A stretch of DNA of 54,861 bases from Anaerolineae bacterium (GTDB lineage Bacteria; Chloroflexota; Anaerolineae; CG2-30-64-16). The stretch covers positions 1 to 54,861 of the forward strand of contig JAPKMS010000112.1 in the NCBI GenBank assembly GCA_026645775.1, read 5' to 3'. The notes under the pieces are model-generated. The model searched no databases and had not been told where the DNA came from. It saw only the letters and a program-made list of their open reading frames with translations. How positions within the stretch are numbered: position 1 is the first letter of the stretch; every line of letters starts with the position of its first letter. Both the position numbers and the translations under genes were made by a program. Below are positions 1 through 54,861 of the stretch, piece after piece.

Positions 1-103
1 GATGGGGCTGAAGAAGGAAGACTTCGTCGACGGCGTCATCGACATCGTCACGGCCAGCGATTTCATGGACATGTCTGCGGGCGCGCAGGTTATCTTTATC
101 TAG
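1..103 (+). CDS. 3' end of an unidentified CDS that starts upstream of the window
   Basis: Frame 2 is open from the window edge: ...GLKKEDFVDGVIDIVTASDFMDMSAGAQVIFI, with stop TAG at 101-103. No family recognised. Confidence 0.3.
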   Translation, partial: MGLKKEDFVDGVIDIVTASDFMDMSAGAQVIFI

Positions 104-149
104 TTGATCATCAGGCAACCCTGACTGGGTCACGCCGGCATCCTTCGCG

Positions 150-356
150 TTGCCGCGGCCGCTGGGACTTGGCTTGTGCTGGGTGGACGAGTTGCGCCTG
201 AAAGGCCTGCTGCTGTATGTGGCCGTTGCCCCTGGCTCGGTGGCGTATCTGCGTTTTCACGGCCGCAAAGCCGTCAAGTGGTATAACCACGACCAGGTCT
301 GGGAGCACCACAGCTACACCTATCCGGTGGCAGAGCTGCCGGAATGGGCATCGTAG
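150..356 (+). pseudogene. Remnant of a DUF72 (COG1801) family gene
   Basis: The 68-aa ORF contains AYLRFHGRKAVKW...YTYPVAELPEWA, which resembles the DUF72 block YvRfHGRn..W...YdYlYs.eEL.EW. The N-terminal ~150 aa expected for the family are absent. The ORF stops at a GC hairpin at 356-385. Confidence 0.35.
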
Positions 357-484
357 ATCCGGGGGTTCGCGCCCCCGGCGGATCCATGATCCGCTGGGCT
401 GTGGCCCACAACGCTGCCGGATCACGGATCCGGCTTGAGCTGGAAACCACGGAAAGATCTACACCGACAGGCTGCTGGTCTACT

Positions 485-1792
485 TCAATAACCACCAAAC
501 GAGCGATGCTGTTGAGGAATCCCCCAGAGAGTGGGCACATCGGGCAGCACCTGCACGAGCACCAGGGCATCCGCCTCCAGCGTCTCTACCCCTTCGGGGA
601 TTTTGACATAACCTTCGCAATTGGCCATGGACCGGAGGCGGTTTGGGCCCTTGCCGGGACTAAACCACAACTTGCCGTCGTTCCACTCAAAGCGGCCCTC
701 GATGAACTGCGTCCAGTCCTGCTGCCCTGAGACGGCCGCCTTCAGGCGCGCCGGCCGCGCTGGCAGGCCGGGATGAGGGCAGCCCATCAGCCGGTGCAGG
801 CCGGGCAAGGCGAGCTGAAGGAAGGCCATCTGGTTCGACGCTGGGCCGCCCGGCAGGATGAAGACCGGCTTGCCCTGCCAGATGCCGAAGCCCGCGCCCT
901 TGCCTGGCCCCAACCGGACCCGGTGATAGACCTTGCGCCACCCCAGTTCTGCCAGGGTTCCGGCGACCAGGTCGTGTTCCCCGCTCCAGGCGCCGCCGCT
1001 GGTAATCACGGCATCGTTCTCTGCCAGTGCGTCCAGCAGCGCCGCGGCCAGGATGGCCGGGTCGTCTGCGGCGACGGTCCCGGACGTCGCCATGCCGAAG
1101 TGCCGGCACCAGGCGGCCACCGTGGCCAGATTGCTGGCGAAGACCTGGCCGGTCTCCAGGCGTCGCGCGGTGCCAGACAGGCTCCCAGGCGTGGCTGCAG
1201 GCAGCCCCAGGCCGACCACCTCATTCCCCGTGGCGACGATGCCGACGCGCGGCCGCCGCACGACCGGAACCTCACTGTAGCCGGCTGCCGCGAGCAGGCC
1301 TACCTGCGCAGGCCGTAAAACAGTTCCCGCCGGGATGATGCATTGCCCCGCGGCCAACTCGCTGCCGCGACGCATCACATTGCGCCCGGCGGCCGCATCG
1401 GCTAGCGCGATGACGCGCGCCCCATCGCGCAGGGCGAACTCCTCTGCCAGGACGGCATCGGCGCCTGCGGGCAGCGGTGCGCCGCTCAGGATGCGGACGG
1501 CCGTGCCCGGGCTAACCTGGCCGGCAAAGACCCCTCCCGCTGCCACCTGGCCGGCCAGGCGCAGGGGCACGGGGTGGTCGGGGGCAGCCTGGGCTACGTC
1601 GGCCGACTGCACGGCGTAGCCGTCCTTTAACGAGACGTCGGTGGTCGGCGCGTTATCCTGGGCGGTCAGGTCCTGTGCAGTCACGCGGCCAGTGAGATCC
1701 CACAGAGGCGCCATTTCGGCGGGCTGCAGGGGTTCGAGGGCAGCCAGGGTGGCCGCCAGCGCGTCCTCATAGCCGATCATCATCTCTGTCAT
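485..1792 (-). CDS. moeA: Molybdopterin molybdenumtransferase MoeA
   Basis: 435 aa. MoeA-type blocks are present (SLKDGYAV, GTAVRILSGAPLPAGADAV, ITSGGAWSGEHDLV, FILPGGPAS). Last gene of the padR-nifX-mrp-moeA string. Confidence 0.9.
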   Translation of the reverse strand: MTEMMIGYEDALAATLAALEPLQPAEMAPLWDLTGRVTAQDLTAQDNAPTTDVSLKDGYAVQSADVAQAAPDHPVPLRLAGQVAAGGVFAGQVSPGTAVRILSGAPLPAGADAVLAEEFALRDGARVIALADAAAGRNVMRRGSELAAGQCIIPAGTVLRPAQVGLLAAAGYSEVPVVRRPRVGIVATGNEVVGLGLPAATPGSLSGTARRLETGQVFASNLATVAAWCRHFGMATSGTVAADDPAILAAALLDALAENDAVITSGGAWSGEHDLVAGTLAELGWRKVYHRVRLGPGKGAGFGIWQGKPVFILPGGPASNQMAFLQLALPGLHRLMGCPHPGLPARPARLKAAVSGQQDWTQFIEGRFEWNDGKLWFSPGKGPNRLRSMANCEGYVKIPEGVETLEADALVLVQVLPDVPTLWGIPQQHRSFGGY

Positions 1793-1858
1793 GGAAGCAC
1801 TCTCAGCGCTGGAACACGGATGACGCCAATGGGCTCTATTACGACGGTCATGCGCAGT

Positions 1859-2932
1859 TCACGTCCCCGGCAGCACGGGTTTGCGTGCACCCGGTGCCAG
1901 CGCAACGATTTGCTCCGCGACCGCACCGAAGTTGTTCTCCGCGTAGGTTTCGATTTCGCCCCGGTCGCACAGTGAGGCGATCTGCGGGTCAAGGGGCAGG
2001 CGGCCCAACAAGGGCACGCCCAGCCAGTCGGCCATGTTCTGCGCCTGGCTGGGGCCGAAGATCTCGTGCTGCTTGCCGGTGTCCGGGCAGACGAAATAGC
2101 TCATGTTCTCCACCAACCCCAGCAGCGGCACGTCCACCTGCGCCACCATGTGCGCGGCCTTGCGCACCACCATCCGAGACAGGTCTTGCGGCGAAGTGAC
2201 CAGGATGACGCCGCTCATCGGCAGCGATTGCAGCACCGTCAGCGAGGCGTCTGATGTGCCCGGCGGCAGGTCCACCACCAGGTAATCGAGCTCGCCCCAC
2301 AGCACTTCGGACCAGAACTGGCGGATCGCGCCGCTGATCAACGGCCCGCGCCAGATCACGGCCTGATCTTCGCTCTCCAGCAGCAGGTTGATGGACATCA
2401 CGCGGATGCCGGTGCGCGTTTCCGCCGGCAGGATCGCGAGGGGACTCGAATCGGCGCGCACACCGCTGGGGAAGAACATCTTGGGGATGCTGGGGCCGGT
2501 GATGTCGGCATCCAGCACGCCCACCTGGTAGCCGCTGCGGCGCAGGCTGACTGCCAGCAGCCCGGTGATCAGCGACTTGCCCACGCCGCCCTTGCCGCTC
2601 ATCACCGCGATGACGTGCTTGACGTGGTTGAGCTTCTCTGCCAGCCCTTCCTGCGCCTGGCCACCTTGCAGCTTGGCCCGATCCTGCGCAGTCATCTCGC
2701 CCAGCGCGATCTCGACGGACTGGACGCCGTCCAGGGCGAGGGCCGCCTCTCTGGCAGCCGTCGTGATCTGGTCTCGCAGCGGGCAGGCCAGGATGGTCAA
2801 GGCCAGCGTGAACGTCACCTTGCCAGCGGCTACCCGGAGATCGCGCACCATGCCCAGGTCGACGATACTGCGCTGCAGCTCTGGGTCGATCACGTGAGCT
2901 AAAGCCCGAAGAACGTCTGTTTCTGTGACCAT
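1859..2932 (-). CDS. mrp: Mrp/NBP35/ApbC-family Fe-S cluster carrier ATPase
   Basis: 357 aa. N-terminal DUF59-like segment (VIDPELQRSIVDLGMV), deviant Walker A MSGKGGVGKS, and the C-terminal CPxxG segment YFVCPDTGK. Confidence 0.9.
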   Translation of the reverse strand: MVTETDVLRALAHVIDPELQRSIVDLGMVRDLRVAAGKVTFTLALTILACPLRDQITTAAREAALALDGVQSVEIALGEMTAQDRAKLQGGQAQEGLAEKLNHVKHVIAVMSGKGGVGKSLITGLLAVSLRRSGYQVGVLDADITGPSIPKMFFPSGVRADSSPLAILPAETRTGIRVMSINLLLESEDQAVIWRGPLISGAIRQFWSEVLWGELDYLVVDLPPGTSDASLTVLQSLPMSGVILVTSPQDLSRMVVRKAAHMVAQVDVPLLGLVENMSYFVCPDTGKQHEIFGPSQAQNMADWLGVPLLGRLPLDPQIASLCDRGEIETYAENNFGAVAEQIVALAPGARKPVLPGT

Positions 2933-2948
2933 GTTTCAGCCTCGCGTG

Positions 2949-3353
2949 TTAGTGGCCTGCGTGGTGGCCGTGGTCATGCTCGTCGCCACAGTTGTGCTCG
3001 CCGTGCTCCTGGCAAGGCGCGGCGCCGGCGAGTTGGCCCTGCAAGAAGGCCTGGATGGCCTGGCGCACGGTTCCGGACGCGCCCGTTACCGCTTGGATGT
3101 CATAATGCTGGAAGAAAGCGGCCGCCCGGGCCCCCATTCCCCCGGTGAGCATGACGTCGGCGCCCTGGCTGTGGATGAAAGCCGGCACTTGCCCCGGTTC
3201 GTGGTTTGGAAAGTACGGGTTGGCCACGGCTTGGTCGGCGTTGATCTGCCCGTCCGCTACTTCCACCAGGGTGAAGTAAGGGGAGCCCCCGAAATGGCCA
3301 CTCACCGGCGCGTCCAGGCCGGCGTTCGTCTCTGCGGAAACTGCGATACGCAT
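2949..3353 (-). CDS. NifB/NifX-type (dinitrogenase FeMo-cofactor-binding fold) protein with a Cys/His-rich tail
   Basis: MRIAVSAE...SGHFGGSPYFTLVEV...VMLTGGMGARAAAFF matches the NifX/NafY-like fold. The tail is CQEHGEHNCGDEHDHGHHAGH. Start taken at the internal ATG at 3353, which abuts the padR stop. Confidence 0.7.
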   Translation of the reverse strand: MRIAVSAETNAGLDAPVSGHFGGSPYFTLVEVADGQINADQAVANPYFPNHEPGQVPAFIHSQGADVMLTGGMGARAAAFFQHYDIQAVTGASGTVRQAIQAFLQGQLAGAAPCQEHGEHNCGDEHDHGHHAGH

Positions 3354-3354
3354 G

Positions 3355-3762
3355 TTATCTCTCTCCTGATTGTGTGGTGTAGGCTCGAATAAACTGATCA
3401 ATCTCGTCACGCGTGGCGCGCAGGTCGCTGATCCATGCGGCCAGGTACTCCGCGCCGTCCGGCGTCACGGTATAAACGCGCCGCGGGGCCCCGGAGCCGG
3501 TCGTGTCCCACTGTGAGCTGACCCAACCGGCCTGCTCCATCTCACGCAAGATACGGTAGATCACGCTGGCATCCACCGTGCCCGGTGCGAAGCCGAACTG
3601 GCGCAGCGCCTCCAGCAGCCCATAACCGTGGGTCGCGTCCCCGCGCAACAACAGCAGCAGGCACGGCTCCAGGAAGCGCGCAATGCGCCGCGGGCATGCG
3701 CTGCCGCCGAAGCCACCGCCTGGTTCCCAGTGTCCTCTTGGCATAGTCTTCACCTCCGCCAT
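3355..3762 (-). CDS. PadR-family transcriptional regulator
   Basis: 135 aa. HGYGLLEALRQFGF...VIYRILREMEQAGWVSSQWD...RRVYTVTPDGAEYL is the PadR winged-helix signature. Confidence 0.85.
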   Translation of the reverse strand: MAEVKTMPRGHWEPGGGFGGSACPRRIARFLEPCLLLLLRGDATHGYGLLEALRQFGFAPGTVDASVIYRILREMEQAGWVSSQWDTTGSGAPRRVYTVTPDGAEYLAAWISDLRATRDEIDQFIRAYTTQSGER

Positions 3763-3867
3763 ACCTCAATCTGCCGGACCTGAGCATATCACCCTATGTG
3801 CATGATGTCAATAAAGACGAGAGGTATACATGATTAGGTAGGCGCCCCAAGCTTCCTGTTGTATGTT

Positions 3868-3912
3868 TTGTCAAGTATATTGGTTGACAATATTATACAG
3901 TCGTGATATTGT
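3868..3912 (+). promoter_or_regulatory. Candidate operator dyad overlapping a sigma70-like promoter in the padR / cytochrome c divergent region
   Basis: Inverted repeat TTGTCAA (3868-3874), 9 nt, TTGACAA (3884-3890). TTGACA (3884-3889), 17 nt, TATTGT (3907-3912). An AT-rich patch in otherwise GC-rich DNA. Confidence 0.4.
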
Positions 3913-3948
3913 ACAACATATTAGCATAGACTTGGTGGCAAGGAGGCC

Positions 3949-4644
3949 GTGATGAAAGCATACTTGAGGTTCGCTGTGTTGCTTCTGATGGCAGGCTTGG
4001 GGCTCAGCGCCTGCCAAACGCCGCCGACGCCGGCTTCCGCTCCCACTCCCAGCATCGCGCCGACCGCGATCCTTCCCAACACCGCGCCGGTGACCATCGT
4101 CATTCCTGATCTTGATCATGGTCAGGCCGCATGGCAAACTGCGCAGTGCGCGGCCTGTCACGGCCCCCTGGCGCTGGGCGGGATCGGGCCGCAATTGGTT
4201 GCGACGAAGCTATCGTACGATGAGTTCCTGCACACGACACGGAACGCTTCCTCACACAAGCCGGCCTATGAGGAAGCCACGTTGCCCGATCAAAGCATCT
4301 ACGACATGTATGCCTGGGTGCGCACCCTGGTTCCGCAGGCCGAGGTGATGTCATCGCCGGTGATCACTCCCACCAGCCAACTGCCTGAGGTGCAAGAGAT
4401 GATGGCCATGACCATCTGGACCTGCAAAAAGTGCTCGACCTGTCATGGCGTGTTTGCCCAAGGTGGCGCATCCGGCCCTGCGTTGGCTGGGATCAATGAT
4501 CCGCTCGCCCAGGAGTTGGCGCAGATGCGCAGCACCGCCGCCACGATCACCGAACACAGCGCCGAGAACATGGCCGACGACATATTTGCGCGGGTGTACG
4601 AATGGCTCAAGGCGGGCTGCCTGCCAGGCGAGTGCTCCCAATAG
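3949..4644 (+). CDS. Dihaem c-type cytochrome lipoprotein
   Basis: Lipobox LMAGLGLSAC and two CxxCH motifs (CAACH, CSTCH). AGGAGG lies upstream. ATG at 3952 is an alternative start. Paralogue of 12910-13578. Confidence 0.8.
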   Translation: MMKAYLRFAVLLLMAGLGLSACQTPPTPASAPTPSIAPTAILPNTAPVTIVIPDLDHGQAAWQTAQCAACHGPLALGGIGPQLVATKLSYDEFLHTTRNASSHKPAYEEATLPDQSIYDMYAWVRTLVPQAEVMSSPVITPTSQLPEVQEMMAMTIWTCKKCSTCHGVFAQGGASGPALAGINDPLAQELAQMRSTAATITEHSAENMADDIFARVYEWLKAGCLPGECSQ

Positions 4645-4684
4645 TTCATCCTCTTTTTGACCTCCGAGCCGTCAAGTTTATTAG

Positions 4685-4712
4685 TTGACAAGGTCGGAAA
4701 ATCAGCTATACT
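4685..4712 (+). promoter_or_regulatory. Sigma70-like promoter upstream of the XRE-cupin regulator
   Basis: TTGACA (4685-4690), 16 nt, TATACT (4707-4712). Confidence 0.4.
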
Positions 4713-4777
4713 CACCAATGTGACTATGGTATCATAATTCCTGTCGATCTTGCTTCTGATACTTGGTTGTACCCCCT

Positions 4778-5389
4778 ATGCCGGATACCGGATTTTCCCT
4801 GGGCGCTCGACTCCGCGGCCTGCGCAAAGAGCGCGAGCTGTCGCAGCGCGGGCTGGCTGAGCTGGCTGGCCTCTCGCCCAATGCCATCTCCCTCATCGAG
4901 CGCGAGGAGATCTCGCCCAGCGTGGCCACTTTGCAGCGGCTGGCCGGCGCACTGGGCGTAAAGATGAGCTACTTTTTTGAGACCGAGACCCTGGCACGTG
5001 TCCTGCGCGTTCGCTCCGGCGAGCGGCCGGTGATCCGCGGGGCAGGGCTGACCATCGAGGGGTTGGGTGCACGGCTGGCCGACCAACAGATGGAGCCGTT
5101 CCTGATCACCCTGGCGCCGCACGCCGATATGGGGACGGGGCAAGTCGTGCATGCGGGGCACGAGTTTGTCTGCTGCCTGGCAGGCCATGTGCAGTACGAA
5201 ATTGACGGGGCGCTCTACCTGTTGGAGCCTGGAGATTTCTTGCTGTTCGAAGCGGACCTGCCGCATTGCTGGGGCAATCCCGGTGATGAGGTCGCCCGGC
5301 TACTGCTGGTGTTGCAGGCGCCCGATGGGGTGCAGGAACCGGCGCGGCGTCATTTCTCTGACTATCCTTCGGTGACGCACCTGGGCTGA
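4778..5389 (+). CDS. XRE-family HTH regulator with a C-terminal cupin domain
   Basis: LGARLRGLRKERELSQRGLAELAGLSPNAISLIEREE is an HTH_3 motif. The C-terminal GHEFVCCLAGHVQYEIDG..YLLEPGDFLLFEADLPH is a cupin motif. ATG at 4778. Confidence 0.85.
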   Translation: MPDTGFSLGARLRGLRKERELSQRGLAELAGLSPNAISLIEREEISPSVATLQRLAGALGVKMSYFFETETLARVLRVRSGERPVIRGAGLTIEGLGARLADQQMEPFLITLAPHADMGTGQVVHAGHEFVCCLAGHVQYEIDGALYLLEPGDFLLFEADLPHCWGNPGDEVARLLLVLQAPDGVQEPARRHFSDYPSVTHLG

Positions 5390-5420
5390 CCTTATACCAG
5401 GCACGATCCTGTGTTGCGCA

Positions 5421-6218
5421 GTGGATGAATCGATGGCCGAACTGCTGACCACACGGCAGGTGCAGGAGTTGCTGCACGTTGACCGTACCACGATCTACCG
5501 CCTGGTGGCAAGCGGCCAACTGTCCGCGATTCGCGTCGGCAAGCAGTGGCGGTTTACGCGCGCGGTGATCGAGTCCTTGCTGCAGCATAGCCCCGCGCCT
5601 GCCACTGTCACTGCCACTGTCACTGCCCTGACCGACAGCGACGATGCGCCGTCTTTTGCTGCGCATGTGTCGTCGGTTGGCATCCAGCAGTTGCAGGACC
5701 TGTTTGCCGAGTTGTTGGGCGTCATGCTTGTGGTGACCGATATGCAGGGACATCCACTCACCGAACCCAGCAACGCGTGCAGCTACTATCGGACTCTGAT
5801 GCAGGATGGCGGGCTTGGCCGTTTGTGCGATGAGACCTGGCCGAGACTGGCTGCCGCACTGCCCTTGAGGCCGGAGTTTGTCAGGAGCCAATTCGGGCCC
5901 CTCTGTGCGCGGGCCTTCATTCGGGTGGACAACACCTTGGAAGGCATGTTGGTTGCAGGCTGCGTTGCACCGGACACGTGGCCGCCGGCAGACGAGACGC
6001 TTGCTCTGGCAGCAAAGAAGGTTGGGATAGAGCGCGAGCAGATCGTCAGCACCTCAGAGGCGGTGTATCACTTATCAAGCGCGGATCGCGAGCGCGTTCT
6101 CAACATAATCCAGTGCATAGCGGACATCATCTCACAGATGATTGCAGATCGCTGGGCGTTAGTCCGGCGGTTGCGGGAAATCGGCTCATTGAGCCCAGAC
6201 GGGCTTGGGCGCTTGTGA
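5421..6218 (+). CDS. Excisionase/MerR-type HTH regulator with a PocR sensory domain
   Basis: LLTTRQVQELLHVDRTTIYRLVASGQLSAIRVGKQWRF is an HTH_17 motif. The PocR-like region is VVTDMQGHPLTEPSNACSYYR...LCARAFIRVDNTLEGMLVAG. ATG at 5433 is an alternative start. Confidence 0.75.
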   Translation: MDESMAELLTTRQVQELLHVDRTTIYRLVASGQLSAIRVGKQWRFTRAVIESLLQHSPAPATVTATVTALTDSDDAPSFAAHVSSVGIQQLQDLFAELLGVMLVVTDMQGHPLTEPSNACSYYRTLMQDGGLGRLCDETWPRLAAALPLRPEFVRSQFGPLCARAFIRVDNTLEGMLVAGCVAPDTWPPADETLALAAKKVGIEREQIVSTSEAVYHLSSADRERVLNIIQCIADIISQMIADRWALVRRLREIGSLSPDGLGRL

Positions 6219-6254
6219 GCATCTTGGGCCTGGCCCAATTCGGAAGGAGGTCCT

Positions 6255-6968
6255 ATGGTCAAAGGTAAGTGGTGGTGGATCATTTCCGGTGCAGGTATTG
6301 TGCTCTTGTTGGTGCTAGCGCAGCTCCATCTGCCGGCCGCACAGGCGCAATGCGGCACGCAGGCCTCTTCGTGCAAGAACTGCCACGAGGTGCAGGCCAA
6401 GGACCCGGTGAACAGCAAGGGAGCCTGGCACACCGATCACGCCTTCGGTGATTTCTGCGAGTTCTGCCATGCCGGCAACGTCCACGCGACCGACAAGGAT
6501 GCGGCGCACCAGGGGATGGTCGACTGGAATGCGGACGTGAAAGCGTCCTGTGCGAGCTGCCATGCCACCGATTATGAAGCGAAGGGGCAGACGTACGCCT
6601 CAACGTTGGGGGTGGAGCTCAATACCGGCGGTGGTGGGGCGGCGGGCACGAGCGCCACTGCGGCGATCAGCACAACGGCCGCGTGCGCCCCCCAGGGCGG
6701 TGAGGAGATCGATTACAACCTGCTCTATGCACAGCAGACCGCCCGACAGCCGTTAGTCTCCAACTGGGGCAACCTGACCCTGGGCGCGATGATCCTGGGG
6801 CTGGGCGCCGTCTTCTTCGGGACCGCCTGGACGTGGGAAGGCTGGGGCCGCAAAGTGGCCGCGTGGATCCGGAACAACGTGACACCGGTCACCCAGGCGG
6901 TGGCTGACGTGTCCAAGCGCCCCGAGGAAGCTGAAGACAGCGCCTCCGATCCCAAGAAACACGCGTAG
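6255..6968 (+). CDS. Membrane-anchored trihaem c-type cytochrome
   Basis: Signal peptide, three CxxCH motifs (CKNCH, CEFCH, CASCH), and one C-terminal TM helix (LTLGAMILGLGAVFFGTAW). Confidence 0.75.
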   Translation: MVKGKWWWIISGAGIVLLLVLAQLHLPAAQAQCGTQASSCKNCHEVQAKDPVNSKGAWHTDHAFGDFCEFCHAGNVHATDKDAAHQGMVDWNADVKASCASCHATDYEAKGQTYASTLGVELNTGGGGAAGTSATAAISTTAACAPQGGEEIDYNLLYAQQTARQPLVSNWGNLTLGAMILGLGAVFFGTAWTWEGWGRKVAAWIRNNVTPVTQAVADVSKRPEEAEDSASDPKKHA

Positions 6969-6999
6969 CTGACGCATACGAACGCACGAGGAGTACGTT

Positions 7000-7530
7000 A
7001 TGAGAGTGATCAAGCTGCTCAGAAAAAGTGAGTGGTCTCCCTATCTCGGAGGCGCCTTGTTGGGCCTATTGGCAGTGTTATCGCTGGCTTTCACCGGTCG
7101 GCTTCTGAGCGGGTCAGGTGGCTTCGAGACCCTGGGTGGGTCGATCGTCCAGGCCGTCAGCCCGGCCGCCGGGGACAACATCTACTGGAAGTTTGTGATG
7201 CCGGCCGGGATCGGCTGGAGCGTGTTCGTCCTGCTGGGGATCTTCGTGGGGGCATTGGTTGCCGCGCTGGCTGGCCGCACCTTCAAGTGGCGTGCGGTCT
7301 CGGACGATCAGTGGATTCGCATCTTTGGCCCGGCGCGTTGGAAGCGTTGGCTGGTCCTGTTCGTGGGCGCCATCCTGCTGGAATACGGCGCGGGCATCGC
7401 CGGCGGCTGCACCAGCGGGCTGGCCATCTCGGGCGGCCTGCAACTGGCGCCGTCGGCCTTCCTCTTCATCATGGGGATGTTCATGTCCGGCATTCCCACC
7501 GCCATGATCTTCTACCGCGGGAGGTATTAG
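7000..7530 (+). CDS. YeeE/YedE-family sulfur/selenium transport protein, first half
   Basis: 176 aa, polytopic. Family motif GIAGGCTSGLAISGG is present. The stop directly abuts the next gene's ATG (TAGATG). Confidence 0.85.
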   Translation: MRVIKLLRKSEWSPYLGGALLGLLAVLSLAFTGRLLSGSGGFETLGGSIVQAVSPAAGDNIYWKFVMPAGIGWSVFVLLGIFVGALVAALAGRTFKWRAVSDDQWIRIFGPARWKRWLVLFVGAILLEYGAGIAGGCTSGLAISGGLQLAPSAFLFIMGMFMSGIPTAMIFYRGRY

Positions 7531-8088
7531 ATGCTCCAGTATGTTCCGGCCCTGATAATTGGCTTCGCGTTCGGCTGGCTGCTGCAGAAGGCCGGCCTGA
7601 CCAGGTACAGTAAAATCGTGAATGTCTTCCGCTTCACCGATCTGGCCGTCCTCAAGTTCATGATGTCCGCGATGGTGGTGGGGATGATCGGGGTTTACGC
7701 CCTGAAGGATTTGGGGTTGGTCAGTCTCGTTGGCACGATGCCCACTTACATCGTGGGTAACCTGGTCGGCGGCTTGATTTTCGGCGTCGGCATGGCCGGC
7801 GCCGGCTACTGACCAGGCACCTGTGCCGCCGGCGGCGGCCAAGGCAACATCGACTATATCATCCCCGGTTTCCTGGGCTTCCTGGTTGGAGCGATCCTTT
7901 TCGGCCTGACGTACCCGACGGTGTTCCCCGCGATCTCCGCGATCGCCAATCTGGGCATGGTCTACCTGGCCGAACTGCTCAACGTCAACCATTGGCTGTT
8001 TATCGCGCTCTTCGCGCTCATGACGCTCTTTTTGTTCTATGTCCTGGAAAAGAAGGGCGGGACCCGACGGGATCGGGCTGCTGAATAA
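7531..8088 (+). CDS. YeeE/YedE-family transport protein, second half, interrupted by in-frame TGA at 7810-7812 (candidate selenocysteine, or a nonsense pseudogene)
   Basis: The 93-aa ORF ends ...GVGMAGAGY-TGA. The same frame continues PGTCAAGGGQGNIDYIIPGFLGFLVGAILFG... for 92 more codons to TAA at 8086-8088. The TGA sits where the family motif G-Y-C-P-G-T has its Cys. Confidence 0.6.
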
Positions 8089-8109
8089 CAGGCCAGGTGG
8101 AGCCAGAAG

Positions 8110-10338
8110 ATGACCGACGAATCGAACCCATCGAGCAGAGTCTCGCGGCGGCAGTTTTTGCGTTGGGCGGGCGCGACCGCGGTGGCCGGTGCGCTGGCCG
8201 CCAGCGGCCTGGATCTGCTGCATCCCCTGGGCACGGAAGCTGCGTTCCGTTCGGTGCGCCGCCTGAGCGACGCGCCCCCCACGCAGTTCGACCGCGAAGT
8301 GGCGTCCCTGTGTGAGATGTGCGTCTGGCGCTGCGGCTTGCGCGCCAAAGTCAAGGACGAGCGGATCTACAAGCTGGAAGGCAACCCCTTCCACCCGCAT
8401 TCCCGCGGCATGCTGTGCCCGCGCGGCCAGGCCGGCATCGCCACCGCCTACGATCCCGACCGGCTCAAGTACCCCCTGATCCGCAGCGGCCCGCGCGGCA
8501 GCGGCAAGTGGCGGCGGCTCAGTTGGAACGAGGCGCTGGACTACGTCGCGGCCCAGATGCTGGCGATCAAGAACCAGTACGGCGCCGAGGCGATGATCTT
8601 CAGCACGACGCACAACCTGGTCCAGACGCAGTTCGAGAACATGCTGCACGCCTTCGGCACGCCCAACTATGGGACACAGCGCTCGCTCTGCTACAACTCC
8701 ATGATCACCGCCAACCTGATGACTTTTGGCCTGGAAGAGCCGGGCCGCGATTACAGCCAGGCTCGCTACATCATCTACACCGGCCGCAACGTGCTGGACA
8801 GTATCTCCAATTCGGAGTCGCAGGATGCCATGTCGGCGATCGCACGAGGGGCGAAGGTGGTGGTCCTGGAGCCGCGTTTCACGAAGACCGCGGCCAAGGC
8901 AACCGAGTGGCTGCCCATCAAGCCGGGCACCGACCTGGCCTTCCACCTGGCGCTCATCCAGGTGATCATCGAACAAGAGCTGTACGATGCCGATTTCGTG
9001 CAGGAGTACACCGTTGGGTTCGCGGCACTGCGAGAGGCCACCCAGAGCTACACCCCCGAGTGGGCGGCCGGCAAGTGCGAAATCCCGGCTGAAACCATCC
9101 GGCGCATCGCCATCGAGTTTGCCCAGGCGGCCCCGCAAGCGTTTGCCCATCCGAACTGGCGCACCAGCAATTTCCTGAACTCTTTCCAGACCGAGCGCGC
9201 GATTGCCTGTCTCAACGCGCTGGTCGGCAGTTGGGGGCGTCCCGGGAGCCTGCAGCCGGTGGGCGGCGAGGAGGGCGCAGGGCTGGGCAGCATCCCGCAG
9301 CCTGCGTACCCGCGCACCGCCGCGGCGCGGTTGGACGGCGTGCCCTGGAAATATCCGCTGGTGCCGCTCAAGCTCGGCGTGTTCCAGGAGCTGCGCGACA
9401 ATATCATCACCGGGCAGCCCTATCAGCCGCACGGCTGGTTTGTCTACCGGCAGAACCCGGCGCAGTCGTTGCCGGACCGGACCAAGACGGCCGAGGCCAT
9501 GAGCAAGCTGGACTTCATCGTCACGATTGACGTCAGCATGAACGACACCGCCTGGTTCAGCGACGTGGTGCTGCCGGAGGCGTCGTATCTCGAACGCTAT
9601 GACCCGCTGGCCGTCGTGGACGGCACGGTCTTCATCCGCCAACCGGCCATCGCGCCGCTCTACGAGAGCAAGCCCGGACTGTGGATTTTCAAGGAATTGG
9701 GACAGCGGCTGGGCCTGGGCGACTACTTCCAGTACAAGGACGAAGAGGACTACCTGCGACAGCAGCTCGCGCCGCTGGACATCACCCTGGAAGAGCTGAA
9801 GGCAAAGGGGCACTATCGCCTGCCTACCAGCGCGGCCGAGGGTGACAAGGCGTTCGTCTTCAACACGCCGACCGGCAAGATCGAGCTCGCCTCGCAGACC
9901 CTGGCTAACAGCGGCTTCTCGGCTGTGCCTGTTTGGGAGGAACCGGTCAGCAACGCGCCCGGCGCCTTCTTCCTGCTGTCCGGCAAAGTGGCCCAGCATA
10001 CCCAGTGCGCCACGCACAACAACAAGCTGCTCCACGAGCGCATGCCGTCGAACCCGCTGTGGCTCAATACCGTGCCGGCGGCCGAGCGGGGTATCCGGGA
10101 CGGCGACGAGGTCTGGGTCGAAAGCCCGGCCGGGAAGGTCAAGACGGTCGCCTACGTCACCGAGAAGATCCGGCCCGACTGCGTGTTTATGACGTTCGGT
10201 TTCGGCCATGTCAGCAAGGCGCTCGTCACCTCCTACGGTCAGGGGATCAGCGATAGCAGCCTGCACCTGAGCTTCACCGATCCGGTGAGCGGCTCGCAGG
10301 CGCTCTCACAGACCTTTGTTACGGTCACCAAAGCATGA
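8110..10338 (+). CDS. Molybdopterin (bis-MGD) oxidoreductase catalytic subunit, PsrA/PhsA-like, Tat-exported
   Basis: 742 aa. Twin-arginine signal SRRQFLRWAGATAVAG, N-terminal 4Fe-4S motif CEMCVWRCGLRAKV, candidate Mo ligand in QRSLCYNSM. No in-frame TGA. Confidence 0.9.
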   Translation: MTDESNPSSRVSRRQFLRWAGATAVAGALAASGLDLLHPLGTEAAFRSVRRLSDAPPTQFDREVASLCEMCVWRCGLRAKVKDERIYKLEGNPFHPHSRGMLCPRGQAGIATAYDPDRLKYPLIRSGPRGSGKWRRLSWNEALDYVAAQMLAIKNQYGAEAMIFSTTHNLVQTQFENMLHAFGTPNYGTQRSLCYNSMITANLMTFGLEEPGRDYSQARYIIYTGRNVLDSISNSESQDAMSAIARGAKVVVLEPRFTKTAAKATEWLPIKPGTDLAFHLALIQVIIEQELYDADFVQEYTVGFAALREATQSYTPEWAAGKCEIPAETIRRIAIEFAQAAPQAFAHPNWRTSNFLNSFQTERAIACLNALVGSWGRPGSLQPVGGEEGAGLGSIPQPAYPRTAAARLDGVPWKYPLVPLKLGVFQELRDNIITGQPYQPHGWFVYRQNPAQSLPDRTKTAEAMSKLDFIVTIDVSMNDTAWFSDVVLPEASYLERYDPLAVVDGTVFIRQPAIAPLYESKPGLWIFKELGQRLGLGDYFQYKDEEDYLRQQLAPLDITLEELKAKGHYRLPTSAAEGDKAFVFNTPTGKIELASQTLANSGFSAVPVWEEPVSNAPGAFFLLSGKVAQHTQCATHNNKLLHERMPSNPLWLNTVPAAERGIRDGDEVWVESPAGKVKTVAYVTEKIRPDCVFMTFGFGHVSKALVTSYGQGISDSSLHLSFTDPVSGSQALSQTFVTVTKA

Positions 10339-10937
10339 AGGACAAGCGAGAGATGGATCATCCTAACACCTCGCCAGCGAAAACCCGGTGGGTCTTCGTG
10401 ATGGAGCCCGAGCGTTGTATCGACTGCGAAGCCTGCATGATCTCCTGCTCCGTTGAGAATGAGGCGCCCCTGGGCAAGCACCGCAACTGGATCGTCAAGA
10501 TCGACAAGGGCATCTACCCCAACCTGAGCACGACCTTCCTGCCCGAAAACTGCCATCACTGCTCCAATCCGCCGTGCGAGCGCGTCTGCCCCACCGGGGC
10601 CACCTATCGCCGGGAGGATGGCCTGGTGTTGGTCGATTTCGACAAGTGCATCGGCTGCAAATACTGCATGATGGCCTGTCCCTACGACGCCCGCTTCGTG
10701 AACGAGGAGAAAAAGGCAGTTGATAAGTGCACGTTCTGCGTCCATCGGCTGGACGCCGGCCTGCCGCCGGCTTGCGTGGAAACGTGCATCGGCCATGCGC
10801 GCCACTTCGGCAACATCAACGACCCGGAGAGCGAAGTCGCCAAGCTGTTGGCGAAACACCCTTACTATCGCCTGTACGAAGAAGCCGGCAGCGAGCCCGC
10901 GATCTATTATATCTACAGCAACCGGGTCATCGAATAA
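10335..10937 (+). CDS. 4Fe-4S ferredoxin subunit (PsrB/NrfC/DmsB-like)
   Basis: 200 aa. Cys clusters CIDCEACMISC, CHHCSNPPCERVCP, CIGCKYCMMACP and CTFCVHR. ATGA overlap with the catalytic subunit gene. Confidence 0.9.
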   Translation: MKDKREMDHPNTSPAKTRWVFVMEPERCIDCEACMISCSVENEAPLGKHRNWIVKIDKGIYPNLSTTFLPENCHHCSNPPCERVCPTGATYRREDGLVLVDFDKCIGCKYCMMACPYDARFVNEEKKAVDKCTFCVHRLDAGLPPACVETCIGHARHFGNINDPESEVAKLLAKHPYYRLYEEAGSEPAIYYIYSNRVIE

Positions 10938-11047
10938 GCCTTCGTTTTCTCATGTTGAGCATATCCGCGGCATGAGGTTCGTTGCGGCGAATCACCAGCG
11001 ATCGCGAAGCATCCTTTAGAAATCATCTCGTAGTGGAGCGCCTGATC

Positions 11048-12046
11048 ATGGAACACATCGAATTCCATTGGAATGCGTTGATCGTCTTCTATCTTTTCAC
11101 AGCCGGCGTGAGCGCGGGCGCTTTCTTTGTCTCCGGCCTGGCCACCTACCTGGGCGGCGAGCGTTACAAACGAATCAGTCGCATCGGCGCGCTGATCGCG
11201 CCCTGGCCCGTGATGCTGGGCCTGCTTTCGCTTGTCTTCGACCTGACCAAGCCGTTCGAGTTCTGGTGGCTCTTCCTGACGGTCCAGGCTACATCGCCAA
11301 TGTCCATCGGCGCCTGGCTGCTGACGCTTTTCACCGTGGTGGCGCTCGTCTACTTCCTGCTGTGGTTCCCGCGACCCTGGCGCGATTTGCTGAAGGCGCC
11401 CCAGCGGCGGAGTGCCCCGAACACGCCGAGGATCTGGAAGCCCCTGGACCAGGCGCAGATCAACAAAGCCCGGCGCATCGTGGCGGCCATCGGCGCGCCC
11501 ATCTCGATCGGGGTGGGCATGTACACCGGTGTGCTGCTCGGGGCGGTGCCGGCTCGTCCCCTCTGGAACACGCCCATGGTGGCCCAGCTCTTCCTGGTCT
11601 CTGCCATGAGCACGGGAGCCGCGGCGGTGCTGCTCATCGCCGCCCTGCTCCGCCCGAAGGCCGGCCATGATTATCTGCACGAGGAGCGCCGCTTCCTGGT
11701 CAGCCTGGATATCATGTTGATCCTGGTCGAGATCTTCATCGTGACGCCCTTCTTCCTGCACCAGGCCTTGAGCACCTGGAGCTCGTCCAGCAGCCTGCGC
11801 ATCCTCTTGGGCGGGCCGTATACCCTGCTTTTCTGGCTGGGCTTTGTTCTGCTCGGCCTGCTGGCCCCGTTGGCGATCGAGGGCTTCGAGCTCTTCCCGG
11901 TCGTCTGGCGGGAACAGGCGGTGCGGTACAGCCGGCTGTGGGCGGGCCTGAGCGCTACCTTGGTGCTGGTCGGCGGCGCTGTGCTGCGCTATGTGATCGT
12001 GTTTGCCGGCCAGGTGTCGCACTTCTTGCCGCTGTACACGCGTTAG
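11048..12046 (+). CDS. NrfD/PsrC-type polytopic membrane quinol-interacting subunit
   Basis: About 8 hydrophobic helices. Start taken at MEHIEFHWNALIVFYLFTAGVSAG (typical NrfD N-terminus), with GGAG upstream. Confidence 0.85.
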   Translation: MEHIEFHWNALIVFYLFTAGVSAGAFFVSGLATYLGGERYKRISRIGALIAPWPVMLGLLSLVFDLTKPFEFWWLFLTVQATSPMSIGAWLLTLFTVVALVYFLLWFPRPWRDLLKAPQRRSAPNTPRIWKPLDQAQINKARRIVAAIGAPISIGVGMYTGVLLGAVPARPLWNTPMVAQLFLVSAMSTGAAAVLLIAALLRPKAGHDYLHEERRFLVSLDIMLILVEIFIVTPFFLHQALSTWSSSSSLRILLGGPYTLLFWLGFVLLGLLAPLAIEGFELFPVVWREQAVRYSRLWAGLSATLVLVGGAVLRYVIVFAGQVSHFLPLYTR

Positions 12047-12183
12047 CTATCAGCCAATGCTGCGCAGGTGTTGTGGTAGCGACTTCAGTTGCTATGGCGG
12101 TGCAAGAACGACTGACGGCGTCATGACCGTCTTGTGTCTCAGCGTTGGCCAGCGACGGGCACACGAGAGGCTTTGAGAATTCT

Positions 12184-12831
12184 ATGCACGATCTACGACT
12201 CTATCTTGAAGAAGCAAGCAAACGGCATGATCACCTCTGCCCGCGCCTCATTCTGGGGGTGCGGATGGCAATCGCCGGTGCGCTGGCCCTGGGCCTGGAG
12301 ATTCCCAGGCAGGACAAGACACTCCTGGTCATCGCGGAGACGGACGGCTGTTTTCTGGACGGGCTGGAGGTGACGGCGGGAGTATCACCCGGCCACCGTA
12401 CCCTTCGCATCGAGGATTACGGCAAAGTCGCGGCCACGTTCGTCAGCGTGGAGACCGGTGGGGCTCTTCGCCTGGCCCCGCGGCCCGATGTGCGGGCGCG
12501 CGCCCGCGACTACGCCCCCAGCGGGACCGGTCACTACTTCGCTCAACTCATCGGCTACCAGATGATGCCGGATGACGAGTTGTTTTCCATGACGCCGGTC
12601 GTCCTGAGCACGCCGGTAGTTGATCTGATCAGCCGCGCCGGGGTGCGGACGACGTGCGCGCTCTGTGGGGAAGAGATCATCAACGAGCGCGAGATCATGG
12701 CCGACGGCGTGGCGTACTGCCGCTCCTGTTCGGGGCGGGCATATTACCAGTCGACCGCGCTCGCGCAGTGGATGATCGGTGGCGTGCCGTGGGTGGAGGC
12801 TGCGGACGCAGTCAAAACAGGACGCAGATGA
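12184..12831 (+). CDS. FmdE-family protein with a C-terminal zinc ribbon
   Basis: HDHLCPRLILGVRMA...ETDGCFLDGLEV is the FmdE fold signature. CALCGEEI...YCRSC is the Zn ribbon. The start is uncertain (TTG at 12145 or ATG at 12184). Confidence 0.75.
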   Translation: MHDLRLYLEEASKRHDHLCPRLILGVRMAIAGALALGLEIPRQDKTLLVIAETDGCFLDGLEVTAGVSPGHRTLRIEDYGKVAATFVSVETGGALRLAPRPDVRARARDYAPSGTGHYFAQLIGYQMMPDDELFSMTPVVLSTPVVDLISRAGVRTTCALCGEEIINEREIMADGVAYCRSCSGRAYYQSTALAQWMIGGVPWVEAADAVKTGRR

Positions 12832-12909
12832 CCGCGGACAAACGCGGATAGGGAAACAAACAGCGCTGGTCCGCATCCTATTCGTCACCGATGTGAGGCA
12901 AGGAGACGC

Positions 12910-13578
12910 ATGAAATCCATCACACGACCTGGCATCGTCCTGGCAGCCATTGCCTTGAGCGTCCTGCTGCTTTCTGCCTGCGCCGAGCGCTTGGCCCCCG
13001 CGCCCGTGGTTCCGACTGCTACGCAACTGGCGGCAGCCGCCACTGACCTGGCGCCGGCGGACCTGACGCGTGGGCAGCAGGTTTATCTCGACAAACAGTG
13101 TGTCGCCTGCCACAACGCGTCCGGAACCGGCGGCATCGGCGCCTCGCTGGCGGGCACGACTTTGTCGTTTGACGAGTTCCTGCATATTCTGCGTAACGCA
13201 ATTCCGCCGAAGCCCGCGTTCAACGAGGCCGAGCTGCCGGCGCAAGACGCTTATGATGTCTATAGCTGGCTTAGGAGCTTGAAGCCGACCGGAGCCTCGC
13301 CCACTGCGCCGCCCCCGCAACTTGACGCCGGCAAAGTGTTGGGCATGACGCTCTGGGTGCAGGGTGGCTGCGATGCCTGCCACGGCGCGTTCGCCCAAGG
13401 CAGCCCGAAAGGGCCGACGTTGGCCGGTTTCAGCGATACCTTCGAGCAGGAACTCGCGCGGATGCGCAAGGGTGTCGACACTATCCCCGGTCATACCGAT
13501 TCGGTCATGGACGACGCGACGTTTCAGCGGCTCTACCAATGGCTGAAAGGGGGCGCGAATCCCGAGAGTGGCTGCTGA
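12910..13578 (+). CDS. Dihaem c-type cytochrome lipoprotein (paralogue of 3949-4644)
   Basis: Lipobox VLLLSAC. Motifs CVACH and CDACH. Colinear similarity to the 3949 gene (LSFDEFLH..RNA..PKPAF.EA.LP.QD.YD.Y.W...L; CHGAFAQG...GP.LAG). Confidence 0.8.
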   Translation: MKSITRPGIVLAAIALSVLLLSACAERLAPAPVVPTATQLAAAATDLAPADLTRGQQVYLDKQCVACHNASGTGGIGASLAGTTLSFDEFLHILRNAIPPKPAFNEAELPAQDAYDVYSWLRSLKPTGASPTAPPPQLDAGKVLGMTLWVQGGCDACHGAFAQGSPKGPTLAGFSDTFEQELARMRKGVDTIPGHTDSVMDDATFQRLYQWLKGGANPESGC

Positions 13579-14125
13579 ACCTCAAGTCTACGAACTCCTG
13601 GCCCAGGCTTTGCTCTACCCGGACGCTGCGTTTGCTGCGAAGATGCAGGCACGCTTCCAGGCGCTGCCGGTCGTTCCACCTTGGGCTCATCTGATGACAG
13701 ATGCCCTGTGCAGCGATGCGTTGGAGGATCTGCAATCGGAGCACGTCCGGCTGTTCGTGAACACCTACGGCGGCGCGCCTTGCCTGCCGTATGAGTCGGT
13801 CTACACCGAGGGGCGGGTGCTGGGCGAGGCCGCGCAGGAAGTTATGGCTCTCTACGCCCATTGGGGCGTGCAGGAAACGAGCGAGATGCCCGATCATGCG
13901 GCGGTGGAGCTGGCTTTCGCGGCTCAACTGGCGCGTTTGCAGTCCCTCCTGGCGGCAGAGGAAGAACGAGCGCTCGCACGGCAGGCGTTGGAGAAGCTTG
14001 AGCGCACCCACTTGCGCGTCTGGCTGCCCAGGCTGGCAGACGGCTTGCTGACGGCTGGTCTGCCATTTTACCGGGCCTTGGGCGTCGCGCTGCAGACCGT
14101 CTTCGGCGGCAAAGAGGCTGCATGA
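13568..14125 (+). CDS. TorD/NarJ/DmsD-family redox enzyme maturation chaperone
   Basis: 185 aa. LFVNTYGGAPCLPYESVY and MPDHAAVELAFAAQL are typical of the family. GTG start overlaps the cytochrome gene's stop. Confidence 0.65.
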   Translation: MAAEPQVYELLAQALLYPDAAFAAKMQARFQALPVVPPWAHLMTDALCSDALEDLQSEHVRLFVNTYGGAPCLPYESVYTEGRVLGEAAQEVMALYAHWGVQETSEMPDHAAVELAFAAQLARLQSLLAAEEERALARQALEKLERTHLRVWLPRLADGLLTAGLPFYRALGVALQTVFGGKEAA

Positions 14126-14598
14126 CTGTCTTTCATGGAAGCGCCAGGCCGGCGGTGGGTCGACGCCAGTTCCTCACCTGGCTGACCCGCGGCTCCCTGA
14201 TGGTCGTCTCCGCGCTCGCGGTTGGCCAGATCGCGCGTTATTTTGCTTTTGAGCCCACTGCTGACGTCCCGACAGCGATCCCGATTGGCCCGCCGGATCG
14301 CTACGCGCCTGCGACGCTCACGTATCTCGGCCCGGCACGCGCCTATATTGGACGCGACAGCGCCGGCCTTTATGCGCTCGACGCTGTCTGCACCCATTTG
14401 GGCTGCCTGGTGGAACAGCGCACCGACGGCGGATTCGCCTGTCCTTGCCATGATAGCCATTTTGGCGCCGATGGCCAGGTGGAGAGCGGCCCGGCCAGCA
14501 AGGCGCTGCACCATCTGGCCCTCGAACTGGACCAGGATGGGCAGGCCATAGTGGATCGCGGCCGGTCGGTGGCCCCGGAGACGCGCCTGGCAATATGA
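14122..14598 (+). CDS. Rieske 2Fe-2S protein, Tat signal
   Basis: RRQFLTW twin-arginine signal. CTHLGC...CPCHDSHF is the Rieske motif. ATGA overlap with the chaperone gene. Confidence 0.85.
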   Translation: MTVFHGSARPAVGRRQFLTWLTRGSLMVVSALAVGQIARYFAFEPTADVPTAIPIGPPDRYAPATLTYLGPARAYIGRDSAGLYALDAVCTHLGCLVEQRTDGGFACPCHDSHFGADGQVESGPASKALHHLALELDQDGQAIVDRGRSVAPETRLAI

Positions 14599-14603
14599 TG
14601 CAG

Positions 14604-14651
14604 GCCGGTGATTAAAATCACCGGCTGGTAAAAAGTACGTTGAAACGTACT
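14604..14651 (+). repeat. Two adjacent perfect hairpins in the AT-rich Rieske-cytochrome b spacer
   Basis: GCCGGTGAT-TAAA-ATCACCGGC (14604-14625) and AGTACGTT-GA-AACGTACT (14634-14651). Confidence 0.5.
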
Positions 14652-14714
14652 GTGCGGCGTTGGGCAAACTTGTGCTAACAAGGTTCGCGACGCCGGGTTC
14701 AACCGCAGGCGGCC

Positions 14715-15752
14715 TTGCACAGCGCCATGACTACAAAGCGTCCCAACTTCTTCTACCACTTGCACCCCCCGACCTTGCCGGCGCGTGAAAGCCGTTTCGG
14801 CTACACCTTTGGGTTGGGCGGCATCTCGCTGCTGCTCTTCCTGGTGCTCGGCGTCACTGGCGTTCTGGAGATGTTTCTCTACGTGCCCACCCCCGCCGGC
14901 GCCGCTGAGTCGGTCCGCCAGATCACCTACCTCGCCCCATTCGGTTGGCTGCTGCGGAATATGCACTATTGGGGCGGACAGATGATGGTGGGGGCGGTGG
15001 CCTTGCACATGGCGCGCGTCGTGCTGAGCGGGGGCTACAAAGGGCGCCGCTTCAACTGGCTCATCGGGATGGCGTTGCTGGTGCTCACGCTGCTGCTCGA
15101 TTTCACCGGCTACGTGCTGCGTTGGGATCAAGACACCGCCATCGCGTTGGTGACGGGTACAAACCTGATCAACGCGGTCCCTGGCATCGGCCCGATGCTC
15201 TACCGCCTGGTGATCGGCGGCGCGGCGGTGGGCCAGGCAACCTTGCTGCGGTTTTACGCCTGGCACGTGCTCGGGCTGGTATCCGTGGCGGCCGTGCTCA
15301 TCGTTTGGCACAGCTTCCGCGTGCGCCGCGATGGCGGCATCTCCCATCGAGAGCCGGCGCCTGGCCCGGCGTCTCGCGTGGGCCGCGAGCAGTTGGTCAA
15401 GACCGAGTTGGTTGCAGCTCTGCTGACGCTGGTCGTGCTGGTCGGGCTCAGCGTGGCCGTGGACGCACCTTTGGGGCCCGCCGCCGATCTCACCGTGCTG
15501 GCCGCGGAGCTCCGTGCGCCCTGGTTTTTCCTGTGGATCCAGGAGCTGCTGCGGAGCGCACCGCCCTTCCTAGCCGGCGTGCTGGCGCCGTTGGCCGTGC
15601 TGCTGCTGTTGAGCGTCCTGCCCTACGCGCTCGACCGGGAACAGGCCGGGGTCGGCGAATGGTTCAACCGGCCGGGACGTGCGGCGCAAGGCGTCTTCCT
15701 GGCGGTCCTCATCACGGTCATCGCCTTAACGGCCAGGGGTCTGCTGCGATGA
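14715..15752 (+). CDS. Cytochrome b (bc/b6f-type, fused with a subunit IV-like C-terminus)
   Basis: 345 aa. RNMHYWGGQMMVGAVALHMARV and FYAWHVLGL carry the haem-ligand His residues. Multiple TM helices. Confidence 0.85.
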   Translation: MHSAMTTKRPNFFYHLHPPTLPARESRFGYTFGLGGISLLLFLVLGVTGVLEMFLYVPTPAGAAESVRQITYLAPFGWLLRNMHYWGGQMMVGAVALHMARVVLSGGYKGRRFNWLIGMALLVLTLLLDFTGYVLRWDQDTAIALVTGTNLINAVPGIGPMLYRLVIGGAAVGQATLLRFYAWHVLGLVSVAAVLIVWHSFRVRRDGGISHREPAPGPASRVGREQLVKTELVAALLTLVVLVGLSVAVDAPLGPAADLTVLAAELRAPWFFLWIQELLRSAPPFLAGVLAPLAVLLLLSVLPYALDREQAGVGEWFNRPGRAAQGVFLAVLITVIALTARGLLR

Positions 15753-17065
15753 GCGCGCACGATCGGGCAGTGGCTGCTGCGGGAATTGTCCTGGCCCTGG
15801 TTCTCCTCGCCGCCTGGGGCCGACAGGCCGGCCAGCCGCCGGTCGTACAGATCATTCCGACCCTGACCAACCGGCCAGAGCTCTGCCTGACCTGCCACGA
15901 TGGCATCGAAGAAATCAGCCCCTCGCATCCGGTCGCGGCTTTCGGCTGCACCACCTGTCACGGCGGCGATGGGCTGGCCTTGGACGCTGATCTCGCCCAC
16001 ACCGGGCTGTACGGCGGCCGCAATCCAGCCGACCTGGCCGTGGCCGATGTCGCGTGCGGCGGCGCCGACTGTCACAACGGCGATCCGGCTGCGTCCCGCG
16101 ATCACATCCAGCGGGTCAACAGCAGCATCCAGGCCACTTATGCCGGCGCCATTGCCCAGGTGCGTTTTGCCTTCGGCGCGCAGCCCGATCAGGCGGCACA
16201 CATGGGCGTCCACGCGGTGCGGGATGATCGGGTCGTGTCTCCGGACGCCGTCGCATCGTTGACGGCCTTCACAGCCGACGCAGCGGATCCTGGGTCTGTG
16301 CAGCAGTTTGCTGCGCGCTGCCTCACCTGTCACCTGTGGGCCCAACCGGTCGCCAAACCGACCTTTTATCGCGCCACCGGCTGCGCGGCCTGTCACGCGC
16401 TTTATGATGCGGACGGCCTGTACAAGGGCAGCGATCCCACCCTCTCGCACACGGAGCCCGGTCACGCCAGCGCGCATCGCTTGACCACAGCCATGCCCTA
16501 CACGCAGTGCAATCACTGCCATAACCGCGGCAACTACAATCTACCGCGGATGACCTTCGTCGAGCGCACCGATCTAGCGGCCTTGCCGGCGGCAACGGCC
16601 GCGTCCGCGCAGCGCCTGGCCGAGTACTACCAGCCCATCGGGCAGTTCACGCGTTGCGAATGGGAGTTGGATTGCGTCGACTGCCACACCACGCGGGAAG
16701 CGATGGGTGACGGCGATATCTACGGCAGCCAGGCCGACGCGCAGTATACCCAGTGTCGCACCTGCCACGGGACGCTGACGGAGGCGCCCATACTGGCCAC
16801 GATCACCGATCCGAACGATGTCGTGCTGCGCCAGGCCCAGGTCAACGGCAAGTATCCCCTGCAGGTTGGCGATCAGGTGGTGGTGACGGAGCGCGGGGAG
16901 AAGTTAGGTCAGGTTCGCTGGGATGGGGATCACCTGGTGCAGACGATGAAAGTGACGGGCCAAACCTACAACGTCCCGCTGGTCAAAGGCACGGGCTGTA
17001 CACAAAAGCCTGACGAGCAAGCCTCGCACTATTGCCACGCGTGCCACGATCACCGGCAGTCGTAG
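15749..17065 (+). CDS. Multihaem c-type cytochrome (8 CxxCH plus one CX4CH)
   Basis: Start at the ATG overlapping the cytochrome b stop (ATGA). Signal anchor present. Motifs CLTCH, CTTCH, CGGADCH, CLTCH, CAACH, CNHCH, CVDCH, CRTCH, CHACH. The 706-aa ORF in the track is an upstream over-extension. Confidence 0.85.
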   Translation: MSAHDRAVAAAGIVLALVLLAAWGRQAGQPPVVQIIPTLTNRPELCLTCHDGIEEISPSHPVAAFGCTTCHGGDGLALDADLAHTGLYGGRNPADLAVADVACGGADCHNGDPAASRDHIQRVNSSIQATYAGAIAQVRFAFGAQPDQAAHMGVHAVRDDRVVSPDAVASLTAFTADAADPGSVQQFAARCLTCHLWAQPVAKPTFYRATGCAACHALYDADGLYKGSDPTLSHTEPGHASAHRLTTAMPYTQCNHCHNRGNYNLPRMTFVERTDLAALPAATAASAQRLAEYYQPIGQFTRCEWELDCVDCHTTREAMGDGDIYGSQADAQYTQCRTCHGTLTEAPILATITDPNDVVLRQAQVNGKYPLQVGDQVVVTERGEKLGQVRWDGDHLVQTMKVTGQTYNVPLVKGTGCTQKPDEQASHYCHACHDHRQS

Positions 17066-17066
17066 A

Positions 17067-17192
17067 TCCGTTCCGCAAAGATGCTTCTTCATCGAGTACT
17101 TCAACCGCACCACGGCCACGCCCTTCAAGTGGACCCACAAGGCAGGGCCCTGGGAGCTTAATCCAAGGGTGAATTCAGCCGAGCTGTACTAG
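17067..17192 (+). pseudogene. IS630-family transposase C-terminal remnant
   Basis: Frame 3 reads ...CFFIEYFNRTTATPFKWTHKAGPWELNP...*. The FI.YFN....PFKWT block is the typical C-terminal end of IS630/Tc1-like transposases. Only ~40 codons remain and there is no upstream ORF. Confidence 0.5.
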
Positions 17193-18628
17193 TCGCCACT
17201 GCTGTGCGGCTGGCTCGGCTCCAACAGGTAACCTTGACCATATTTCCGCACAATGGAGTAGGGCGCCTGGGCTTTGCTCAGCTTAGTGCGGAGTCCCATC
17301 GCGGCGATCTCGAGGGCGTGTTTCGCCCCGCCTGCCTCTTTCGCTTTCCAGATGGCGCGCTCCAATTCGGCGTCTGGCACGAGCTGGCCGAGCTGCTGGT
17401 ACAGCGCCAGGAACAATTGTGCGCTCTTGGTGCGAGGTCCCAGATCCATCTCGGCCAGCAGACTGTGCGGCGCGGCCAGCACAGCCTGGGAGGCGGCCGG
17501 CGTCGGGATCAACTCAGCCGCGCGGCGGTTGACGAAAGCCGCAAACAAGGGCGAGAAGAACTCCAAACGGTCCGGCACGGCCGGATCTTCCGCTATGATC
17601 GCCTCATCCTGCAGCGTACGGGCGAACGCGCGGCCGGCGACCTGGCTCCAGTCGGTGTGCGGATCGCGATACACCCGCAGGAACTCGCGCAGATCGCCCT
17701 CCCAGTGATTCCAGAGATACTGGAAGATGACCTCCAAGGCGCTATTCACCGTCTGCCAGATGAAGTTTCGGGTCAGCGGTTGGACGCGGGTGGCGCGCAG
17801 GTGGTCGTAGGCGGTGGCCGCCGCGCGCATCAGCACATACGGGTGCCGGCCAACGAGTTCGAGCAGCAATAGCTGGTCGCTCCGGCTGAATTGGAGCTCG
17901 GCATCCGGTGCAACCAGTGCCTCTGCCGCGGTCTCGGGTTCCAACAACCGCACGTCCAGGCGCTCCAGCCGATACAGCAGCGGCGACCCGGCCAGATCGG
18001 GGAAGATGTCGACAAGCGGCCTCCGCGTGGCCAATACCAGCGATGCATACCCGGTCAATTCCGTCAGGTATTGGGTGGACTCGGTATCTGCCAGCAGGTG
18101 GGCTTCGTCCACATGATCCAGGCCGAGGATCAGCCGCAGGCCGTGCGCTTGCGTCGCCCGGGCCAGCGCGCTGAGACGTGCGCGCGTGCCGACCCGATCG
18201 AGCTGGGCCGCAGTCTTATCCAACTGAATTTCGTGGGCCAGGACGCGCAAGTCAAAATCGGACCGGCGTTCGAGCGCAGTCAGGACCGCCTCAGTCAGGT
18301 CGATGAAGGGATTGTCGGGCGACGCGCCCGCCAGGTCCTGGTAGATCGGTACCAGGCAGCTCGGGGCCAGGCCTGGCCCGATTGCGGCGCTGAATGGGGC
18401 GCGCTGCAGGCACCCTCCCGCCGTGCCCAGGTCCCGCAGGAGGGTGGTCTTGCCGATCCGCCGCGGGCCGACCAGGTTCAGGCTGGCCGGATCGCCCCCG
18501 GTGAGACGGCGGGTCATAGTCGTGAGGAGCTCCTGGCGCCCATACGCGCGTGGCGGCACGCAGCCGGGCCGCGGGGTGAAGGGGTTTTGCCAGTGACCGG
18601 TTTCGCGCGTTGACGTAACGTCAGGCAT
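17189..18628 (-). CDS. STAND/AAA-type P-loop ATPase with a C-terminal OmpR/PhoB-type winged-helix DNA-binding domain
   Basis: Start at MPDVTST, whose ATG overlaps the upstream gene's stop by 8 nt. Walker A GPRRIGKTTLL, Walker B-like LRLILGLDHVDE. C-terminal LFLALYQQLGQLVPDAELERAIW...LEIAAMGLRTKL...IVRKYGQGYLL matches the Trans_reg_C pattern. Confidence 0.75.
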   Translation of the reverse strand: MPDVTSTRETGHWQNPFTPRPGCVPPRAYGRQELLTTMTRRLTGGDPASLNLVGPRRIGKTTLLRDLGTAGGCLQRAPFSAAIGPGLAPSCLVPIYQDLAGASPDNPFIDLTEAVLTALERRSDFDLRVLAHEIQLDKTAAQLDRVGTRARLSALARATQAHGLRLILGLDHVDEAHLLADTESTQYLTELTGYASLVLATRRPLVDIFPDLAGSPLLYRLERLDVRLLEPETAAEALVAPDAELQFSRSDQLLLLELVGRHPYVLMRAAATAYDHLRATRVQPLTRNFIWQTVNSALEVIFQYLWNHWEGDLREFLRVYRDPHTDWSQVAGRAFARTLQDEAIIAEDPAVPDRLEFFSPLFAAFVNRRAAELIPTPAASQAVLAAPHSLLAEMDLGPRTKSAQLFLALYQQLGQLVPDAELERAIWKAKEAGGAKHALEIAAMGLRTKLSKAQAPYSIVRKYGQGYLLEPSQPHSSGD

Positions 18629-21600
18629 GTGTAAAGTCCTCTCCTGTGATTCGAGCCGGTTGATACGCAGCGGCCCAGGCCGCGAAAAGCGGGATCTGCA
18701 CCCGGAACTCCGGTGTGCCGGCAACGGTCACGCCGGCAGCCAGCACATCGAGCCGCACCAGGGCCGCCAAGAGCTCACGCGCGGCGTCCGCGTCCCGTTG
18801 GCCGGGCGGTAGGAGCGCCGGCTCGGGCGACCATGCGTCAGTGCGGGCTGATCCCAGTCGGTGCAAGAGCCGGCAGGCGCCGGCCGTGACCGGCGCGCCG
18901 GTCATGTGTCTGAAATAGAGATCGGCGTGGCGATCCGTGGCAATGCTGAGTTTGGCTGCCTGTTCGGCATCGGGCAGCTCAAACACGCGGTGATCCGTGC
19001 GCTTGAGCTGTTCGACCGCCTGATAGCCGACCACTTTGAGCAGGTAGGGGTTCCGCGCCGTCACCGTCACGACGTACTCCAAGGCTTCGGCGCGCCAGCT
19101 CAGGCCCACCGCCTCGGCCTCCGTGGCCAACAGGGCCTGCGCCGCCGTCGAATCCAGGGGGCCCAATCGCAGCAGTTGGGCGATCTCCAACAGCCCGGCG
19201 CCGCGGCTGGTGAGGGAATGCATGCTTGTGAGCGCGGCCGCCTGCACCACAAGCACAAACGCCACATCCAGCTCTCCGCCCATCAGGTAGCGCAGGTTGT
19301 CGAAGATGCGCGGATCGAGCCGGCCTTGCCGCACCTGGTCGTCGAGCGAGCTGAACTCGTCCATGAGCACGACCAGCCGGATGTCGCGCCGGCTGGTCAG
19401 GGCCGCGGCCGTGCGTCGACAAAACTGGGCGAACACGCCGACCGGATCCTCTGCCAATTGCTGCCGCTCCTGCGTTGTGAGGTAAGTCAGCCCTCCGCCC
19501 AAGAGATCGGGGATCTGGCTGAGGCGTTCGGAGCTGGCTCGGATCACCTCGCCGAGCAGACCGGCCAGGCCCGGGCCGCGGTCCGGCTGGCAATCCACGT
19601 ACACGCCCACCCAGGTATCGCCGATCCCGCTCCGCTCAAGATGTCTGAGGAGTGATGTCTTGCCGATGCGCCATGGTCCATACACCACCAAGGGCCCCAC
19701 CGGCTCGGGTCGCGCAATAAAGGCCTTAACCGCATCCAACTCCTCCGCGCGGCCGAGAAAGTCTCCCAGGCGATAGGCTGGCTGGTTGAAGCGATAGGGG
19801 TGCGCGGCGGCCAGATGCCGCCGCAGCTCACGCGCCTCTTGTGGCGTCATGGCCAACGGCCGTGTTGCGACCTCTTGAATGCCCGGCACGGCCTTGATGG
19901 CAGCGACCAGGGCGCTGGCGTCGTCACCGCCCCGCACCTCAGCCAGGACCTGGATGTGCGCCGCGTCGTCAACCAGGCGCTCGGCCAGCACTCGGTGCAG
20001 GGCGTGGCCTTGGGCGTGGAATGGCTCCAGCACCTCGGTCAAGAGGCGCTTGCGATCCGCGCCCAGCACGAGAAATTCGTACTGGCTCTCGTCTGCAGGC
20101 GGGCGCCAGGTCAACTCGGTCGTCCGTGCATCGTGCGGCAACCAGCGGCAGTCGGTCGCGTGGAGAGTGATCCGTTCATGCGGCGTGTTGGGCTGGTAGA
20201 AGTGGCCGGCGATCTCCGTGTCCACCGCGGGCTTGCAGCATTGGGCCACGCGCACGCGCTCAGCGCGCAGGCCCAGGGGCCGGCCGTCGGGATAACCGAC
20301 ACGCTGCGCGACCTCCTGCGTCGCGATGCGGAGCGCCACAGCCTCCGGTGCGGGCCGGCCGCCGGCGACCTGTTGATACAGGGCCTCGCTGTCACCGCAC
20401 TGGTACCAGTGTGCAGCCTCATCGAAGTAGGCGCTGAGGCGCACCTTGCTCAACGTGATCCCCAAGCGTTTGCACTGCTGTTCAACGGCCTGCTCCAAGA
20501 GCAGCTTGCCGCGGTCGGCGCCCTGCTCGCGGTAGGCCAGCGCCTTCTGGATACGGGCGGTCGCCGCCGGGGTCTGCACGGTCTGCAGCCACTCCCGCCG
20601 CAGGCGGGACGGCAACCGCGGGTCAAACCGGATGTTGATGATATCGGCGTTGGCCAGGTGAAAATCGACCGGCACCTCCACACCGTTGACCTGGGCGCCG
20701 GCATAGAATTGTCCCTGCTCCGAATGCAGTTGAAACGCAAAGTCGACTGGTGTGCTCTGGCTGGGCAGGGTGTGCAACTCGCCCAGCGGCGTGAAAACGT
20801 AGGTCGGCTGGGCATACGCACCCGGTTCTGCAGTGCGTAGGATGCTCAGCTCGCGCTCTGTGCGATGCCACCAGGCTTGCCGGAGCTGTTCTGGGGCTGC
20901 TGATCCCTGTTCCCATTCCGCCGCGCGGCCGCGGCGATTGCTCTGCTGTGCGGCCTCCGTGCAGATGAAGCAGTCGACCGTTGGCCGTTCACCGCGCGTG
21001 GTTTCGATGGCCACGGTCGTGTGGATCATGCGATAGGCATTGAATTTGGGTGCGCCGAGATAGTCGCGCAAGGTGCCTGTTACGTGCCGCCCCAGGCGGT
21101 GCAGGCAGCCCAGAATCAGGTAACAGGTGGCCTCATCGGCCGCAGTTACGTCGACCGCGATCCGGCCGGCCAGCGCGCGGGCAGCCTGATCGCGGTCGAG
21201 ATCCGGCCCCAGGTGCGGATAGGCGCCGCTCTGCTCGAAGACTCGCGCCGCGCGCACCGGGCGGATGGTCACTGTTACCGCGGCGCCGTGAGCGGGGAGG
21301 TTGGCGCGCAGGGTGGCCTCAACCAACCCCAGAATCTCCTCGCGCCGCGCGTCGTGCTGTCGGATCCAACCGGCAATCTGTTCGGCGCGGGCCGGCTCCA
21401 GCAGACGGAGCAGCGCCTCGGCTGCTTGGCGCTGCTCATCCCCCATCCCAAAGCGCTCCAGCATTGGTAGGCAAGCCACGCGCAGGTGTTCGGCCTGGGT
21501 CAGTTTGTCTGCCGACTGCTGTTCGCCCAGGTCTTCGAGTTGCGCCAGCATGTGTCCAAGGGCCACGAAGGTGACCGGCTCATCCGTGAATGAGGCGATG

Positions 21601-21968
21601 AATAGTTTTTGCAAATGCTGAAAAGCCGGGCGCGCCAATTCAGGCCGGCCGCGCGGCTGCGGGTATAGGGTCCGGTTGAGGCTGTGGAACCGGTGCACCA
21701 GGTCCGCCACCCTCGGTGTTACCCGGGCTGTGGATAGGGCATCAGTGGCCGGATCGGCGCTGGTGGGCAGCGCGACCAAGCGGGCCGCGGCCTGCCATTC
21801 CGCTGGACAATGCCAGGCCGCCAGCCGGTCGGCGGCCCGCGCCGCTATCTGGATGGTGCGCTGGGTCGCGCCATCCAGCGGGACGCCGGCTTCGGCAACC
21901 AGGCGCTCGGCAGCGGCCAGCACTTCGGCAGCCGATTGTGCGGTGTCCGGGTATTGTTCAGGGTGCAT
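18621..21968 (-). CDS. Long RelA/SpoT homologue (pseudo-HD, degenerate synthetase, TGS, Zn-finger/CC, ACT/RRM) fused to a C-terminal STAND-type ATPase
   Basis: Synthetase-like DYLGAPKFNAYRMIHTTV...VDCFICT...RAAEW. TGS YVFTPLGELHTLPSQSTPVDFAFQLHSEQG..GAQVNGVEVPVDF. AQCCKPAVDTEIAGH...ITLHATDC is the CC domain. An ACT-like block follows, then Walker A GPWRIGKTSLL and Walker B LVVLMDEFS. Start at MHPEQ, with GAGGAG 8 nt upstream. Confidence 0.75.
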   Translation of the reverse strand: MHPEQYPDTAQSAAEVLAAAERLVAEAGVPLDGATQRTIQIAARAADRLAAWHCPAEWQAAARLVALPTSADPATDALSTARVTPRVADLVHRFHSLNRTLYPQPRGRPELARPAFQHLQKLFIASFTDEPVTFVALGHMLAQLEDLGEQQSADKLTQAEHLRVACLPMLERFGMGDEQRQAAEALLRLLEPARAEQIAGWIRQHDARREEILGLVEATLRANLPAHGAAVTVTIRPVRAARVFEQSGAYPHLGPDLDRDQAARALAGRIAVDVTAADEATCYLILGCLHRLGRHVTGTLRDYLGAPKFNAYRMIHTTVAIETTRGERPTVDCFICTEAAQQSNRRGRAAEWEQGSAAPEQLRQAWWHRTERELSILRTAEPGAYAQPTYVFTPLGELHTLPSQSTPVDFAFQLHSEQGQFYAGAQVNGVEVPVDFHLANADIINIRFDPRLPSRLRREWLQTVQTPAATARIQKALAYREQGADRGKLLLEQAVEQQCKRLGITLSKVRLSAYFDEAAHWYQCGDSEALYQQVAGGRPAPEAVALRIATQEVAQRVGYPDGRPLGLRAERVRVAQCCKPAVDTEIAGHFYQPNTPHERITLHATDCRWLPHDARTTELTWRPPADESQYEFLVLGADRKRLLTEVLEPFHAQGHALHRVLAERLVDDAAHIQVLAEVRGGDDASALVAAIKAVPGIQEVATRPLAMTPQEARELRRHLAAAHPYRFNQPAYRLGDFLGRAEELDAVKAFIARPEPVGPLVVYGPWRIGKTSLLRHLERSGIGDTWVGVYVDCQPDRGPGLAGLLGEVIRASSERLSQIPDLLGGGLTYLTTQERQQLAEDPVGVFAQFCRRTAAALTSRRDIRLVVLMDEFSSLDDQVRQGRLDPRIFDNLRYLMGGELDVAFVLVVQAAALTSMHSLTSRGAGLLEIAQLLRLGPLDSTAAQALLATEAEAVGLSWRAEALEYVVTVTARNPYLLKVVGYQAVEQLKRTDHRVFELPDAEQAAKLSIATDRHADLYFRHMTGAPVTAGACRLLHRLGSARTDAWSPEPALLPPGQRDADAARELLAALVRLDVLAAGVTVAGTPEFRVQIPLFAAWAAAYQPARITGEDFTHA

Positions 21969-21999
21969 GGCCCGGCTCCTCGGGTGGCTTTTGACTCCT

Positions 22000-22049
22000 A
22001 TCATACCCGATTGGTTGCGCGGGGGCAAATCGCGCACAAGACTCTTGTG
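22000..22049 (-). promoter_or_regulatory. Candidate promoter plus perfect 7-1-7 palindrome upstream of the RSH-STAND operon
   Basis: On the minus strand: TTGCCC (22023-22028), 17 nt, TATGAT (22000-22005). Palindrome CACAAGA-C-TCTTGTG at 22035-22049 lies just upstream of the -35. Confidence 0.35.
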
Positions 22050-22151
22050 ACTTGGGAGGGTTTTTATGTATAAAAAGAGAAAAGTTTATCTAAAATTTAA
22101 TAAATCAAGAAATAAAACTCTTGATATTTGAGAGAATTTGCGCGAAAATGA

Positions 22152-22182
22152 ACATATTCCGCCCATGCCGTAGGCGGAATAT
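22152..22182 (+). promoter_or_regulatory. 11-bp perfect stem-loop in the 5' region of the Nudix-like gene
   Basis: CATATTCCGCC, 9-nt loop, GGCGGAATATG. It sits inside a strikingly AT-rich spacer (about 22055-22150). Confidence 0.35.
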
Positions 22183-22223
22183 GGAGTCAGCATCAGGTAC
22201 AGGTGCCCCATCCGGAGGACTAT

Positions 22224-22904
22224 ATGAATACAATGTCCACTCTCGCCAGTCTCTCACCCATCGTCTCGTCAGCAGTCTTTCACGGCGCAGGTTCATTGGT
22301 TCCCCGCGATGGCCGCTTTCTATGCGGCATCCGTCCGCTGCGTCGGGAACACGACGATCTGATCGCCCAGGTGACAGCCATCGGCGGCGGTCTGGAGGCG
22401 TACGACGCCTCGTTCATGGCCGGCGCGTTGCGTGAAAGCCTTGAGGAAATAAACTGTCCGCTTTGCTTTCAGTCCTGCGCCGAGACCCTGTTTGTTCATG
22501 GCCCTGCGCAGGTGCAGTGGCAGCGGCTGGCGGACCCGATGGGGCCCGCCGCCGTTGTTTTTCGGCACTGGCACACCCCTCCGCGGCGGCCCTGGCACGT
22601 GCCGCACGATGGTTGGCAGTGCCTGGTGCTCTATCAGGCGGCGCTGGCGGGCACGCCCTGCCCTTCGCAAGAGCTGCCTGGGCTGATCTGGCTTTGGCCG
22701 GCACAGATCGTCGCCCTTGCTCATGTCGACGTGCCCTTGCAGACGCTGCTGGATCAGGGCGCGCTGCTCCTCGAAGATCCTCAGCTCCCCCTGGCGCGCA
22801 ACGCCTGCGCCCGGTTAACTGATTCGCAGGAAGCGTTAGTGTTGGGTCTGGGGTCTAAGGCGCTGGCTTTTTATACGTCGTTGGCGGCCGGCCGTCTTGC
22901 GTGA
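22224..22904 (+). CDS. Hypothetical protein with a degenerate Nudix-box-like segment
   Basis: IGGGLEAYDASFMAGALRESLEEINC resembles Gx5Ex7REUxEExGU, but only the RExxEE core is retained. GGAGGA lies 5 nt upstream of ATG 22224. Confidence 0.4.
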   Translation: MNTMSTLASLSPIVSSAVFHGAGSLVPRDGRFLCGIRPLRREHDDLIAQVTAIGGGLEAYDASFMAGALRESLEEINCPLCFQSCAETLFVHGPAQVQWQRLADPMGPAAVVFRHWHTPPRRPWHVPHDGWQCLVLYQAALAGTPCPSQELPGLIWLWPAQIVALAHVDVPLQTLLDQGALLLEDPQLPLARNACARLTDSQEALVLGLGSKALAFYTSLAAGRLA

Positions 22905-23022
22905 GTCAGGTCGCCGCACTGCCGGCCCCTTTCAACTGTTGGGGCTTCAACGGCGTGGTAGCCCCAACTCGCCTTGGTCACGCCGCGGCCGCTCTTCCTT
23001 CAACCACCCTACAACCGCCCCT

Positions 23023-23820
23023 TCAGGGCCGTGGGGCTGTCGGCGTCGCACCGGGCGTCAACCGCGGGAGACTTTTCGCCATCGGTACGTCCGGCGCATT
23101 GCTGACCAACTCCCCTGCGATCCATGCCCCGCCCGCCAGTTGATACCAGTCGCTGGTGGCATCGCGTGCCACGATCTGCAATGCCTGACCGGCCGGCACG
23201 CCGCCGACCCGCGGATAGGCTGTGCCCGGCCCGGCCCGCAAATTGGCGGCTTGCGCCGCGCGGGCCACCGTGTCCCAGAGCCCGCGCCGGGCAGACTCGG
23301 CGTCCCGCTGTTGAGCCGCCAGGAGCGCCTCGTAGCGGATGTCCGGCGGATAGGCCGCTGCGCGTGCGTAGCCCTGCTGTACCAACGCCGCGTTCACCAT
23401 CACATCGTCGACCCAAACGTAACGTAACAGCCGGCCGTAACGATCGGTCTCCGACACATCCCGCTCCAACCGTACCTTCCGGCCGCTGACCAGGATGCTG
23501 TTTTGCTCGCGCGCCGTGGCGCCTTCGGTAGTGCCCAGCTCCGCGGCATCGATCCCGATGTAACGCACCGAGATCGTCTGGCCCGCCAGCGCGACTTTGA
23601 TCGTGTCGCCATCCACGACGCGGACGACCTGCGCCTCGGTGAACCGCGCGTCGGTCGGCGTGACCACCTGAGCCGGCGGCGGCAGCGCTTTGCCGCGCAC
23701 CAGCACCAGCGCCACCGCGCAAATACCTAGCAGCAGGGCTGCGATCACTGCGCTGACCCATACCGATGCATCGAGCGACCGGCGCCAGCGGCGCCACCGA
23801 CGCTTAAAGTTCAATGGCAT
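23023..23820 (-). CDS. Membrane-anchored/secreted thermonuclease (SNase) with a C-terminal SH3b domain
   Basis: N-terminal TM helix. VVDGDTIKV...[10 protein letters not shown]...[11 protein letters not shown]...[10 protein letters not shown] is the staphylococcal nuclease fold. [37 protein letters not shown] is SH3b-like. Confidence 0.85.
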
Positions 23821-23970
23821 TTTTCTTCTTCTGTCATCAAGGGAGTACGATTCGGATGGATACGCAGCACCTCAGTCGCCGTGCTTCGGGGCGTTTTTCG
23901 TATCAAACGGCCGCCGACCGAGCTGTATTCTCCGGCAATGCGCGGTCGGCGGAACGGGCGTTTCGGGGAT

Positions 23971-24819
23971 TCACGGTGTTGTATTGAGTTCGAACCGGAT
24001 CGTCTCCTGCCAAGGCTGCTCGGGGCCGGCGAGGATGGTGTATTGGCCGATGCTCAGGAACAGGAAGCGGTTCGGATGCTGCGCGTCCGCCTGGAAGTAG
24101 CCGATGCCACCGACCACCGTGTAGGGCTGCGGGCAGGTCCGCCAACGCGGCAGAACCGCCGCATCATCCTCGCCCGGGGCCCGGCGCACGCTGATCGCGG
24201 CGTACTGATAGTCGGACGCCTGGCTGCCGGCGCTGTGGCGATCTGTCGTGTCGCGCACCAGACAATCCTGGCTGGGGTAGCCGGGCATGATCACGCGCCC
24301 GATGGCCGCCACGAGGCTTTCGTCGGCCAGCTTAGGGAACACTTGCACCCACTGACCGGCGGTCGGCGCCATGTGGACGGGATAGACGTAGATCTTGTCG
24401 CCTTGTTCGAGCACCTTGATGGTTTGCCCATCCTGCTCGGGCAGGTAGCTGAAGCTGATGCCCAGGGCTGCGGAGGTGTAGGTTTTCGTCTCGGGCGACG
24501 GGGTCGCGGTGGCGACGGCGTCCGGTGCGGGCGCGGTCTTGCTGGCGGTTCGGCTGGCCGGACCACACTCGCCCCGGTAGAAGGCCCACTCATCGCACTC
24601 GCTGCCATCCGGGAAGTGGCAGATGCCCGACTGGTTGCCCGCCGCATCGGTGCGCAGCTCGAGCGTGAAGCCCTGCTCCTTGCAGAACACCGAAGCAGGA
24701 TTGGGAAGCCCGGCCGCAGGGACGGGCGTTGCGCTGGCAGGCGGCGCTTCACTCAAGGGGGTGCAGCTCGCAGCAAGCAGGACGACCAGGACTAAGCCGA
24801 GGCTGGAATGTCGGTTCAT
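23971..24819 (-). CDS. Lipoprotein with an N-terminal DUF333 (COG3042) domain
   Basis: Lipobox LLAASC. NPASVFCKEQGFTLELRTDAAGNQSGICHFPDGSECDEWAFYRGEC is the DUF333 Cys pattern. Confidence 0.7.
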   Translation of the reverse strand: MNRHSSLGLVLVVLLAASCTPLSEAPPASATPVPAAGLPNPASVFCKEQGFTLELRTDAAGNQSGICHFPDGSECDEWAFYRGECGPASRTASKTAPAPDAVATATPSPETKTYTSAALGISFSYLPEQDGQTIKVLEQGDKIYVYPVHMAPTAGQWVQVFPKLADESLVAAIGRVIMPGYPSQDCLVRDTTDRHSAGSQASDYQYAAISVRRAPGEDDAAVLPRWRTCPQPYTVVGGIGYFQADAQHPNRFLFLSIGQYTILAGPEQPWQETIRFELNTTP

Positions 24820-24919
24820 ATCCCCTCCAAACTATTCAAGAGGATACCCGCCGAGCTCCCCAGCGTCATCGGCCAACTGGGTAGTTCGGGGATTGGATCA
24901 GTGGGCGATGTTGAACGAT

Positions 24920-26935
24920 TTATGGCACCAGCAGGCGCGCGACCTGGTGCACGGCGAACCCTGCTGCATAGGATACGGCCAGCAGCAGGCCCACGCTGGT
25001 CAGCGTCCAGCGCCAACTGCGCGTCTCCTGCCGGATGATGGCCACCGTGGCGATGCAAGGGATGAACAGCATCTGGGTCACCAGGAAGGCGAGTGCTGCG
25101 GCCGGAGAAATGGCAGCCGCCAGGGTCGCGACCAGTCCCTCGCCGCCGCGGCCGTAAAGCACACCCAATGTCGCGATCGTATTCTCCTTGCGCACAAAAC
25201 CGGTGAGGAGCGCCACCATCATCTGCCAATTCAGCCCCAACGGTGCGCCTGTGGGCGCCAGGAAGCGCCCGGCCGCGGCCAGGTAGCTGTGCTCGATGTC
25301 GCCGCCCGGCAGCGTAGAGAGCGCCCAGAGCACGACCGACATCACCAGGATAATGGTTGCGGCGCCCTTAAGAAAGTCGATGATCCGGTCACGCACGGAG
25401 ATGGCGATGTTACGCGTGTGGGGCGCATGGAAGACCGGCAGCTCCATGATGAAGGCGATGTGCTCGCCCCCCAGCAGCGACTCGTGCAAGACGAACCCGA
25501 TCAGCGCCAGCGCGGCCAGGGCCAGCACCGCCAGCCCCACCGCGACCAGGGGCGCAGCCGCGCCGAAGAAGATGGGCGCCAGGAACGCGATGACCGTCAG
25601 CCGCGCCGGGCATGGGACGAGCGGCGCGAGTAAGATAGTAAGGATCCGGGCACGTCGGGAGTCGATGACGCGCGTGGCCATCACCGCGGGCACGTTGCAG
25701 CCGAACCCCATGAAAAGCGGCATGAAGCTGTTGCCGTGCAGCCCCATGCTGTGCATGAAGCGATCCGTCATATACGCGGCCCGCGCGATGTAGCCGACGT
25801 CTTCCAGAAAGCCGAGCAGTGAGAAAAAGATCAGCAGGATCGGCATGAAGGTCAGCACGGTGCCGGCTCCGGCGAGCACGCCATCGGCCAACAGCCCCAC
25901 AACCCACGCCGGCGCCCAGCCGAGCGCCGACCGCAGCCACTCTGCCAGCGCCCGCACCACGTGCGCCTCCAGCCATGTCTGCGCGGGCGTGCCCAGGGCG
26001 TAGGTCAGCCAGAAAGTCAATCCCAGCACTGCGAACAGCGCGGCCAGGCCGGCGATCGGGTGGGTCAGCACGCTGTCGAAGCGATCGGTTAGCGTGAGCT
26101 CCCCTGCACGCGGCCGCCGCACCGCCGCGCGCACCATGCGGCCGATCCACTGGTAGCGTCCGCTGGCCACGGCCAGGACCGCGTCCTCGTGTTCCCGTAA
26201 GATCGCGTGGACCGGCTCCCAGCGCTCGCCGAGGCGGTCGGCCACTGCTGCCGTGACCTCGGCGTCTCCCTGCAGCAGGCTGAGCGCAGCCCAAGTCTCA
26301 GGGTAGGGTGGGGGCACGTGGCCGGCGATGAGCCGCTCGATCGCGGTCAGCACTTCGCGATGGTCGGCGCGAATTTGGGGCCGACGGGGCGCATAAGGCG
26401 CGCCCTGCGCCAGCCGGACCGCGGCATCTATCAGCTCGGCCAGGCCCTGCCCCTTGCTGGCGATCATTGGCACGACCGGCAGGCCCAGCGCCGCCTCCAG
26501 AACGTCGGCATCCACCTCGATCCCCTGTTGCTCCGCCACATCGAGCATGTTTAGGCCCAGGACGACGGGTGCGGGCAGCGCGAGCAGCTCGGTCAGCAGG
26601 TAGAGGTTGCGCTCCAGCGCGGAGGCATCGGCGATCAGTGCAATCACCGAGGGGCGCTCTGTCAGGAGATAGTCGCGTGTGATGCGCTCCTCGGCAGAGC
26701 AAGCAGTCAGATTGTAGGCGCCCGGCAGGTCTACCACGCGGACGGCCAGATCCGCGATGCGGTATAACCCCTCGCGCGGCTCGCTCGTCTTGCCCGGCCA
26801 GTTGGCCACGTGCTGCGAGAGTCCGGTCAGTGCGCTGAAGACCGCGGACTTGCCGGTGTTGGGCTGGCCGACCAACGCCACCGTGACCGTCTCCAAGTGG
26901 CCGGATTCTGCCTGTGCCTCCCATGGCTCAGTCAT
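24920..26935 (-). CDS. feoB: Ferrous iron transporter FeoB
   Basis: G-domain VALVGQPNTGKSAVF...DLPGAY, followed by a polytopic permease. Start at MTEPWE (26935) overlaps the fur-feoA stop by 8 nt. Confidence 0.9.
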   Translation of the reverse strand: MTEPWEAQAESGHLETVTVALVGQPNTGKSAVFSALTGLSQHVANWPGKTSEPREGLYRIADLAVRVVDLPGAYNLTACSAEERITRDYLLTERPSVIALIADASALERNLYLLTELLALPAPVVLGLNMLDVAEQQGIEVDADVLEAALGLPVVPMIASKGQGLAELIDAAVRLAQGAPYAPRRPQIRADHREVLTAIERLIAGHVPPPYPETWAALSLLQGDAEVTAAVADRLGERWEPVHAILREHEDAVLAVASGRYQWIGRMVRAAVRRPRAGELTLTDRFDSVLTHPIAGLAALFAVLGLTFWLTYALGTPAQTWLEAHVVRALAEWLRSALGWAPAWVVGLLADGVLAGAGTVLTFMPILLIFFSLLGFLEDVGYIARAAYMTDRFMHSMGLHGNSFMPLFMGFGCNVPAVMATRVIDSRRARILTILLAPLVPCPARLTVIAFLAPIFFGAAAPLVAVGLAVLALAALALIGFVLHESLLGGEHIAFIMELPVFHAPHTRNIAISVRDRIIDFLKGAATIILVMSVVLWALSTLPGGDIEHSYLAAAGRFLAPTGAPLGLNWQMMVALLTGFVRKENTIATLGVLYGRGGEGLVATLAAAISPAAALAFLVTQMLFIPCIATVAIIRQETRSWRWTLTSVGLLLAVSYAAGFAVHQVARLLVP

Positions 26936-27716
26936 GTGCCTGTTCTGTCTCCAAGTGGCGGGATGCACTTGGGATGACCAGCACCTGGCTCGCCTCACCC
27001 GCGCCCAGGGCCACCCGCGTATCGCGTAGCCGCACGATCAGCGGCCCGTGGGCCCTGGTCTGCAGCACCTTGAGCTCGGTTCCCGGGGCAAAGCCGAGGC
27101 CCGCCAGCCGAGCCCCGAGTCCGGAGCCGCCGATCAGACCGACAACTACCCCGGCATCCCCCGGCTGCAGGCTGCTGAGGGGTCTCGCTGCATCCTCTCC
27201 GCCGGTTGCCTCGGGCATCCGGCTTTGCGAGGTCATCCCGGCGGGCAGCAGGCGCGGGGCGCCCGCTGCGGCTTCTTGTTCTTGAGCGGCCCGGCACGCG
27301 GCGCAGAAGCCCATCAGCTCAATGCGGACCTCTTGAACGTCGTAGCCGTACTCCGCCCCGACAGAGCCTGCCAACTCGTCGGCCAGGAACGTCGAAAACT
27401 CTGCTACCCGGCCGCAGCCGCGACAGATCAGGTGGTGGTGCGCGGCGGCCGGTTTCAACTCATAGTGGTGATGATCCTCGCCCAAGTGCACCTCATCCAC
27501 CAGCCCCAGGTCGCGCAGCAGGCTCAGCGTGCGGTAAACCGTCGACAGGCTGAGACGGGGGTTCTGCTGACGGGCCAATGCGTAGATCTGGTCGGCGTCG
27601 AGGTGTTCGCCGTGCGCGCGGACGATCTCCAGGAGCAGGCGGCGCTGCTCGGTGACGCGGCGACGAGTCGCATGCAGGGTGGTTTCCAGGGGGTGGGCGG
27701 TGGACATAGCGGCCAA
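26928..27716 (-). CDS. Fur-family regulator fused to a C-terminal FeoA domain
   Basis: N-terminal RVTEQRRLLLEIV...LSTVYRTLSLLRDLGLV..HHHYEL..HHHLICRGCG is the Fur pattern. C-terminal LSSLQPGDAGVVVGL...LAGLGFAPGTELKVLQT...GPLIVRLRDTRVALG is FeoA/SH3-like. Confidence 0.8.
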   Translation of the reverse strand: MAAMSTAHPLETTLHATRRRVTEQRRLLLEIVRAHGEHLDADQIYALARQQNPRLSLSTVYRTLSLLRDLGLVDEVHLGEDHHHYELKPAAAHHHLICRGCGRVAEFSTFLADELAGSVGAEYGYDVQEVRIELMGFCAACRAAQEQEAAAGAPRLLPAGMTSQSRMPEATGGEDAARPLSSLQPGDAGVVVGLIGGSGLGARLAGLGFAPGTELKVLQTRAHGPLIVRLRDTRVALGAGEASQVLVIPSASRHLETEQAHD

Positions 27717-27819
27717 GCCTTATTGAGAATGGATTGCGATTGCCATCATACTGCGCCCGGAGTGGGGTGTCAACTGCGCCATGGCCGTAGGGTGTGCACG
27801 TTGGGGGCAGAAGTAAGCG

Positions 27820-27866
27820 GAGCATCCTGAGAACCGCCACGCCGCGCGGCGGTTCTCAGGATGCTC
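27820..27866 (-). terminator. 19-bp perfect stem-loop downstream of the giant FG-GAP gene
   Basis: GAGCATCCTGAGAACCGCC (27820-27838), 9-nt loop, GGCGGTTCTCAGGATGCTC (27848-27866). It lies between the gene's end (27943) and the fur-feoA start (27716). No clean U-tract. Confidence 0.5.
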
Positions 27867-27942
27867 GCGCCCCAGAACTGAAATGCCAGTGCATGGAAAG
27901 GTGAGACAGGTTGCCACCCCGTCCTACCAGCCCGGTTTCGGG

Positions 27943-30900
27943 TCAGGACTCGTCTTCGATCAGGTTTTGATGTTGCAGTCCGTTGTCACTCCACGGGATG
28001 CGCGGCGACATCGCCTGGCCGCCCACGAAGAGCAGCACGTTCTTGCCGAGGCTGCCGCAGCGAGCGACGGCCGTCGAATCGCTCGCCGCCACAGTGACTT
28101 CGTAGACAAGGCCGGTGGTCTCTGCGCGGGTGCGACCCCGGCCGCACACCGCACCGTCTACTAACGCCAGCACCGACATGCCGGCCGCCGGCGCAAACTT
28201 GGGGCTGGTGTTGACCAGGCCGTAAAGCGTCAGCGGCGGCCGGAGGGGCTGCTTGCGGGTCCAGGCGGTGGGGGTGGTCGGCGTCGCCCCCAGGCTTTCT
28301 CCGCCCGGGAATGCGCCGCGCAGATGGAGCGTGATCGGTTCGGTCGCCGTGATGTGGATCCAGTACCCGTGCGAGAACTCCAGGGTGGCCAGGTCGTTGC
28401 GGGGGCCAGGAACGGGCGCGTACAACTTCCAGGAGTCTGCCGCGTCCGCCGCGTCGAAGCCGTAGACGGCGGAGTAGCTGCCGGCGATGGAGGCGAGCAC
28501 CGCACTGATCGGCCTGGCTGCTGCTGGTACGCCAGCCGTCTGCACGGGGTAGCCGAGCAGGTTCCAGCCGGGCTGGAGGGTGATATCGATGTGCGAGAAC
28601 AACGCGTAGAGCCCCGGACCCACCAGCCGCGCCGAAATCAGATTGTGCTCAAGATCGAGTTTTTGCCCGTCAAGGATGCGCCAGGTTTTTGCGTTGGCTT
28701 CCCAGAAATACAGGTGGATGAAAGCCTCCTCGCCGGCCGGGACGTCGGACTGCAGATACTCGAAGGCGATGGAGCTCCGGCCGAAATCCGTGATCGGCTC
28801 CGAGGCCGCCAGCCAGTAGGCTCGGCCGATGGGGGTCGCATAGGAGATCGGATCCTGCAGCCAGGTGGCGGGCTGCAGGGTGAACGACCACTCCCGATCT
28901 GCGCCGAACTGCTCCTCGTCGGGATAGACCATCACCTGACCATCCACCGAGGCCGCCGGCGCACGCAAGCCGCGCATGCGAACGCGCAGGCCGCGCATAC
29001 GCACGCTGCGCGGGTTGTTCGATGCGCCGATCGCACCGATGCGCACGGGGTTGCCTCCCACGGCAAACTCGGCTACCGCCTGGCGCGGGTTTGTACCCAG
29101 GCCCAGTCCTTGAGTCTCGCCGACCAAGACATAACCTTCCAGCACCGGGGCGGCGGAAGTGAGGCTTGCACCATAGACGCAGCCATCCTGCAGACAGCCC
29201 TGGTGTGTCAGGGTGATGGGCGCAGGCGCAGGTCCATCCGTGGGATAGAGCCGGGCGGTCAAGGTCAGCGCTGCGTTGGCGGCGTTGTTCGGCAGCGTGA
29301 CGCTGATCTGCAGGGTTCGCGTCGATTCCGGCGAGATGATGATCTGTGGCTGCCAGCCCGCAGGTTGTTGCATTTCCAATTGGTCATCGCCGGGCGTGAT
29401 GGCCTCGCAACCGACCTGGCCATTGATCAGATCGTACACGCAGAGCCGATCGTTGGGCCGGGCGCCCCGCGCGGTCACCTGATCCCCGGTGGGCTGACCC
29501 AGGTCGATTAAGGTCGGATAGGGCATGCCCTGAAACAGATAAGCGCGTGCCTGGCTGCTGGTCTGATCCCCTGGGGTCAGGCCCTTGAGGTAGAAGATCG
29601 GCACCTCCAGCGGCTGGGTGGAGGTGATCGCTTCGGCCGGACACTCGAAAACAGGCGAGGCGGTTTCAGCCACCACTTGATTCGGCGCCGGCGGGCCAAA
29701 ACCCGTGGGCACGCAGAACCGGCGATAGACCGACTCCGGCGTCTCGCCCGGCTGACCGTAAAGCCGCGCTAACCAGGTCATTGGATCGGCGGCGGGGTCG
29801 ACAGCCTGGAACGAGATCTGCGTCACTGCCAGGGGCAGGAGACTGGGGCCGGACTCTGTCTCGGTGAAATTGCCGGTCGGTGCATTCAGCTCAGGATAGA
29901 AGCGTACGATCGTTTCCCAATCCGATCGCTGTGTGTTCAACTCCGATAAGGTCTTGACGCAATTTGATGTCTTCCAGCCCTGGTCCGGGTGGAACTCGCT
30001 GTAGGCGTTGCTGTACGGGTTGTTCATGGCGCCGGGGCAGTCGGTATCGTCGAGCGGAATCAGCAGGTCATCCGCCAGCGTGAGGTAGTCATCATCCAGG
30101 AACAGCAGGTAGTGCCCCAGCTCATGCGCCAGCGCAGCAGGCCAATCATCGCCCAGGTTGCCTGCGGTGGCGTCACCGTAGCGGTTCCAGGTCAAACCCA
30201 TCCGCACCTGCCCGGGCAGGTAGGAGATGACTCGCGGCGCAGTGCTGCCTGAGCCCTGCACCGACTGCACCGTCTCGCTGAAGACCTGTGAGACGATGCC
30301 GCCTTGGTCTGCGTTGGGGCGCAGGCGGTTGGACGCGTAGATGCGGATGTGGGCATTGTTCCAGGCGTTGGCGCCGTCGGGCAGGGAGCTGCGCCGGGCG
30401 TCGTGATAGATGCGCACGTTCCCCAAGGCGACCTGGCCGTTGGTCCAGTCGTACAGCAGCTCTGAGGTGCGGCGTAGATCGGCGCTAAGCCGTGCCGTGT
30501 ACTGCGCATCGTTGCTGGCGTTCCATTCCAGCGCCACGTTGAGATCGAACAACAGGAGCGGGTTCTCGCTGCTCACCGTCAGCGTTTGCACGCCGCCGGC
30601 CGTGACCGCGGAGGCCGCGAGCCCATTGACGGTGGGCCGGGCGCTGGTGTAGTGCAACGGGCTCAGCTTCAGCGCCAGGCCCCAGCCCAGCAATTGCACC
30701 GGCTCGGTGTCGGGCGTGGAGGCTTCCAGGATCCACGTTCCATCGGCCAGCGGGGCCGCGGCCGTGGTCAAAGGCGATGTGAAGATGCGCCGGGTCTCTA
30801 CACCGCAGGTTGGACGGGATTCGTCCGCACAGAGCGATGCACCGGCCGGCAAAGGGCCATCCAGCAATGAGGCCCGGTCGCCGTTCGGCGCCTCCAGGAC

Positions 30901-33900
30901 CAGCGCAACGGAGATAGGCAGGGTGGCCGAGATGTCGACCCAGACTTGGATGTCAGCGATGCGCCGGGCGTCGGAGATGACGAGACGGGAGCGAAGGGGA
31001 TTTGCGGAGGTGGCCGTCATCCGCAGCGGGAAGGCGTCGCTGCTGGCATTGAATCGCCAGGCCGTCGTGTCTGTTACCTCGGCCGATGGCCAGATCGCGA
31101 TCAGCTTGTCGCTCTCGGTCACGGTTCCGCCGGCCTTGATCTCGGCGCGACCCGGCAGGAAACCGTCGGTTTGCGTGCGGTACGGTTGCTCGTGTCCGCC
31201 CAGCGGCTCGGCCCCGCGTTCCTTGCCGGCCGGCAGGCGGTAGACAACAGCTCCGGCGGAGGGAACCGTTCCGCTGTACACCGCCACCAGGGTGCCCTGA
31301 ACGCTGAATGGGAGGGTGGTCGCGGTGACATAGGGCCATTGGTTCAGGTTGGGAACGGCGTCGGTGTAGCGATAGGTGCCCTTGAGGGTGGGGGTATCCG
31401 GCTGTGCGTAGGCCCGGATACGGAGCACCGTGTTATCCGAGCGGCCGATCACGCCGGACTGCCCCACGTCCCAGGTGATCTGATGGCGCTCCCCACCCGG
31501 GCTGGCCGTCAGATGTCTGAGCGCATCCGTGGGGCGACCGCTCACTGCTGTCCAATGCCCCCCGCCGTCGAGCGAATAATCGATCGCCACGCGGCCGACG
31601 GTCTCGCTTTCATCATCCTTCAGCGTGAATGCGAGCGGCACTCTCTGCGTATCCACGATCTGGCGCGAGGAGAACTGGGCTGCGTTTGGGGTGGTGACAG
31701 GCCGCGTAAACGTCACGATGGGCAGCCGGTTATCGGCATAGCGCGAGTCTCGGAGTTGGTTGTAGTGGATGCGCAGACGTTGGCTGCCGTAGCGGTTGCC
31801 CTCGATCACATCTACGGCGCCGTTGCCATCCATGTCGCCGAGCGCCACGGACCGGGTCCAGTAGGCGTCGCGGAAAGTAGTTGCGACAAAGTGTCCGTTG
31901 CCATCGTTCAGGTAGAGGACATTCTGGGCTGCTTTTTGGTCTGTCCCCCAGTTTCCGGCCACGAAATCGATCGTGCCATCGCCGTTGACGTCTCCCGCGG
32001 CGATGCTGTAGGTGCGGTCGGTGCTCTGGCCGAACGACTGCGCCAGCCGCGCCGGAAAGTTGCCCGCTCCATCGTTGAGATAGATGGTCCCCAAGTTGAA
32101 GAAGTTCCCTACCAGGATGTCGGGCTTGCTATCGCCGTTCACATCCGCCACCGCCAGGGCCCGGGTGTAGTCGCTGCCGGTTCCGAAAGACCGGCGGAGC
32201 CGATTCGGGAATTCTCCTTGACCGTCGTTTAGGTAGACATAATTCCAGTCATTCCGATTGCCTACCACGATGTCCAATCTGCCATCCCCGTTGAGGTCAG
32301 CGATTGCGACAGCCGTAGTGGAGTTGTCGGGCGCGCCCAACACGAAACTCCGTTCAGCAGAGAAACGGCCGGCGCCATCATTCGAATAGACGCCGCAGCC
32401 GTGATTTGAGCTGCACGTGACCAGATCAATGCCGTGCGCGCCGTCGAGATCGCCCACGGCCAGGCTGGTGTCGAGGTGCCCTTGAGAGGCGAGCGAACCG
32501 GGGCTGGAAATCGGGAGACGGTGCTCCAGGGGGAAATGCCCCAAACCATCATTAAAATAGATTGCGTTCTGTGCGTCGTTCACGTTGCCGGCCGCGACAT
32601 CCAGGGCGCCATCTCCGTTGAAGTCTGCCACGGCCAAGGCCCAGGTGGCCTCATCTCCCGCCCCGAACGGCTCGGCACGGAAGCGGCCAGGCCCCTCGTT
32701 GACAAAAACGACGTTCTCCCGCGTAGCGCCGGCCATCACGCCGGAGACGATATCCAATTGGCCATCTCTGTTTACGTCGCCGAGTGCGATCGCAGCGATT
32801 TCGCGCCCTTGCTCCAGATCGGTCACCGAGAACGCCGGCGTTTCCCCGTTCAGATAGATGATGTTCTGGTGCCCTTCATTGCCGGTAACGATGTCCAAGA
32901 AGCCGTCGTCGTTGACATCGGCCAGGGCGATCGCACGGGTTGCTTGACCGGGTGGTCCAAAGCCAGCGGTCAGCGCGCGCGTTAACCCTACCGGCGCTGA
33001 GCTGATTCTGACCCGATTGAGCCAGGCCGTATCACCCAGCCCCACTGCGAGATCCAGCAGCCCATCACCGTTCAGATCGCCGGTTGCCACGGCCCAGTTT
33101 TCGCCCGCGCCATCACCAAACCGCGCCGATGTAGCGAAGTTTTGGTTTCCTTGATTCGTGTACAAGATGTGGGGCTTATTTCTGTCTCCGGTTGCGTACA
33201 GGGAGACAAGGATGTCCAGCCCAGCGTTGCCGTCAAAGTTGCCCAGCGTGATGTTGCGAATCTGGTCTCCAGACCTACCGATGGTGCGTCGGTCGCGGGC
33301 CTGGCTGCTGGCTGAATCATAGAAGATCAGGGCCGCCCCTTTCACCGGCGCCAGTACCACGTCCAGGGAGCCAGTTCCATCCACATCACCCAGGGCCAGG
33401 GATGTCGCTCCATAGCTGGATGCGCCGAGCGTCCGGGTGAGCGGGAAGTGTGCGGCGCCATCGTTGAGCAAAATGAGGGTTTCCCCCAGTTTACGGGCCA
33501 GGACAACGTCGAAGTAGCCGTCCCCATTCATGTCACCCAGGGCGACGGTGGCTCTGCTGCCGGGGCGCTGCGGGGGGACGATGGTTTTGGCTTGAGCGAG
33601 GTGGCCCGTTCCATCGTTCAGATAGCGGTCGCTTGACCCGTCGCCGTAGCCCACAACCACATCCAGGTCGCCGTCGCCGTCGAGATCGCCGGCGGCCAGG
33701 CTGCTGGTGTCATCCTTGGCGCCGAACAAGAGCAGTTGCTCCGCCGGGAAGTTGCCGTGGCCGTCGTTGAGCGCGATGCTGGAGGCTTCGCCCCGGTTGC
33801 CGGCGATAATATCCAGGTCACCGTCCCCATCCATGTCACCGACCGCCAGCGCAATGGTTTTGTCGGCGCCGGTGCCGAACGGACGGCGGACGGGAAAGGT

Positions 33901-34065
33901 GACCTCCTCGCCGGAGATGGAATCAAGTTGCTGGGCGGAGGTGGTTGACAGGCTGACCGCCGAAAACAGGCCCACCAGCCCCAGGGCGCCGGTCAGGAGC
34001 GCCAGGCCGAGCGGCCGGAATCGCTGCCAGGGAGAGATAGACCCATCAGCGCGGATTCTCTTCAT
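27943..34065 (-). CDS. Giant (2040 aa) secreted/anchored protein: 14 FG-GAP/VCBS repeats, an HExxH metallopeptidase-like region and a C-terminal extension
   Basis: N-terminal signal anchor. 14 Ca-binding-like loops (GDMDGDGDLD, GDLNGDGLLD, ADVNGDSKPD ...). HELGHYLLFLDDDY at about 30095-30136. AAGGAG RBS. Confidence 0.85.
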   Translation of the reverse strand: MKRIRADGSISPWQRFRPLGLALLTGALGLVGLFSAVSLSTTSAQQLDSISGEEVTFPVRRPFGTGADKTIALAVGDMDGDGDLDIIAGNRGEASSIALNDGHGNFPAEQLLLFGAKDDTSSLAAGDLDGDGDLDVVVGYGDGSSDRYLNDGTGHLAQAKTIVPPQRPGSRATVALGDMNGDGYFDVVLARKLGETLILLNDGAAHFPLTRTLGASSYGATSLALGDVDGTGSLDVVLAPVKGAALIFYDSASSQARDRRTIGRSGDQIRNITLGNFDGNAGLDILVSLYATGDRNKPHILYTNQGNQNFATSARFGDGAGENWAVATGDLNGDGLLDLAVGLGDTAWLNRVRISSAPVGLTRALTAGFGPPGQATRAIALADVNDDGFLDIVTGNEGHQNIIYLNGETPAFSVTDLEQGREIAAIALGDVNRDGQLDIVSGVMAGATRENVVFVNEGPGRFRAEPFGAGDEATWALAVADFNGDGALDVAAGNVNDAQNAIYFNDGLGHFPLEHRLPISSPGSLASQGHLDTSLAVGDLDGAHGIDLVTCSSNHGCGVYSNDGAGRFSAERSFVLGAPDNSTTAVAIADLNGDGRLDIVVGNRNDWNYVYLNDGQGEFPNRLRRSFGTGSDYTRALAVADVNGDSKPDILVGNFFNLGTIYLNDGAGNFPARLAQSFGQSTDRTYSIAAGDVNGDGTIDFVAGNWGTDQKAAQNVLYLNDGNGHFVATTFRDAYWTRSVALGDMDGNGAVDVIEGNRYGSQRLRIHYNQLRDSRYADNRLPIVTFTRPVTTPNAAQFSSRQIVDTQRVPLAFTLKDDESETVGRVAIDYSLDGGGHWTAVSGRPTDALRHLTASPGGERHQITWDVGQSGVIGRSDNTVLRIRAYAQPDTPTLKGTYRYTDAVPNLNQWPYVTATTLPFSVQGTLVAVYSGTVPSAGAVVYRLPAGKERGAEPLGGHEQPYRTQTDGFLPGRAEIKAGGTVTESDKLIAIWPSAEVTDTTAWRFNASSDAFPLRMTATSANPLRSRLVISDARRIADIQVWVDISATLPISVALVLEAPNGDRASLLDGPLPAGASLCADESRPTCGVETRRIFTSPLTTAAAPLADGTWILEASTPDTEPVQLLGWGLALKLSPLHYTSARPTVNGLAASAVTAGGVQTLTVSSENPLLLFDLNVALEWNASNDAQYTARLSADLRRTSELLYDWTNGQVALGNVRIYHDARRSSLPDGANAWNNAHIRIYASNRLRPNADQGGIVSQVFSETVQSVQGSGSTAPRVISYLPGQVRMGLTWNRYGDATAGNLGDDWPAALAHELGHYLLFLDDDYLTLADDLLIPLDDTDCPGAMNNPYSNAYSEFHPDQGWKTSNCVKTLSELNTQRSDWETIVRFYPELNAPTGNFTETESGPSLLPLAVTQISFQAVDPAADPMTWLARLYGQPGETPESVYRRFCVPTGFGPPAPNQVVAETASPVFECPAEAITSTQPLEVPIFYLKGLTPGDQTSSQARAYLFQGMPYPTLIDLGQPTGDQVTARGARPNDRLCVYDLINGQVGCEAITPGDDQLEMQQPAGWQPQIIISPESTRTLQISVTLPNNAANAALTLTARLYPTDGPAPAPITLTHQGCLQDGCVYGASLTSAAPVLEGYVLVGETQGLGLGTNPRQAVAEFAVGGNPVRIGAIGASNNPRSVRMRGLRVRMRGLRAPAASVDGQVMVYPDEEQFGADREWSFTLQPATWLQDPISYATPIGRAYWLAASEPITDFGRSSIAFEYLQSDVPAGEEAFIHLYFWEANAKTWRILDGQKLDLEHNLISARLVGPGLYALFSHIDITLQPGWNLLGYPVQTAGVPAAARPISAVLASIAGSYSAVYGFDAADAADSWKLYAPVPGPRNDLATLEFSHGYWIHITATEPITLHLRGAFPGGESLGATPTTPTAWTRKQPLRPPLTLYGLVNTSPKFAPAAGMSVLALVDGAVCGRGRTRAETTGLVYEVTVAASDSTAVARCGSLGKNVLLFVGGQAMSPRIPWSDNGLQHQNLIEDES

Positions 34066-34100
34066 CGTCCCAGCTCCTTTCCGTTAGCGGGGGGCGGCTT

Positions 34101-37100
34101 CTATCGGGGCGGCGGTTCGAGGCCCAATTGCCTGAACGCCGCATCTGCCTGGTTCAGCAGCCCAAGGCTGCGCGCATGCTCGCCGGTCGATTCTGACAGT
34201 TGCGCCAGACAGCGCTGTGTTTGCGCGGCTTCGTAGGGGTCGGCGTCTGCCAACAGCGCCAGGCTGGCCTCCAGGGCCGCTGCAGCTTCATGCGGCCGGC
34301 CCAGGCGTGCCAACGCCTGGCCCTTGACCCGCAGACCCTTGCCTTCTTCGACCGTGGCCGCTAATTGCTGCGCCGAGACAACGGAGTGTTCCGCCTGCGC
34401 CAGCGCCTCATCGGGTTGGTCCTGGCCCAGGGCCAGCAGCGCCAGACTGGCGTACGTCTCCGGCAGGATGTAGTCCCAGCCGTGCTCGGTTGCCAGCGTC
34501 TCGGCCTCGGCCAGCGCGGCGCGAGCCGGCGCCCACGCGTGCCGGCCGATGTGGAGCTGTGCCAGCACGGGCAGGGTGGTGGCGAGGTGTTCAGGGCTCC
34601 TGATCTGCCGGGAGAGGCTGACGGCTCGTTGCAAATGTTCTTCGGCGGCGCTCTCGGCGCCCTGGTGCAGGCGCAAGATGCCCAACAGGCTGTGAATACG
34701 CGCTTGCTCGCTGAGGCTGCCCAACTGCTCGGCCAACCGCAGCGCCTCCCCGTAATCCGCGCCCGCGCCGGCCCAATCGCCGCCGATCTCTTTGTCGATG
34801 GCGATGTTGCTGATGAGGCTCAGCAGCGTGATCGTGTCGTGCAGCGCGGTGCTCACTTGCACCGCCTCGCCGGTGTACTGACTGCCCCGCGCGCTATCAC
34901 CGGCCCAGGCCCAGGCCGATCCCAGGTTGTTGAGCACCGCGCCGCGCAGTTGGCTGGGCGCTGGAGGCAAGAGGGCCAAAGCCTGCTCCAGCGCGGCGAT
35001 CGCCTCCCCGTAGGTGGCCTGACCCAGCAGAATGGTGCCCTTCCGGTTATACAAGGCGGTCGTCAGATCGGATTCCTCGGCGTCAACGGCGGCCAGGCCG
35101 CGCTCGATCCAGCCCAGGGCTGTTTCAGGATCCCGGTTTGCCAGCAGCGTGCCCAGGCCCAGGCACGCGCGGGCCGTTCCGGCGCGGGCAGCCGGCGTGG
35201 CCGCCTGCGCGTGCAGCGCTGTCAGCGCGGCCTGGTAGGCCGCCTGTGCGGCCTCAGTTTCGTCGAGGAAGGCCAGGACCTCGCCGAGCGCGAGCTGAAC
35301 CTGTATGCTGGCCGCAGCCGCAAGCTGTGCCTGGCTCAGCAGCAGGAGGAGGGAGCGCAGGAGGCGCGCCTGTCCCTGGTTGATGGCAGCCCAGATATCG
35401 GCAGTCGCCAGCCTGGCAGCCCGCTCGGCTTCGCCCGCGCGTTGGTAGTGCAGCGCCGCTTTGAGCGCATCCGGCTCCTCCTGTTCGTAATATTCGCCGG
35501 CCCGCCGGTGCAGCGCCTGGCGCTCCTGGCGGCTCAATAACTCATAGTAGAAGGTCTGGACAATGGCATGCGTCAGGTATTCGTGGTCGAGGCGGCCTTC
35601 TTGCTCGCGCAACAGGAAACGGTTGGCGAGGTAGCGCAGCGTGCGTTTGAGGTTGCCGCTCGCGAGGGTCGTCTCGATGGCGCTTCGCGTGCCGGGATAG
35701 CCCAGCAAGGCGGCCACACCGCCCAGAACCAGCTTCTCGTCCGTGGTCAGGCCCCGGTCCACTTCCTGCAGGAGGTAGGTCTCGATGTCGTCCTCATCCG
35801 CCAGGCGCTTGATCACCTGTGCGGGTTGCCGGCTCCGCTGCAAAGCGTGGACTGCCAGCGTCAAGAGCTCGGCATTGCCATCCGTGTGGTGATGGAGTTC
35901 GGCCAGGAGCTCAGGTGCCAGGGCGACCGACCGCGTGCTCAGCAGCGCACGGGTGTCCTCCATGCGGAGCCCGCCCAACGGCGCGAACGCCTGGTCCCTG
36001 AACACGGTGGGCAGGCGCCGGGAGGTCACGATGAGGCTGACCTCGCCCGTCGACAGGAGGATCTGCAGCCGCTCCACGGCCTTTTCGACCAGGGGATCGC
36101 CATCGGCGTAATGGAAATCGTCCAGGCAGAGCACGTAATCTTGCCCGCGCAAGAGCTGCACCAGGTAGTCCAGCAGCACCTCGGCCGGCGGCGGCTGGCC
36201 GCCGCTTTGCCGGGCGCCTTCGAGCAGCTCCCACAGCGCCATCTGGCCGTGCCGGTAAAGCATCCCGGCCAGGCGCCAGATGATCGTCTCGATGCCTTCG
36301 CCTTCGTGAAATTGATGCCAGAAGATGCGGCTCGGGTCTGCGGCGACCTGCCGCGCCAGCCGGGCGGCCAGCACGGTCTTGCCCACGCCCGCCATGCCCG
36401 CGATGACTGCGACGTGATCGGCTGCCAGCCTGGCAGCGAAATGGGCCAACTCCTGCTCGCGGCCGACGAACCCGGCGACGCCGGGCGGCTGCTGGGGCTC
36501 CGGCGGCGCCCCCAGCGCGCCGGGCCGGGCCTTGGCGGTCTCCGGCGCGATCAGCCGGTTGTCGCCTGAACGGCTGAACAGCACGGGCGTGCCCCACGCC
36601 GGATCGTCGCCGGCCAGCTTGATCGCCTTGCGCGCTTCGCTCAGTGCCGCATCGGCGGGTAACCCATCGGCCAACGCGCGATAGAACTCCTGGGACAGGA
36701 TCAACGCGGCGCGATCGGTGATCGGGAACTGCATGGCGGCAACCGCCGGCACCCCGCCCTGCACCAGGCGTTGCGCCACCCCCGCAAAGGGATCCCTGCG
36801 GCCACCGCGCCCGGCCTCGCAGGCGTTGAGGAACACCAGGCGCAGCGGCTCGTGATCATGCAGCAACAACCCCAAGGCCGAGGCGGTGACGATGTCGGAG
36901 CCGCCCTCGCCATCCTCGAAGACCAAGCCGCCGACGTTGGCGGCCTGGTCAAAGAAGCCGTGCCCGATGAAGTGCAGCAGATGCACCGGATCGCCGCGCA
37001 ACCTGGCCTGCAACAACGCCAGGGTCGCGGATTCCAGCCGTTCCAGCACGATCAACCGGCGTTCGCTGAGCGGCTTCAGGGCCCGTTGCAGGCGCGCCCA

Positions 37101-37625
37101 CTCCTGCTCGATATCCAAGGGCCGCAGATTCCCCGGGCTGGCAGTGACGGCCAGAACGCGCAGCGGCAGATTGGAAACCAGTGGCTTTGCCGGTTCAGTA
37201 AGTTCGATGTAGCGAACGATCGGTGTGGTAATGGAGAGGGCGAACGGGTCGGGGCGGTCGGGTGCACGCAAATACTCCCATGGCCAATCGGCCAGTTCGG
37301 GCGCTGTTTTGTCCAGCCGCAGGCGAATGCGCAGGCCCAGGCCGCGGCGCGTCGCCTCATCGAGGCTGCGGCGCAAGCTGGCGCCCACTTGATCAGCCAG
37401 CGCCACACGGTAGAGCGTTTCGCCGAGAAGCTCCGGGGATGGCAGGGGCAGGTCACCGGCCGAACGATCGAAATATCCGGGCAAGGCCGCGAGTTCAGCC
37501 TCTGTGAAGGGAGCGGCGAAGTCTCGCACCGCTTCGCTGACAGGTGAGTTGAGCACCCGGGCCTGGTAGCCACCGGGTGCGCGGGTGATCAGTAGATCGA
37601 AATTCTCGTAGGTGAGGATCGTCAT
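34101..37625 (-). CDS. CHAT protease domain, NB-ARC/STAND ATPase and TPR-repeat protein
   Basis: Start at MTILTYENF. CHAT dyad HFIGHG (His codon 36961-36963) and LNACEAG (Cys codon 36819-36821). Walker A GMAGVGKT (36375-36404), Walker B VLCLDDFH. About 500 aa of TPR-like helical repeats. Confidence 0.85.
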   Translation of the reverse strand: MTILTYENFDLLITRAPGGYQARVLNSPVSEAVRDFAAPFTEAELAALPGYFDRSAGDLPLPSPELLGETLYRVALADQVGASLRRSLDEATRRGLGLRIRLRLDKTAPELADWPWEYLRAPDRPDPFALSITTPIVRYIELTEPAKPLVSNLPLRVLAVTASPGNLRPLDIEQEWARLQRALKPLSERRLIVLERLESATLALLQARLRGDPVHLLHFIGHGFFDQAANVGGLVFEDGEGGSDIVTASALGLLLHDHEPLRLVFLNACEAGRGGRRDPFAGVAQRLVQGGVPAVAAMQFPITDRAALILSQEFYRALADGLPADAALSEARKAIKLAGDDPAWGTPVLFSRSGDNRLIAPETAKARPGALGAPPEPQQPPGVAGFVGREQELAHFAARLAADHVAVIAGMAGVGKTVLAARLARQVAADPSRIFWHQFHEGEGIETIIWRLAGMLYRHGQMALWELLEGARQSGGQPPPAEVLLDYLVQLLRGQDYVLCLDDFHYADGDPLVEKAVERLQILLSTGEVSLIVTSRRLPTVFRDQAFAPLGGLRMEDTRALLSTRSVALAPELLAELHHHTDGNAELLTLAVHALQRSRQPAQVIKRLADEDDIETYLLQEVDRGLTTDEKLVLGGVAALLGYPGTRSAIETTLASGNLKRTLRYLANRFLLREQEGRLDHEYLTHAIVQTFYYELLSRQERQALHRRAGEYYEQEEPDALKAALHYQRAGEAERAARLATADIWAAINQGQARLLRSLLLLLSQAQLAAAASIQVQLALGEVLAFLDETEAAQAAYQAALTALHAQAATPAARAGTARACLGLGTLLANRDPETALGWIERGLAAVDAEESDLTTALYNRKGTILLGQATYGEAIAALEQALALLPPAPSQLRGAVLNNLGSAWAWAGDSARGSQYTGEAVQVSTALHDTITLLSLISNIAIDKEIGGDWAGAGADYGEALRLAEQLGSLSEQARIHSLLGILRLHQGAESAAEEHLQRAVSLSRQIRSPEHLATTLPVLAQLHIGRHAWAPARAALAEAETLATEHGWDYILPETYASLALLALGQDQPDEALAQAEHSVVSAQQLAATVEEGKGLRVKGQALARLGRPHEAAAALEASLALLADADPYEAAQTQRCLAQLSESTGEHARSLGLLNQADAAFRQLGLEPPPR

Positions 37626-37863
37626 GGCGCACCCGCCGAAGCAAGAGACATCATCTGCAGCGTGCCTTCCTGCGGAGCCCGCGCGGTCGTCGGTCAGTGG
37701 CCAGGGTCTCAATTATTGGTATGTTATTCGTGAACTTGATGGGATGAGTGTGCCACAGGAAAACATACCTGTCAAGAGGGCCAACGGCGCCTCATGTGGG
37801 CAGCCCGGCCTGGCAATTGAAGTTGCGGTCACCCTTTGCAAGTATCTGCTCAATGATCCGGGG

Positions 37864-37902
37864 CGACGTGCCTGGCACTTCGGCAAAGTGCCAGGCACGT
37901 CG
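37864..37902. repeat. 17-bp perfect inverted repeat in the CHAT / radical-SAM divergent intergenic region
   Basis: CGACGTGCCTGGCACTT, loop CGGCA, AAGTGCCAGGCACGTCG. Each arm contains a nested palindrome GTGCC-W-GGCAC. Confidence 0.5.
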
Positions 37903-37978
37903 GTACAAAGTCTAACCTAACGAGGCGCTAGACGGCGAGGGCAAGATCGATTATAATCTCCGCCGATCGGAGAGACCA

Positions 37979-39226
37979 TTGATCATAAAAATTGACGAGG
38001 CGGGGCGCCTGCAAATTCCTTCCGAAGTGGCCGCCCAATATGGTCTGCGGCCCGGCGCAACGGTGCAGATCGACGAGAGTGGCGCCGGCTTACATTTGCG
38101 CCGGCCGGTCACCAGCCTGGCCAAGCTCTACATCGAGCCGACTGTGCGCTGCAATTTGGCCTGCCGCACCTGCATCCGCAATATCTGGGATGAGCCGGGC
38201 GGCGATATGACCGATGCCACGTTTGCGCGGGTGCTGGCCGGGCTGCGCGCCCTCCCCGGAGCGGCCGAATTTCCGCCGACGATCTTCTTCGGCGGTTTCG
38301 GTGAGCCATTAACCCATCCGCACATCGTCGAGATGGCCGCCGAGATGAAGGCACTCGGCTGCCCGGTTGAGCTGATCACCAACGGGATCTTGCTGACGGA
38401 GCAAATGTCCCGCCGGCTGATTGCGGCCGGGATCGACCGGTTGTGGGTGTCGTTGGATGGCGCCCGGCCGGAGAGCTACGCCGACGTGCGTCTCGGCGCC
38501 GCGCTGCCGACCGTGCTGGCCAACGTCGGTCGCTTCAGAGACCTGCGGTCCCTCCGACGCCCGCGCCGGCCGGAGATCGGCATCGCTTTTGTTGCCATGC
38601 GGCAGAATATCACCGACCTGCCTCAGGTGCTTGCCCTGGGCGACCAATTGGGGGCTGTCCACTTCCTGGTGACTAACGTGCTGCCCTACACCGCCGAGAT
38701 GCGCAGCGAGATCCTCTATGGTCGCACCTTGACCGACATCTGTTACCTGCGCTCGCCCTGGACGCCGCGCCTGGTGCTGCCGAAAATCGACGTGGATGAG
38801 CACACGGCGGCCACGCTTTACCGGGTCATGCGCAGCGATCGCAACATCAGCTTCCTGGATTATCCCCTCAGCAGCGCCAACGATCGCTGTCCGTTTATCG
38901 AGGCCGGCGCAGCGGTGATCGGCTGGGACGGCGGCCTCAGCCCTTGTCTGCCCCTTCTGCACGATCACACCAGTTACCTGAATGATCGGGAGCGCCGTTC
39001 CCGCCGGCATATCATCGGTAAGTTATCGGAGCATAGCTTGGGCGAGTTGTGGTATGCGCCTGGGCATATCGCTTTCCGCGAGCGTGTGCAGGCTTTCGAC
39101 TTTTCCCCGTGCACCTTCTGCGGCGGCTGCGATTACAGCCTGGCCAACGAGGAGGATTGTTTCGGGAACGGGTTCCCCACGTGCGGCGGCTGCTTATGGG
39201 CGCAAGGTTTGATTCGCTGCCCGTGA
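37979..39226 (+). CDS. Radical SAM/SPASM protein with an N-terminal AbrB/SpoVT-like domain (likely tungsten-cofactor oxidoreductase maturase, Cmo-like)
   Basis: IIKIDEAGRLQIPSEVAAQYGLRPG is the AbrB-like swapped hairpin. CNLACRTC is the CX3CX2C motif. A C-terminal Cys-rich SPASM region is present (CPFIEAG..., CTFCGGCDYS, CGGC). TTG start. Adjacent to aor. Confidence 0.8.
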   Translation: MIIKIDEAGRLQIPSEVAAQYGLRPGATVQIDESGAGLHLRRPVTSLAKLYIEPTVRCNLACRTCIRNIWDEPGGDMTDATFARVLAGLRALPGAAEFPPTIFFGGFGEPLTHPHIVEMAAEMKALGCPVELITNGILLTEQMSRRLIAAGIDRLWVSLDGARPESYADVRLGAALPTVLANVGRFRDLRSLRRPRRPEIGIAFVAMRQNITDLPQVLALGDQLGAVHFLVTNVLPYTAEMRSEILYGRTLTDICYLRSPWTPRLVLPKIDVDEHTAATLYRVMRSDRNISFLDYPLSSANDRCPFIEAGAAVIGWDGGLSPCLPLLHDHTSYLNDRERRSRRHIIGKLSEHSLGELWYAPGHIAFRERVQAFDFSPCTFCGGCDYSLANEEDCFGNGFPTCGGCLWAQGLIRCP

Positions 39227-39248
39227 CCGCAGGATCGGAGGGTGCTCC

Positions 39249-39605
39249 ATGACGTTTTTGGCCAGCCCGTCAGCGCTGACCGCGCACACCAATCTGTGGA
39301 TCGAAGCGAACGGCAAGGTTGTACTGAGCCGATGGCGCGTTCAGCTCCTGGAAGCTGTGGCTGAGACCGGTTCGATCAGCGCGGCCGCGGAGCGGCTGCA
39401 GATCCAGTATCGCCTGGCCTGGGAGCGCCTGGAAGAGATGGAAGAGGGTCTCGGCACCCATCTGCTTGACCGGCACGCAGGCGGCGCAGGCGGTGGCGGC
39501 GCACAACTCACTGCGGCGGCCCTCGACCTGGTGGCACGCTTCAATCGGCTGGCCGCTGAAGTCGATGCCTGTCTTGATGAAGAATTCCGACAGGCGTTTG
39601 CGTAA
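39249..39605 (+). CDS. ModE N-terminal-like (LysR-type wHTH) regulator
   Basis: 118 aa. RVQLLEAVAETGSISAAAERLQIQYRLAWERLEEME..LG..LLDR...GGGGAQLT is the ModE N-domain pattern. No TOBE domains. Confidence 0.7.
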   Translation: MTFLASPSALTAHTNLWIEANGKVVLSRWRVQLLEAVAETGSISAAAERLQIQYRLAWERLEEMEEGLGTHLLDRHAGGAGGGGAQLTAAALDLVARFNRLAAEVDACLDEEFRQAFA

Positions 39606-39632
39606 AGCCCGCCGCCGCCCTCCTCAGATGAT

Positions 39633-39661
39633 TTGCACCTCTGGGCGCTTACGCGTATAAT
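39633..39661 (+). promoter_or_regulatory. Near-consensus sigma70-like promoter for aor
   Basis: TTGCAC (39633-39638), 17 nt, TATAAT (39656-39661). It lies ~275 nt upstream of the aor ATG. Confidence 0.5.
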
Positions 39662-39804
39662 GCTGAATGTAGGTTGACTTACGTTATTGTTGTCTGTTTA
39701 CGTTTTTGCAGGTAACCGCTAGGATACTTGCTATGCCGCACAATTCGTTCCCGCCGCTTTCATCGCACGGCCCTGGGACGATCCATTCATCTCAGGTTCC
39801 AACA

Positions 39805-39852
39805 GCCGGGGGGCGCTATGTAGAGAGAACATAGCGTTCCACGGCTTTTTTG
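39805..39852 (+). terminator. Intrinsic-terminator-like hairpin plus T6 inside the aor leader (attenuator candidate)
   Basis: GCCGGGGG-CGCTATGT-AGAGAGA-ACATAGCG-TTCCACGGC, followed by TTTTTT (39846-39851). About 16 bp pair, counting G-U pairs and one bulge. Confidence 0.5.
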
Positions 39853-39936
39853 TTGTCGGTTCTCTCACTGATTCGGCTATCTGCCGCTAACCTCTGGTCA
39901 ATATCCGTCACACATCCAATGAAGGAGGAAGCTACG

Positions 39937-41766
39937 ATGCAACTAGGTGGTTATGCTAACAAGGTCGCCTGGATCGACCTGGCTCAGGGCACGATCGAAT
40001 ACAAACCGATCGCCGAGGAAGATGCGCGCAAGTACATCGGCGCCCGGGGCCTGGGGGTGAAGTACGTCTTCGATAACGGCCCGCAGGTGGAGGCCCTTTC
40101 CCCCGACAATATCCTCTGCTTTCTGAACGGTCCCCTGACCGGGACCGATGTGAACCTGAGCGGCCGCATGGCCGTCGTCACCAAGTCGCCGCTCACCGGC
40201 ACCGTGACCGACTCGCATCACGGTGGGTGGTCGGCGGCCCGGCTCAAGTGGGCGGGGTTCGATGGCCTGGTCTTCAAGGGCAAGGCCGAAAAGCCAGTTT
40301 ATGCCTACGTGGAAAGCGGGCAGGTGACGCTGCACGATGCCAGTGATCTGTGGGGTAAGCACGTCCATGAGACGATCAAGATCCTGCAGGAACGGCACGG
40401 CGGCAAAGACCTCAGCGTCATCACCATCGGCCCCGCGGGCGAGAACCTGGTGAAGTTCGCGAACTGGATGAACGAGAATGACCGTTCCTCTGGCCGCGGC
40501 GGCACCGGCTGCGTGGGCGGCAGCAAGAACCTGAAGGCTATCGTCATCAAGGGCGTGCACAGCGATCGCCCGCGACCTGTGGACAAGGAGGCTTTCAAGG
40601 CCGCGCAGAAGGTCGCGCTGCAACAGCTCATGGATGAGCGGGTGTTGACCGCACCGCGCAAGGGTGGTTTGTCGGTTTATGGCACCAACGTGCTGACGAA
40701 TATCACGAGCAACATGGGCGCGTTGCCCACGCGTAACGCCCAGGTGACCTCGTTCGGCGAGCGCGCTGAGCTGATCAGCGGCGAGCACGTCAAGGCGACG
40801 ATCCTCGTAAACGATCCCACCTGCCATGCCTGCCCGGTGGCATGTAAGAAAGAGGTCGAGGTCAAAGAAGGGCCATTCAAGGTGCACATGGAGAGCGTCG
40901 AGTACGAACCGGCCTGGTCGGTGGGCGCCATGTGCGATAACGACGACATCGGAGCGGTTGCGTACATGATCGACCGCGCCAACGATTACGGGTTTGATGC
41001 GATCGAGATCGGCACCGTGTTGTCGATGTACATGGAATATACGCAGCGTGGCTGCGCGGTCGCCGGTGAGGGCCTGATGTGGGGTGACACGCACGGAATG
41101 GTGCGGATGGCCCACATGATCGCGTTCCGCGAAGGCGTGGGCAACATCCTGGCTGAAGGCACGGGCAAGGCCGCGGCACTGCTGGGCGTCCCGGAGCTTG
41201 GTATGCACGCCAAGGGCCAGGGCATCCCGGCTTACGACCCGCGCGGCATCAAGGGCATGGGCCTGGGTTATGCCACCTCGAACCGCGGCGCGTGCCATCT
41301 GCGCGGCTATTCGCCGGCGGCCGAGGTCGCGGGCAACGTGCTGGGGCCCGGCGGGAAAGTGGACCCGCTGGAATGGGAGGGCAAGGGCAAGCTGCTCTTC
41401 ATCTTCCAGAATGTCCACGCCATGACCGACTGCCTGGACGTGTGCAAGTTCTCCACGTTCTCCGAGTCGCTGGATTCGTTTGCTGCGCAGTTCGAGGCGA
41501 TCACCGGGCTGCCCTGCACCGCAGGCGATTTGTTGACTGCCGGCGAGCGGGTGTACAACCTGGAGCGCTACTACAACAATCTGAACGGCTTCCGCGAGGG
41601 CAGCGACACTCTGCCCAAGCGGTTCCTGGAGGAAGCCTCCACCATGCCCGGCTCCAAGGGCCATGTCTGTGAGCTGGACCAGATGCTGGCCGAGTACTAC
41701 GAAGCACGCGGCTGGGTGAACGGTGTGGTGCCCGAGGCCAAGCTGAAGGAATTGGGGATCATCTAG
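39937..41766 (+). CDS. aor: Tungsten-containing aldehyde:ferredoxin oxidoreductase (AOR family)
   Basis: Start at MQLGGYANKVAWIDL, with GAAGGAGGAAG as RBS. AOR N-domain blocks GARGLG, GPLTGT..SGR..VVTKSPLTG. 4Fe-4S Cys residues in C.AC..ACKK. GIPAYDPRG..G.GLGYATSNRGACH. Confidence 0.9.
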   Translation: MQLGGYANKVAWIDLAQGTIEYKPIAEEDARKYIGARGLGVKYVFDNGPQVEALSPDNILCFLNGPLTGTDVNLSGRMAVVTKSPLTGTVTDSHHGGWSAARLKWAGFDGLVFKGKAEKPVYAYVESGQVTLHDASDLWGKHVHETIKILQERHGGKDLSVITIGPAGENLVKFANWMNENDRSSGRGGTGCVGGSKNLKAIVIKGVHSDRPRPVDKEAFKAAQKVALQQLMDERVLTAPRKGGLSVYGTNVLTNITSNMGALPTRNAQVTSFGERAELISGEHVKATILVNDPTCHACPVACKKEVEVKEGPFKVHMESVEYEPAWSVGAMCDNDDIGAVAYMIDRANDYGFDAIEIGTVLSMYMEYTQRGCAVAGEGLMWGDTHGMVRMAHMIAFREGVGNILAEGTGKAAALLGVPELGMHAKGQGIPAYDPRGIKGMGLGYATSNRGACHLRGYSPAAEVAGNVLGPGGKVDPLEWEGKGKLLFIFQNVHAMTDCLDVCKFSTFSESLDSFAAQFEAITGLPCTAGDLLTAGERVYNLERYYNNLNGFREGSDTLPKRFLEEASTMPGSKGHVCELDQMLAEYYEARGWVNGVVPEAKLKELGII

Positions 41767-41785
41767 CCCATCCTCAGGCAGAGCG

Positions 41786-41829
41786 GGCCGGCGGCGAGAA
41801 ACCAGGTTTTTCGCCGCCGGCCTTGTTTT
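41786..41829 (+). terminator. Rho-independent terminator after aor
   Basis: GGCCGGCGGCGA (41786-41797), loop, TCGCCGCCGGCC (41811-41822), then TTGTTTT. Confidence 0.6.
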
Positions 41830-41918
41830 AGCGCGGCGGTTGGAAATCCGTCCGGTTTGTGATAGTATACCGCCGCCCAATCCGGGCATCTCTTCAGCTA
41901 GATCGGGAAGGCGAATCG

Positions 41919-42179
41919 ATGATCGTCGTCGAAGTGCGTTTTTTTGGTGGCCAGCACCTGTTCACGCGCCGGCTCAGCCCGGAGATCGAACGCGGCCTAC
42001 CGAACGTGACGCTCCCCGACGGCGCAACCGCCGATGATTTGCTCAAGCTTCTCGGCATCCCAACCGGCGCCGGCCGGCCGTTTGTCAGCGTAAATCGTTT
42101 TGTGCGCCGCGATAACGTGCTCCTTGCAGATGGTGACAAGGTGCAGCTCATTGCTACAGTGCTCGGTGGTGCACGCTAA
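41919..42179 (+). CDS. MoaD/ThiS-like ubiquitin-fold sulfur carrier with a GG-AR C-terminus
   Basis: 86 aa from MIVVEVRFFGG. It ends ...DGDKVQLIATVLGGAR*. The beta-grasp pattern is present, with the Gly-Gly followed by two extra residues. Confidence 0.55.
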   Translation: MIVVEVRFFGGQHLFTRRLSPEIERGLPNVTLPDGATADDLLKLLGIPTGAGRPFVSVNRFVRRDNVLLADGDKVQLIATVLGGAR

Positions 42180-42204
42180 TACTCCCGAGACGGAGGTGAA
42201 ATTC

Positions 42205-43062
42205 ATGGCAAGATTCGATTACGTGCGAGCCCATTCCATTGCGGAAGCGCTCCAACTTCTCGGCGAGGCAGGGCTGATCAGCCGCCCGCTGGCGGGCGGG
42301 ACCGATGTGATGGTCTTTGTCCGGAATGAGAAGCCGCCCTTCGACCGGCTGGTCGACATCAGCCGTGTCCCGGAGATGAAGATCATCGAACGCCGCGGGG
42401 ATGAGGTCTTCATCGGCGCCGCGGTGACCTTCACTGAGGCGGAGCAGAACGCACTGCTGCGCGAGGTGGCGGGTTGCCTGGCCGAGGCGTGCCGGTCGGT
42501 GGGCGGGCCTGCCGTCCGCAACGCCGGGACGCTGGGCGGCAACGTCGCCAACGCCGCCGCGTGCGCGGACTCCCTCCCCGCGTTGGCCTGTCTGGACGCC
42601 GTGGCCCATGTCCGTAGCCTGACGGGCGAGCGGTCCTTTCTCCTCAATGAGCTGATCCAGGGCGCCAACCGCACCGCCATCCGGCCCGGCGAGCTGCTAA
42701 CCCACTTCACCTTCCCCGTGCCGCCTGCGGGCGTCCGCTCGGCGTTCCTCAAGCTGGGGCGGCGTAACGCGCAAGCCATTTCCCGGTTGAGCATGGCCGC
42801 GGCAGGCCGCCTGGATGCGGCGGGCCGCGTCGACTACGCGCGGCTGGCTCCCGGCGCCGCAATGCCGCGGCCGCAGCGCTTCACCGAGGTCGAAGCCCTG
42901 CTGCTGGGGCAGGCGCCCACTGACGAGTTGTTGGCTGCCGCGGGCGCCAAGACCGCCGAAGTGATGATCGGCGTCACCGGCCGCCGGTGGTCCACGGAGT
43001 ACAAGGAAATTGCGATCCAGGCCATGGCCGAGCAGACGCTGCGCCGTGTGTTGTGCCAGTGA
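42205..43062 (+). CDS. FAD-binding subunit of a xanthine dehydrogenase/CO dehydrogenase-family molybdoenzyme (CoxM/XdhB-like)
   Basis: MARFDYVRAHSIAEALQLL...LAGGTDVMV...GAAVT...RNAGTLGGNVANA. GGAGGTG RBS. Confidence 0.85.
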   Translation: MARFDYVRAHSIAEALQLLGEAGLISRPLAGGTDVMVFVRNEKPPFDRLVDISRVPEMKIIERRGDEVFIGAAVTFTEAEQNALLREVAGCLAEACRSVGGPAVRNAGTLGGNVANAAACADSLPALACLDAVAHVRSLTGERSFLLNELIQGANRTAIRPGELLTHFTFPVPPAGVRSAFLKLGRRNAQAISRLSMAAAGRLDAAGRVDYARLAPGAAMPRPQRFTEVEALLLGQAPTDELLAAAGAKTAEVMIGVTGRRWSTEYKEIAIQAMAEQTLRRVLCQ

Positions 43063-43073
43063 AAGGTGTTCCG

Positions 43074-43547
43074 ATGCTGATTGAATTCACCCTCAACTAT
43101 CAACCGATTGCGATCGAAGCGCCGCCCGATGTCACACTGCTGCATCTGCTGCGCGACCACCTCAACCTGACGGGCGCCAAGGAAGGCTGCTCGGTGGGCG
43201 AGTGCGGCGCCTGCTCGGTGATTATGGATGGCCGGCTGGTGAACAGTTGTCTCGTCTTGGCCCCGCAGGCACATGGCAGCGAGATCATCACCATCGAGGG
43301 CATCCACGCTCCCGACGGCGGGCCGAACGATTTGCAGGAAAACTTCATCACTTACGGCGCCGTGCAATGCGGCATCTGCATCCCCGGCATGGTGGTCGCC
43401 GGCGAGGCGCTGCTGATGCGGACGCTGACCCCCACGCGCACCGAAATCCGCACTGCGCTGGCCGGTAATCTGTGCCGCTGCACTGGCTACCAGCAGATCG
43501 TGGATGCGATTGAGGCGACGGCGGTGCAGAGGAGGCAGGCATCATGA
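43074..43547 (+). CDS. 2Fe-2S subunit (CoxS/XdhC-small-like)
   Basis: GCSVGECGACSVIMDG..VNSCL and QCGICIPG...NLCRCTGY are the two [2Fe-2S] motifs. Confidence 0.9.
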   Translation: MLIEFTLNYQPIAIEAPPDVTLLHLLRDHLNLTGAKEGCSVGECGACSVIMDGRLVNSCLVLAPQAHGSEIITIEGIHAPDGGPNDLQENFITYGAVQCGICIPGMVVAGEALLMRTLTPTRTEIRTALAGNLCRCTGYQQIVDAIEATAVQRRQAS

Positions 43548-45871
43548 CAGAACTCCAATATATCGGCAAACCGGCCCGACGCGTCGACGCGCTGGAGAAG
43601 GTGATGGGGAAGGCGAAATACATTGCTGACCGCAAGCTGCCGGGGATGCTTCACGCGCGCTGTCTGCGCAGCGAGGCGCCGCACGCCCTGATCAAGAAGC
43701 TGGACGTGACGCCCGCACTGGCGGTGCCCGGCGTGCGCGCGGTGATCACCAGCGAGGACTTCTTCGAGCACAGCCTCTTCGGGTTCCCGGTCAAGGACGA
43801 GTACGTCCTGGCGTACCGTAAGGTGCGCTACGTGGGTGAGGCGATCGCGGCGGTGGCCGCCGACACGCCCGAGGCCGCGCTGGCCGGCGTGCAGGCGATC
43901 GTGTGCGAGCTGGAGCCGCTGCCCGGCGTCTTCGATATGGAACACGCGCTGGATCCCGACGCGGCCCAGGTCGGCCCGGACCGGCCCGATGATCAGCATC
44001 CTAACTTCCTTGACTTACTCATCGTGCGCCAGGCCGATCCTCTGGCTGAGATCGAGCAGTGTGCGGTGAAGCTGGATGAGCGCTATTCGGTCGGCCCGCA
44101 GGAACATGCGTACATTGAACCCGAGGGCGCGCTGGCCGTGCCGACGCGCGAGGGTGGCGTGCTGGTCTACGCGCCGAACCAGAGCCCGTTCGTCAACTAC
44201 GGCGTCCTGGCCATGGTGCTCGACCTGCCGCATAACCTGGTGCGCGTGATCCAGCCGCCGGTGGGCGGCTCCTTCGGCGGCAAGGACGACCAAATCTACC
44301 AGATGTCGGCGCAGGTGGCGAAGCTGGCACTGCTCACCGGGAAGCCCGTGCGCCTGGTCTACAGCCGGGAGGAGAGCCTCATCTCCAGCTACAAGCGCGA
44401 TCCGATGCATATCCGCATCCGGCTTGGGGCTGACAGCGACGGCACGCTGCGCGCGGTCAAGTTTGAAGGGTTGATGGACTCGGGCGCGTATGCCTCCGAG
44501 AGCACCTTCACCGCCTGGCGCGGCAGCATCCATGCGATGGGCGCGTATCGCTACAACGCTTGTGCAGTGGACATCAAGTGCGTGTACACCAACAACGGCT
44601 ATTACGGTGCGTTTCGGGGCTTCGGAAACACCGAGGTGTGTGCGGGCATCGAGCAGGCGATTGATGAGCTGGCGTGTGCGGTGGGCATGGATCCGCTGGA
44701 TTTCCGCCTGAAGAACTGCCTCCACGTCGGCGACCGGACCGCACACGGCCAGATCCTGACCGAGTCGGTGGGGCTGCCCGATTGCATTAAGACCGTGCGG
44801 CGGCTCAGCGATTGGGATCGCAAGCGCGCAGCGTATGCGAACCAGACGGGGAATATCCGCCGGGGCATCGGGGTGGCGGCGCTCTATCATGGCACGTCGC
44901 TGGGGGCCGAGGGCGCGGACTATGCGGGCAGCACCATCGCCGTGGAGCAGAACTACAGCATCGACTTGACCTCGGGCCTGACCGATTACGGCACCGGCTC
45001 GCGTACGGTCTTCACGCTGATCGCGGCCGAAGAGTTGGGGGTAAGCCCTGACCGTATCCACATGCAGCGGCCCGACACCGACACCGCGATCGAGTCCGGC
45101 CCGACGGTGGCCAGCCGCTCGACGATGCTGGGCGGCAACGCGGCACGCGTCGCGGCGGACAACCTGCGGCAGACCCTCGACTATGCCGCGGCCGACCTGC
45201 TGGGCTGCGAGCTGCACCAGCTCGTCCGCAGCGGCGAGGCGTACGTCGGCCCCGACGAAGAGCCGGTGGCCTGGGAACGGGTCGTGGATCACGCCCGCGA
45301 GATGGGGCTGGCGCTGTCGGCGCACGGCAAGTGGACCGCGCCGAGGATCGAGTGGGATCACCATCACGGCACGGGCACACCCTATATGGCCTATCACTTT
45401 GCGTCCCAGGTGGCCGAGGTGGAAGTCGACATGCGCACCGGGGTCGTACAGGTAGTCAACTTCTGGGCCGTGCACGATCCGGGCAAGGTGATCTTCCCCC
45501 AGGGCGCGTACGGCCAGGTCTACGGCGGCGTGGCCCAGGGGCTGGGCTATGCGCTGATGGAGCAGATCACCTACACAAACGGCTATCTGCAAGAGACTAA
45601 CTTCGAGTCGTATCTGATCCCGACCTCAGTGGATGTGCCGGAGATCACCGCGCAGTTCGTGGAGGCGCCGTTCTCCAAGGGCCCCTATGGCGCCAAGAAC
45701 ATCGCCGAGCCTTCAATGGTGCCCGCGGCGCCCGCGATCCTGAACGCGATCTATCACGCCACGGGCAAGCGCGTGCGTGATCTGCCGGCCAACCTGGAGC
45801 GCGTGCTGCTGGGCCACGATCTGGCAAAGGGTGGATCGGCCAAGGCGTGCAAGCTGGGGCTCAAAACCTAG
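43544..45871 (+). CDS. Molybdopterin-binding large subunit (aldehyde oxidase/xanthine dehydrogenase family)
   Basis: 775 aa. a/b-hammerhead N-terminus (GKPARRVDALEKVMGKAKYIAD), GGSFGGK, GFGNTE.. and C-terminal ...PYGAKNIAEPSMVPAAPAILNAI. ATGA overlap with the 2Fe-2S gene. Confidence 0.9.
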   Translation: MTELQYIGKPARRVDALEKVMGKAKYIADRKLPGMLHARCLRSEAPHALIKKLDVTPALAVPGVRAVITSEDFFEHSLFGFPVKDEYVLAYRKVRYVGEAIAAVAADTPEAALAGVQAIVCELEPLPGVFDMEHALDPDAAQVGPDRPDDQHPNFLDLLIVRQADPLAEIEQCAVKLDERYSVGPQEHAYIEPEGALAVPTREGGVLVYAPNQSPFVNYGVLAMVLDLPHNLVRVIQPPVGGSFGGKDDQIYQMSAQVAKLALLTGKPVRLVYSREESLISSYKRDPMHIRIRLGADSDGTLRAVKFEGLMDSGAYASESTFTAWRGSIHAMGAYRYNACAVDIKCVYTNNGYYGAFRGFGNTEVCAGIEQAIDELACAVGMDPLDFRLKNCLHVGDRTAHGQILTESVGLPDCIKTVRRLSDWDRKRAAYANQTGNIRRGIGVAALYHGTSLGAEGADYAGSTIAVEQNYSIDLTSGLTDYGTGSRTVFTLIAAEELGVSPDRIHMQRPDTDTAIESGPTVASRSTMLGGNAARVAADNLRQTLDYAAADLLGCELHQLVRSGEAYVGPDEEPVAWERVVDHAREMGLALSAHGKWTAPRIEWDHHHGTGTPYMAYHFASQVAEVEVDMRTGVVQVVNFWAVHDPGKVIFPQGAYGQVYGGVAQGLGYALMEQITYTNGYLQETNFESYLIPTSVDVPEITAQFVEAPFSKGPYGAKNIAEPSMVPAAPAILNAIYHATGKRVRDLPANLERVLLGHDLAKGGSAKACKLGLKT

Positions 45872-45905
45872 CGCCTCGATCGAGCGCGATTGACGGCAGG
45901 CTGAT

Positions 45906-45947
45906 GCGGGTTCCCGCGCCATTAGGCATGAGAACCCGCTCTTTTTT
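45906..45947 (+). terminator. Rho-independent terminator after the molybdoenzyme operon
   Basis: GCGGGTTC (45906-45913), 18-nt loop, GAACCCGC (45932-45939), then TCTTTTTT. Confidence 0.55.
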
Positions 45948-46005
45948 GCCTGTCACTTTGTAAGCTTAAAGAATTGGACAAAAGCCCTCGCGGCCGGGAC
46001 GCGCT

Positions 46006-46033
46006 TTGACATTTGTGTGATCGAACATATAAT
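46006..46033 (+). promoter_or_regulatory. Consensus-like sigma70 promoter for the S8 protease gene
   Basis: TTGACA (46006-46011), 16 nt, TATAAT (46028-46033). Confidence 0.5.
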
Positions 46034-46110
46034 CCCTGCGTCTTTTCAGGCAGCAGCGTCGCTCTTGACTGGACAGTGCAATCCCCATCTTTTCCCACAC
46101 GGAGGTTGTC

Positions 46111-47298
46111 ATGCAGTCCAAGAGGTTCCTCGTTGTCAGCATTCTGTTCGTTCTGATCCTGGCCGCTGCCAGTCCGGCTTTTGCCGTGGGCAACGGACCC
46201 GTGGCGCCACTCATCGGTCAAGATGCCCCCGGCGCGATCCCGGGCCGCTACATTGTTGTTCTGAAGGCTGATGTTGGGACTGATGCAGCGGAAGCGGCCA
46301 TTGAAGCGGCGACGCGTGCGGGCGGAAATCTGCATTTCCGCTATTCTGAAGTCTTGAACGGGTTTGCGATCACTCTGCCTGATCGGGCTGTGGAAGCGCT
46401 GCGCAATAACCCACATGTAGATTACATTGAAGCCGACTCAGTCGTTAGCATCGACACAACGCAAACCGGCGCCACATGGGGCATAGACCGGATCGACCAG
46501 CGGGCGCTGCCGTTGAGCACCACCTACACCTACAACTACACCGGTGCGGGCGTCACGGCGTACATCATCGACACCGGCATCTTGATCACGCACAGCGAGT
46601 TCGGCACTCGGGCCACCTACGGCTATGACGCGGTGGATGGCTCTCTGCCTGCTGCGGACTGCAACGGCCATGGCACGCACGTTGCGGGCACCGTGGGCGG
46701 CAGCACCTACGGCGTGGCCAAGGGCGTGAACCTGGTGGCCGTGCGCGTCCTGGACTGCGCCGGCTCCGGCACCACCACCGGTGTCATCGCCGGCATCGAT
46801 TGGGTGACGAGCAACCATACGACGGGCGCGGCAGTGGCGAACATGAGCCTGGGTGGCAGCGCTTCGACGGCGCTGGACACTGCCGTGAAGAATTCTATCG
46901 CCGATGGCGTGGTTTACGCCGTGGCGGCCGGTAACAACAACAGGAAAGCATGCAACTACTCGCCGGCGCGCGTGCCTGAGGCGATCACGGTGGGCGCGAC
47001 CACCAACACCGATGCCCGCGCCTCCTACTCGAATTACGGCACCTGTCTTGATATCTTTGCGCCGGGCTCCAGCATCACGTCGTCCTGGTACACCAGCACC
47101 ACCGCCACCAACACGATTAGCGGCACGAGCATGGCAACCCCACACGTTGCCGGTGCGGCAGCACTGTATAAGCAGGCGAATCCCAGCGCGACGCCCCAGC
47201 AGGTGCGCGATGCCTTGGTGAACAACGCCACCAGCAACGTCGTCATTAACCCTGGTGTAGGCTCGCCCAACAAGTTGCTCTACACGCTGTTCTTCTAA
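46111..47298 (+). CDS. Secreted subtilisin-family (S8, proteinase K-like) serine protease with an I9 propeptide
   Basis: Signal peptide. The catalytic triad is present ([28 protein letters not shown]). Confidence 0.9.
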
Positions 47299-47334
47299 CC
47301 CACAACGCGCTTCTCGCCGCTTGCGGGCGCAGGG

Positions 47335-47386
47335 AGGCCCCTGAGTCTCGGCAACTCGCCGGGGTCAGGGGCCTTGTTGCTGTTTG
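47335..47386. terminator. Bidirectional terminator between the convergent protease and mscS genes
   Basis: AGGCCCCTGA (47335-47344), 20-nt loop, TCAGGGGCCT (47365-47374), then a T-rich tail TTGTTGCTGTTT. Confidence 0.5.
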
Positions 47387-47405
47387 GCTGGTGGGGGCCG
47401 GCGCG

Positions 47406-48227
47406 CTACTCGCGCAAATTGATGCCCGCCGTGCGGAGACGGGCGAAGATCAGGTCGATCATCCTGAGCTTGAGGGTGGCGGCCTGTGCGAACGATGTGC
47501 TGGCTACAATGGTGATTTCGGTAAACGCGCCCATCGCGTCGCTGGTTGAGATCACCTGCCAGGGGTCGCGAAGATCGGGCAACAGGTTGACAGCCTCGCG
47601 GCTCAGGGCTTCCAGCAGATCGAGGGCGCGCCCCAACTCCTCAGAGGGCACGTTGAGCTTGAGTTTGGTCGCACTCAGGTTCGCCCGGGTGAAGTTACGC
47701 ACCACGCCGATCTCGCCGTTGGGCACGGTGAACAATTCCCCCGTCGGTGCACGCACCAGCGTGTTACGGACGTTGACGGTCTCGATCGTCCCCTCAACCC
47801 GGTTGCCGCCCAGGTAGAACTCGATCTTCTCATCGATCGCGAAGGTGTTGTGGAAGATAAACCCTGCACCGGCCATGAGATCGGCCACTGTGCCGCGCGC
47901 GGCCAATCCGAACGCCGCGCTGAACAAGCCCACAAGCCAGATCAGCGTTGCAGGCTCGACGAACAGCGAGAACGAGGCCACGACTGCCAGCACGATGGCA
48001 ACGAGGCTGATCAGGCTGGCGATCAGTCCCTCCAGTGTCCGCACCCGCTCCGCTGTCAGCCGGTGGTAGCGGTTCAACAATTGGCCCAGGCGGAGCAGCC
48101 AGCGCGCCAGCCACGGCGCCACGAGCGCAATCACCAGGCCGGTCAGGAGATAGACGCCGACCGCCAATGCCATCGATGCTGAAGCGGATGGCAGAGAGAT
48201 TTGAGGGCTAAGTTGTTGTACTAGCAT
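47406..48227 (-). CDS. Small-conductance mechanosensitive channel (MscS family)
   Basis: 273 aa. N-terminal TM helices, then the MscS beta-domain pattern (GNRVEGTIETVNVRNTLVRAPTGELFTVPNGEI). Confidence 0.8.
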   Translation of the reverse strand: MLVQQLSPQISLPSASASMALAVGVYLLTGLVIALVAPWLARWLLRLGQLLNRYHRLTAERVRTLEGLIASLISLVAIVLAVVASFSLFVEPATLIWLVGLFSAAFGLAARGTVADLMAGAGFIFHNTFAIDEKIEFYLGGNRVEGTIETVNVRNTLVRAPTGELFTVPNGEIGVVRNFTRANLSATKLKLNVPSEELGRALDLLEALSREAVNLLPDLRDPWQVISTSDAMGAFTEITIVASTSFAQAATLKLRMIDLIFARLRTAGINLRE

Positions 48228-48290
48228 CGTTAATCCGTTTAGAGCATGATACCGGCAGGCGGCCTGTCTCCAGGGATCCCAGCCTCCGCA

Positions 48291-49907
48291 TCACCGTTGG
48301 ATCTCCACCACAACGCCGACCTCGGCCCAGTCATAGAGCAGCTTGGCGTTTGTGGTGCTGAGTAGAATGCAGCCGTACGTCACGGGATGCCCCAGGTTGC
48401 TCGTCCACAGGATCTGGCGCCGATCGCGGCTCGGGAAGCCGTGGAACCCATTCATGAAATCGTTGCCGGGCACTGGGCGATAGATCCCCATGAACCAGGG
48501 CATATAGAGATCCCAGTTGGCCGCGTACGCCAGTTCCTCGTGTGATTGAATCTGGAAGACCCCGGGCGATGTAGGGCTGGACGATATCCCGGTGCTGACC
48601 ACCCAACTCCATTTTACCTGGCCGTTCTCAAACGCCTGCATCTTCTGATTGCTCAAGCTGATCATGATGCGTTTGTTTTCCACCACGGCCAGCGGCAACT
48701 GAAGGTCAGGCGAAGGGATCCGGATTGCATCGCCCACGAAGATGTTGTCGCCGAGGCCCGGGTTTGCGGCCTGGATCCAGGGGTAGGGCATGCCGTAGTC
48801 GAAGGCGATGCTGGAAAGGGTTTCCCCGGACTTCACGATGTGCTCGCGCTCGGTGTGGCTGATGCCCAGCTTGACGACGGGCTGGCGCTGAGTGAAGGCG
48901 GCAGCCAGGGCCGGCGCCGCGGTCCTGGAGTTCACATAACGCTGATCGTCCAGGGTCTGGTTCTGAGCCGCGAGGTACGCTGAGACCTGGGCTTCGTCCA
49001 CCGACCAGGTGAGCGACTGGCCGGCGCTGCCATCGGTGGCCGGCGCGGTGGCCTGGAAGGCCAGCCAGCGGCCCAGGTCGGCCGGCGCGGCGGTCCAGGT
49101 CAGGCGCTCATTGCGAATGGCGTCGAACAATTGGAGCGTGATCGGCTGGGCGAGCAGGGGGCTGACCTCGGCCACGACCGCGCTCACATCGGTGATCTGG
49201 GGCGTTTGGGTCACGATCGACGCCGCGATGTGCCGAGCGGCATCGGCATCGAGCTGGGCCATGGCTTCTTGCCAGGGATGCATCTCCAGCGTCGTCAGCG
49301 TCGCGGCGATGTCCAGCGCACGGCCGGTGGCAGCCTGCCGCGTTGTGACCTGGCCGTCCACTACTTGCACACCGGCATCCTGGGCCGACACGTCGATTTG
49401 GGCGGCCAACGTGCGGATCGTCTCGGCCGCGGCGGCCCGGTCGAAATCCCATTCCGGCTCGATCTGTCGCGGCGCGGCGTGCACCGGCAGGAGGCTCAGG
49501 CCGGCGAGCAAACGGCTGACGGTGTCCTGCATCGCGGCGGCCGTGGCAGGCGCGCGGCCTTGGGCATGGGCGCGGCGCGCCATCAGGTCGGCATCGAGCC
49601 GCAGCCCCAACTTGTCCGGCGTCAGCGTCCAGCTCATTTCCTCCGCGGTCAGGGTGACGCCGCGAGCTTGCCACGCCTCATTGAGCCGGTCGGTTGCCTC
49701 TGCCACGGTCAGCCCGCCCAGGTCGACGTCCAACGCGCTGATGGCGGCCAGGATGCGGTCGCTGCGATAGACCTGCGCCAGTCCGACCGCCGCGCCGGCT
49801 GCCAGCCCCAAGATCAGCAGCCAGAGCGTTAGCAGAATCCAGAAGGCTGCCGGCGTGCGTCGTCGGGCAGTATCCCCCGGTACTTGCATCATTTTCGTCA
49901 CACTCAT
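48291..49907 (-). CDS. L,D-transpeptidase (YkuD) with a LysM domain and an N-terminal anchor
   Basis: LysM HIVKSGETLSSIAFDYGMPYPWIQAANP...GDAIRIP. YkuD catalytic region HGFPSRD...HPVTYGCILLS. Confidence 0.8.
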   Translation of the reverse strand: MSVTKMMQVPGDTARRRTPAAFWILLTLWLLILGLAAGAAVGLAQVYRSDRILAAISALDVDLGGLTVAEATDRLNEAWQARGVTLTAEEMSWTLTPDKLGLRLDADLMARRAHAQGRAPATAAAMQDTVSRLLAGLSLLPVHAAPRQIEPEWDFDRAAAAETIRTLAAQIDVSAQDAGVQVVDGQVTTRQAATGRALDIAATLTTLEMHPWQEAMAQLDADAARHIAASIVTQTPQITDVSAVVAEVSPLLAQPITLQLFDAIRNERLTWTAAPADLGRWLAFQATAPATDGSAGQSLTWSVDEAQVSAYLAAQNQTLDDQRYVNSRTAAPALAAAFTQRQPVVKLGISHTEREHIVKSGETLSSIAFDYGMPYPWIQAANPGLGDNIFVGDAIRIPSPDLQLPLAVVENKRIMISLSNQKMQAFENGQVKWSWVVSTGISSSPTSPGVFQIQSHEELAYAANWDLYMPWFMGIYRPVPGNDFMNGFHGFPSRDRRQILWTSNLGHPVTYGCILLSTTNAKLLYDWAEVGVVVEIQR

Positions 49908-50031
49908 TCGTCAGAATCAGGCAGTGCCCTACGTCTGCCTGATTCATGGTACAACATTTGCTCGATTATCCAAAAACAAGACGGCAGGGCGAACGCCTGC
50001 CGTCGTTGCTGTTTTTGAGTGGGAAGACGAC

Positions 50032-51258
50032 TTACTTGCCCGTGCGCCGTGTGTACACGTCGAAGATCACGGCCGCTACCAGCACAAGGCCGCGGACAAC
50101 GTATTGCAGGGAAGCGTCGGTGTTCATGAGGCTCATGCCGCTGGTCAGGGACATATAGACCAACGCGCCGATGAGCGACCCCATGATCGTGCCGACGCCG
50201 CCGGCCGGCGATGCGCCGCCGATGAAGGCCGAGGCGATGGCGTCCAACTCGAAGCCGTTTCCTGCCGTGGGTGTCGCCGCTTGCAGGCGAGCTGCAAACA
50301 AGACGCCCGCCAGGGCGGCCAGCAGGCCCATCGAGGCGAAAACAAACAGGGTGATGCGCTTGACGTTGATACCGCTCAACTGCGCCGCTTCCGGGTTGCC
50401 ACCGATCGCGTAGATGTGCCTGCCCAGGACCGTCTGTGTCGTCATGAACTGGTAGACGGCTACGACGACCAACATGATGACCGCCGTCCAGGAGAGGCCA
50501 TTGTAGCCCGCGAGCACCCACGTGATGGCGCCAAGCACAACCGCGATAAAGACCAACTTCAGGATGAACAAACTTGGCGGCGTAACCTCAAAGCCGTAGG
50601 CTTGCTTTTTCCGGCGGCTGTTGATGTCGCTCACGATGAACAAGACGATCGCCGCCAGGCCGAGGAGCAGGGTCAGTTTGTGGACTCCCGGCAAAAACAG
50701 GCTGTTAGCAGGGAAGATGTCGGGAATGTAGCCATTGCCGAGCGCATTGAAGGATTTGTCGGTAATGATGACCGTGCCCGGACCGGCCAGTGTCAGAGAC
50801 AGCAGCCCTCGGTAAACCAACCAGCCGCCGAGCGTGGCGACAAAGGCGGGAATGCCCACCCACGCTACCAGGAGGGCCGTCACCGTTCCTGCCACAACGC
50901 CCATCGCCAATGCCATGAGGATGACGAGGTACCAGGGCAGGTGCGCCTGCGTCATGCCGAGGGTCGCAACCGCAGCGAGGAAACCTGACAGAAAACCGAC
51001 CGACAGGTCGATATGCCGGATGACGATGACAAGCGTCATGCCGGTTGCCAGAACGGCGATATAGCCCATCTGGTTCAGCAAGTTGGCGATGTTTCGGGGC
51101 CCGATAAAGAGGCCGTTCGTCCGAATGGTGAAGAACAACACGATTACAACCAAGGCAATGTACATGCCGTAGTCACGGGCGTTCGTCCGGACCATTTTCC
51201 CCAGACTTTGCAAGAACGACGGCTTGGCCTGGACTTTTTCAGCCTGACGAGAAGTCAT
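50032..51258 (-). CDS. Monosaccharide ABC transporter permease (XylH/GguB/MmsB-like)
   Basis: 408 aa, polytopic. Conserved ...AIGGNPEAAQLSGINV... loop of the ribose/xylose-type permease family. Confidence 0.9.
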   Translation of the reverse strand: MTSRQAEKVQAKPSFLQSLGKMVRTNARDYGMYIALVVIVLFFTIRTNGLFIGPRNIANLLNQMGYIAVLATGMTLVIVIRHIDLSVGFLSGFLAAVATLGMTQAHLPWYLVILMALAMGVVAGTVTALLVAWVGIPAFVATLGGWLVYRGLLSLTLAGPGTVIITDKSFNALGNGYIPDIFPANSLFLPGVHKLTLLLGLAAIVLFIVSDINSRRKKQAYGFEVTPPSLFILKLVFIAVVLGAITWVLAGYNGLSWTAVIMLVVVAVYQFMTTQTVLGRHIYAIGGNPEAAQLSGINVKRITLFVFASMGLLAALAGVLFAARLQAATPTAGNGFELDAIASAFIGGASPAGGVGTIMGSLIGALVYMSLTSGMSLMNTDASLQYVVRGLVLVAAVIFDVYTRRTGK

Positions 51259-51380
51259 TGTAAACCTCCTGGTGTCATGAACCCTGCAGGCAGGGATTCT
51301 GATAGTGCGATGCGGCGAGATGGCATGTGGCTGCGCATCTCATGAGTCACAATGGGCGACAAACGCATACCAGTTTCTTG

Positions 51381-53942
51381 TTAGCTCGTAGCCAACTGCA
51401 TGATCTTCTCTTGCGTCGCTTCCTCGATCGGCAGCTCGCCGGTGACCCTGCCTGCTGAGACGACGTACACCCGGTCACTCATGCCGAGAACTTCGGGCAG
51501 CTCGGACGAGATCATGATGATGCTCATGCCTTCCTGGACCAGTTTGGCCATAATCGTGTAAATCTCGTACTTGGCGCCCACATCGATGCCGCGCGTTGGT
51601 TCGTCCAGGATCAGCAGATCGGGCTTGACAAACAGCCACTTGGCAATGCAGACCTTCTGCTGGTTGCCGCCGCTGAGGTTCCCCACCTTCTGCTCGATGC
51701 TCGGCGTCTTGATGTTGAGCGAACGCCGGTATTCCTCCGCGATCTTGATCTCGGCATTGCTATCAACGACACCGCGCCGGGCGATTTCCTGCAAGTTCGC
51801 CAGCGTCGTGTTCTGCTTGATGTCCTGGATCAGAATCAGGCCGGCAGCCTTGCGGTCTTCGGTCGCGTAGGCCATGCCTGCAGCGATGGCGTCATGTGGA
51901 TGGCTGAAGTGCTGCTGCTTGCCGCTGACCCACATTTCACCTTCGGTCCGGTAAGCTTTTGAATTGCCAAACAGGCTCAGGGCCAACTCGGTCCGCCCGG
52001 ATCCCATTAAGCCCGCAATGCCGACGATCTCGCCCTTCCTGACGGTGAAGTTCACATCGTGGAGGATATCCCGACCCAATGCAGGATCGAAGGCGTTCCA
52101 GTTCTTGACCTCGAGCACGATCTCCCCGCCGCCCTGTGGGCAGATGATGAGAACTTTGATGCCCTTGCCTAACAGCGCTTTGACGTTCGCTTTCTCTTTG
52201 GCCGCGTCGCCCTGGCTGAAAAGGATTTCGACGTTGTAGCCGGCCGCTCGGAAGGCATCTTGAAAGCGTTTTTGATCCTGGATCCAGCGCGGTTCATCCT
52301 GGGTTGGGAGGACGACGCCCACGACGGGATTGCCCGACGGCGCAGGCGCACGGGAAGCACTGGCCTCGCTCGCGCCGGCGTAGTAACCGGAGTCGATCAG
52401 GGTTGCTTTGACATTCGCCTTGTCTACGGAGACGACCGCCGACTGAAGCGCGGGGACGTCAAGCGCACCATTGTTGTAACTGCCGTTCACCGCAGGAGCC
52501 TGGCCCTTGAGCAGCGCTACGGCAGCGTCGACGGCGGTCTGCACTAGGGTGCGGACGTCTTTGAAGACGGTCATGGACTGCTTGCCGTCCAGGATGGCGC
52601 GGGCGGAAGCTTCCTCAGCGTCCATGCCGGTGATCAGGCAGCTCTTCACATCCTGATCGGCAGCGAACACCTCAGCAATCGTGCGCGCGGTGTTATCGTT
52701 GGGGGCGAGGACAAAGACGTGGCCTTTATCGGCCGCGCTGACCAGGGCCAGATTGGACTGCGCCAAGTTCCGGGCCGTGCGGGGGTCCCAGTTGGTGGTG
52801 ACCTGGCGAATAATCGCGTTCTGCTGCTCGCGCGTCAGGACGGCGTTCCCCTGGAGGCTGACAGCCTGGCTTGAGTTCTTAATGACGAAAGTGCCGTCGG
52901 CGATCTTGGGTTGAAGAACACCCCACGCGCCCCCTAAGAGATAGAAAGAGTTGTTGTCAGTTGAGGCGCCAGCATAGAGATACAGCGGATTGCCTTTGCC
53001 CGTCGCATGGTTGACCAGATACTGCGCCTGCTGTGCTCCGACGGCGGGGCTGTCAAAGGTCACGTAGTAGTCCACCGCCTTGGTGTCGGTGATCAGCCGG
53101 TCATACGCGATGACCTTCACGCCGGCCGCTTGGGCTTCCTCCACGACCGCGGCCGCGGCCCGGAACGGGCTGCGTTGGCGTTGCGGGTAGATATTGTTGA
53201 TTTCGCGGCCGACCATGTGCTTGATCAGCACAGGTTCGGTCACTTGGCCCTTGTGAGCATCCAGTGTGGTAATCGTCTGGCCGTCGCGCAGGACTGTGAC
53301 GGTATCTGCAATGGCGATGACTTCCTTCAGCTTGTGCGAAATCATCACGCACGAGACGCCGTGCTCTTTCAGATCACGGATCAAGTTCAACAGGTTTTCG
53401 CTGTCGTCCTCGTTTAAGGCGGCGGTCGGCTCATCCAGGATGAGCAATTTCACATCCTTGCTCAGCGCCTTGGCAATCTCGATCAGTTGCTGCTTGCCCA
53501 CGCCCAGATCTTTGACCTTCGTCTCCGGGTTGACGTTGAGTCTGACTCTCTTGAGCGCTTCGGTCGCCCGCTTGATGGTCTCATTCCAGTCAACGATGAA
53601 GCCTCTTTTGATTTCATTGCCGAGAAAAATATTCTCGTAGACCGTCATTTCGGGGACGAGCGCTAACTCTTGATAGATGATGGCGATGCCGACCTTCTCG
53701 CTGTCGGCGATACCCGAGAATTTCTGCACTTGCCCATTGAAAAGAATGTCCCCGTCGTAGGTACCATGCGGATAGACCCCGCTGAGGACCTTCATAAGGG
53801 TCGACTTGCCGGCGCCATTTTCGCCCACGAGGCAGTGGATCTCACCCGCGGCGACTTGAAAGCTCACGTTGCTCAAGGCTTTCACGCCGGGGAAAGTCTT
53901 GGTGATGTTCTTCATCTCTAGGATGGGTGGTTGTTCAGGCAT
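51381..53942 (-). CDS. Sugar ABC transporter ATPase (two NBDs, MglA/XylG/GguA-like) carrying an in-frame, circularly permuted type-I substrate-binding-protein domain between the NBDs
   Basis: NBD1 has GENGAGKST and LLILDEPTAAL. NBD2 has GLMGSGRTEL, LSGGNQQKV and LLILDEPTRGID. Residues ~260-603 (nt 52134-53165) are homologous to the neighbouring binding protein, in the order C-part, linker, N-part. Confidence 0.85.
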   Translation of the reverse strand: MPEQPPILEMKNITKTFPGVKALSNVSFQVAAGEIHCLVGENGAGKSTLMKVLSGVYPHGTYDGDILFNGQVQKFSGIADSEKVGIAIIYQELALVPEMTVYENIFLGNEIKRGFIVDWNETIKRATEALKRVRLNVNPETKVKDLGVGKQQLIEIAKALSKDVKLLILDEPTAALNEDDSENLLNLIRDLKEHGVSCVMISHKLKEVIAIADTVTVLRDGQTITTLDAHKGQVTEPVLIKHMVGREINNIYPQRQRSPFRAAAAVVEEAQAAGVKVIAYDRLITDTKAVDYYVTFDSPAVGAQQAQYLVNHATGKGNPLYLYAGASTDNNSFYLLGGAWGVLQPKIADGTFVIKNSSQAVSLQGNAVLTREQQNAIIRQVTTNWDPRTARNLAQSNLALVSAADKGHVFVLAPNDNTARTIAEVFAADQDVKSCLITGMDAEEASARAILDGKQSMTVFKDVRTLVQTAVDAAVALLKGQAPAVNGSYNNGALDVPALQSAVVSVDKANVKATLIDSGYYAGASEASASRAPAPSGNPVVGVVLPTQDEPRWIQDQKRFQDAFRAAGYNVEILFSQGDAAKEKANVKALLGKGIKVLIICPQGGGEIVLEVKNWNAFDPALGRDILHDVNFTVRKGEIVGIAGLMGSGRTELALSLFGNSKAYRTEGEMWVSGKQQHFSHPHDAIAAGMAYATEDRKAAGLILIQDIKQNTTLANLQEIARRGVVDSNAEIKIAEEYRRSLNIKTPSIEQKVGNLSGGNQQKVCIAKWLFVKPDLLILDEPTRGIDVGAKYEIYTIMAKLVQEGMSIIMISSELPEVLGMSDRVYVVSAGRVTGELPIEEATQEKIMQLATS

Positions 53943-53998
53943 GGCGCTAACTCCTGACGAAGTGAAGCATGCGGGGAACCAGCTACGTCCCTATTCCA

Positions 53999-54120
53999 CT
54001 ACGGCTGGTTTGCTTACGCAAGCAAACCAGCCGTAGATTTGCGTTCGCAAAGACCCTGCCTGTGAAGGGTCGCGCCCCCTCTCCCGTTATCCTTCGCTAC
54101 GTGAAGGCCAGGAGAGGGGG
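53999..54120 (-). repeat. Two strong stem-loops between the binding-protein gene and the ATPase gene
   Basis: CTACGGCTGGTTTGCTT-ACGC-AAGCAAACCAGCCGTAG (53999-54036, 17 bp perfect). CCCCCTCTCC...GGAGAGGGGG (54075-54120), with an inner CCTTC/GAAGG pair. Confidence 0.5.
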
Positions 54121-54132
54121 CAGGAGGGTCTG

Positions 54133-54861
54133 TTATTGCAAGCCCGTGAAGTCGCCAGCCTGGTAATAGCCGGAGTCAACCAAGGCCGCTTTGACGTTTT
54201 CCTTGGTGACGGTGACAATGGCGGACGGCTTCGCCGGCACATCGATCTTGCCGTTATTGTAGGTTGTCGTCTTCTCCGGGGTCTGACCGGCGAGGAAGGC
54301 GTTGGCCGCGGCGACGGCATCGGCCGCCAGAGTGCGGACATCCTTGAAGACGGTCATCGACTGCTTGCCGTCGATGATGTACTGCACGGAGGCCTTCTCG
54401 GCGTCCTGGCCGGTGATGAAGTACTTCGTGACATCCTTGTCGGTGCCGAAGACATCGGCGATGGCACGGGCGGTGCCGTCGTTGGGGCCGAGGATGTAGA
54501 CGGTGCCCTTATCGGCCGTGGTGGCCGTGGTCAGGTTGGCCTCGGCGATGCTCTTGGCAGCGTTGAAGTCCCAGTTCGTGGTGACCTGGCCGATGATCTT
54601 GGCTTCTTCATCGCGGGTCAGCGTAGCCTTGCCCTGCAGGGTGATGGCCTCGGGGGAGTTCTTGATGACGAAGGTGCCATCGGCGATCTTGGGCTGGATT
54701 TTTTCCCAGGCGCCTTCGAAGAAGATGAAGGCGTTGTTGTCGGTGGCTGCGCCGGCGTACAGATAGAGCGGATTGCCCTTGGTGTCCCCGGCCTGCTTGA
54801 TCAGGTATTCGCTCCAGGCGGCGCCCACGGCCATGCTGTCGAAGGTGACGTAGTAATCGAC
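54133..54861 (-). CDS. Sugar ABC transporter substrate-binding protein (ChvE/MmsA-like), 5' end outside the window
   Basis: Open to the window edge: VDYYVTFDSMAVGAAWSEYL...GNPLYLYAGAATDNNA...FVIKNS...VTTNWD...GPNDGTARAI...DGKQSMTVFKDVRTLA...LVDSGYYQAGDFTGLQ*. Confidence 0.85.
   Translation of the reverse strand, partial: VDYYVTFDSMAVGAAWSEYLIKQAGDTKGNPLYLYAGAATDNNAFIFFEGAWEKIQPKIADGTFVIKNSPEAITLQGKATLTRDEEAKIIGQVTTNWDFNAAKSIAEANLTTATTADKGTVYILGPNDGTARAIADVFGTDKDVTKYFITGQDAEKASVQYIIDGKQSMTVFKDVRTLAADAVAAANAFLAGQTPEKTTTYNNGKIDVPAKPSAIVTVTKENVKAALVDSGYYQAGDFTGLQ

Follow-up and report, generated by a model that had tools for sequence, protein, structure and literature searches.

A split YeeE/YedE-family gene pair with an in-frame TGA

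Two adjacent YeeE/YedE-family genes lie in a contig from an Anaerolineae bacterium, and the second of them stops at a TGA codon beyond which the same frame stays open. The locus raises the question of whether this TGA is a true stop, a lesion, a sequencing error or a codon that is read through, and, in the last case, with which amino acid. We addressed it by comparative analysis of the window, that is, the whole stretch of DNA analysed (54,861 nt, contig JAPKMS010000112.1). Our reading, which the comparisons below make very probable, is that genes 7000-7530 (the A half) and 7531-8088 (the B half) encode two half-size subunits of a PmpA/PmpB-type heterodimeric YeeE/YedE transporter, the second being a selenoprotein. 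The features of the gene pair are as follows.

7531..8088, + strand: PmpB-like (N-terminal-half) subunit gene of a predicted split YeeE/YedE-family transporter; 185 residues with UGA-94 read as selenocysteine (Sec)
7810..7812, + strand: in-frame UGA, read here as putative Sec94; equivalent of essential Cys91 of Spirochaeta thermophila YeeE/TsuA
7822..7824, + strand: Cys98 (TGT) of the U-P-G-T-C motif; candidate resolving/relay partner of Sec94
7000..7530, + strand: PmpA-like (C-terminal-half) YeeE/YedE partner, 176 aa, with Cys137 in AGGCTSG; PF04143 match of 67.2 bits at profile positions 169-307

The reading frame is as first described: ORF 7531-7812 has the terminal residues ...GVGMAGAGY followed by TGA, and past TGA 7810-7812 the same frame reads PGTCAAGGGQGNIDYIIPGF...LFLFYVLEKKGGTRRDRAAE up to TAA 8086-8088, with zero frameshifts. 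The count of 92 further codons given in the original prediction includes the stop, the open frame consisting of 91 sense codons plus the TAA. At 62% GC, an open run of 91 codons would arise by chance with a probability of about 0.07, a figure to which a pseudogene reading can also appeal; run length is therefore weak evidence, and the content of the frame decides instead. In content, the match of the read-through protein to Pfam PF04143 (Sulf_transp) crosses the TGA, residues 28-176 aligning onto profile positions 9-155 with 64.2 bits, and both this protein and its partner exceed the Pfam gathering threshold of 27 bits. The two genes do represent two YeeE/YedE halves as had been proposed, but the assignment of the halves has to be revised: going by the Pfam coordinates, it is the TGA gene that represents the N-terminal half and the upstream gene the C-terminal half. 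The AGGCTSG motif of the companion gene is intact, as had been noted, with Cys137 encoded by TGC at 7408-7410, and the two genes abut (TAG 7528-7530, ATG 7531).

The TGA codon is recurrent and aligned to a conserved cysteine

A search with the read-through protein returned 796 homologues at E < 1e-5, among which full-length ones of 181-191 aa were numerous. The best of them, P0001, covers 100% of the read-through protein at 88% identity, with Cys where the window has TGA. All 14 homologue sequences inspected carry G[YF]-C-PGTC at this position. Of the 120 best homologues, which were collected with no motif requirement, 107 have CPGTC, including the equivalent of Cys98. The claim that the TGA sits on the conserved Cys of the family is borne out by this invariant Cys of close homologues (G[YF]CPGTC).

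A sequencing or assembly error, with TGC or TGT as the true codon, has in its favor that a single base separates the readings, and nothing specific otherwise. The identical TGA is present in four independent assemblies (from runs SRR14932513, SRR26809233, SRR26809234, and SRR32414324) and in many other genomes; these independent assemblies refute an error, whose residual probability we regard as negligible.

We next scanned one genome per GTDB species with the motif GGN4GGNATGN9GGNTWY-TGA-CCNGGN4TGY, which carries about 41 bits and for which we estimate about 0.5 chance matches. At least 120 species-representative genomes were found to have TGA at this codon. Among the matches listed, the hosts are mostly Anaerolineae/Chloroflexota, several loci coming from Anaerolinea MAGs; the others are Deltaproteobacteria, Rokubacteria, Gammaproteobacteria, Nitrospinota, Bacillota, and Eisenbacteria. 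Nearly all TGA loci listed have about 93 codons 5′ of the TGA and 88-92 open codons 3′ of it. When 98 read-through proteins were aligned, U always fell in one column, and mean pairwise identity was 0.66 upstream versus 0.62 downstream of it. Between the window and a TGA-bearing locus of another genome (JAPLHB010000169.1, L009), dN/dS was 0.10 upstream and 0.12 downstream at a dS of 0.58; over all comparisons, it ranged from 0.08 to 0.23 upstream and from 0.12 to 0.30 downstream of the TGA. The frame downstream is thus translated and under purifying selection, and the TGA is a genuine, recurring codon that aligns with Cys. Sec and Cys forms also interconvert: a tree of 195 sequences implies at least 30 switches, and in some pairs the two forms are up to 99% identical. 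The original prediction had proposed comparing the orthologous codon and testing for selection downstream, and both comparisons came out in its favor: orthologues carry TGC/TGT or TGA exactly here.

These data also bear on whether the gene is a pseudogene, in which a TGY-to-TGA nonsense mutation would be followed by a frame that is open only because the lesion is recent. One base change would suffice for this, the closest Cys form (L001) having TGT at this codon, and near-identical strains cannot tell the two readings apart. However, at least 120 species share this TGA and have kept the frame beyond it intact, dN/dS is about 0.12 downstream between TGA species that have diverged to a dS of 0.58, and the RNA-level constraints described below are confined to TGA forms. 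With TGA-bearing orthologues showing neither frameshifts nor dN/dS values near 1 downstream, this explanation is effectively refuted, and we consider it extremely improbable.

True termination would instead yield a 93-residue protein and a separate C-terminal protein of 55 aa starting at GTG 7921, so that the transporter would be built from three pieces. GenBank and RefSeq do annotate a 93-aa 'YeeE/YedE family protein', and the 55-aa ORF lies alongside it in Logan assemblies. Nevertheless, GTG 7921 is the only in-frame start codon 3′ of the TGA, and the 36 codons that precede it are among the most conserved of the gene, encoding PGTC and invariant Gly, Asp, and Tyr residues. Termination would, moreover, remove the very residue equivalent to the essential Cys. 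We rejected the split into three ORFs on account of these conserved, start-less codons and of the loss of the Cys equivalent, and we judge true termination to be very unlikely.

A SECIS-like hairpin 3′ of the TGA

Decoding of the UGA as Sec would call for a SECIS element, and a candidate hairpin lies just 3′ of the codon.

7820..7844, + strand: SECIS-like hairpin, whole; agrees with all four bSECIS criteria
7820-7822 with 7842-7844, + strand: lower stem of the hairpin, CCU/AGG
7825-7830 with 7834-7839, + strand: upper stem of the hairpin, GCCGCC/GGCGGC, 6 bp
7831-7833, + strand: apical loop of the hairpin, GGC, 3 nt, starting with GG

The GC-rich tract GCCGCC-GGC-GGCGGC is located at 7825-7839, as originally reported; 12 nt separate the UGA from the tract and 18 nt from the loop. 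The upper stem has a free energy of -10.4 kcal/mol, and the whole hairpin, with its lower stem, one of -14.2 kcal/mol. This tract had been called compatible with a bacterial SECIS but not diagnostic, which holds as far as energy alone is concerned: the fold of 7810-7870 was no better than that of shuffled sequences (z = 0.48), and that of 7790-7900 gave z = -1.51, values that are uninformative in DNA this GC-rich. No Rfam family matched the whole window at gathering thresholds, and a scan of 7750-7950 at permissive settings produced nothing beyond chance matches below threshold, none of them to a SECIS family. Since folding energy alone is uninformative in such DNA, a comparison of TGA forms with Cys forms was needed, for which we assembled 118 loci from metagenomes that carry the same motif with TGY in place of TGA.

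The two forms differed clearly. The four bSECIS criteria, taken from PMC13188914, were passed by 114 of 121 TGA forms versus 30 of 119 Cys forms. Loops in the TGA forms were GGU, GGUC, CGGGA, or GGC, with UGA-loop spacings of 17-19 nt, and MFE over offsets 9-39 was -13.9 kcal/mol versus -9.8 kcal/mol in Cys forms (Mann-Whitney p = 5e-20). The upper stem begins 11-12 nt 3′ of the UGA, a spacing that we take to be that of the minimal E. coli fdhF element.

The difference extends to the protein and codon levels. At positions where most Cys forms read AGAGEG, TGA forms read AG[G/S]GEG, i.e., Gly or Ser for Ala, and the 3′ arm of the hairpin is built from the Gly/Ser codons GGC, AGC, and UCC. Where the amino acids are the same, stem codons are almost fixed in TGA forms (for example, GTC GCC GGG TCC GGC GAA in 31 of 32) and variable in Cys forms, and synonymous-codon entropy falls at codons -1, +5, +6, +9, and +10 in TGA forms only. 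In a 100-sequence alignment, 85.7% of cells were paired versus 38-62% in slid controls; strict compensatory covariation was modest, with 18 cells showing double changes, mostly G-U wobble variation. A hairpin with a GG-containing loop is also found in lineages that have other residues at these positions, namely, gammaproteobacterial AARAAAG and deltaproteobacterial AAAFGEG. The closest Cys form, L001, carries the identical hairpin sequence. These observations establish an RNA-level constraint specific to TGA forms. The original verdict on the tract is therefore superseded by the comparison: once TGA forms are set against Cys forms (114/121 versus 30/119), the hairpin becomes diagnostic of a predicted SECIS.

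UGA usage and Sec-decoding machinery

Read-through could in principle occur without Sec, either through a near-cognate or suppressor tRNA that inserts Trp, Cys, or Arg, the hairpin being merely stimulatory, or through reassignment of UGA. UGA followed by C is a leaky termination context, and this is the context found here; some gene callers also translate the position as W in homologues. Nor was Sec machinery seen for the source genome, of which the 54.9-kb window was searched: selA, selB, selD, and tRNA-Sec were absent from the window and from 120 fetched 8-kb Sec-form loci, ARAGORN reporting no tRNA-Sec in either set and Pfam scans of the approximately 36 window ORFs finding no SelA, SelB, or SelD. 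Against reassignment, which we rejected on this ground, TGA is the commonest stop in the window, ending 19 of 36 genes. Against non-Sec insertion, the codon alternates with Cys codons only, at an essential Cys, which is the signature of a Sec/Cys pair, and the hairpin matches bacterial SECIS elements in its location, its size, and its G-rich loop (GGU, GGUC, GGC, CGGGA). Furthermore, related cultured Anaerolineae and Caldilineae possess SelA, SelB, and SelD: Anaerolinea thermophila UNI-1 and Caldilinea aerophila are listed as SelD+ SelA+ SelB+ (PMC5029168, Table S1), and A. thermophila is credited with four selenoproteins (Peng et al. 2016, PMC5029168, Table S2). We therefore regard read-through without Sec as unlikely.

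As these relatives show, the lineage, as distinct from the source genome itself, can decode Sec, and selABCD would be expected in the source genome as well. Along with the evidence from the codon and the hairpin, this leads us to infer that selenium is incorporated at residue 94. In the mechanism that we propose, UGA 7810-7812 would be decoded as selenocysteine via the hairpin at 7820-7844. This hairpin would bring SelB-GTP-Sec-tRNASec to the ribosome, where the complex would compete with release factor 2. Both the UGA-C context, in which termination is weak, and the fixed TAC codon upstream are in keeping with Sec decoding.

Partner subunit and gene neighborhood

The A and B halves are flanked in the window by genes for a respiratory enzyme and its electron-transfer partners.

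6255..6968, + strand: predicted membrane-anchored tri-haem c-type cytochrome (CKNCH, CEFCH, CASCH); three CxxCH motifs, no Pfam match
8110..10338, + strand: predicted TAT-exported Psr/Phs-like molybdopterin oxidoreductase catalytic subunit; Pfam Molybdopterin, Molydop_binding, Molybdop_Fe4S4, and TAT_signal
10335..10937, + strand: predicted 4Fe-4S electron-transfer subunit (PsrB/TtrB/DsrO-like); Pfam Fer4_11, with NCBIfam TtrB and DsrO-like matches below cut-offs
10982..12046, + strand: predicted NrfD/PsrC-like membrane anchor; Pfam NrfD on the identical gene in locus L002

For the catalytic subunit at 8110-10338, the top NCBIfam match was PhsA, whose 600 bits are below its cut-off of 694. The neighborhood is conserved. 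Among the 120 Sec-form loci listed, an A-half homologue adjoins the TGA gene in 106, and homologues of the molybdopterin enzyme and of the 4Fe-4S subunit occur in 93 and 68, respectively; the tri-haem cytochrome is found in 86 of these 120 versus 58 of 118 Cys-form loci. The order is the same in Sec- and Cys-form loci, that is, tri-haem cytochrome, A half, B half, molybdopterin enzyme, and 4Fe-4S subunit, and the next genes are an NrfD anchor, FmdE, a TorD-like chaperone, Rieske/cytochrome b, and a multihaem cytochrome.

The partner generally keeps its cysteine. In the TGA-form loci listed, the partner Cys codon is TGY in 115 cases and never TGA there, and the partner motif has TGA in only four loci among the matches listed, all of them non-Chloroflexi. 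An A half with ADG-U-TSG is paired with a B half with G-F-U-PGTC in L022, L023, L080, and L112, which are of Rokubacteria/deltaproteobacterial origin; that clade often has truncated A halves of 134 aa. Fused full-length YeeE proteins with a putative Sec at the C91 equivalent were also found, in L038, L051, L054, L071, and L119.

Position of the putative Sec94 in the predicted transporter

A phmmer search against PDB matched residues 7-105 of the read-through protein to 6LEO, the YeeE of Spirochaeta thermophila (StYeeE), at E = 8e-7, and in this alignment residue 94 coincides with residue 91 of the 6LEO chain. The substrate path of that structure is lined at its constriction by C22, C91, and C293, and the C91A and C293A variants are inactive, so both Cys are essential (PMC7449682). 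The alignment thereby identifies the putative Sec94 as the equivalent of C91. An AlphaFold2 monomer model of P0001, the 88%-identical Cys orthologue, reached a pLDDT of 69 and shows about five long helices and a short re-entrant helix; because this confidence is moderate and Foldseek against PDB with the same model returned nothing significant, the link to StYeeE rests on the phmmer alignment. For the A half (7000-7530), phmmer against PDB gave no YeeE match, and the assignment of Cys137 as the likely C293 equivalent therefore rests on Pfam coordinates and on PMC11582611.

The window pair matched no dedicated NCBIfam model. Scores were 19.3 and 37.5 bits for TIGR04112 and NF033796 (YedE/FdhT), below their cut-offs of 200 and 350, and 30.7 and 47.2 bits for NF041049 and NF052577 (TsuA/YeeE), below theirs of 645 and 400. 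The link between YedE and selenium invoked in the original prediction accordingly applies in part: the protein is a member of PF04143 but falls outside the selenium-linked YedE subfamily, and, with scores that far below the two YedE/FdhT cut-offs, the link is a family-level analogy only.

In the proposed transporter, Sec94 would take the place of the central pathway Cys. It would lie within a re-entrant loop where the path is constricted, with the conserved Cys98 beside it and Cys137 of the partner facing it, and the two half subunits would form a heterodimer, as has been proposed for PmpA/PmpB. The conserved co-operonic Psr/Phs-like respiratory genes suggest that the substrate is most likely a sulfur anion, or a selenium analogue, handled by the neighboring respiratory enzyme. 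Speculatively, as regards both substrate and kinetic benefit, the transporter may relay thiosulfate, polysulfide, or sulfane sulfur across the membrane, possibly also a selenium analogue, to serve the molybdoenzyme, its Fe-S and NrfD subunits, and the tri-haem cytochrome, and Sec, a stronger nucleophile with a lower pKa, might speed thiol/sulfane exchange steps. A more tentative proposal, in which we place somewhat less than even confidence, is that the G-[YF]-U-P-G-T-C form constitutes an undescribed selenoprotein subfamily in which Sec and Cys98 form a covalent relay (selenosulfide/perselenide) in the conduction path of the heterodimer, feeding or draining the Psr/Phs-like molybdoenzyme.

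Annotation and significance

GenBank/RefSeq entries for the Sec forms of the B half are 93 aa each (e.g., MCX6031910.1 and WP_345308173.1). If the proposed subfamily is real, it would be among the most widespread selenoproteins of Chloroflexota, would provide one of few membrane-embedded Sec sites, and would have been systematically misannotated as a 93-aa fragment. Already on the main reading, hundreds of database entries are truncated selenoprotein halves, and counts of the Chloroflexota selenoproteome are therefore too low. As for mechanism, the crystal-structure paper proposed hydrogen bonding to the substrate only (PMC7449682); Sec at the C91 equivalent would argue that the pathway Cys do chemistry, in the form of a nucleophilic or redox relay. 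The 30 or more inferred switches between Sec and Cys, together with residues that visibly bear the mark of the SECIS (Ala to Gly/Ser), offer a clean natural system for weighing the costs and benefits of Sec, and the combination of tri-haem cytochrome, PmpAB-like transporter, and PsrABC-like enzyme may represent an uncharacterized sulfur/selenium respiratory module in Anaerolineae. These results are solid and of use both in annotating selenoproteomes and in understanding how YeeE-family transporters work, and are not categorically new.

Comparison with known systems

The novelty is smaller than the original prediction had assumed, since reviews already include a YeeE/YedE selenoprotein family (PF04143, motif GUxSG, example WP_012471001.1; PMC13188914, PMC9312934). 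Such a selenoprotein was found in five organisms by Peng et al. 2016 (PMC5029168, Table S3); the main texts of that paper and of Zhang & Gladyshev 2008 do not mention YeeE, and the family appears only in Table S3. The listed family and the window form share the Pfam family and the replacement by Sec of a conserved pathway Cys, and both are known by bioinformatics only. They differ in that the putative Sec of the window, and of nearly all TGA forms listed, lies in the N-half, PmpB-like subunit, at the C91 equivalent within the motif G-[YF]-U-P-G-T-C, while the GGCTSG subunit keeps its Cys. The window has G-Y-U-P-G-T-C in place of G-U-x-S-G, and among the matches listed GUxSG (as ADG-U-TSG) was seen only in the A halves of L022, L023, L080, and L112, which suggests that the published motif corresponds to the A half.

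Among YedE/FdhT proteins, which belong to the same superfamily as the window pair, the connection with selenium was drawn from gene neighborhood, and a role as selenium transporter is thought likely (Lin et al. 2015, PMC5322559). Unlike the predicted product of the TGA gene, they are not reported as selenoproteins in PMC5322559, and the window pair has neither selD nor yedF as a neighbor. StYeeE/TsuA is homologous over residues 7-105 (E = 8e-7), Sec94 falling on C91, the central of the three path Cys. It is, however, one chain of about 330 aa with nine TM helices and three Cys, whereas the window encodes two chains of about 180 aa each. The context also differs, being cysteine biosynthesis for StYeeE and E. 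coli YeeE-YeeD and respiratory, with a Psr/Phs-like molybdoenzyme, in the window; no YeeD/TusA-like Pfam family was present among the genes called in locus L002.

A further parallel is with PmpA/PmpB of Serratia, half-size proteins that match the C- and N-terminal halves of YeeE, have Cys at the positions of C293 and C91, and are proposed to form a heterodimer (PMC11582611). The window likewise has two adjacent half-size genes with one conserved Cys per half. PmpA and PmpB are, in contrast, Cys proteins of about 130 aa with four TM helices, whereas the window proteins have 176 and 185 aa, the Cys of the PmpB-like subunit is replaced by a putative Sec, and an extra conserved Cys is present (CPGTC). 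With at least 120 genomes against five organisms reported, the window form is also far more widespread than the listed family. It is best described as another subunit and another motif within an already predicted selenoprotein family, widespread and under-annotated.

Database annotation of the Sec forms

In GenBank, RefSeq, JGI and ENA the Sec forms are entered as "YeeE/YedE family" proteins of 93 aa (MCX6031910.1, WP_345308173.1, MBK7456205.1 and HQX02325.1, among others), and a single 90%-identity cluster brings truncated members of 92-93 aa together with 181-aa Cys members. In two protein homologues, P0019 and one other, the Sec position reads as W (GFWPETC, WPGTC), apparently the result of TGA being rendered as Trp by the gene caller. 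Immediately 5' of the UGA in the window lies a second GC-rich inverted repeat (7786-7808, +; CGGCGUCGGC...GCCGGCGCCG), which surfaced solely through a chance Rfam alignment.

Gene context in the window

Next to the transporter pair, a tri-haem protein without a Pfam match is conserved, occurring in 86 of the 120 listed Sec-form loci.

6255-6968 (+), tri-haem protein, 237 aa, with a hydrophobic segment at the C terminus and three haem motifs of the CxxCH type

The window is also rich in Mo/W-cofactor genes.

485-1792 (-), MoeA
39850-41766 (+), aldehyde:ferredoxin oxidoreductase
42100-45871 (+), xanthine-dehydrogenase-type trio (FAD, 2Fe-2S and MoCo subunits)

Xanthine-dehydrogenase-type enzymes are the class tied to the selenium-cofactor (YqeB/YqeC) trait, which Anaerolinea thermophila has too; neither yqeB nor yqeC was seen within the 54,861-nt window.

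Three large multidomain ORFs, all on the minus strand, were observed elsewhere in the window, together with an 853-aa ORF that may be either a fusion or a mis-joined ORF.

18621-22037 (-), RelA/SpoT + TGS + STAND NTPase fusion, 1138 aa
27943-34065 (-), FG-GAP repeat protein, 2040 aa
34101-37712 (-), CHAT-AAA-TPR protein, 1203 aa
51381-53942 (-), ABC-transporter ATPase and periplasmic-binding-protein domains in one 853-aa ORF

Further TGA codons at conserved Cys positions

At one locus, L157 (APMI01036508.1), the PsrB-like gene carries a TGA where the 4Fe-4S subunit has its Fe-S ligand Cys132 in the alignment (K-*-DMC versus CTFC); this single case may represent a further Sec site or a pseudogene.

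Fused, full-length YeeE-like proteins of ~370 aa are encoded at five loci from Gammaproteobacteria, Acidiferrobacteraceae and Nitrospinota (L038, L051, L054, L071 and L119), with TGA at the equivalent of C91, the essential Cys of the thiosulfate transporter StYeeE (GGF-U-PGTCAAR), and with the Cys of GGGCTTG kept. All five carry a hairpin of their own, such as CGCGGCCA-GGC-UGGCCGCG.

Four loci from Rokubacteria and deltaproteobacterial MAGs (L022, L023, L080 and L112) have TGA at the conserved Cys of both transporter halves. Their B half reads G-F-U-PGTC, and A-half products shortened to 134 aa are numerous in the protein database. In the A half of these loci the sequence is ADG-U-TSGH, the GUxSG motif already published for YeeE/YedE selenoproteins.

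Follow-up and report, generated by a model that had tools for sequence, protein, structure and literature searches.

A putative two-gene operon of an Anaerolineae bacterium joins a catalytically degenerate Rel scaffold and an OmpR-type winged helix to paralogous STAND-like NTPases

Main finding

A putative two-gene operon from an Anaerolineae bacterium (Chloroflexota; contig JAPKMS010000112.1) encodes a pseudo-Rel protein, in which a long RSH scaffold continues into a STAND-like NTPase (gene 1), and a paralogous STAND-like NTPase with a C-terminal OmpR/PhoB-type winged helix (gene 2). The pair is best explained, with a confidence somewhat above even, as a two-protein signalling switch in which gene 1 would act as sensor-STAND and gene 2 as output-STAND, relaying translational or nucleotide status to transcription.

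Locus and gene layout

The window, i.e., the whole stretch of DNA analysed, comprises 54,861 nucleotides. Gene 1 (18621-21968, 1115 aa from ATG) and gene 2 (17189-18628, 479 aa) both lie on the minus strand. The gene 1 stop overlaps the gene 2 start by 8 nt (18621-18628, minus strand; ATGCCTGA, with AGGAGAGGA upstream); in letters, ...TTT ACA CAT GCC TGA is read over ATG CCT GAC. The open reading frames and the overlap, read from the sequence, agree with those given in an earlier, sequence-only reading of the window. The start of gene 1 was assigned to the ATG at 21968 on the basis of orthologue N-termini, of GAGGAG just upstream, and of a promoter-like TTGCCC-17-TATGAT (22000-22028, minus strand) conserved at four related loci. 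The conserved intergenic blocks are accounted for by promoters, and no target operator was identified.

A divergent Nudix-like gene (22224-22904, plus strand, 226 aa) lies outside the core module; outside the closest clade (L001, L005, L006) it does not accompany the pair, and it is possibly an accessory gene or a target. A 40-codon remnant at 17070-17192 matches the C-termini of IS630-family transposases weakly, and its earlier designation as an IS630 scar is plausible at the level of such a match. The window neighbours of the pair are housekeeping genes (FeoAB, cytochromes, nuclease). A CHAT-STAND-TPR protein, another conflict-type STAND, is also encoded within the window.

Domain architecture of gene 1

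For gene 1, Pfam, TIGR00691, phmmer and AF2/Foldseek confirmed the proposed architecture, in which all domains of a long RSH stand in colinear order and a STAND-like P-loop NTPase comes after them. In Pfam, TGS (E=1.3e-11), RelA_SpoT (4.9e-7) and nSTAND1 (2e-6; 28.1 bits vs. a cut-off of 27.1) were matched, with HD_4, ACT_4 and AAA_16 remaining under their cut-offs. The NCBIfam model TIGR00691 (spoT_relA) was matched over positions 91-684 of 687 (E=6.6e-50) with a score of 170 bits, the family cut-off being 499, and E. coli RelA was matched by phmmer with E=1.6e-30. The AF2 model (pLDDT 88) is confident across the RSH/NTPase junction. In Foldseek searches residues 1-700 matched RelA/SpoT/Rel (E about 1e-27), and the C-terminal module matched archaeal ORC2, PAB2304, CED-4, Apaf-1 and Avs3; these STAND/ORC folds, together with nSTAND1 above its cut-off, bear out the earlier STAND-type assignment of that module.

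The following regions were assigned on the minus strand: a pseudo-HD region (aa 1-170, 21459-21968), from which the H..HD..ED..D/N residues are all absent; a pseudo-synthetase region (aa 171-360, 20889-21458) with motif replacements; the TGS domain (aa 386-450, 20619-20813; Pfam, alignment to RelA); the helical (AH) domain (aa 451-560, 20289-20618; RelA alignment, AF2 model); the zinc-finger/RIS domain (aa 570-625, 20094-20261), with CCKP...LHATDC and near-invariant C578, P580, H603, C607 and W621; the ACT/RRM domain (aa 630-705, 19854-20081; Pfam under cut-off, AF2 model); and the STAND-like NTPase module (aa 722-1101, 18666-19805), which runs from an NPY-like motif to a terminal winged helix. 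This module carries Walker A (GPWRIGKTS, 19653-19679), the Walker B DEF within LVVLMDEF (19353-19376) and a GxP-like RNPYLL (19038-19055), all on the minus strand. Walker A and the DE pair of Walker B are invariant among gene 1 relatives.

Loss of RSH catalysis and retention of the regulatory domains

Gene 1 has replacements at every one of the HD (H..HD..ED..D) and SYNTH (RxKxxxSxxxK, DxxGxR, ExQxRT) motifs: RPKxxxSxxxK has become RPVRAARVFEQ, ExQxRT has become DCFICT, and Gly268 stands at the equivalent of D264, the residue exchanged in the synthesis-dead Rel mutant D264G (PMC7797070). Columns were counted in an alignment of 67 full-length relatives plus gene 1. An intact synthetase set was found in none of the 67; only 21/67 have E at the catalytic Glu position, and 16/67 have D at the D264 position. 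The RSH part of gene 1 is, to judge from these residues, a pseudoenzyme without hydrolase or synthetase catalysis, and the earlier description of gene 1 as a full-length RelA/SpoT homologue does not hold in the sense of a functional one, every catalytic motif being degenerate. Unusual chemistry is not strictly precluded by the degenerate active site, and the HD metal ligands H..HD..D are kept in some relatives, though never the catalytic ED dyad. Gene 1 does keep the DYxxxPKxNxYxxxHT block (guanine-nucleotide side), and no other stretch of the N-terminal half is as well conserved in the family as the acceptor-nucleotide block DYxxxPKxNGYxALHT.

Family conservation is highest of all domains in TGS (0.505) and lowest in the pseudo-HD region (0.27). 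In Rel and RelA, TGS reads the 3'-CCA of uncharged A-site tRNA, and the helical, zinc-finger and RRM domains dock on the ribosome. H415 of gene 1, kept in 53 of the 67 relatives, corresponds in the alignment to RelA H432, the TGS histidine that stacks on the tRNA CCA (PMC7797070). At least 65/67 relatives retain C578, H603 and C607 of the zinc finger, and ACT/RRM is conserved alongside TGS and the zinc finger. It is from these conserved residues that binding of the ribosome or tRNA by gene 1 is predicted.

Gene 2 and paralogy of the NTPase modules

Gene 2 (all features on the minus strand) consists of an NTPase module (aa 10-372, 17513-18601) and a winged helix-turn-helix (aa 400-471, 17216-17431). 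In Pfam the latter was matched by Trans_reg_C above the cut-off (E=7e-7), as expected from its earlier assignment as OmpR-type, and AAA_16 was matched below the cut-off. Walker A (GPRRIGKTT, 18443-18469) is intact; with it, all of the motifs quoted earlier for the two genes were found. The Walker B variant LDHVDE (18104-18133) has no acidic residue directly after Asp, but its D-x-h-D/E spacing is NACHT-like, so that gene 2 may still hydrolyse; GRHPYVL follows at 17831-17851. When the gene 1 NTPase family was compared with the gene 2 family by hhalign, a probability of 99.9% (E=3e-31, 341 columns) was obtained; the two modules are, by this profile comparison, paralogues, which the sequence-only reading had recognised. 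Both fold like PAB2304, ORC, MalT, CED-4 and NRC, and the matches of gene 2 include MalT and the helper NLRs NRC2/NRC4.

Family, pairing and module swapping

The RSH-STAND fusion is not a one-off: clustering at 50% identity gives at least 74 clusters that have it. The few named carriers are Chloroflexota or Anaerolineales, and relatives are labelled "GTP pyrophosphokinase" or "TGS/HD domain-containing protein" in databases. Wherever downstream DNA exists, which is the case in 11 lineages (window, L001, L006, L005, L003, L010, L016, L017, P0063 contigs, L021 and L024), the RSH-STAND gene is followed by one of the Trans_reg_C/gene-2 type. The pairing holds across unrelated genomic contexts.

In relatives of the same NTPase clade the RSH part is replaced by N-terminal TPR, HEAT or beta-propeller arrays. 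A gene-2-type NTPase lies next downstream in 17/21 of these non-RSH genes with downstream sequence, and such partners end in Trans_reg_C or in a Swt1-like HEPN RNase. By this swapping, RSH is assigned to a sensor slot and the winged helix to an effector slot. The effector, not the sensor, is what classical STAND proteins have at the N-terminus, and this counts against the sensor assignment of gene 1.

Comparison with known systems

A two-gene nSTAND2 operon was predicted computationally by Kaur, Iyer, Burroughs and Aravind (eLife 2021, Fig. 6C), in which a hetero-multimer is formed and the partner with eroded NTP motifs carries the effector, a GT4 glycosyltransferase or HEPN RNase (PMC8195603). 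The pair fits this two-gene novel-STAND class, which is known from computation alone (PMC8195603): at the core of each of two adjacent genes lies a STAND NTPase module that is novel and related to PF20702/PF20703, a hetero-multimer is predicted whose output-bearing partner has altered or eroded NTP motifs, and the HEPN output occurs in close relatives of the pair. The pair differs in its OmpR-type winged helix output, in the intact Walker A of gene 2, and in its sensor, a catalytically dead long RSH, neither RSH sensors nor winged-helix outputs being covered by that study (PMC8195603). For the RSH-STAND fusion itself no describing paper was found in the literature; the two-gene framework had already been predicted.

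With Rel, RelA and SpoT, gene 1 shares the colinear HD-SYNTH-TGS-helical-ZFD-RRM scaffold, the TGS histidine and the zinc-finger ligands; it differs in having both catalytic centres dead (in RelA the HD domain is also dead, but the synthetase is active), in an extra 390-aa NTPase module, and in its score far under the family cut-off. In toxSAS, CapRel and Tas1 an RSH-derived domain has likewise been recruited outside the classical stringent response; these toxins are, however, active single-domain synthetases or tRNA pyrophosphokinases, whereas gene 1 has a dead synthetase, and it is its regulatory C-terminal domains that are conserved.

A P-loop STAND-type switch is joined to a DNA-binding domain in MalT, a fold match of gene 2, and in AfsR/SARP regulators, which share the OmpR-type winged helix. 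There, sensor, switch and DNA-binding domain form one polypeptide, whereas here they are split over two paralogous NTPases; moreover, MalT has a LuxR-type HTH, and in SARPs an N-terminal wHTH is combined with BTAD and TPR, the wHTH of gene 2 being C-terminal and without BTAD. NAIP-NLRC4 and plant sensor/helper NLR pairs offer an analogy only, in that paralogous sensor and executor NTPases would be expected to co-oligomerise; here the NTPase clade is nSTAND/ATPase_2-like, the sensor would be N-terminal to the NTPase, and the output would be transcriptional.

Proposed mechanism and alternatives

Gene 1 would serve as the sensor, with tRNA/ribosome-reading domains and a remnant guanine-nucleotide site on a pseudo-Rel scaffold joined to an NTPase with intact Walker A and B; gene 2, an NTPase with altered Walker B and a winged helix, would be the output. 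Binding of a ligand (in the favoured case uncharged tRNA or a stalled ribosome, alternatively a guanine nucleotide or alarmone) to the pseudo-Rel part would free the gene 1 NTPase from autoinhibition. Nucleotide-dependent hetero-oligomerisation with gene 2 would follow, clustering or releasing the winged helices, and transcription of the target genes would change; no alarmone would be made by the pair. A possible coupling of translational status, by way of TGS, zinc finger and RRM, to an NTPase switch with a DNA-binding output, as suggested earlier, is still the favoured reading.

The same core mechanism might, with appreciably lower probability, serve a different biological role, that of a counter-invader (defence) system: the pseudo-Rel part would detect either a phage protein or a disturbance of translation or tRNA brought about by infection, and the winged helix would turn on defensive or dormancy genes. 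For the two-gene nSTAND class a mobile, counter-invader nature has been predicted (PMC8195603), HEPN RNases, typical of abortive infection, serve as effectors in sister systems of this NTPase clade, and the module lies in unrelated contexts, with integrase and HicB adjoining the pair in L005 and PemK/RHH at the P0063 locus; the IS630 remnant beside the pair and the CHAT-STAND-TPR protein point the same way. However, PADLOC models gave no match to gene 1 and only sub-threshold ones to gene 2, plasmid or phage relatives were not found, and housekeeping genes surround the pair in the window. All 11 RSH-type lineages have a transcription-factor output and none a toxic effector, so regulation fits better than abortive infection.

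A switch in which (p)ppGpp, GTP or GDP is the ligand of the pseudo-catalytic N-terminal half, and in which the TGS-to-RRM half only autoinhibits, is rather unlikely; in that case the pair would read alarmone or GTP levels, not ribosomes. The rank of DYxxxPKxNGYxALHT within the N-terminal half and the subset of relatives with HD metal ligands, but never the ED dyad, form the pattern expected for binding without turnover. Yet these ligands are all lost in gene 1 of the window, and TGS (including the CCA-stacking histidine) and zinc finger outrank every N-terminal block in conservation, which a purely autoinhibitory role would hardly explain.

That gene 1 is a true (p)ppGpp synthetase/hydrolase regulated by its C-terminal ATPase, as the title of the sequence-only reading would have it if taken literally, is highly improbable: the colinear architecture, the RelA_SpoT and HD_4 matches (the latter under its cut-off) and the database name GTP pyrophosphokinase are outweighed by the degenerate motifs, by the complete set in 0/67 relatives, by the TIGR00691 score, and by the Gly of the synthesis-dead Rel D264G (PMC7797070). 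A fusion created by frameshift, misassembly or a decaying pseudogene, as the two ORFs of the RSH part in the metagenomic relative L024 might suggest, is refuted for practical purposes by at least 67 uninterrupted full-length proteins from independent assemblies (16-87% identity), by the confident AF2 junction and by its conserved NPY...FxGR motif.

Under the favoured switch reading, the RSH sensor and the winged-helix output extend the two-gene STAND framework beyond its description with GT4/HEPN effectors (PMC8195603), and the operon would probably serve in sensing, rather than making, the starvation alarmone.

Gene structure and domain composition

The two genes of the operon were located on the minus strand in a six-frame ORF list as a 1138-aa ORF (18621–22037) and a 511-aa ORF (17189–18724); counted from ATG, gene 1 comprises 1115 aa (start at 21968) and gene 2 comprises 479 aa (start at 18628). 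Translation of gene 1 probably begins at the ATG at 21968, because orthologues share this methionine as their first residue and because both a promoter-like site (TTGCCC-17-TATGAT, 22028–22000) and a GAGGAG just 5′ of the ATG are conserved in four related loci. The conserved intergenic blocks were also considered as an operator; this candidate was dropped, the blocks coinciding with promoter hexamers. On the minus strand, gene 1 ends in ...TTT ACA CAT GCC TGA and gene 2 starts with ATG CCT GAC, and the 8-nt overlap ATGCCTGA described in the sequence-only reading is exact; the purine-rich AGGAGAGGA lies upstream of it. The two-gene arrangement proposed there is real, its ORFs, overlap and domain layout having been recovered.

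Pfam recovered TGS (E=1.3e-11) and RelA_SpoT (E=4.9e-7) in gene 1, together with nSTAND1 barely above its cut-off (28.1 vs. 27.1 bits); the matches to HD_4, ACT_4 and AAA_16 were all sub-threshold. The NCBIfam model TIGR00691 was matched over positions 91–684 of 687 (E=6.6e-50), with 170 bits against a curated cut-off of 499 bits, so that the family score is not reached. An AlphaFold2 model of gene 1, prepared with a 67-sequence alignment, had a mean pLDDT of 88. In Foldseek, its first ∼700 residues matched ribosome-bound RelA, full-length SpoT and Rel (E down to 8e-27), and its last ∼400 residues matched archaeal ORC2, the Walker ATPase PAB2304, CED-4, Apaf-1 and Avs3. TIGR00691, the RelA alignment and Foldseek thus agree on the colinear HD-SYNTH-TGS-helical-ZFD-ACT/RRM layout that had been read from the sequence.

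Loss of catalytic motifs in gene 1

When gene 1 was aligned to canonical Rel proteins and E. coli RelA, the hydrolase signature (GxPYxxHP, LLHDxxEDT, KLADRLHNxR) was missing, and the HD residues H53, H77-D78, E81-D82 and D144/N148 were all absent. Within the synthetase region, the canonical GRPKHxxSxxxKM is replaced by IRPVRAARVFEQS, YDLxGxRV by AGRIAVDV, and VExQxRTxxMHxxAExGxAAHW by VDCFICTEAAQQSNRRGRAAEW; at RxKxxxSxxxK, DxxGxR (with D264) and ExQxRT (with E323), gene 1 reads RPVRAARVFEQ, GRIAVDV and DCFICT, respectively. The equivalent of Rel D264 is thus a glycine, the change that makes Rel synthesis-dead in the standard mutant D264G (PMC7797070). The acceptor-nucleotide block DYxxxPKxNxYxxxHT is the only canonical signature kept. 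All 67 full-length relatives among the matches listed have degenerate synthetase motifs; some of these retain the HD metal ligands H..HD..D, but never together with the catalytic ED dyad.

As judged from its motifs, the RSH part of gene 1 is a pseudoenzyme (pseudo-Rel), in which the scaffold is kept and the residues that define catalytic membership are gone. The initial view of gene 1 as a working long RSH enzyme is disfavoured by the degenerate hydrolase and synthetase motifs and the TIGR00691 score, and a direct enzymatic role is unlikely.

Conserved reading domains and NTPase module

Conservation was scored by domain in a 67-row family alignment (gene 1 and 66 relatives). The highest value was obtained for TGS (0.505), followed by the pseudo-synthetase core (0.39), the NTPase core and ACT (0.37 each), the zinc finger (0.36) and the pseudo-HD domain (0.27). 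Near-invariant residues are D409 and A411 in TGS, C578, P580, H603 and C607 in the zinc finger, and, in the NTPase, G764, G769, K770 and S772 of Walker A and D870 and E871 of Walker B. H415 of gene 1, kept in 53 of the 67 sequences, aligns with RelA H432 (Rel H420), which stacks on the 3′-CCA of uncharged A-site tRNA and the mutation of which abolishes activation (PMC7797070). Taken by domain and by residue, this pattern points to selection on the tRNA-/ribosome-reading half and on the NTPase, and not on catalysis.

Walker A (GPWRIGKTS) and Walker B (LVVLMDEF) of gene 1 are invariant across the family. The GxP-type motif reads RNPYLL in gene 1 (P974, 97% conserved) and GRHPYVL in gene 2. In the AF2 models of both genes, the P-loop core is followed by a helical bundle and a terminal winged helix; the best fold matches are PAB2304 (2QEN) and archaeal ORC, followed by CED-4, Apaf-1, MalT, NRC and Avs3.

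The partner gene

Gene 2 carries Trans_reg_C (29.6 bits, cut-off 26.2), and its Pfam matches to AAA_16 and nSTAND6 were sub-threshold only; its relatives P0019 and P0020 and the partners in the related loci L018, L022 and L023 match nSTAND2 with up to 74 bits. The AF2 model of gene 2 (pLDDT 80) matches PAB2304, ORC1, MalT and the plant helper NLRs NRC2 and NRC4. In a profile–profile comparison (hhalign), the NTPase families of gene 1 and gene 2 were aligned with a probability of 99.9% (E=3e-31, 341 columns), from a shared N-terminal NPF/NPY...[FY]GR to a shared C-terminal hPLF..W, which upholds the suggested paralogy of the two P-loop modules.

Walker A of gene 2 is GPRRIGKTT, and its Walker B (LDHVDE, 18104–18133) has no acidic residue beside the Asp. 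All partners of RSH-type sensors read D-[HRNS]-h-[DE] at Walker B, as opposed to the canonical DEF of gene 1, and in the partner of locus L017 (9361–10899) Walker A has GR in place of GK. The idea that Walker B of gene 2 is hydrolysis-dead was dropped, D-x-h-D/E being a NACHT-like spacing.

The co-occurrence of gene 2 with the RSH-NTPase gene, raised in the sequence-only reading, held throughout: a Trans_reg_C partner lies directly 3′ in 11 of 11 lineages with downstream DNA. These are the window, P0002 (L001/L002), P0003 (L004, L006–L008), a 62%-identity lineage in L005, P0012 (L003; ∼21% identity to gene 1), P0023 (L010), P0037 (L016, on a 3.7-Mb contig), P0045 (L017), P0063 (on two JGI contigs), and the metagenomic loci L021 and L024. 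The contigs of P0047 and P0065 end at or near the gene and were left out of the count. The flanking genes differ wholly from lineage to lineage. Trans_reg_C is the predicted output in the window and in all RSH-type relatives; GT4 or HEPN was found in none of them.

Size and spread of the family

In a word-indexed search, no more than three close relatives and a single distant one came up. When the ACT and NTPase part was used for an exhaustive profile search of 50%-identity representatives, 7493 proteins were matched at E<1e-3, of which 3012 reached E<1e-10. Among the 150 matches listed, a canonical-RSH profile also aligns with the N-terminal 600–750 residues of at least 74 clusters, and at least 67 RSH-NTPase proteins are full length. 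The RSH-NTPase fusion is a family and not a one-off, and an assembly artefact is excluded. In locus L024 (3327–6524) two adjacent ORFs of 448 and 617 aa stand in place of a single RSH-NTPase gene, probably owing to a frameshift or sequencing error.

The taxonomic spread was taken from five database names: relatives are entered as "TGS domain-containing protein [Chloroflexota bacterium]" and "HD domain-containing protein [Anaerolineales bacterium]", and others as "GTP pyrophosphokinase" or "(p)ppGpp synthase/HD superfamily hydrolase". In a genome contig scan with ACT-region patterns, the only species-representative genome matched was an uncultured Anaerolineales MAG; the G+C content of the window (65%) and its gene content agree with a placement in Anaerolineales. 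The ACT and NTPase part gave no tblastn match to plasmids or phages.

The wider NTPase clade

With the NTPase module of gene 1, 39 distant metagenomic loci were recovered; another scan of metagenomic contigs yielded no loci. In other proteins of the same clade, the C-terminal NTPase stands behind TPR arrays, HEAT repeats or FG-GAP/WD40/PQQ β-propellers. Such arrays are ligand-binding scaffolds, not enzymes. A gene-2-type NTPase of 440–540 aa follows on the same strand in 17 of the 21 sensor-NTPase genes with downstream sequence, its start codon often overlapping the stop codon before it, and two further sensor-NTPase genes have a divergent partner upstream. Behind HEAT-type or unknown sensors, the partner ends in Trans_reg_C (L022, L023); behind TPR-type sensors, it ends in a Swt1-like HEPN RNase (L025, L026, L031, L035), and among the relatives HEPN partners occur only with TPR-type sensors. 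The clade-wide pairing and the swapped ends suggest a general design in which a [variable sensor]-NTPase is followed by an NTPase-[variable output]. By analogy with these loci, the pseudo-Rel occupies the sensor slot of the window operon and the winged helix its output slot.

Genomic neighbourhood

A Nudix-like gene (22224–22904, plus strand, 226 aa) is divergent from gene 1. Its product keeps REsLEE, the first half of the Nudix box being out of register; it gave no match in a PDB-sequence profile search and no confident Pfam match. The gene accompanies the pair in L001, L005 and L006 despite differing flanks and is absent from the distant RSH-type loci. A universal three-gene module was considered and dropped, the 229-aa gene upstream of the pair in the distant L003 being unrelated to it. 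A hairpin with a 13-bp stem (22153–22183) lies in the Nudix-like leader, a short way 5′ of the gene 1 promoter, and resembles a terminator when read on the minus strand. L001 alone retains it, with altered stem bases.

Rfam and ARAGORN returned nothing over the whole window, which provides no T-box or tRNA link there. Elsewhere, gene 2 is closely followed by a MetRS-like fragment of 303 aa in L006 (11677–12588) and also in L007 and L008, and in L016 (4636–5670) the pair has a class-I TrpRS/TyrRS-type gene divergently upstream. That aaRS genes adjoin the pair, if in only two of the 11 lineages, is suggestive of a link to tRNA charging.

The IS630 scar reported beside the operon is plausible: a 40-codon remnant (VPQRCFFIEYFNRTTATPFKWTHK..., 17070–17192, plus strand) weakly matches IS630-family transposase C-termini encoded on cyanobacterial plasmids (E 2e-3 to 0.7). 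The remnant and gene 2 run towards each other and meet at the stop of the latter, and exactly at this place the synteny with L001 (87% identity) is lost. Downstream of gene 2, the window has a respiratory cluster that encodes NrfD-like, FmdE-like, cytochrome c, cytochrome b and multihaem cytochrome proteins (10982–17065), whereas L001 has a HisKA_7TM kinase/response-regulator pair at the same place, which indicates that the downstream context was recently rearranged.

A further gene (34101–37712, minus strand) encodes a 1203-aa protein with a CHAT (caspase-like) protease, an AAA_16/NB-ARC STAND module and TPRs, and is adjoined by a giant FG-GAP ORF (27943–34065, minus strand, 2040 aa). Such a CHAT-STAND-TPR protein is a classic conflict-type STAND of multicellular bacteria; the one in the window is unrelated to the NTPase clade of genes 1 and 2.

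Comparison with known systems

Kaur et al. (2021) predicted a two-gene system of nSTAND NTPases that form a toroidal hetero-multimer, one partner of which has eroded NTP-binding motifs and bears variable effectors, mostly GT4 or HEPN (PMC8195603). The window pair shares with it the adjacent genes, the NTPase module in each and the variable domains on the altered-motif partner, and the variant Walker B of window-type partners and the GR of L017 echo the eroded partner. It differs in its dead long RSH sensor and its OmpR-type winged-helix output, neither of which is mentioned in that paper. No description of an RSH-STAND fusion was found in Atkinson 2011, Jimmy 2020, Kaur 2020, the 2026 STAND census or further full-text searches; in the conflict-system paper of 2020, RelA and TGS domains appear only as rare effectors on vWA proteins.

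Gene 2 resembles OmpR/PhoB response regulators in its Trans_reg_C winged helix, but its N terminus is an NTPase module, and Pfam gave no Response_reg match; lacking a receiver domain, the pair is not a response regulator. SARP/AfsR proteins have an N-terminal wHTH and BTAD, followed by NB-ARC and TPR; in gene 2, Pfam detected neither BTAD nor TPR. The missing BTAD and the C-terminal wHTH set the pair apart from that class. Nor is it of the type of MalT, a single-chain regulator. Its predicted workings are like those of paired NLRs, by analogy and not by membership. PADLOC (including Avs/bNACHT) gave no match to gene 1 and only PDC-S27 for gene 2 (E=0.0025, 40 residues).

Proposed function and implications

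The following proposals draw on sequence, structure prediction and gene context. It is considered rather probable that the pseudo-Rel acts as a sensor: a ligand would engage the pseudo-Rel, the engaged form would permit nucleotide-dependent co-assembly with the gene 2 protein, and the assembly would control transcription. With its TGS histidine, zinc finger and RRM conserved, the pseudo-Rel has uncharged tRNA on the ribosome as its leading candidate ligand; the main alternative is that a guanine nucleotide or alarmone binds at what is left of the acceptor site.

A bolder version of the sensor proposal, held to be unlikely, is a (p)ppGpp-independent branch of the stringent response, in which the dead Rel would read uncharged A-site tRNA on ribosomes with its TGS, zinc-finger and RRM domains and drive NTP-dependent co-assembly with the NTPase-transcription factor, no alarmone being made. 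If true, ribosome status would be wired straight to promoters, possibly including those of the aaRS or Nudix genes adjoining the pair in some genomes.

The pair may be a physiological regulator, as suggested by the exclusive transcription-factor output of RSH-type pairs, the housekeeping neighbours in the window and the lack of PADLOC, plasmid or phage matches. It may also serve in conflict, in keeping with its HEPN-bearing sister systems, its patchy distribution and changing genomic context, and the published prediction (PMC8195603).

For the two-gene nSTAND class predicted in 2021, these results show that both sensors (RSH, TPR, HEAT, β-propeller) and outputs (wHTH, HEPN) are swapped. The pair would offer a tractable case of a bacterial STAND switch divided between two paralogous NTPases, one with the sensor and the other with the output, parallel to NAIP-NLRC4 and plant sensor/helper NLRs, with easily assayed transcription and not cell death as the readout. 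At least 74 clusters mislabelled as GTP pyrophosphokinases would distort stringent-response inferences in Chloroflexota MAGs. Among long RSH lineages, the family would be the first to have discarded the enzyme and kept the ribosome-/tRNA-reading apparatus as a sensor, the two halves of Rel function thereby being separated in nature.

Follow-up and report, generated by a model that had tools for sequence, protein, structure and literature searches.

Results

An importer operon with an enlarged ATPase gene

The window analysed, a whole metagenomic contig of 54,861 bp, carries an importer operon on its reverse strand, on which all features given below are located. The first gene of the operon (54133..54861) codes for a ChvE-like extracellular binding protein that is truncated by the contig end and retains its C-terminal 242 residues. 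By comparison with syntenic relatives, the complete product is probably a tandem-domain protein; a 729-aa two-domain protein occupies the syntenic position in locus L085. Ending within such a repeated gene would be the outcome expected of short-read assembly. A perfect 17-bp stem-loop without a clear T-tail on the coding strand (53999..54036), possibly an intercistronic stabiliser or attenuator, lies between the binding-protein gene and an uninterrupted ORF coding for an 853-aa GguA-type tandem-NBD ATPase with an insert (51381..53942; NCBIfam GguA, 759 bits), in which two Pfam ABC_tran matches and a Peripla_BP_4 match were detected. The last gene (50032..51258) encodes a 408-aa GguB-type permease (NCBIfam GguB, 420 bits; Pfam BPD_transp_2), and a terminator-like hairpin followed by a T-run directly after its stop codon (49980..50004) probably marks the operon end. 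The ChvE-type and GguB genes share the strand of the ATPase gene, and the gene order is identical in loci L001, L002, L083, L084 and L085. In L001, L002 and L085 the operon is immediately preceded by genes for a histidine kinase fused to an NBD, for a permease and for a response regulator; the flanks of L083 and L084, which carry the insert as well, contain no such histidine-kinase system.

In its NBDs, which pair a consensus ATP site with a degenerate one, and in its chvE-gguA-gguB operon order, the system is like those of the CUT2 ATPases GguA, XylG and RbsA. NBD1 and the first native residues of the linker between the NBDs together occupy residues 1–260 (53163..53942); here the Walker A is canonical (GENGAGKS) and the signature degenerate (LGVGKQQ), with LLILDEPT as Walker B and ISHK as H-loop. 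In NBD2 (residues 606–853 and the stop codon; 51381..52127), the Walker A (GLMGSGRT) and the H-loop (SSEL) are degenerate, the signature is canonical (LSGGNQQ) and the Walker B again reads LLILDEPT. This is the CUT2 motif pattern, with a consensus Walker A and degenerate signature in NBD1 and the reverse in NBD2. The two domains were 81% and 72% identical, respectively, to those of the uninterrupted GguA of Ornatilinea, in which the inter-NBD linker reads NIYPPKEHQVF|DEVVFEARNW. Positions 1–252 of the NCBIfam GguA profile matched residues 7–258 of the ATPase, the RbsA and LsrA profiles picked up again at about residues 624–627, after the insert, and ordinary ATPases from the search of representatives realigned from residues 604–606. 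The GguA match (NF040905) was divided in two by the insert and scored 759.3 bits, under the equivalog cut-off of 810. Ordinary CUT2 ATPases have about 500 aa, with some 10 residues of linker between the NBDs, where the present protein has its 345-residue insert.

A permuted binding-protein domain between the NBDs

The insert spans about 345 residues (R261–G605, nt 52128–53162), with limits set by comparison with the uninterrupted Ornatilinea GguA. The original prediction had placed it in frame in the NBD1–NBD2 linker and in permuted order, with coordinates that proved right to a few nucleotides and are refined here; the profile matches, running from 69 to 320 and then from 2 to 68, bore out both the position and the permutation. 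The first segment (residues 261–523; 52374..53162) matched the ChvE profile and residues 99–361 of 4RXU and corresponds to about native binding-protein positions 69–320, that is, the remainder of the N-lobe, the entire C-lobe and the C-terminal tail DSGYYAG, with residues 264–522 aligning to ChvE profile positions 69–320. The second segment (residues 538–605; 52128..52331) matched the Peripla_BP_1 profile (residues 539–605 at positions 2–68) and residues 15–94 of 4RXU. It is the native mature N-terminus (N-lobe β1-α1-β2-α2-β3), for which the predicted model has strands at 541–545, 571–575 and 597–600 and helices at 551–566 and 580–592, and it terminates in ...KVLIICPQGG, the native counterpart being ...ICPQDG. 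Between the two segments lies the Ser/Ala/Pro linker ASEASASRAPAPSG (residues 524–537; 52332..52373), which connects what are natively the C-terminus and the mature N-terminus, as had been foreseen. Along the chain, the motif NNIYPQRQRSP covers residues 249–259, AAAVVEE... starts at residue 263 (nt 53156), DSGYYAG extends to residue 523 (nt 52374), and NPVVGVV...ICPQ comprises residues 538–603 (nt 52331–52134). The chain order of the insert, profile positions 69–320 followed by 1–68, is non-linear relative to an ordinary ChvE-type protein.

The insert gave matches to Peripla_BP_4 (1.4e-35), to the ChvE profile NF040907 (219 bits, under the cut-off of 460) and to 4RXU (E 3.8e-138). In a BLASTP comparison it was 62% identical over 233 aa to the neighbouring truncated binding protein (E 5e-98), and DNA identity to the neighbouring gene was 70%. 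This similarity is far above chance and is not that of a fresh duplication, which agrees with the divergence from the neighbouring paralogue claimed at the outset. The signal peptide is indeed missing from the insert, and because of this the insert, embedded in a cytoplasmic ATPase, should itself be cytoplasmic. Its connectors to the NBDs consist of only 1–3 residues, and the C-terminal junction lies 2–3 residues ahead of β1 of NBD2, the domain that supplies the degenerate Walker A. The new termini had been expected to be adjacent: both fall in a former three-residue loop (native ...ICPQ-DGT-AAAA...) and must therefore lie side by side. Among 45 sequences, both junctions were nearly indel-free, and the linker was variable in sequence and nearly constant in length, with dN/dS of 0.2–1.7 and pLDDT below 50.

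Recurrence of the insert and selection acting on it

The insert architecture was found in more than 120 protein clusters of 844–870 aa, 74–94% identical at about 100% coverage, which were drawn from NCBI, JGI, ENA and Logan assemblies and clustered at 90% identity; the insert-bearing assemblies include long contigs of 0.1–2 Mb. Among 1.84 billion representatives at 50% identity, the family amounts to a single one (P0060). In a neighbor-joining tree of the NBDs without the insert, the insert-bearing proteins formed one clade, whose sisters were insert-free GguA proteins, one from Ornatilinea and the other from a Chloroflexales MAG, and the NCBI names attached to family members were Anaerolineae, Caldilineales and Chloroflexi. 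The insert appears to be confined to one Chloroflexota clade (Anaerolineae/Caldilineales). A scan of genome contigs with generic Walker A and signature patterns found it in none of the 80 loci listed and in no named isolate; the same scan yielded Ornatilinea apprima, which represents the pre-insertion state.

One rival reading takes the insert for a chimera of the assembly or for a pseudogene left by a dead rearrangement, and the contig itself lends the chimera some credit, as it stops inside the neighbouring repeated binding-protein gene and repeats do disturb assembly here. However, the identical in-frame architecture and the same junctions recurred in more than 120 clusters from independent assemblies, which answers the concern about misassembly raised with the original prediction, and at the DNA level the insert shares no more than 70% identity with the neighbouring gene. 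A pseudogene is contradicted by the reading frame, which contains no stop codons or frameshifts, with no lesion in any orthologue examined, and by the dN/dS of the insert (0.10–0.22, compared with 0.03–0.12 for the NBDs), which places it under purifying selection. Given the recurrent junctions, the purifying selection and the DNA divergence from the neighbour, both possibilities were rejected, and we leave them only a vanishing probability.

In another tandem-NBD ATPase, P0236 (794 aa), the C-terminal domain resembles a binding protein in unpermuted order. This protein was considered as a candidate convergent fusion and dropped as a singleton; relatives were not found with its C-terminal domain as query.

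Conservation of the sugar pocket and predicted fold

E. coli ribose-binding protein (RBP), its sequence verified against 2DRI/1URP, served as the reference for locating the pocket positions. The profile alignment to RBP reached the N-lobe only (N13/F15/F16 and D89/R90), and for the C-lobe we take N190, D215 and Q235 to be equivalent to N415, D441 and K461, respectively, from a by-eye motif alignment and the literature. With this assignment, the sugar-pocket positions (equivalents of RBP N13/F15/F16, D89/R90, N190, D215 and Q235; motifs DxN, W and QSMT) were invariant in 114–115 of 115 inserts, with the same residues in 13 extracellular domains. Of 173 columns with a conservation of 95% or more in the binding proteins, 156 had the same majority residue in the inserts. 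Residues invariant in binding proteins and lost from the insert were grouped at 359–399, outside the pocket motifs. Conserved residues particular to the inserts, which were sought as the mark of a new NBD interface, numbered three (K479, D507 and F564), too few to suggest a clear signature of such an interface. The evolutionary rate of the insert is about double that of the NBDs and also exceeds that of the extracellular binding proteins.

AlphaFold modelled the insert with pLDDT of 85–96 and alternating β/α elements, in a whole model with pTM of only 0.61. The best Foldseek match was 4RXU with a target-normalised TM of 0.72, about the value expected with about 76% of the target sequentially alignable. 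Thus, the fold anticipated for the insert was recovered.

Tandem binding proteins and the origin of the insert

Tandem binding proteins with two to three near-identical in-frame domains are encoded directly upstream in L001, L002, L083 and L085, and one also adjoins the uninterrupted GguA gene of the isolate Ornatilinea apprima (L003); P0121–P0123 are further examples. The tandem period of 342–348 aa compares with 345 aa for the insert. The whole insert aligned colinearly across the domain boundary of P0121 (58% identity, 338 aa, E 6e-129) and, in one colinear stretch of 334 aa, with the Ornatilinea tandem protein at 69% identity. The distance from GYY to VG(V/I)VLPT is 19 residues in the insert versus 20–22 in the tandem binding proteins, and the linker ASEASASRAPAPSG appears homologous to their inter-domain linker. 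An in-frame tandem of the kind that permutation by duplication calls for is therefore in existence, and the insert equals a one-period slice of it, linker included.

These comparisons suggest a route in which, in a Chloroflexota ancestor, the binding-protein gene upstream of gguA would have turned into an in-frame tandem of near-identical domains, of which a single period would have been copied into the short NBD1–NBD2 linker of gguA. The copied piece would begin with the T of the loop ...ICPQ-DG|T-AAAA... in one domain and finish with the DG of the equivalent loop one domain further on. Since a one-period slice of any tandem is a circular permutant, the insert would represent a complete two-lobe binding-protein fold, with its new termini as neighbours in the former N-lobe β3-α3 loop, which borders the sugar cleft. 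We hold the anatomy and this origin to be close to certain. The route itself, from a single domain through an in-frame tandem and a one-period permutant to insertion elsewhere, is textbook but seldom documented, and here every stage is preserved, with the tandem next door and a cultured pre-insertion relative. This route, the confinement to one clade and the pre-insertion relative were beyond the reach of the original prediction. Because both the tandem precursor and the pre-insertion relative are extant, the pathway should be experimentally reconstructible.

Discussion

The identity of its pocket residues to those of the extracellular domains suggests that the insert still binds the sugar or sugars imported by the transporter, which we consider fairly probable, and the complete conservation of these residues makes the allosteric sensor, which the original prediction had put forward as speculation, more plausible than before. 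In the mechanism that we propose, the insert would close on internal sugar and alter the freedom or the geometry of both NBDs, the likeliest effect being that ATP hydrolysis is throttled as free internal sugar builds up; this would amount to the trans-inhibition known from MetNI and ModBC, but made from the transporter's own binding protein. We offer such a cytoplasmic sugar sensor, by analogy with these importers, as a tentative reading with a chance somewhat short of even. The explanation that we find best for the whole, a conserved GguA variant of a ChvE/GguAB-type monosaccharide importer with a tandem-derived insert that serves as an internal sugar brake, we judge to be evenly balanced. 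ChvE-like extracellular binding proteins usually have sub-micromolar to micromolar affinity, and with a pocket the same as theirs the sensor would saturate at very low internal sugar, making it a poor fit for a simple feedback valve. Tethering at the cleft rim could lower the affinity and thereby ease this problem.

The insert may instead have kept its fold without sensing anything, with a role as spacer, as scaffold or in docking; it might hold the NBDs in register, or recruit a transcription factor (compare MalK–MalT) or the upstream ABC-like histidine-kinase system. Its evolution, which outpaces that of the NBDs and of the extracellular binding proteins, would suit such a role; L001, L002 and L085 have the NBD-histidine kinase fusion, permease and response regulator directly ahead of the operon, and MalK is a precedent for partner docking. 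However, pocket residues invariant in 114–115 of 115 inserts are hard to explain without ligand binding, the lost invariant residues (359–399) are outside the pocket motifs, and the histidine-kinase system is missing from the flanks of the insert-bearing L083 and L084; on balance, we regard a role of this kind as unlikely. Somewhat less likely again would be a part for the insert in the transport cycle, either as an internal sugar acceptor worked by NBD dimerisation or as a feed-forward activator of ATP hydrolysis. A pocket identical to that of the extracellular protein leads one to expect high affinity for the same sugar, the connectors of 1–3 residues at the cleft rim should couple NBD motion and lobe closure mechanically, and the C-terminal junction is placed 2–3 residues before β1 of the NBD with the degenerate Walker A. 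These features notwithstanding, such a mechanism is without precedent, and an acceptor with one site per transporter would bring no net thermodynamic gain unless it were coupled to ATP hydrolysis. The acceptor proper, which would take sugar from the inward-facing permease and be opened and closed by NBD dimerisation through the connectors, we find improbable; if true, it would give the importer a binding protein on the inner as well as on the outer face of the membrane.

A built-in sugar sensor, if true, would be a new way to regulate ABC importers. Post-translational regulation of these importers is known in few systems, namely MetNI, ModBC, MalK with EIIAGlc, and OpuA, and we know of none that acts via a binding-protein fold or in a CUT2 sugar ATPase. 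The insert architecture was undescribed in the open-access papers and bioRxiv preprints searched, absence from which is not proof. In MetNI (C2 domain, methionine) and ModBC (C-terminal domain, molybdate/tungstate), a substrate-binding cytoplasmic domain on the NBD subunit restricts NBD movement (PMC10710835). The NBD subunit carries an extra cytoplasmic domain here too. In contrast to the MetNI and ModBC domains, which are small C-terminal appendages, ACT-like or TOBE-like, dimerising across two identical NBD subunits, the insert is a 345-residue binding-protein fold situated between the two NBDs of one chain and apparently taken from the system's own extracellular receptor, and trans-inhibition in this case is a proposal. 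The position of the insert is also relevant to the ways in which asymmetric ABC ATPases can exploit their inter-NBD linker and degenerate ATP site for control.

The class I binding-protein fold serves as a cytoplasmic sugar sensor fused to an effector module in the LacI/GalR repressors, and Pfam Peripla_BP_1 covers both LacI-type proteins and this fold; LacI-type proteins have a linear topology with an N-terminal DNA-binding domain, whereas here the fold is permuted and lies inside an enzyme. The tandem ChvE-like proteins beside the ATPase are like Lactococcus GlnPQ in having several binding domains per polypeptide. The GlnPQ domains are of class II, two in number, extracellular and fused to the permease (membrane domain), unlike the tandem described here, which is a free lipoprotein-type receptor and the apparent template for an intracellular copy.

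In the classical model, circular permutants arise from tandem duplicates. Tp0684/MglB-2 of Treponema pallidum is reportedly a naturally permuted sugar-binding protein with an altered chain order. That protein is still an extracellular receptor, whereas the permutant described here has moved to another protein, with the tandem intermediate in the same operon. Engineered switches, such as those combining maltose-binding protein with β-lactamase and the fluorescent sensors based on binding proteins, consist of a ligand-binding hinge domain with close termini near the cleft and an output domain, and the design logic is the same as here. The insert would be a natural counterpart of these permuted-domain switches and could guide biosensor design or the making of a sugar-reporting ATPase; the engineered switches are laboratory constructs, whereas the present arrangement is natural and conserved, with an ABC ATPase as its output.

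A permuted binding-protein domain within a GguA-type ATPase

Three consecutive features lie on the window's minus strand: a ChvE-like substrate-binding protein (SBP) gene, truncated by the window end so that only its 3′ part is present (54133-54861), an 853-aa ORF matched by NCBIfam and Pfam profiles as a GguA-type tandem-NBD ATPase (51381-53942), and a GguB-type permease gene identified by profile match (50032-51258). The NCBIfam GguA model scored 759 bits against the 853-aa protein, its positions 1-252 corresponding to residues 7-258; past the insert, profile matches to RbsA and LsrA picked up again at about residue 624-627, and ordinary ATPases from the search of representatives re-aligned from residue 604-606. 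NBD2 carries a degenerate Walker A motif (GLMGSGRT) and a degenerate H-loop. Its motifs and its operon context place the ATPase core in the GguA/CUT2 group; because of the insert it missed the GguA equivalog cut-off. NCBI labels members of the insert-bearing family merely "ATP-binding cassette domain-containing protein". The 190-bp SBP-ATPase intergenic gap contains a perfect 17-bp inverted repeat with a 4-nt loop (53999-54036), which may form an intercistronic hairpin raising SBP expression relative to the membrane components.

The insert (R261-G605) comprises a whole binding-protein fold with permuted chain order: in profile searches, residues 264-522 corresponded to positions 69-320 of the ChvE model and residues 539-605 to positions 2-68 of Pfam Peripla_BP_1. 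The neighbouring SBP fragment was 62% identical to ATPase residues 290-521 (E 5e-98), and the insert and the neighbouring SBP gene showed 70% DNA identity. The nearest solved structure, 4RXU (carbohydrate-binding protein CAUR_1924 of Chloroflexus aurantiacus), aligned in the same two segments, with its residues 99-361 and 15-94 corresponding to insert residues 3-265 and 264-343, respectively (E 3.8e-138). The linear topology and secretion features that define ChvE-type binding proteins are missing from the insert. An AlphaFold2 model built on a 45-sequence alignment gave pLDDT 85-96 for the insert, <50 for its Ser/Ala/Pro linker and an overall pTM of 0.61, with the strand-helix order of a class I binding protein; the best Foldseek match in the PDB was again 4RXU, at a target-normalised TM of 0.72, about that expected if only the larger segment aligns sequentially. 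The original prediction of a permuted sugar-binding domain within the ATPase was right in its description and, within a few nucleotides, in its coordinates, and the anticipated fold was recovered.

Origin from one period of a tandem SBP

At four related loci with an insert-bearing ATPase, the SBP gene directly upstream encodes 2-3 in-frame, near-identical ChvE-like domains that repeat every 342-348 aa and are connected through an Ala/Pro-rich linker (L001:5699-7774, second domain copy truncated; L002:4531-7752; L083:7625-9814; L085:7712-9901); the upstream SBP of a fifth, L084, has one domain. In Ornatilinea apprima (locus L003), a tandem SBP (758-aa ORF upstream of gguA) adjoins an uninterrupted GguA that is 81% identical to the window protein in NBD1 and 72% in NBD2. 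Three further tandem SBPs (P0121, P0122 and P0123) each formed their own 50%-identity cluster. Domains of one tandem SBP are 95-100% identical, compared to 72-90% between species, a difference implying that duplication has recurred recently or that gene conversion is still under way (concerted evolution).

The whole insert aligned as one colinear stretch over the domain boundary both with P0121 (58% over 338 aa, E 6e-129) and with the Ornatilinea tandem SBP (69% over 334 aa). With slashes marking the junctions, the Ornatilinea GguA linker reads NIYPPKEHQVF/DEVVFEARNW, the window protein NIYPQRQRSPF/R-AAAAVVEE...KVLIICPQ-GG/GEIVLEVKNW, and the native SBP at the equivalent loop ...ICPQ-DGT-AAAAAAE.... 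Residue 261 (R or K) stands at the native T position and the closing GG at the native DG position; with its boundaries fixed by this comparison, the 345-aa insert equals one repeat period exactly, without loss of a residue. From GYY to VG(V/I)VLPT the insert has 19 residues and tandem SBPs have 20-22, and in many family members this stretch opens with the native C-terminal tail (...DSGYYQASDFTG...). The sequences point to permutation by duplication, the tandem intermediate being still encoded next door, and we regard anatomy and origin jointly as very nearly certain. Since the window, an entire 54,861-bp contig, ends within the SBP gene, as a short-read assembler would at a near-identical tandem, the SBP gene of the window probably encodes a tandem too, a reading supported by the syntenic locus L085.

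Conservation and distribution of the insertion

A search of 5.8 billion protein clusters found the same Pfam architecture in at least 120 clusters defined at 90% identity, with sources in NCBI, JGI, ENA and Logan assemblies that included contigs of 0.1-2 Mb. These were 74-94% identical to the window protein at ~100% coverage and 844-870 aa long, save two entries truncated to 805 and 831 aa; the few source names given were Anaerolineae, Caldilineales and Chloroflexi bacterium. In the 45-sequence alignment both insert junctions were nearly indel-free, and the linker varied in sequence but hardly in length. Pairwise Nei-Gojobori dN/dS among six genes, rough values since dS was near saturation, was 0.10-0.22 for the insert, 0.03-0.09 for NBD1, 0.05-0.12 for NBD2 and 0.2-1.7 for the linker, and no stop codon or frameshift occurred in any member examined. 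Recurrence of the same junctions across independent assemblies, together with the dN/dS values and intact reading frames, therefore rules out for practical purposes the assembly chimera or dead rearrangement product that the original prediction had considered, and leaves an artefact or pseudogene extremely improbable; the permuted insert is real, backed by conservation, selection, fold and reconstructed origin.

In a search of 1.84 billion representatives at the 50% identity level, P0060 alone of the 150 matches listed had this architecture, followed by multi-domain SBPs and then by ordinary ATPases of ~500 aa at ≤57% identity. In a neighbor-joining tree of the NBDs (insert removed, no bootstrap), the insert-bearing proteins formed one clade, the nearest outgroups being the insert-free GguA of Ornatilinea apprima, a cultured Anaerolineae isolate, and that of a Chloroflexales MAG. 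The single clade and the lone representative argue for a single insertion event within Chloroflexota, although more distant families with a similar insert may lie below the 150 matches listed.

Another representative, P0236 (794 aa, low-GC organism), is a tandem-NBD CUT2 ATPase with a C-terminal unpermuted Peripla_BP_4 domain (residues 516-758) and no signal peptide. An independent fusion of ATPase and binding protein is one possible reading; the protein may also be a singleton or gene-calling artefact, because a search found no relatives of its C-terminal domain.

Divergence, pocket and tether

Identity was 65-90% between inserts, 55-74% between inserts and extracellular domains, and 72-90% between extracellular domains, 4RXU and Ornatilinea being the extracellular domains nearest to the inserts; by these ranges the insert is a separate lineage evolving somewhat faster. 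Of 173 columns at least 95% conserved in SBPs, 156 had the same majority residue in 115 inserts. All sugar-pocket motifs of class I sugar-binding proteins were invariant in 114-115 of the 115 inserts and the same as in SBPs: E550-P551-R552-W553, Y280-D281-R282, D329/N331, W385, P414-N415-D416, D441, Q455-S-M-T458 and K461-D462. The pocket was mapped through E. coli ribose-binding protein (RBP), its sequence verified against 1URP/2DRI. Profile alignment paired RBP N13 with E550, F15 with R552, F16 with W553, N64 with C601, D89 with D281 and R90 with R282, and motif alignment by eye paired the C-lobe residues N190 with N415, D215 with D441 and Q235 with K461; these nine RBP residues we take to be ribose-binding. 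The 20 SBP-invariant residues lost in inserts clustered at 359-399, outside the pocket motifs, as might be expected if docking on the permease no longer constrained them.

The cut site would lie in a three-residue loop after β3 of the N-lobe, 2-5 residues past the RBP N64 equivalent, on the rim facing the cleft, formed by the sheet's C-terminal edge. Because the connectors between insert and ATPase are only 1-3 residues each and the C-terminal one runs directly into β1 of NBD2, the NBD with the degenerate Walker A and H-loop, lobe closure and NBD movements are likely to be mechanically coupled.

Proposed function and relation to known systems

We propose that the inserted domain would serve as a cytoplasmic sensor of imported sugar, an idea originally offered as speculation, and would regulate the ATPase in which it sits, most likely by trans-inhibition. 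Trans-inhibition is established for MetNI and ModBC, in which NBD movement is limited by a domain on the NBD that binds substrate (PMC10710835). The mechanism proposed here would be alike, with a domain that, unlike theirs, is internal and of another fold. With the pocket motifs retained, we consider continued sugar binding probable; inhibition of the ATPase by the sugar-bound domain is a more tentative step, with the balance somewhat against it. The main caveat to the sensor reading is that a pocket of unaltered high affinity would already be saturated when internal sugar is very low. That the domain serves as a scaffold or for docking, with no part in sensing sugar, appears unlikely; that it takes part in the transport cycle, either accepting sugar internally or as a feed-forward activator, appears somewhat less likely still.

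Likenesses in concept include LacI/GalR, where the same fold serves as a cytoplasmic sensor, tandem substrate-binding domains such as those of GlnPQ, the topologically divergent Tp0684 (PMC4990184) and engineered switches made from inserted permuted domains. A literature search of open-access papers and bioRxiv found no description of this or related architectures. The system is an ABC importer ATPase plus an added regulatory-type domain; the insert has an evolutionary history that can be traced with unusual clarity, and from which there follows a testable, potentially new way of controlling a transporter.

Other genes in the window and its relatives

Three relatives carry a sensory module resembling an ABC importer ahead of the transporter operon, upstream of the SBP gene (L085:2624-7485; L001:2634-5387; L002:221-4120; a position beyond the window's right end), and it is missing from the flanks of L083 and L084. 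It comprises a separate 344-aa binding protein, a REC-GerE-REC response regulator, a CUT2-type permease (BPD_transp_2) and a ~530-aa fusion of a single ABC NBD to HisKA_3 and HATPase_c, of which a literature search found no description.

A molybdenum/tungsten enzyme gene cluster (37979-47298 and 485-1792) contains genes for a radical SAM/SPASM protein (37979-39226), an aldehyde:ferredoxin oxidoreductase (39850-41766), the FAD-binding (42100-43062) and molybdopterin-binding (43544-45871) subunits of a xanthine-dehydrogenase-family enzyme, and MoeA (485-1792), the enzyme genes being followed by an unrelated subtilase (46111-47298); none of these genes in the window hints at which sugar the transporter takes up. 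A 1050-aa ORF (7114-10266, minus strand) had no Pfam match at E ≤ 1e-5 and is overlapped on the opposite strand by a 742-aa ORF, either of which may be the gene. On the minus strand, a 1138-aa ORF (18621-22037) combines a RelA/SpoT-like region, TGS and a STAND-type NTPase (nSTAND1/AAA_16), an unusual pairing of a signalling NTPase with domains of alarmone enzymes. Also on this strand, a 1203-aa CHAT protease-like, AAA_16 and MalT-like TPR protein (34101-37712) is encoded next to a 2040-aa protein with at least nine FG-GAP repeats (27943-34065).
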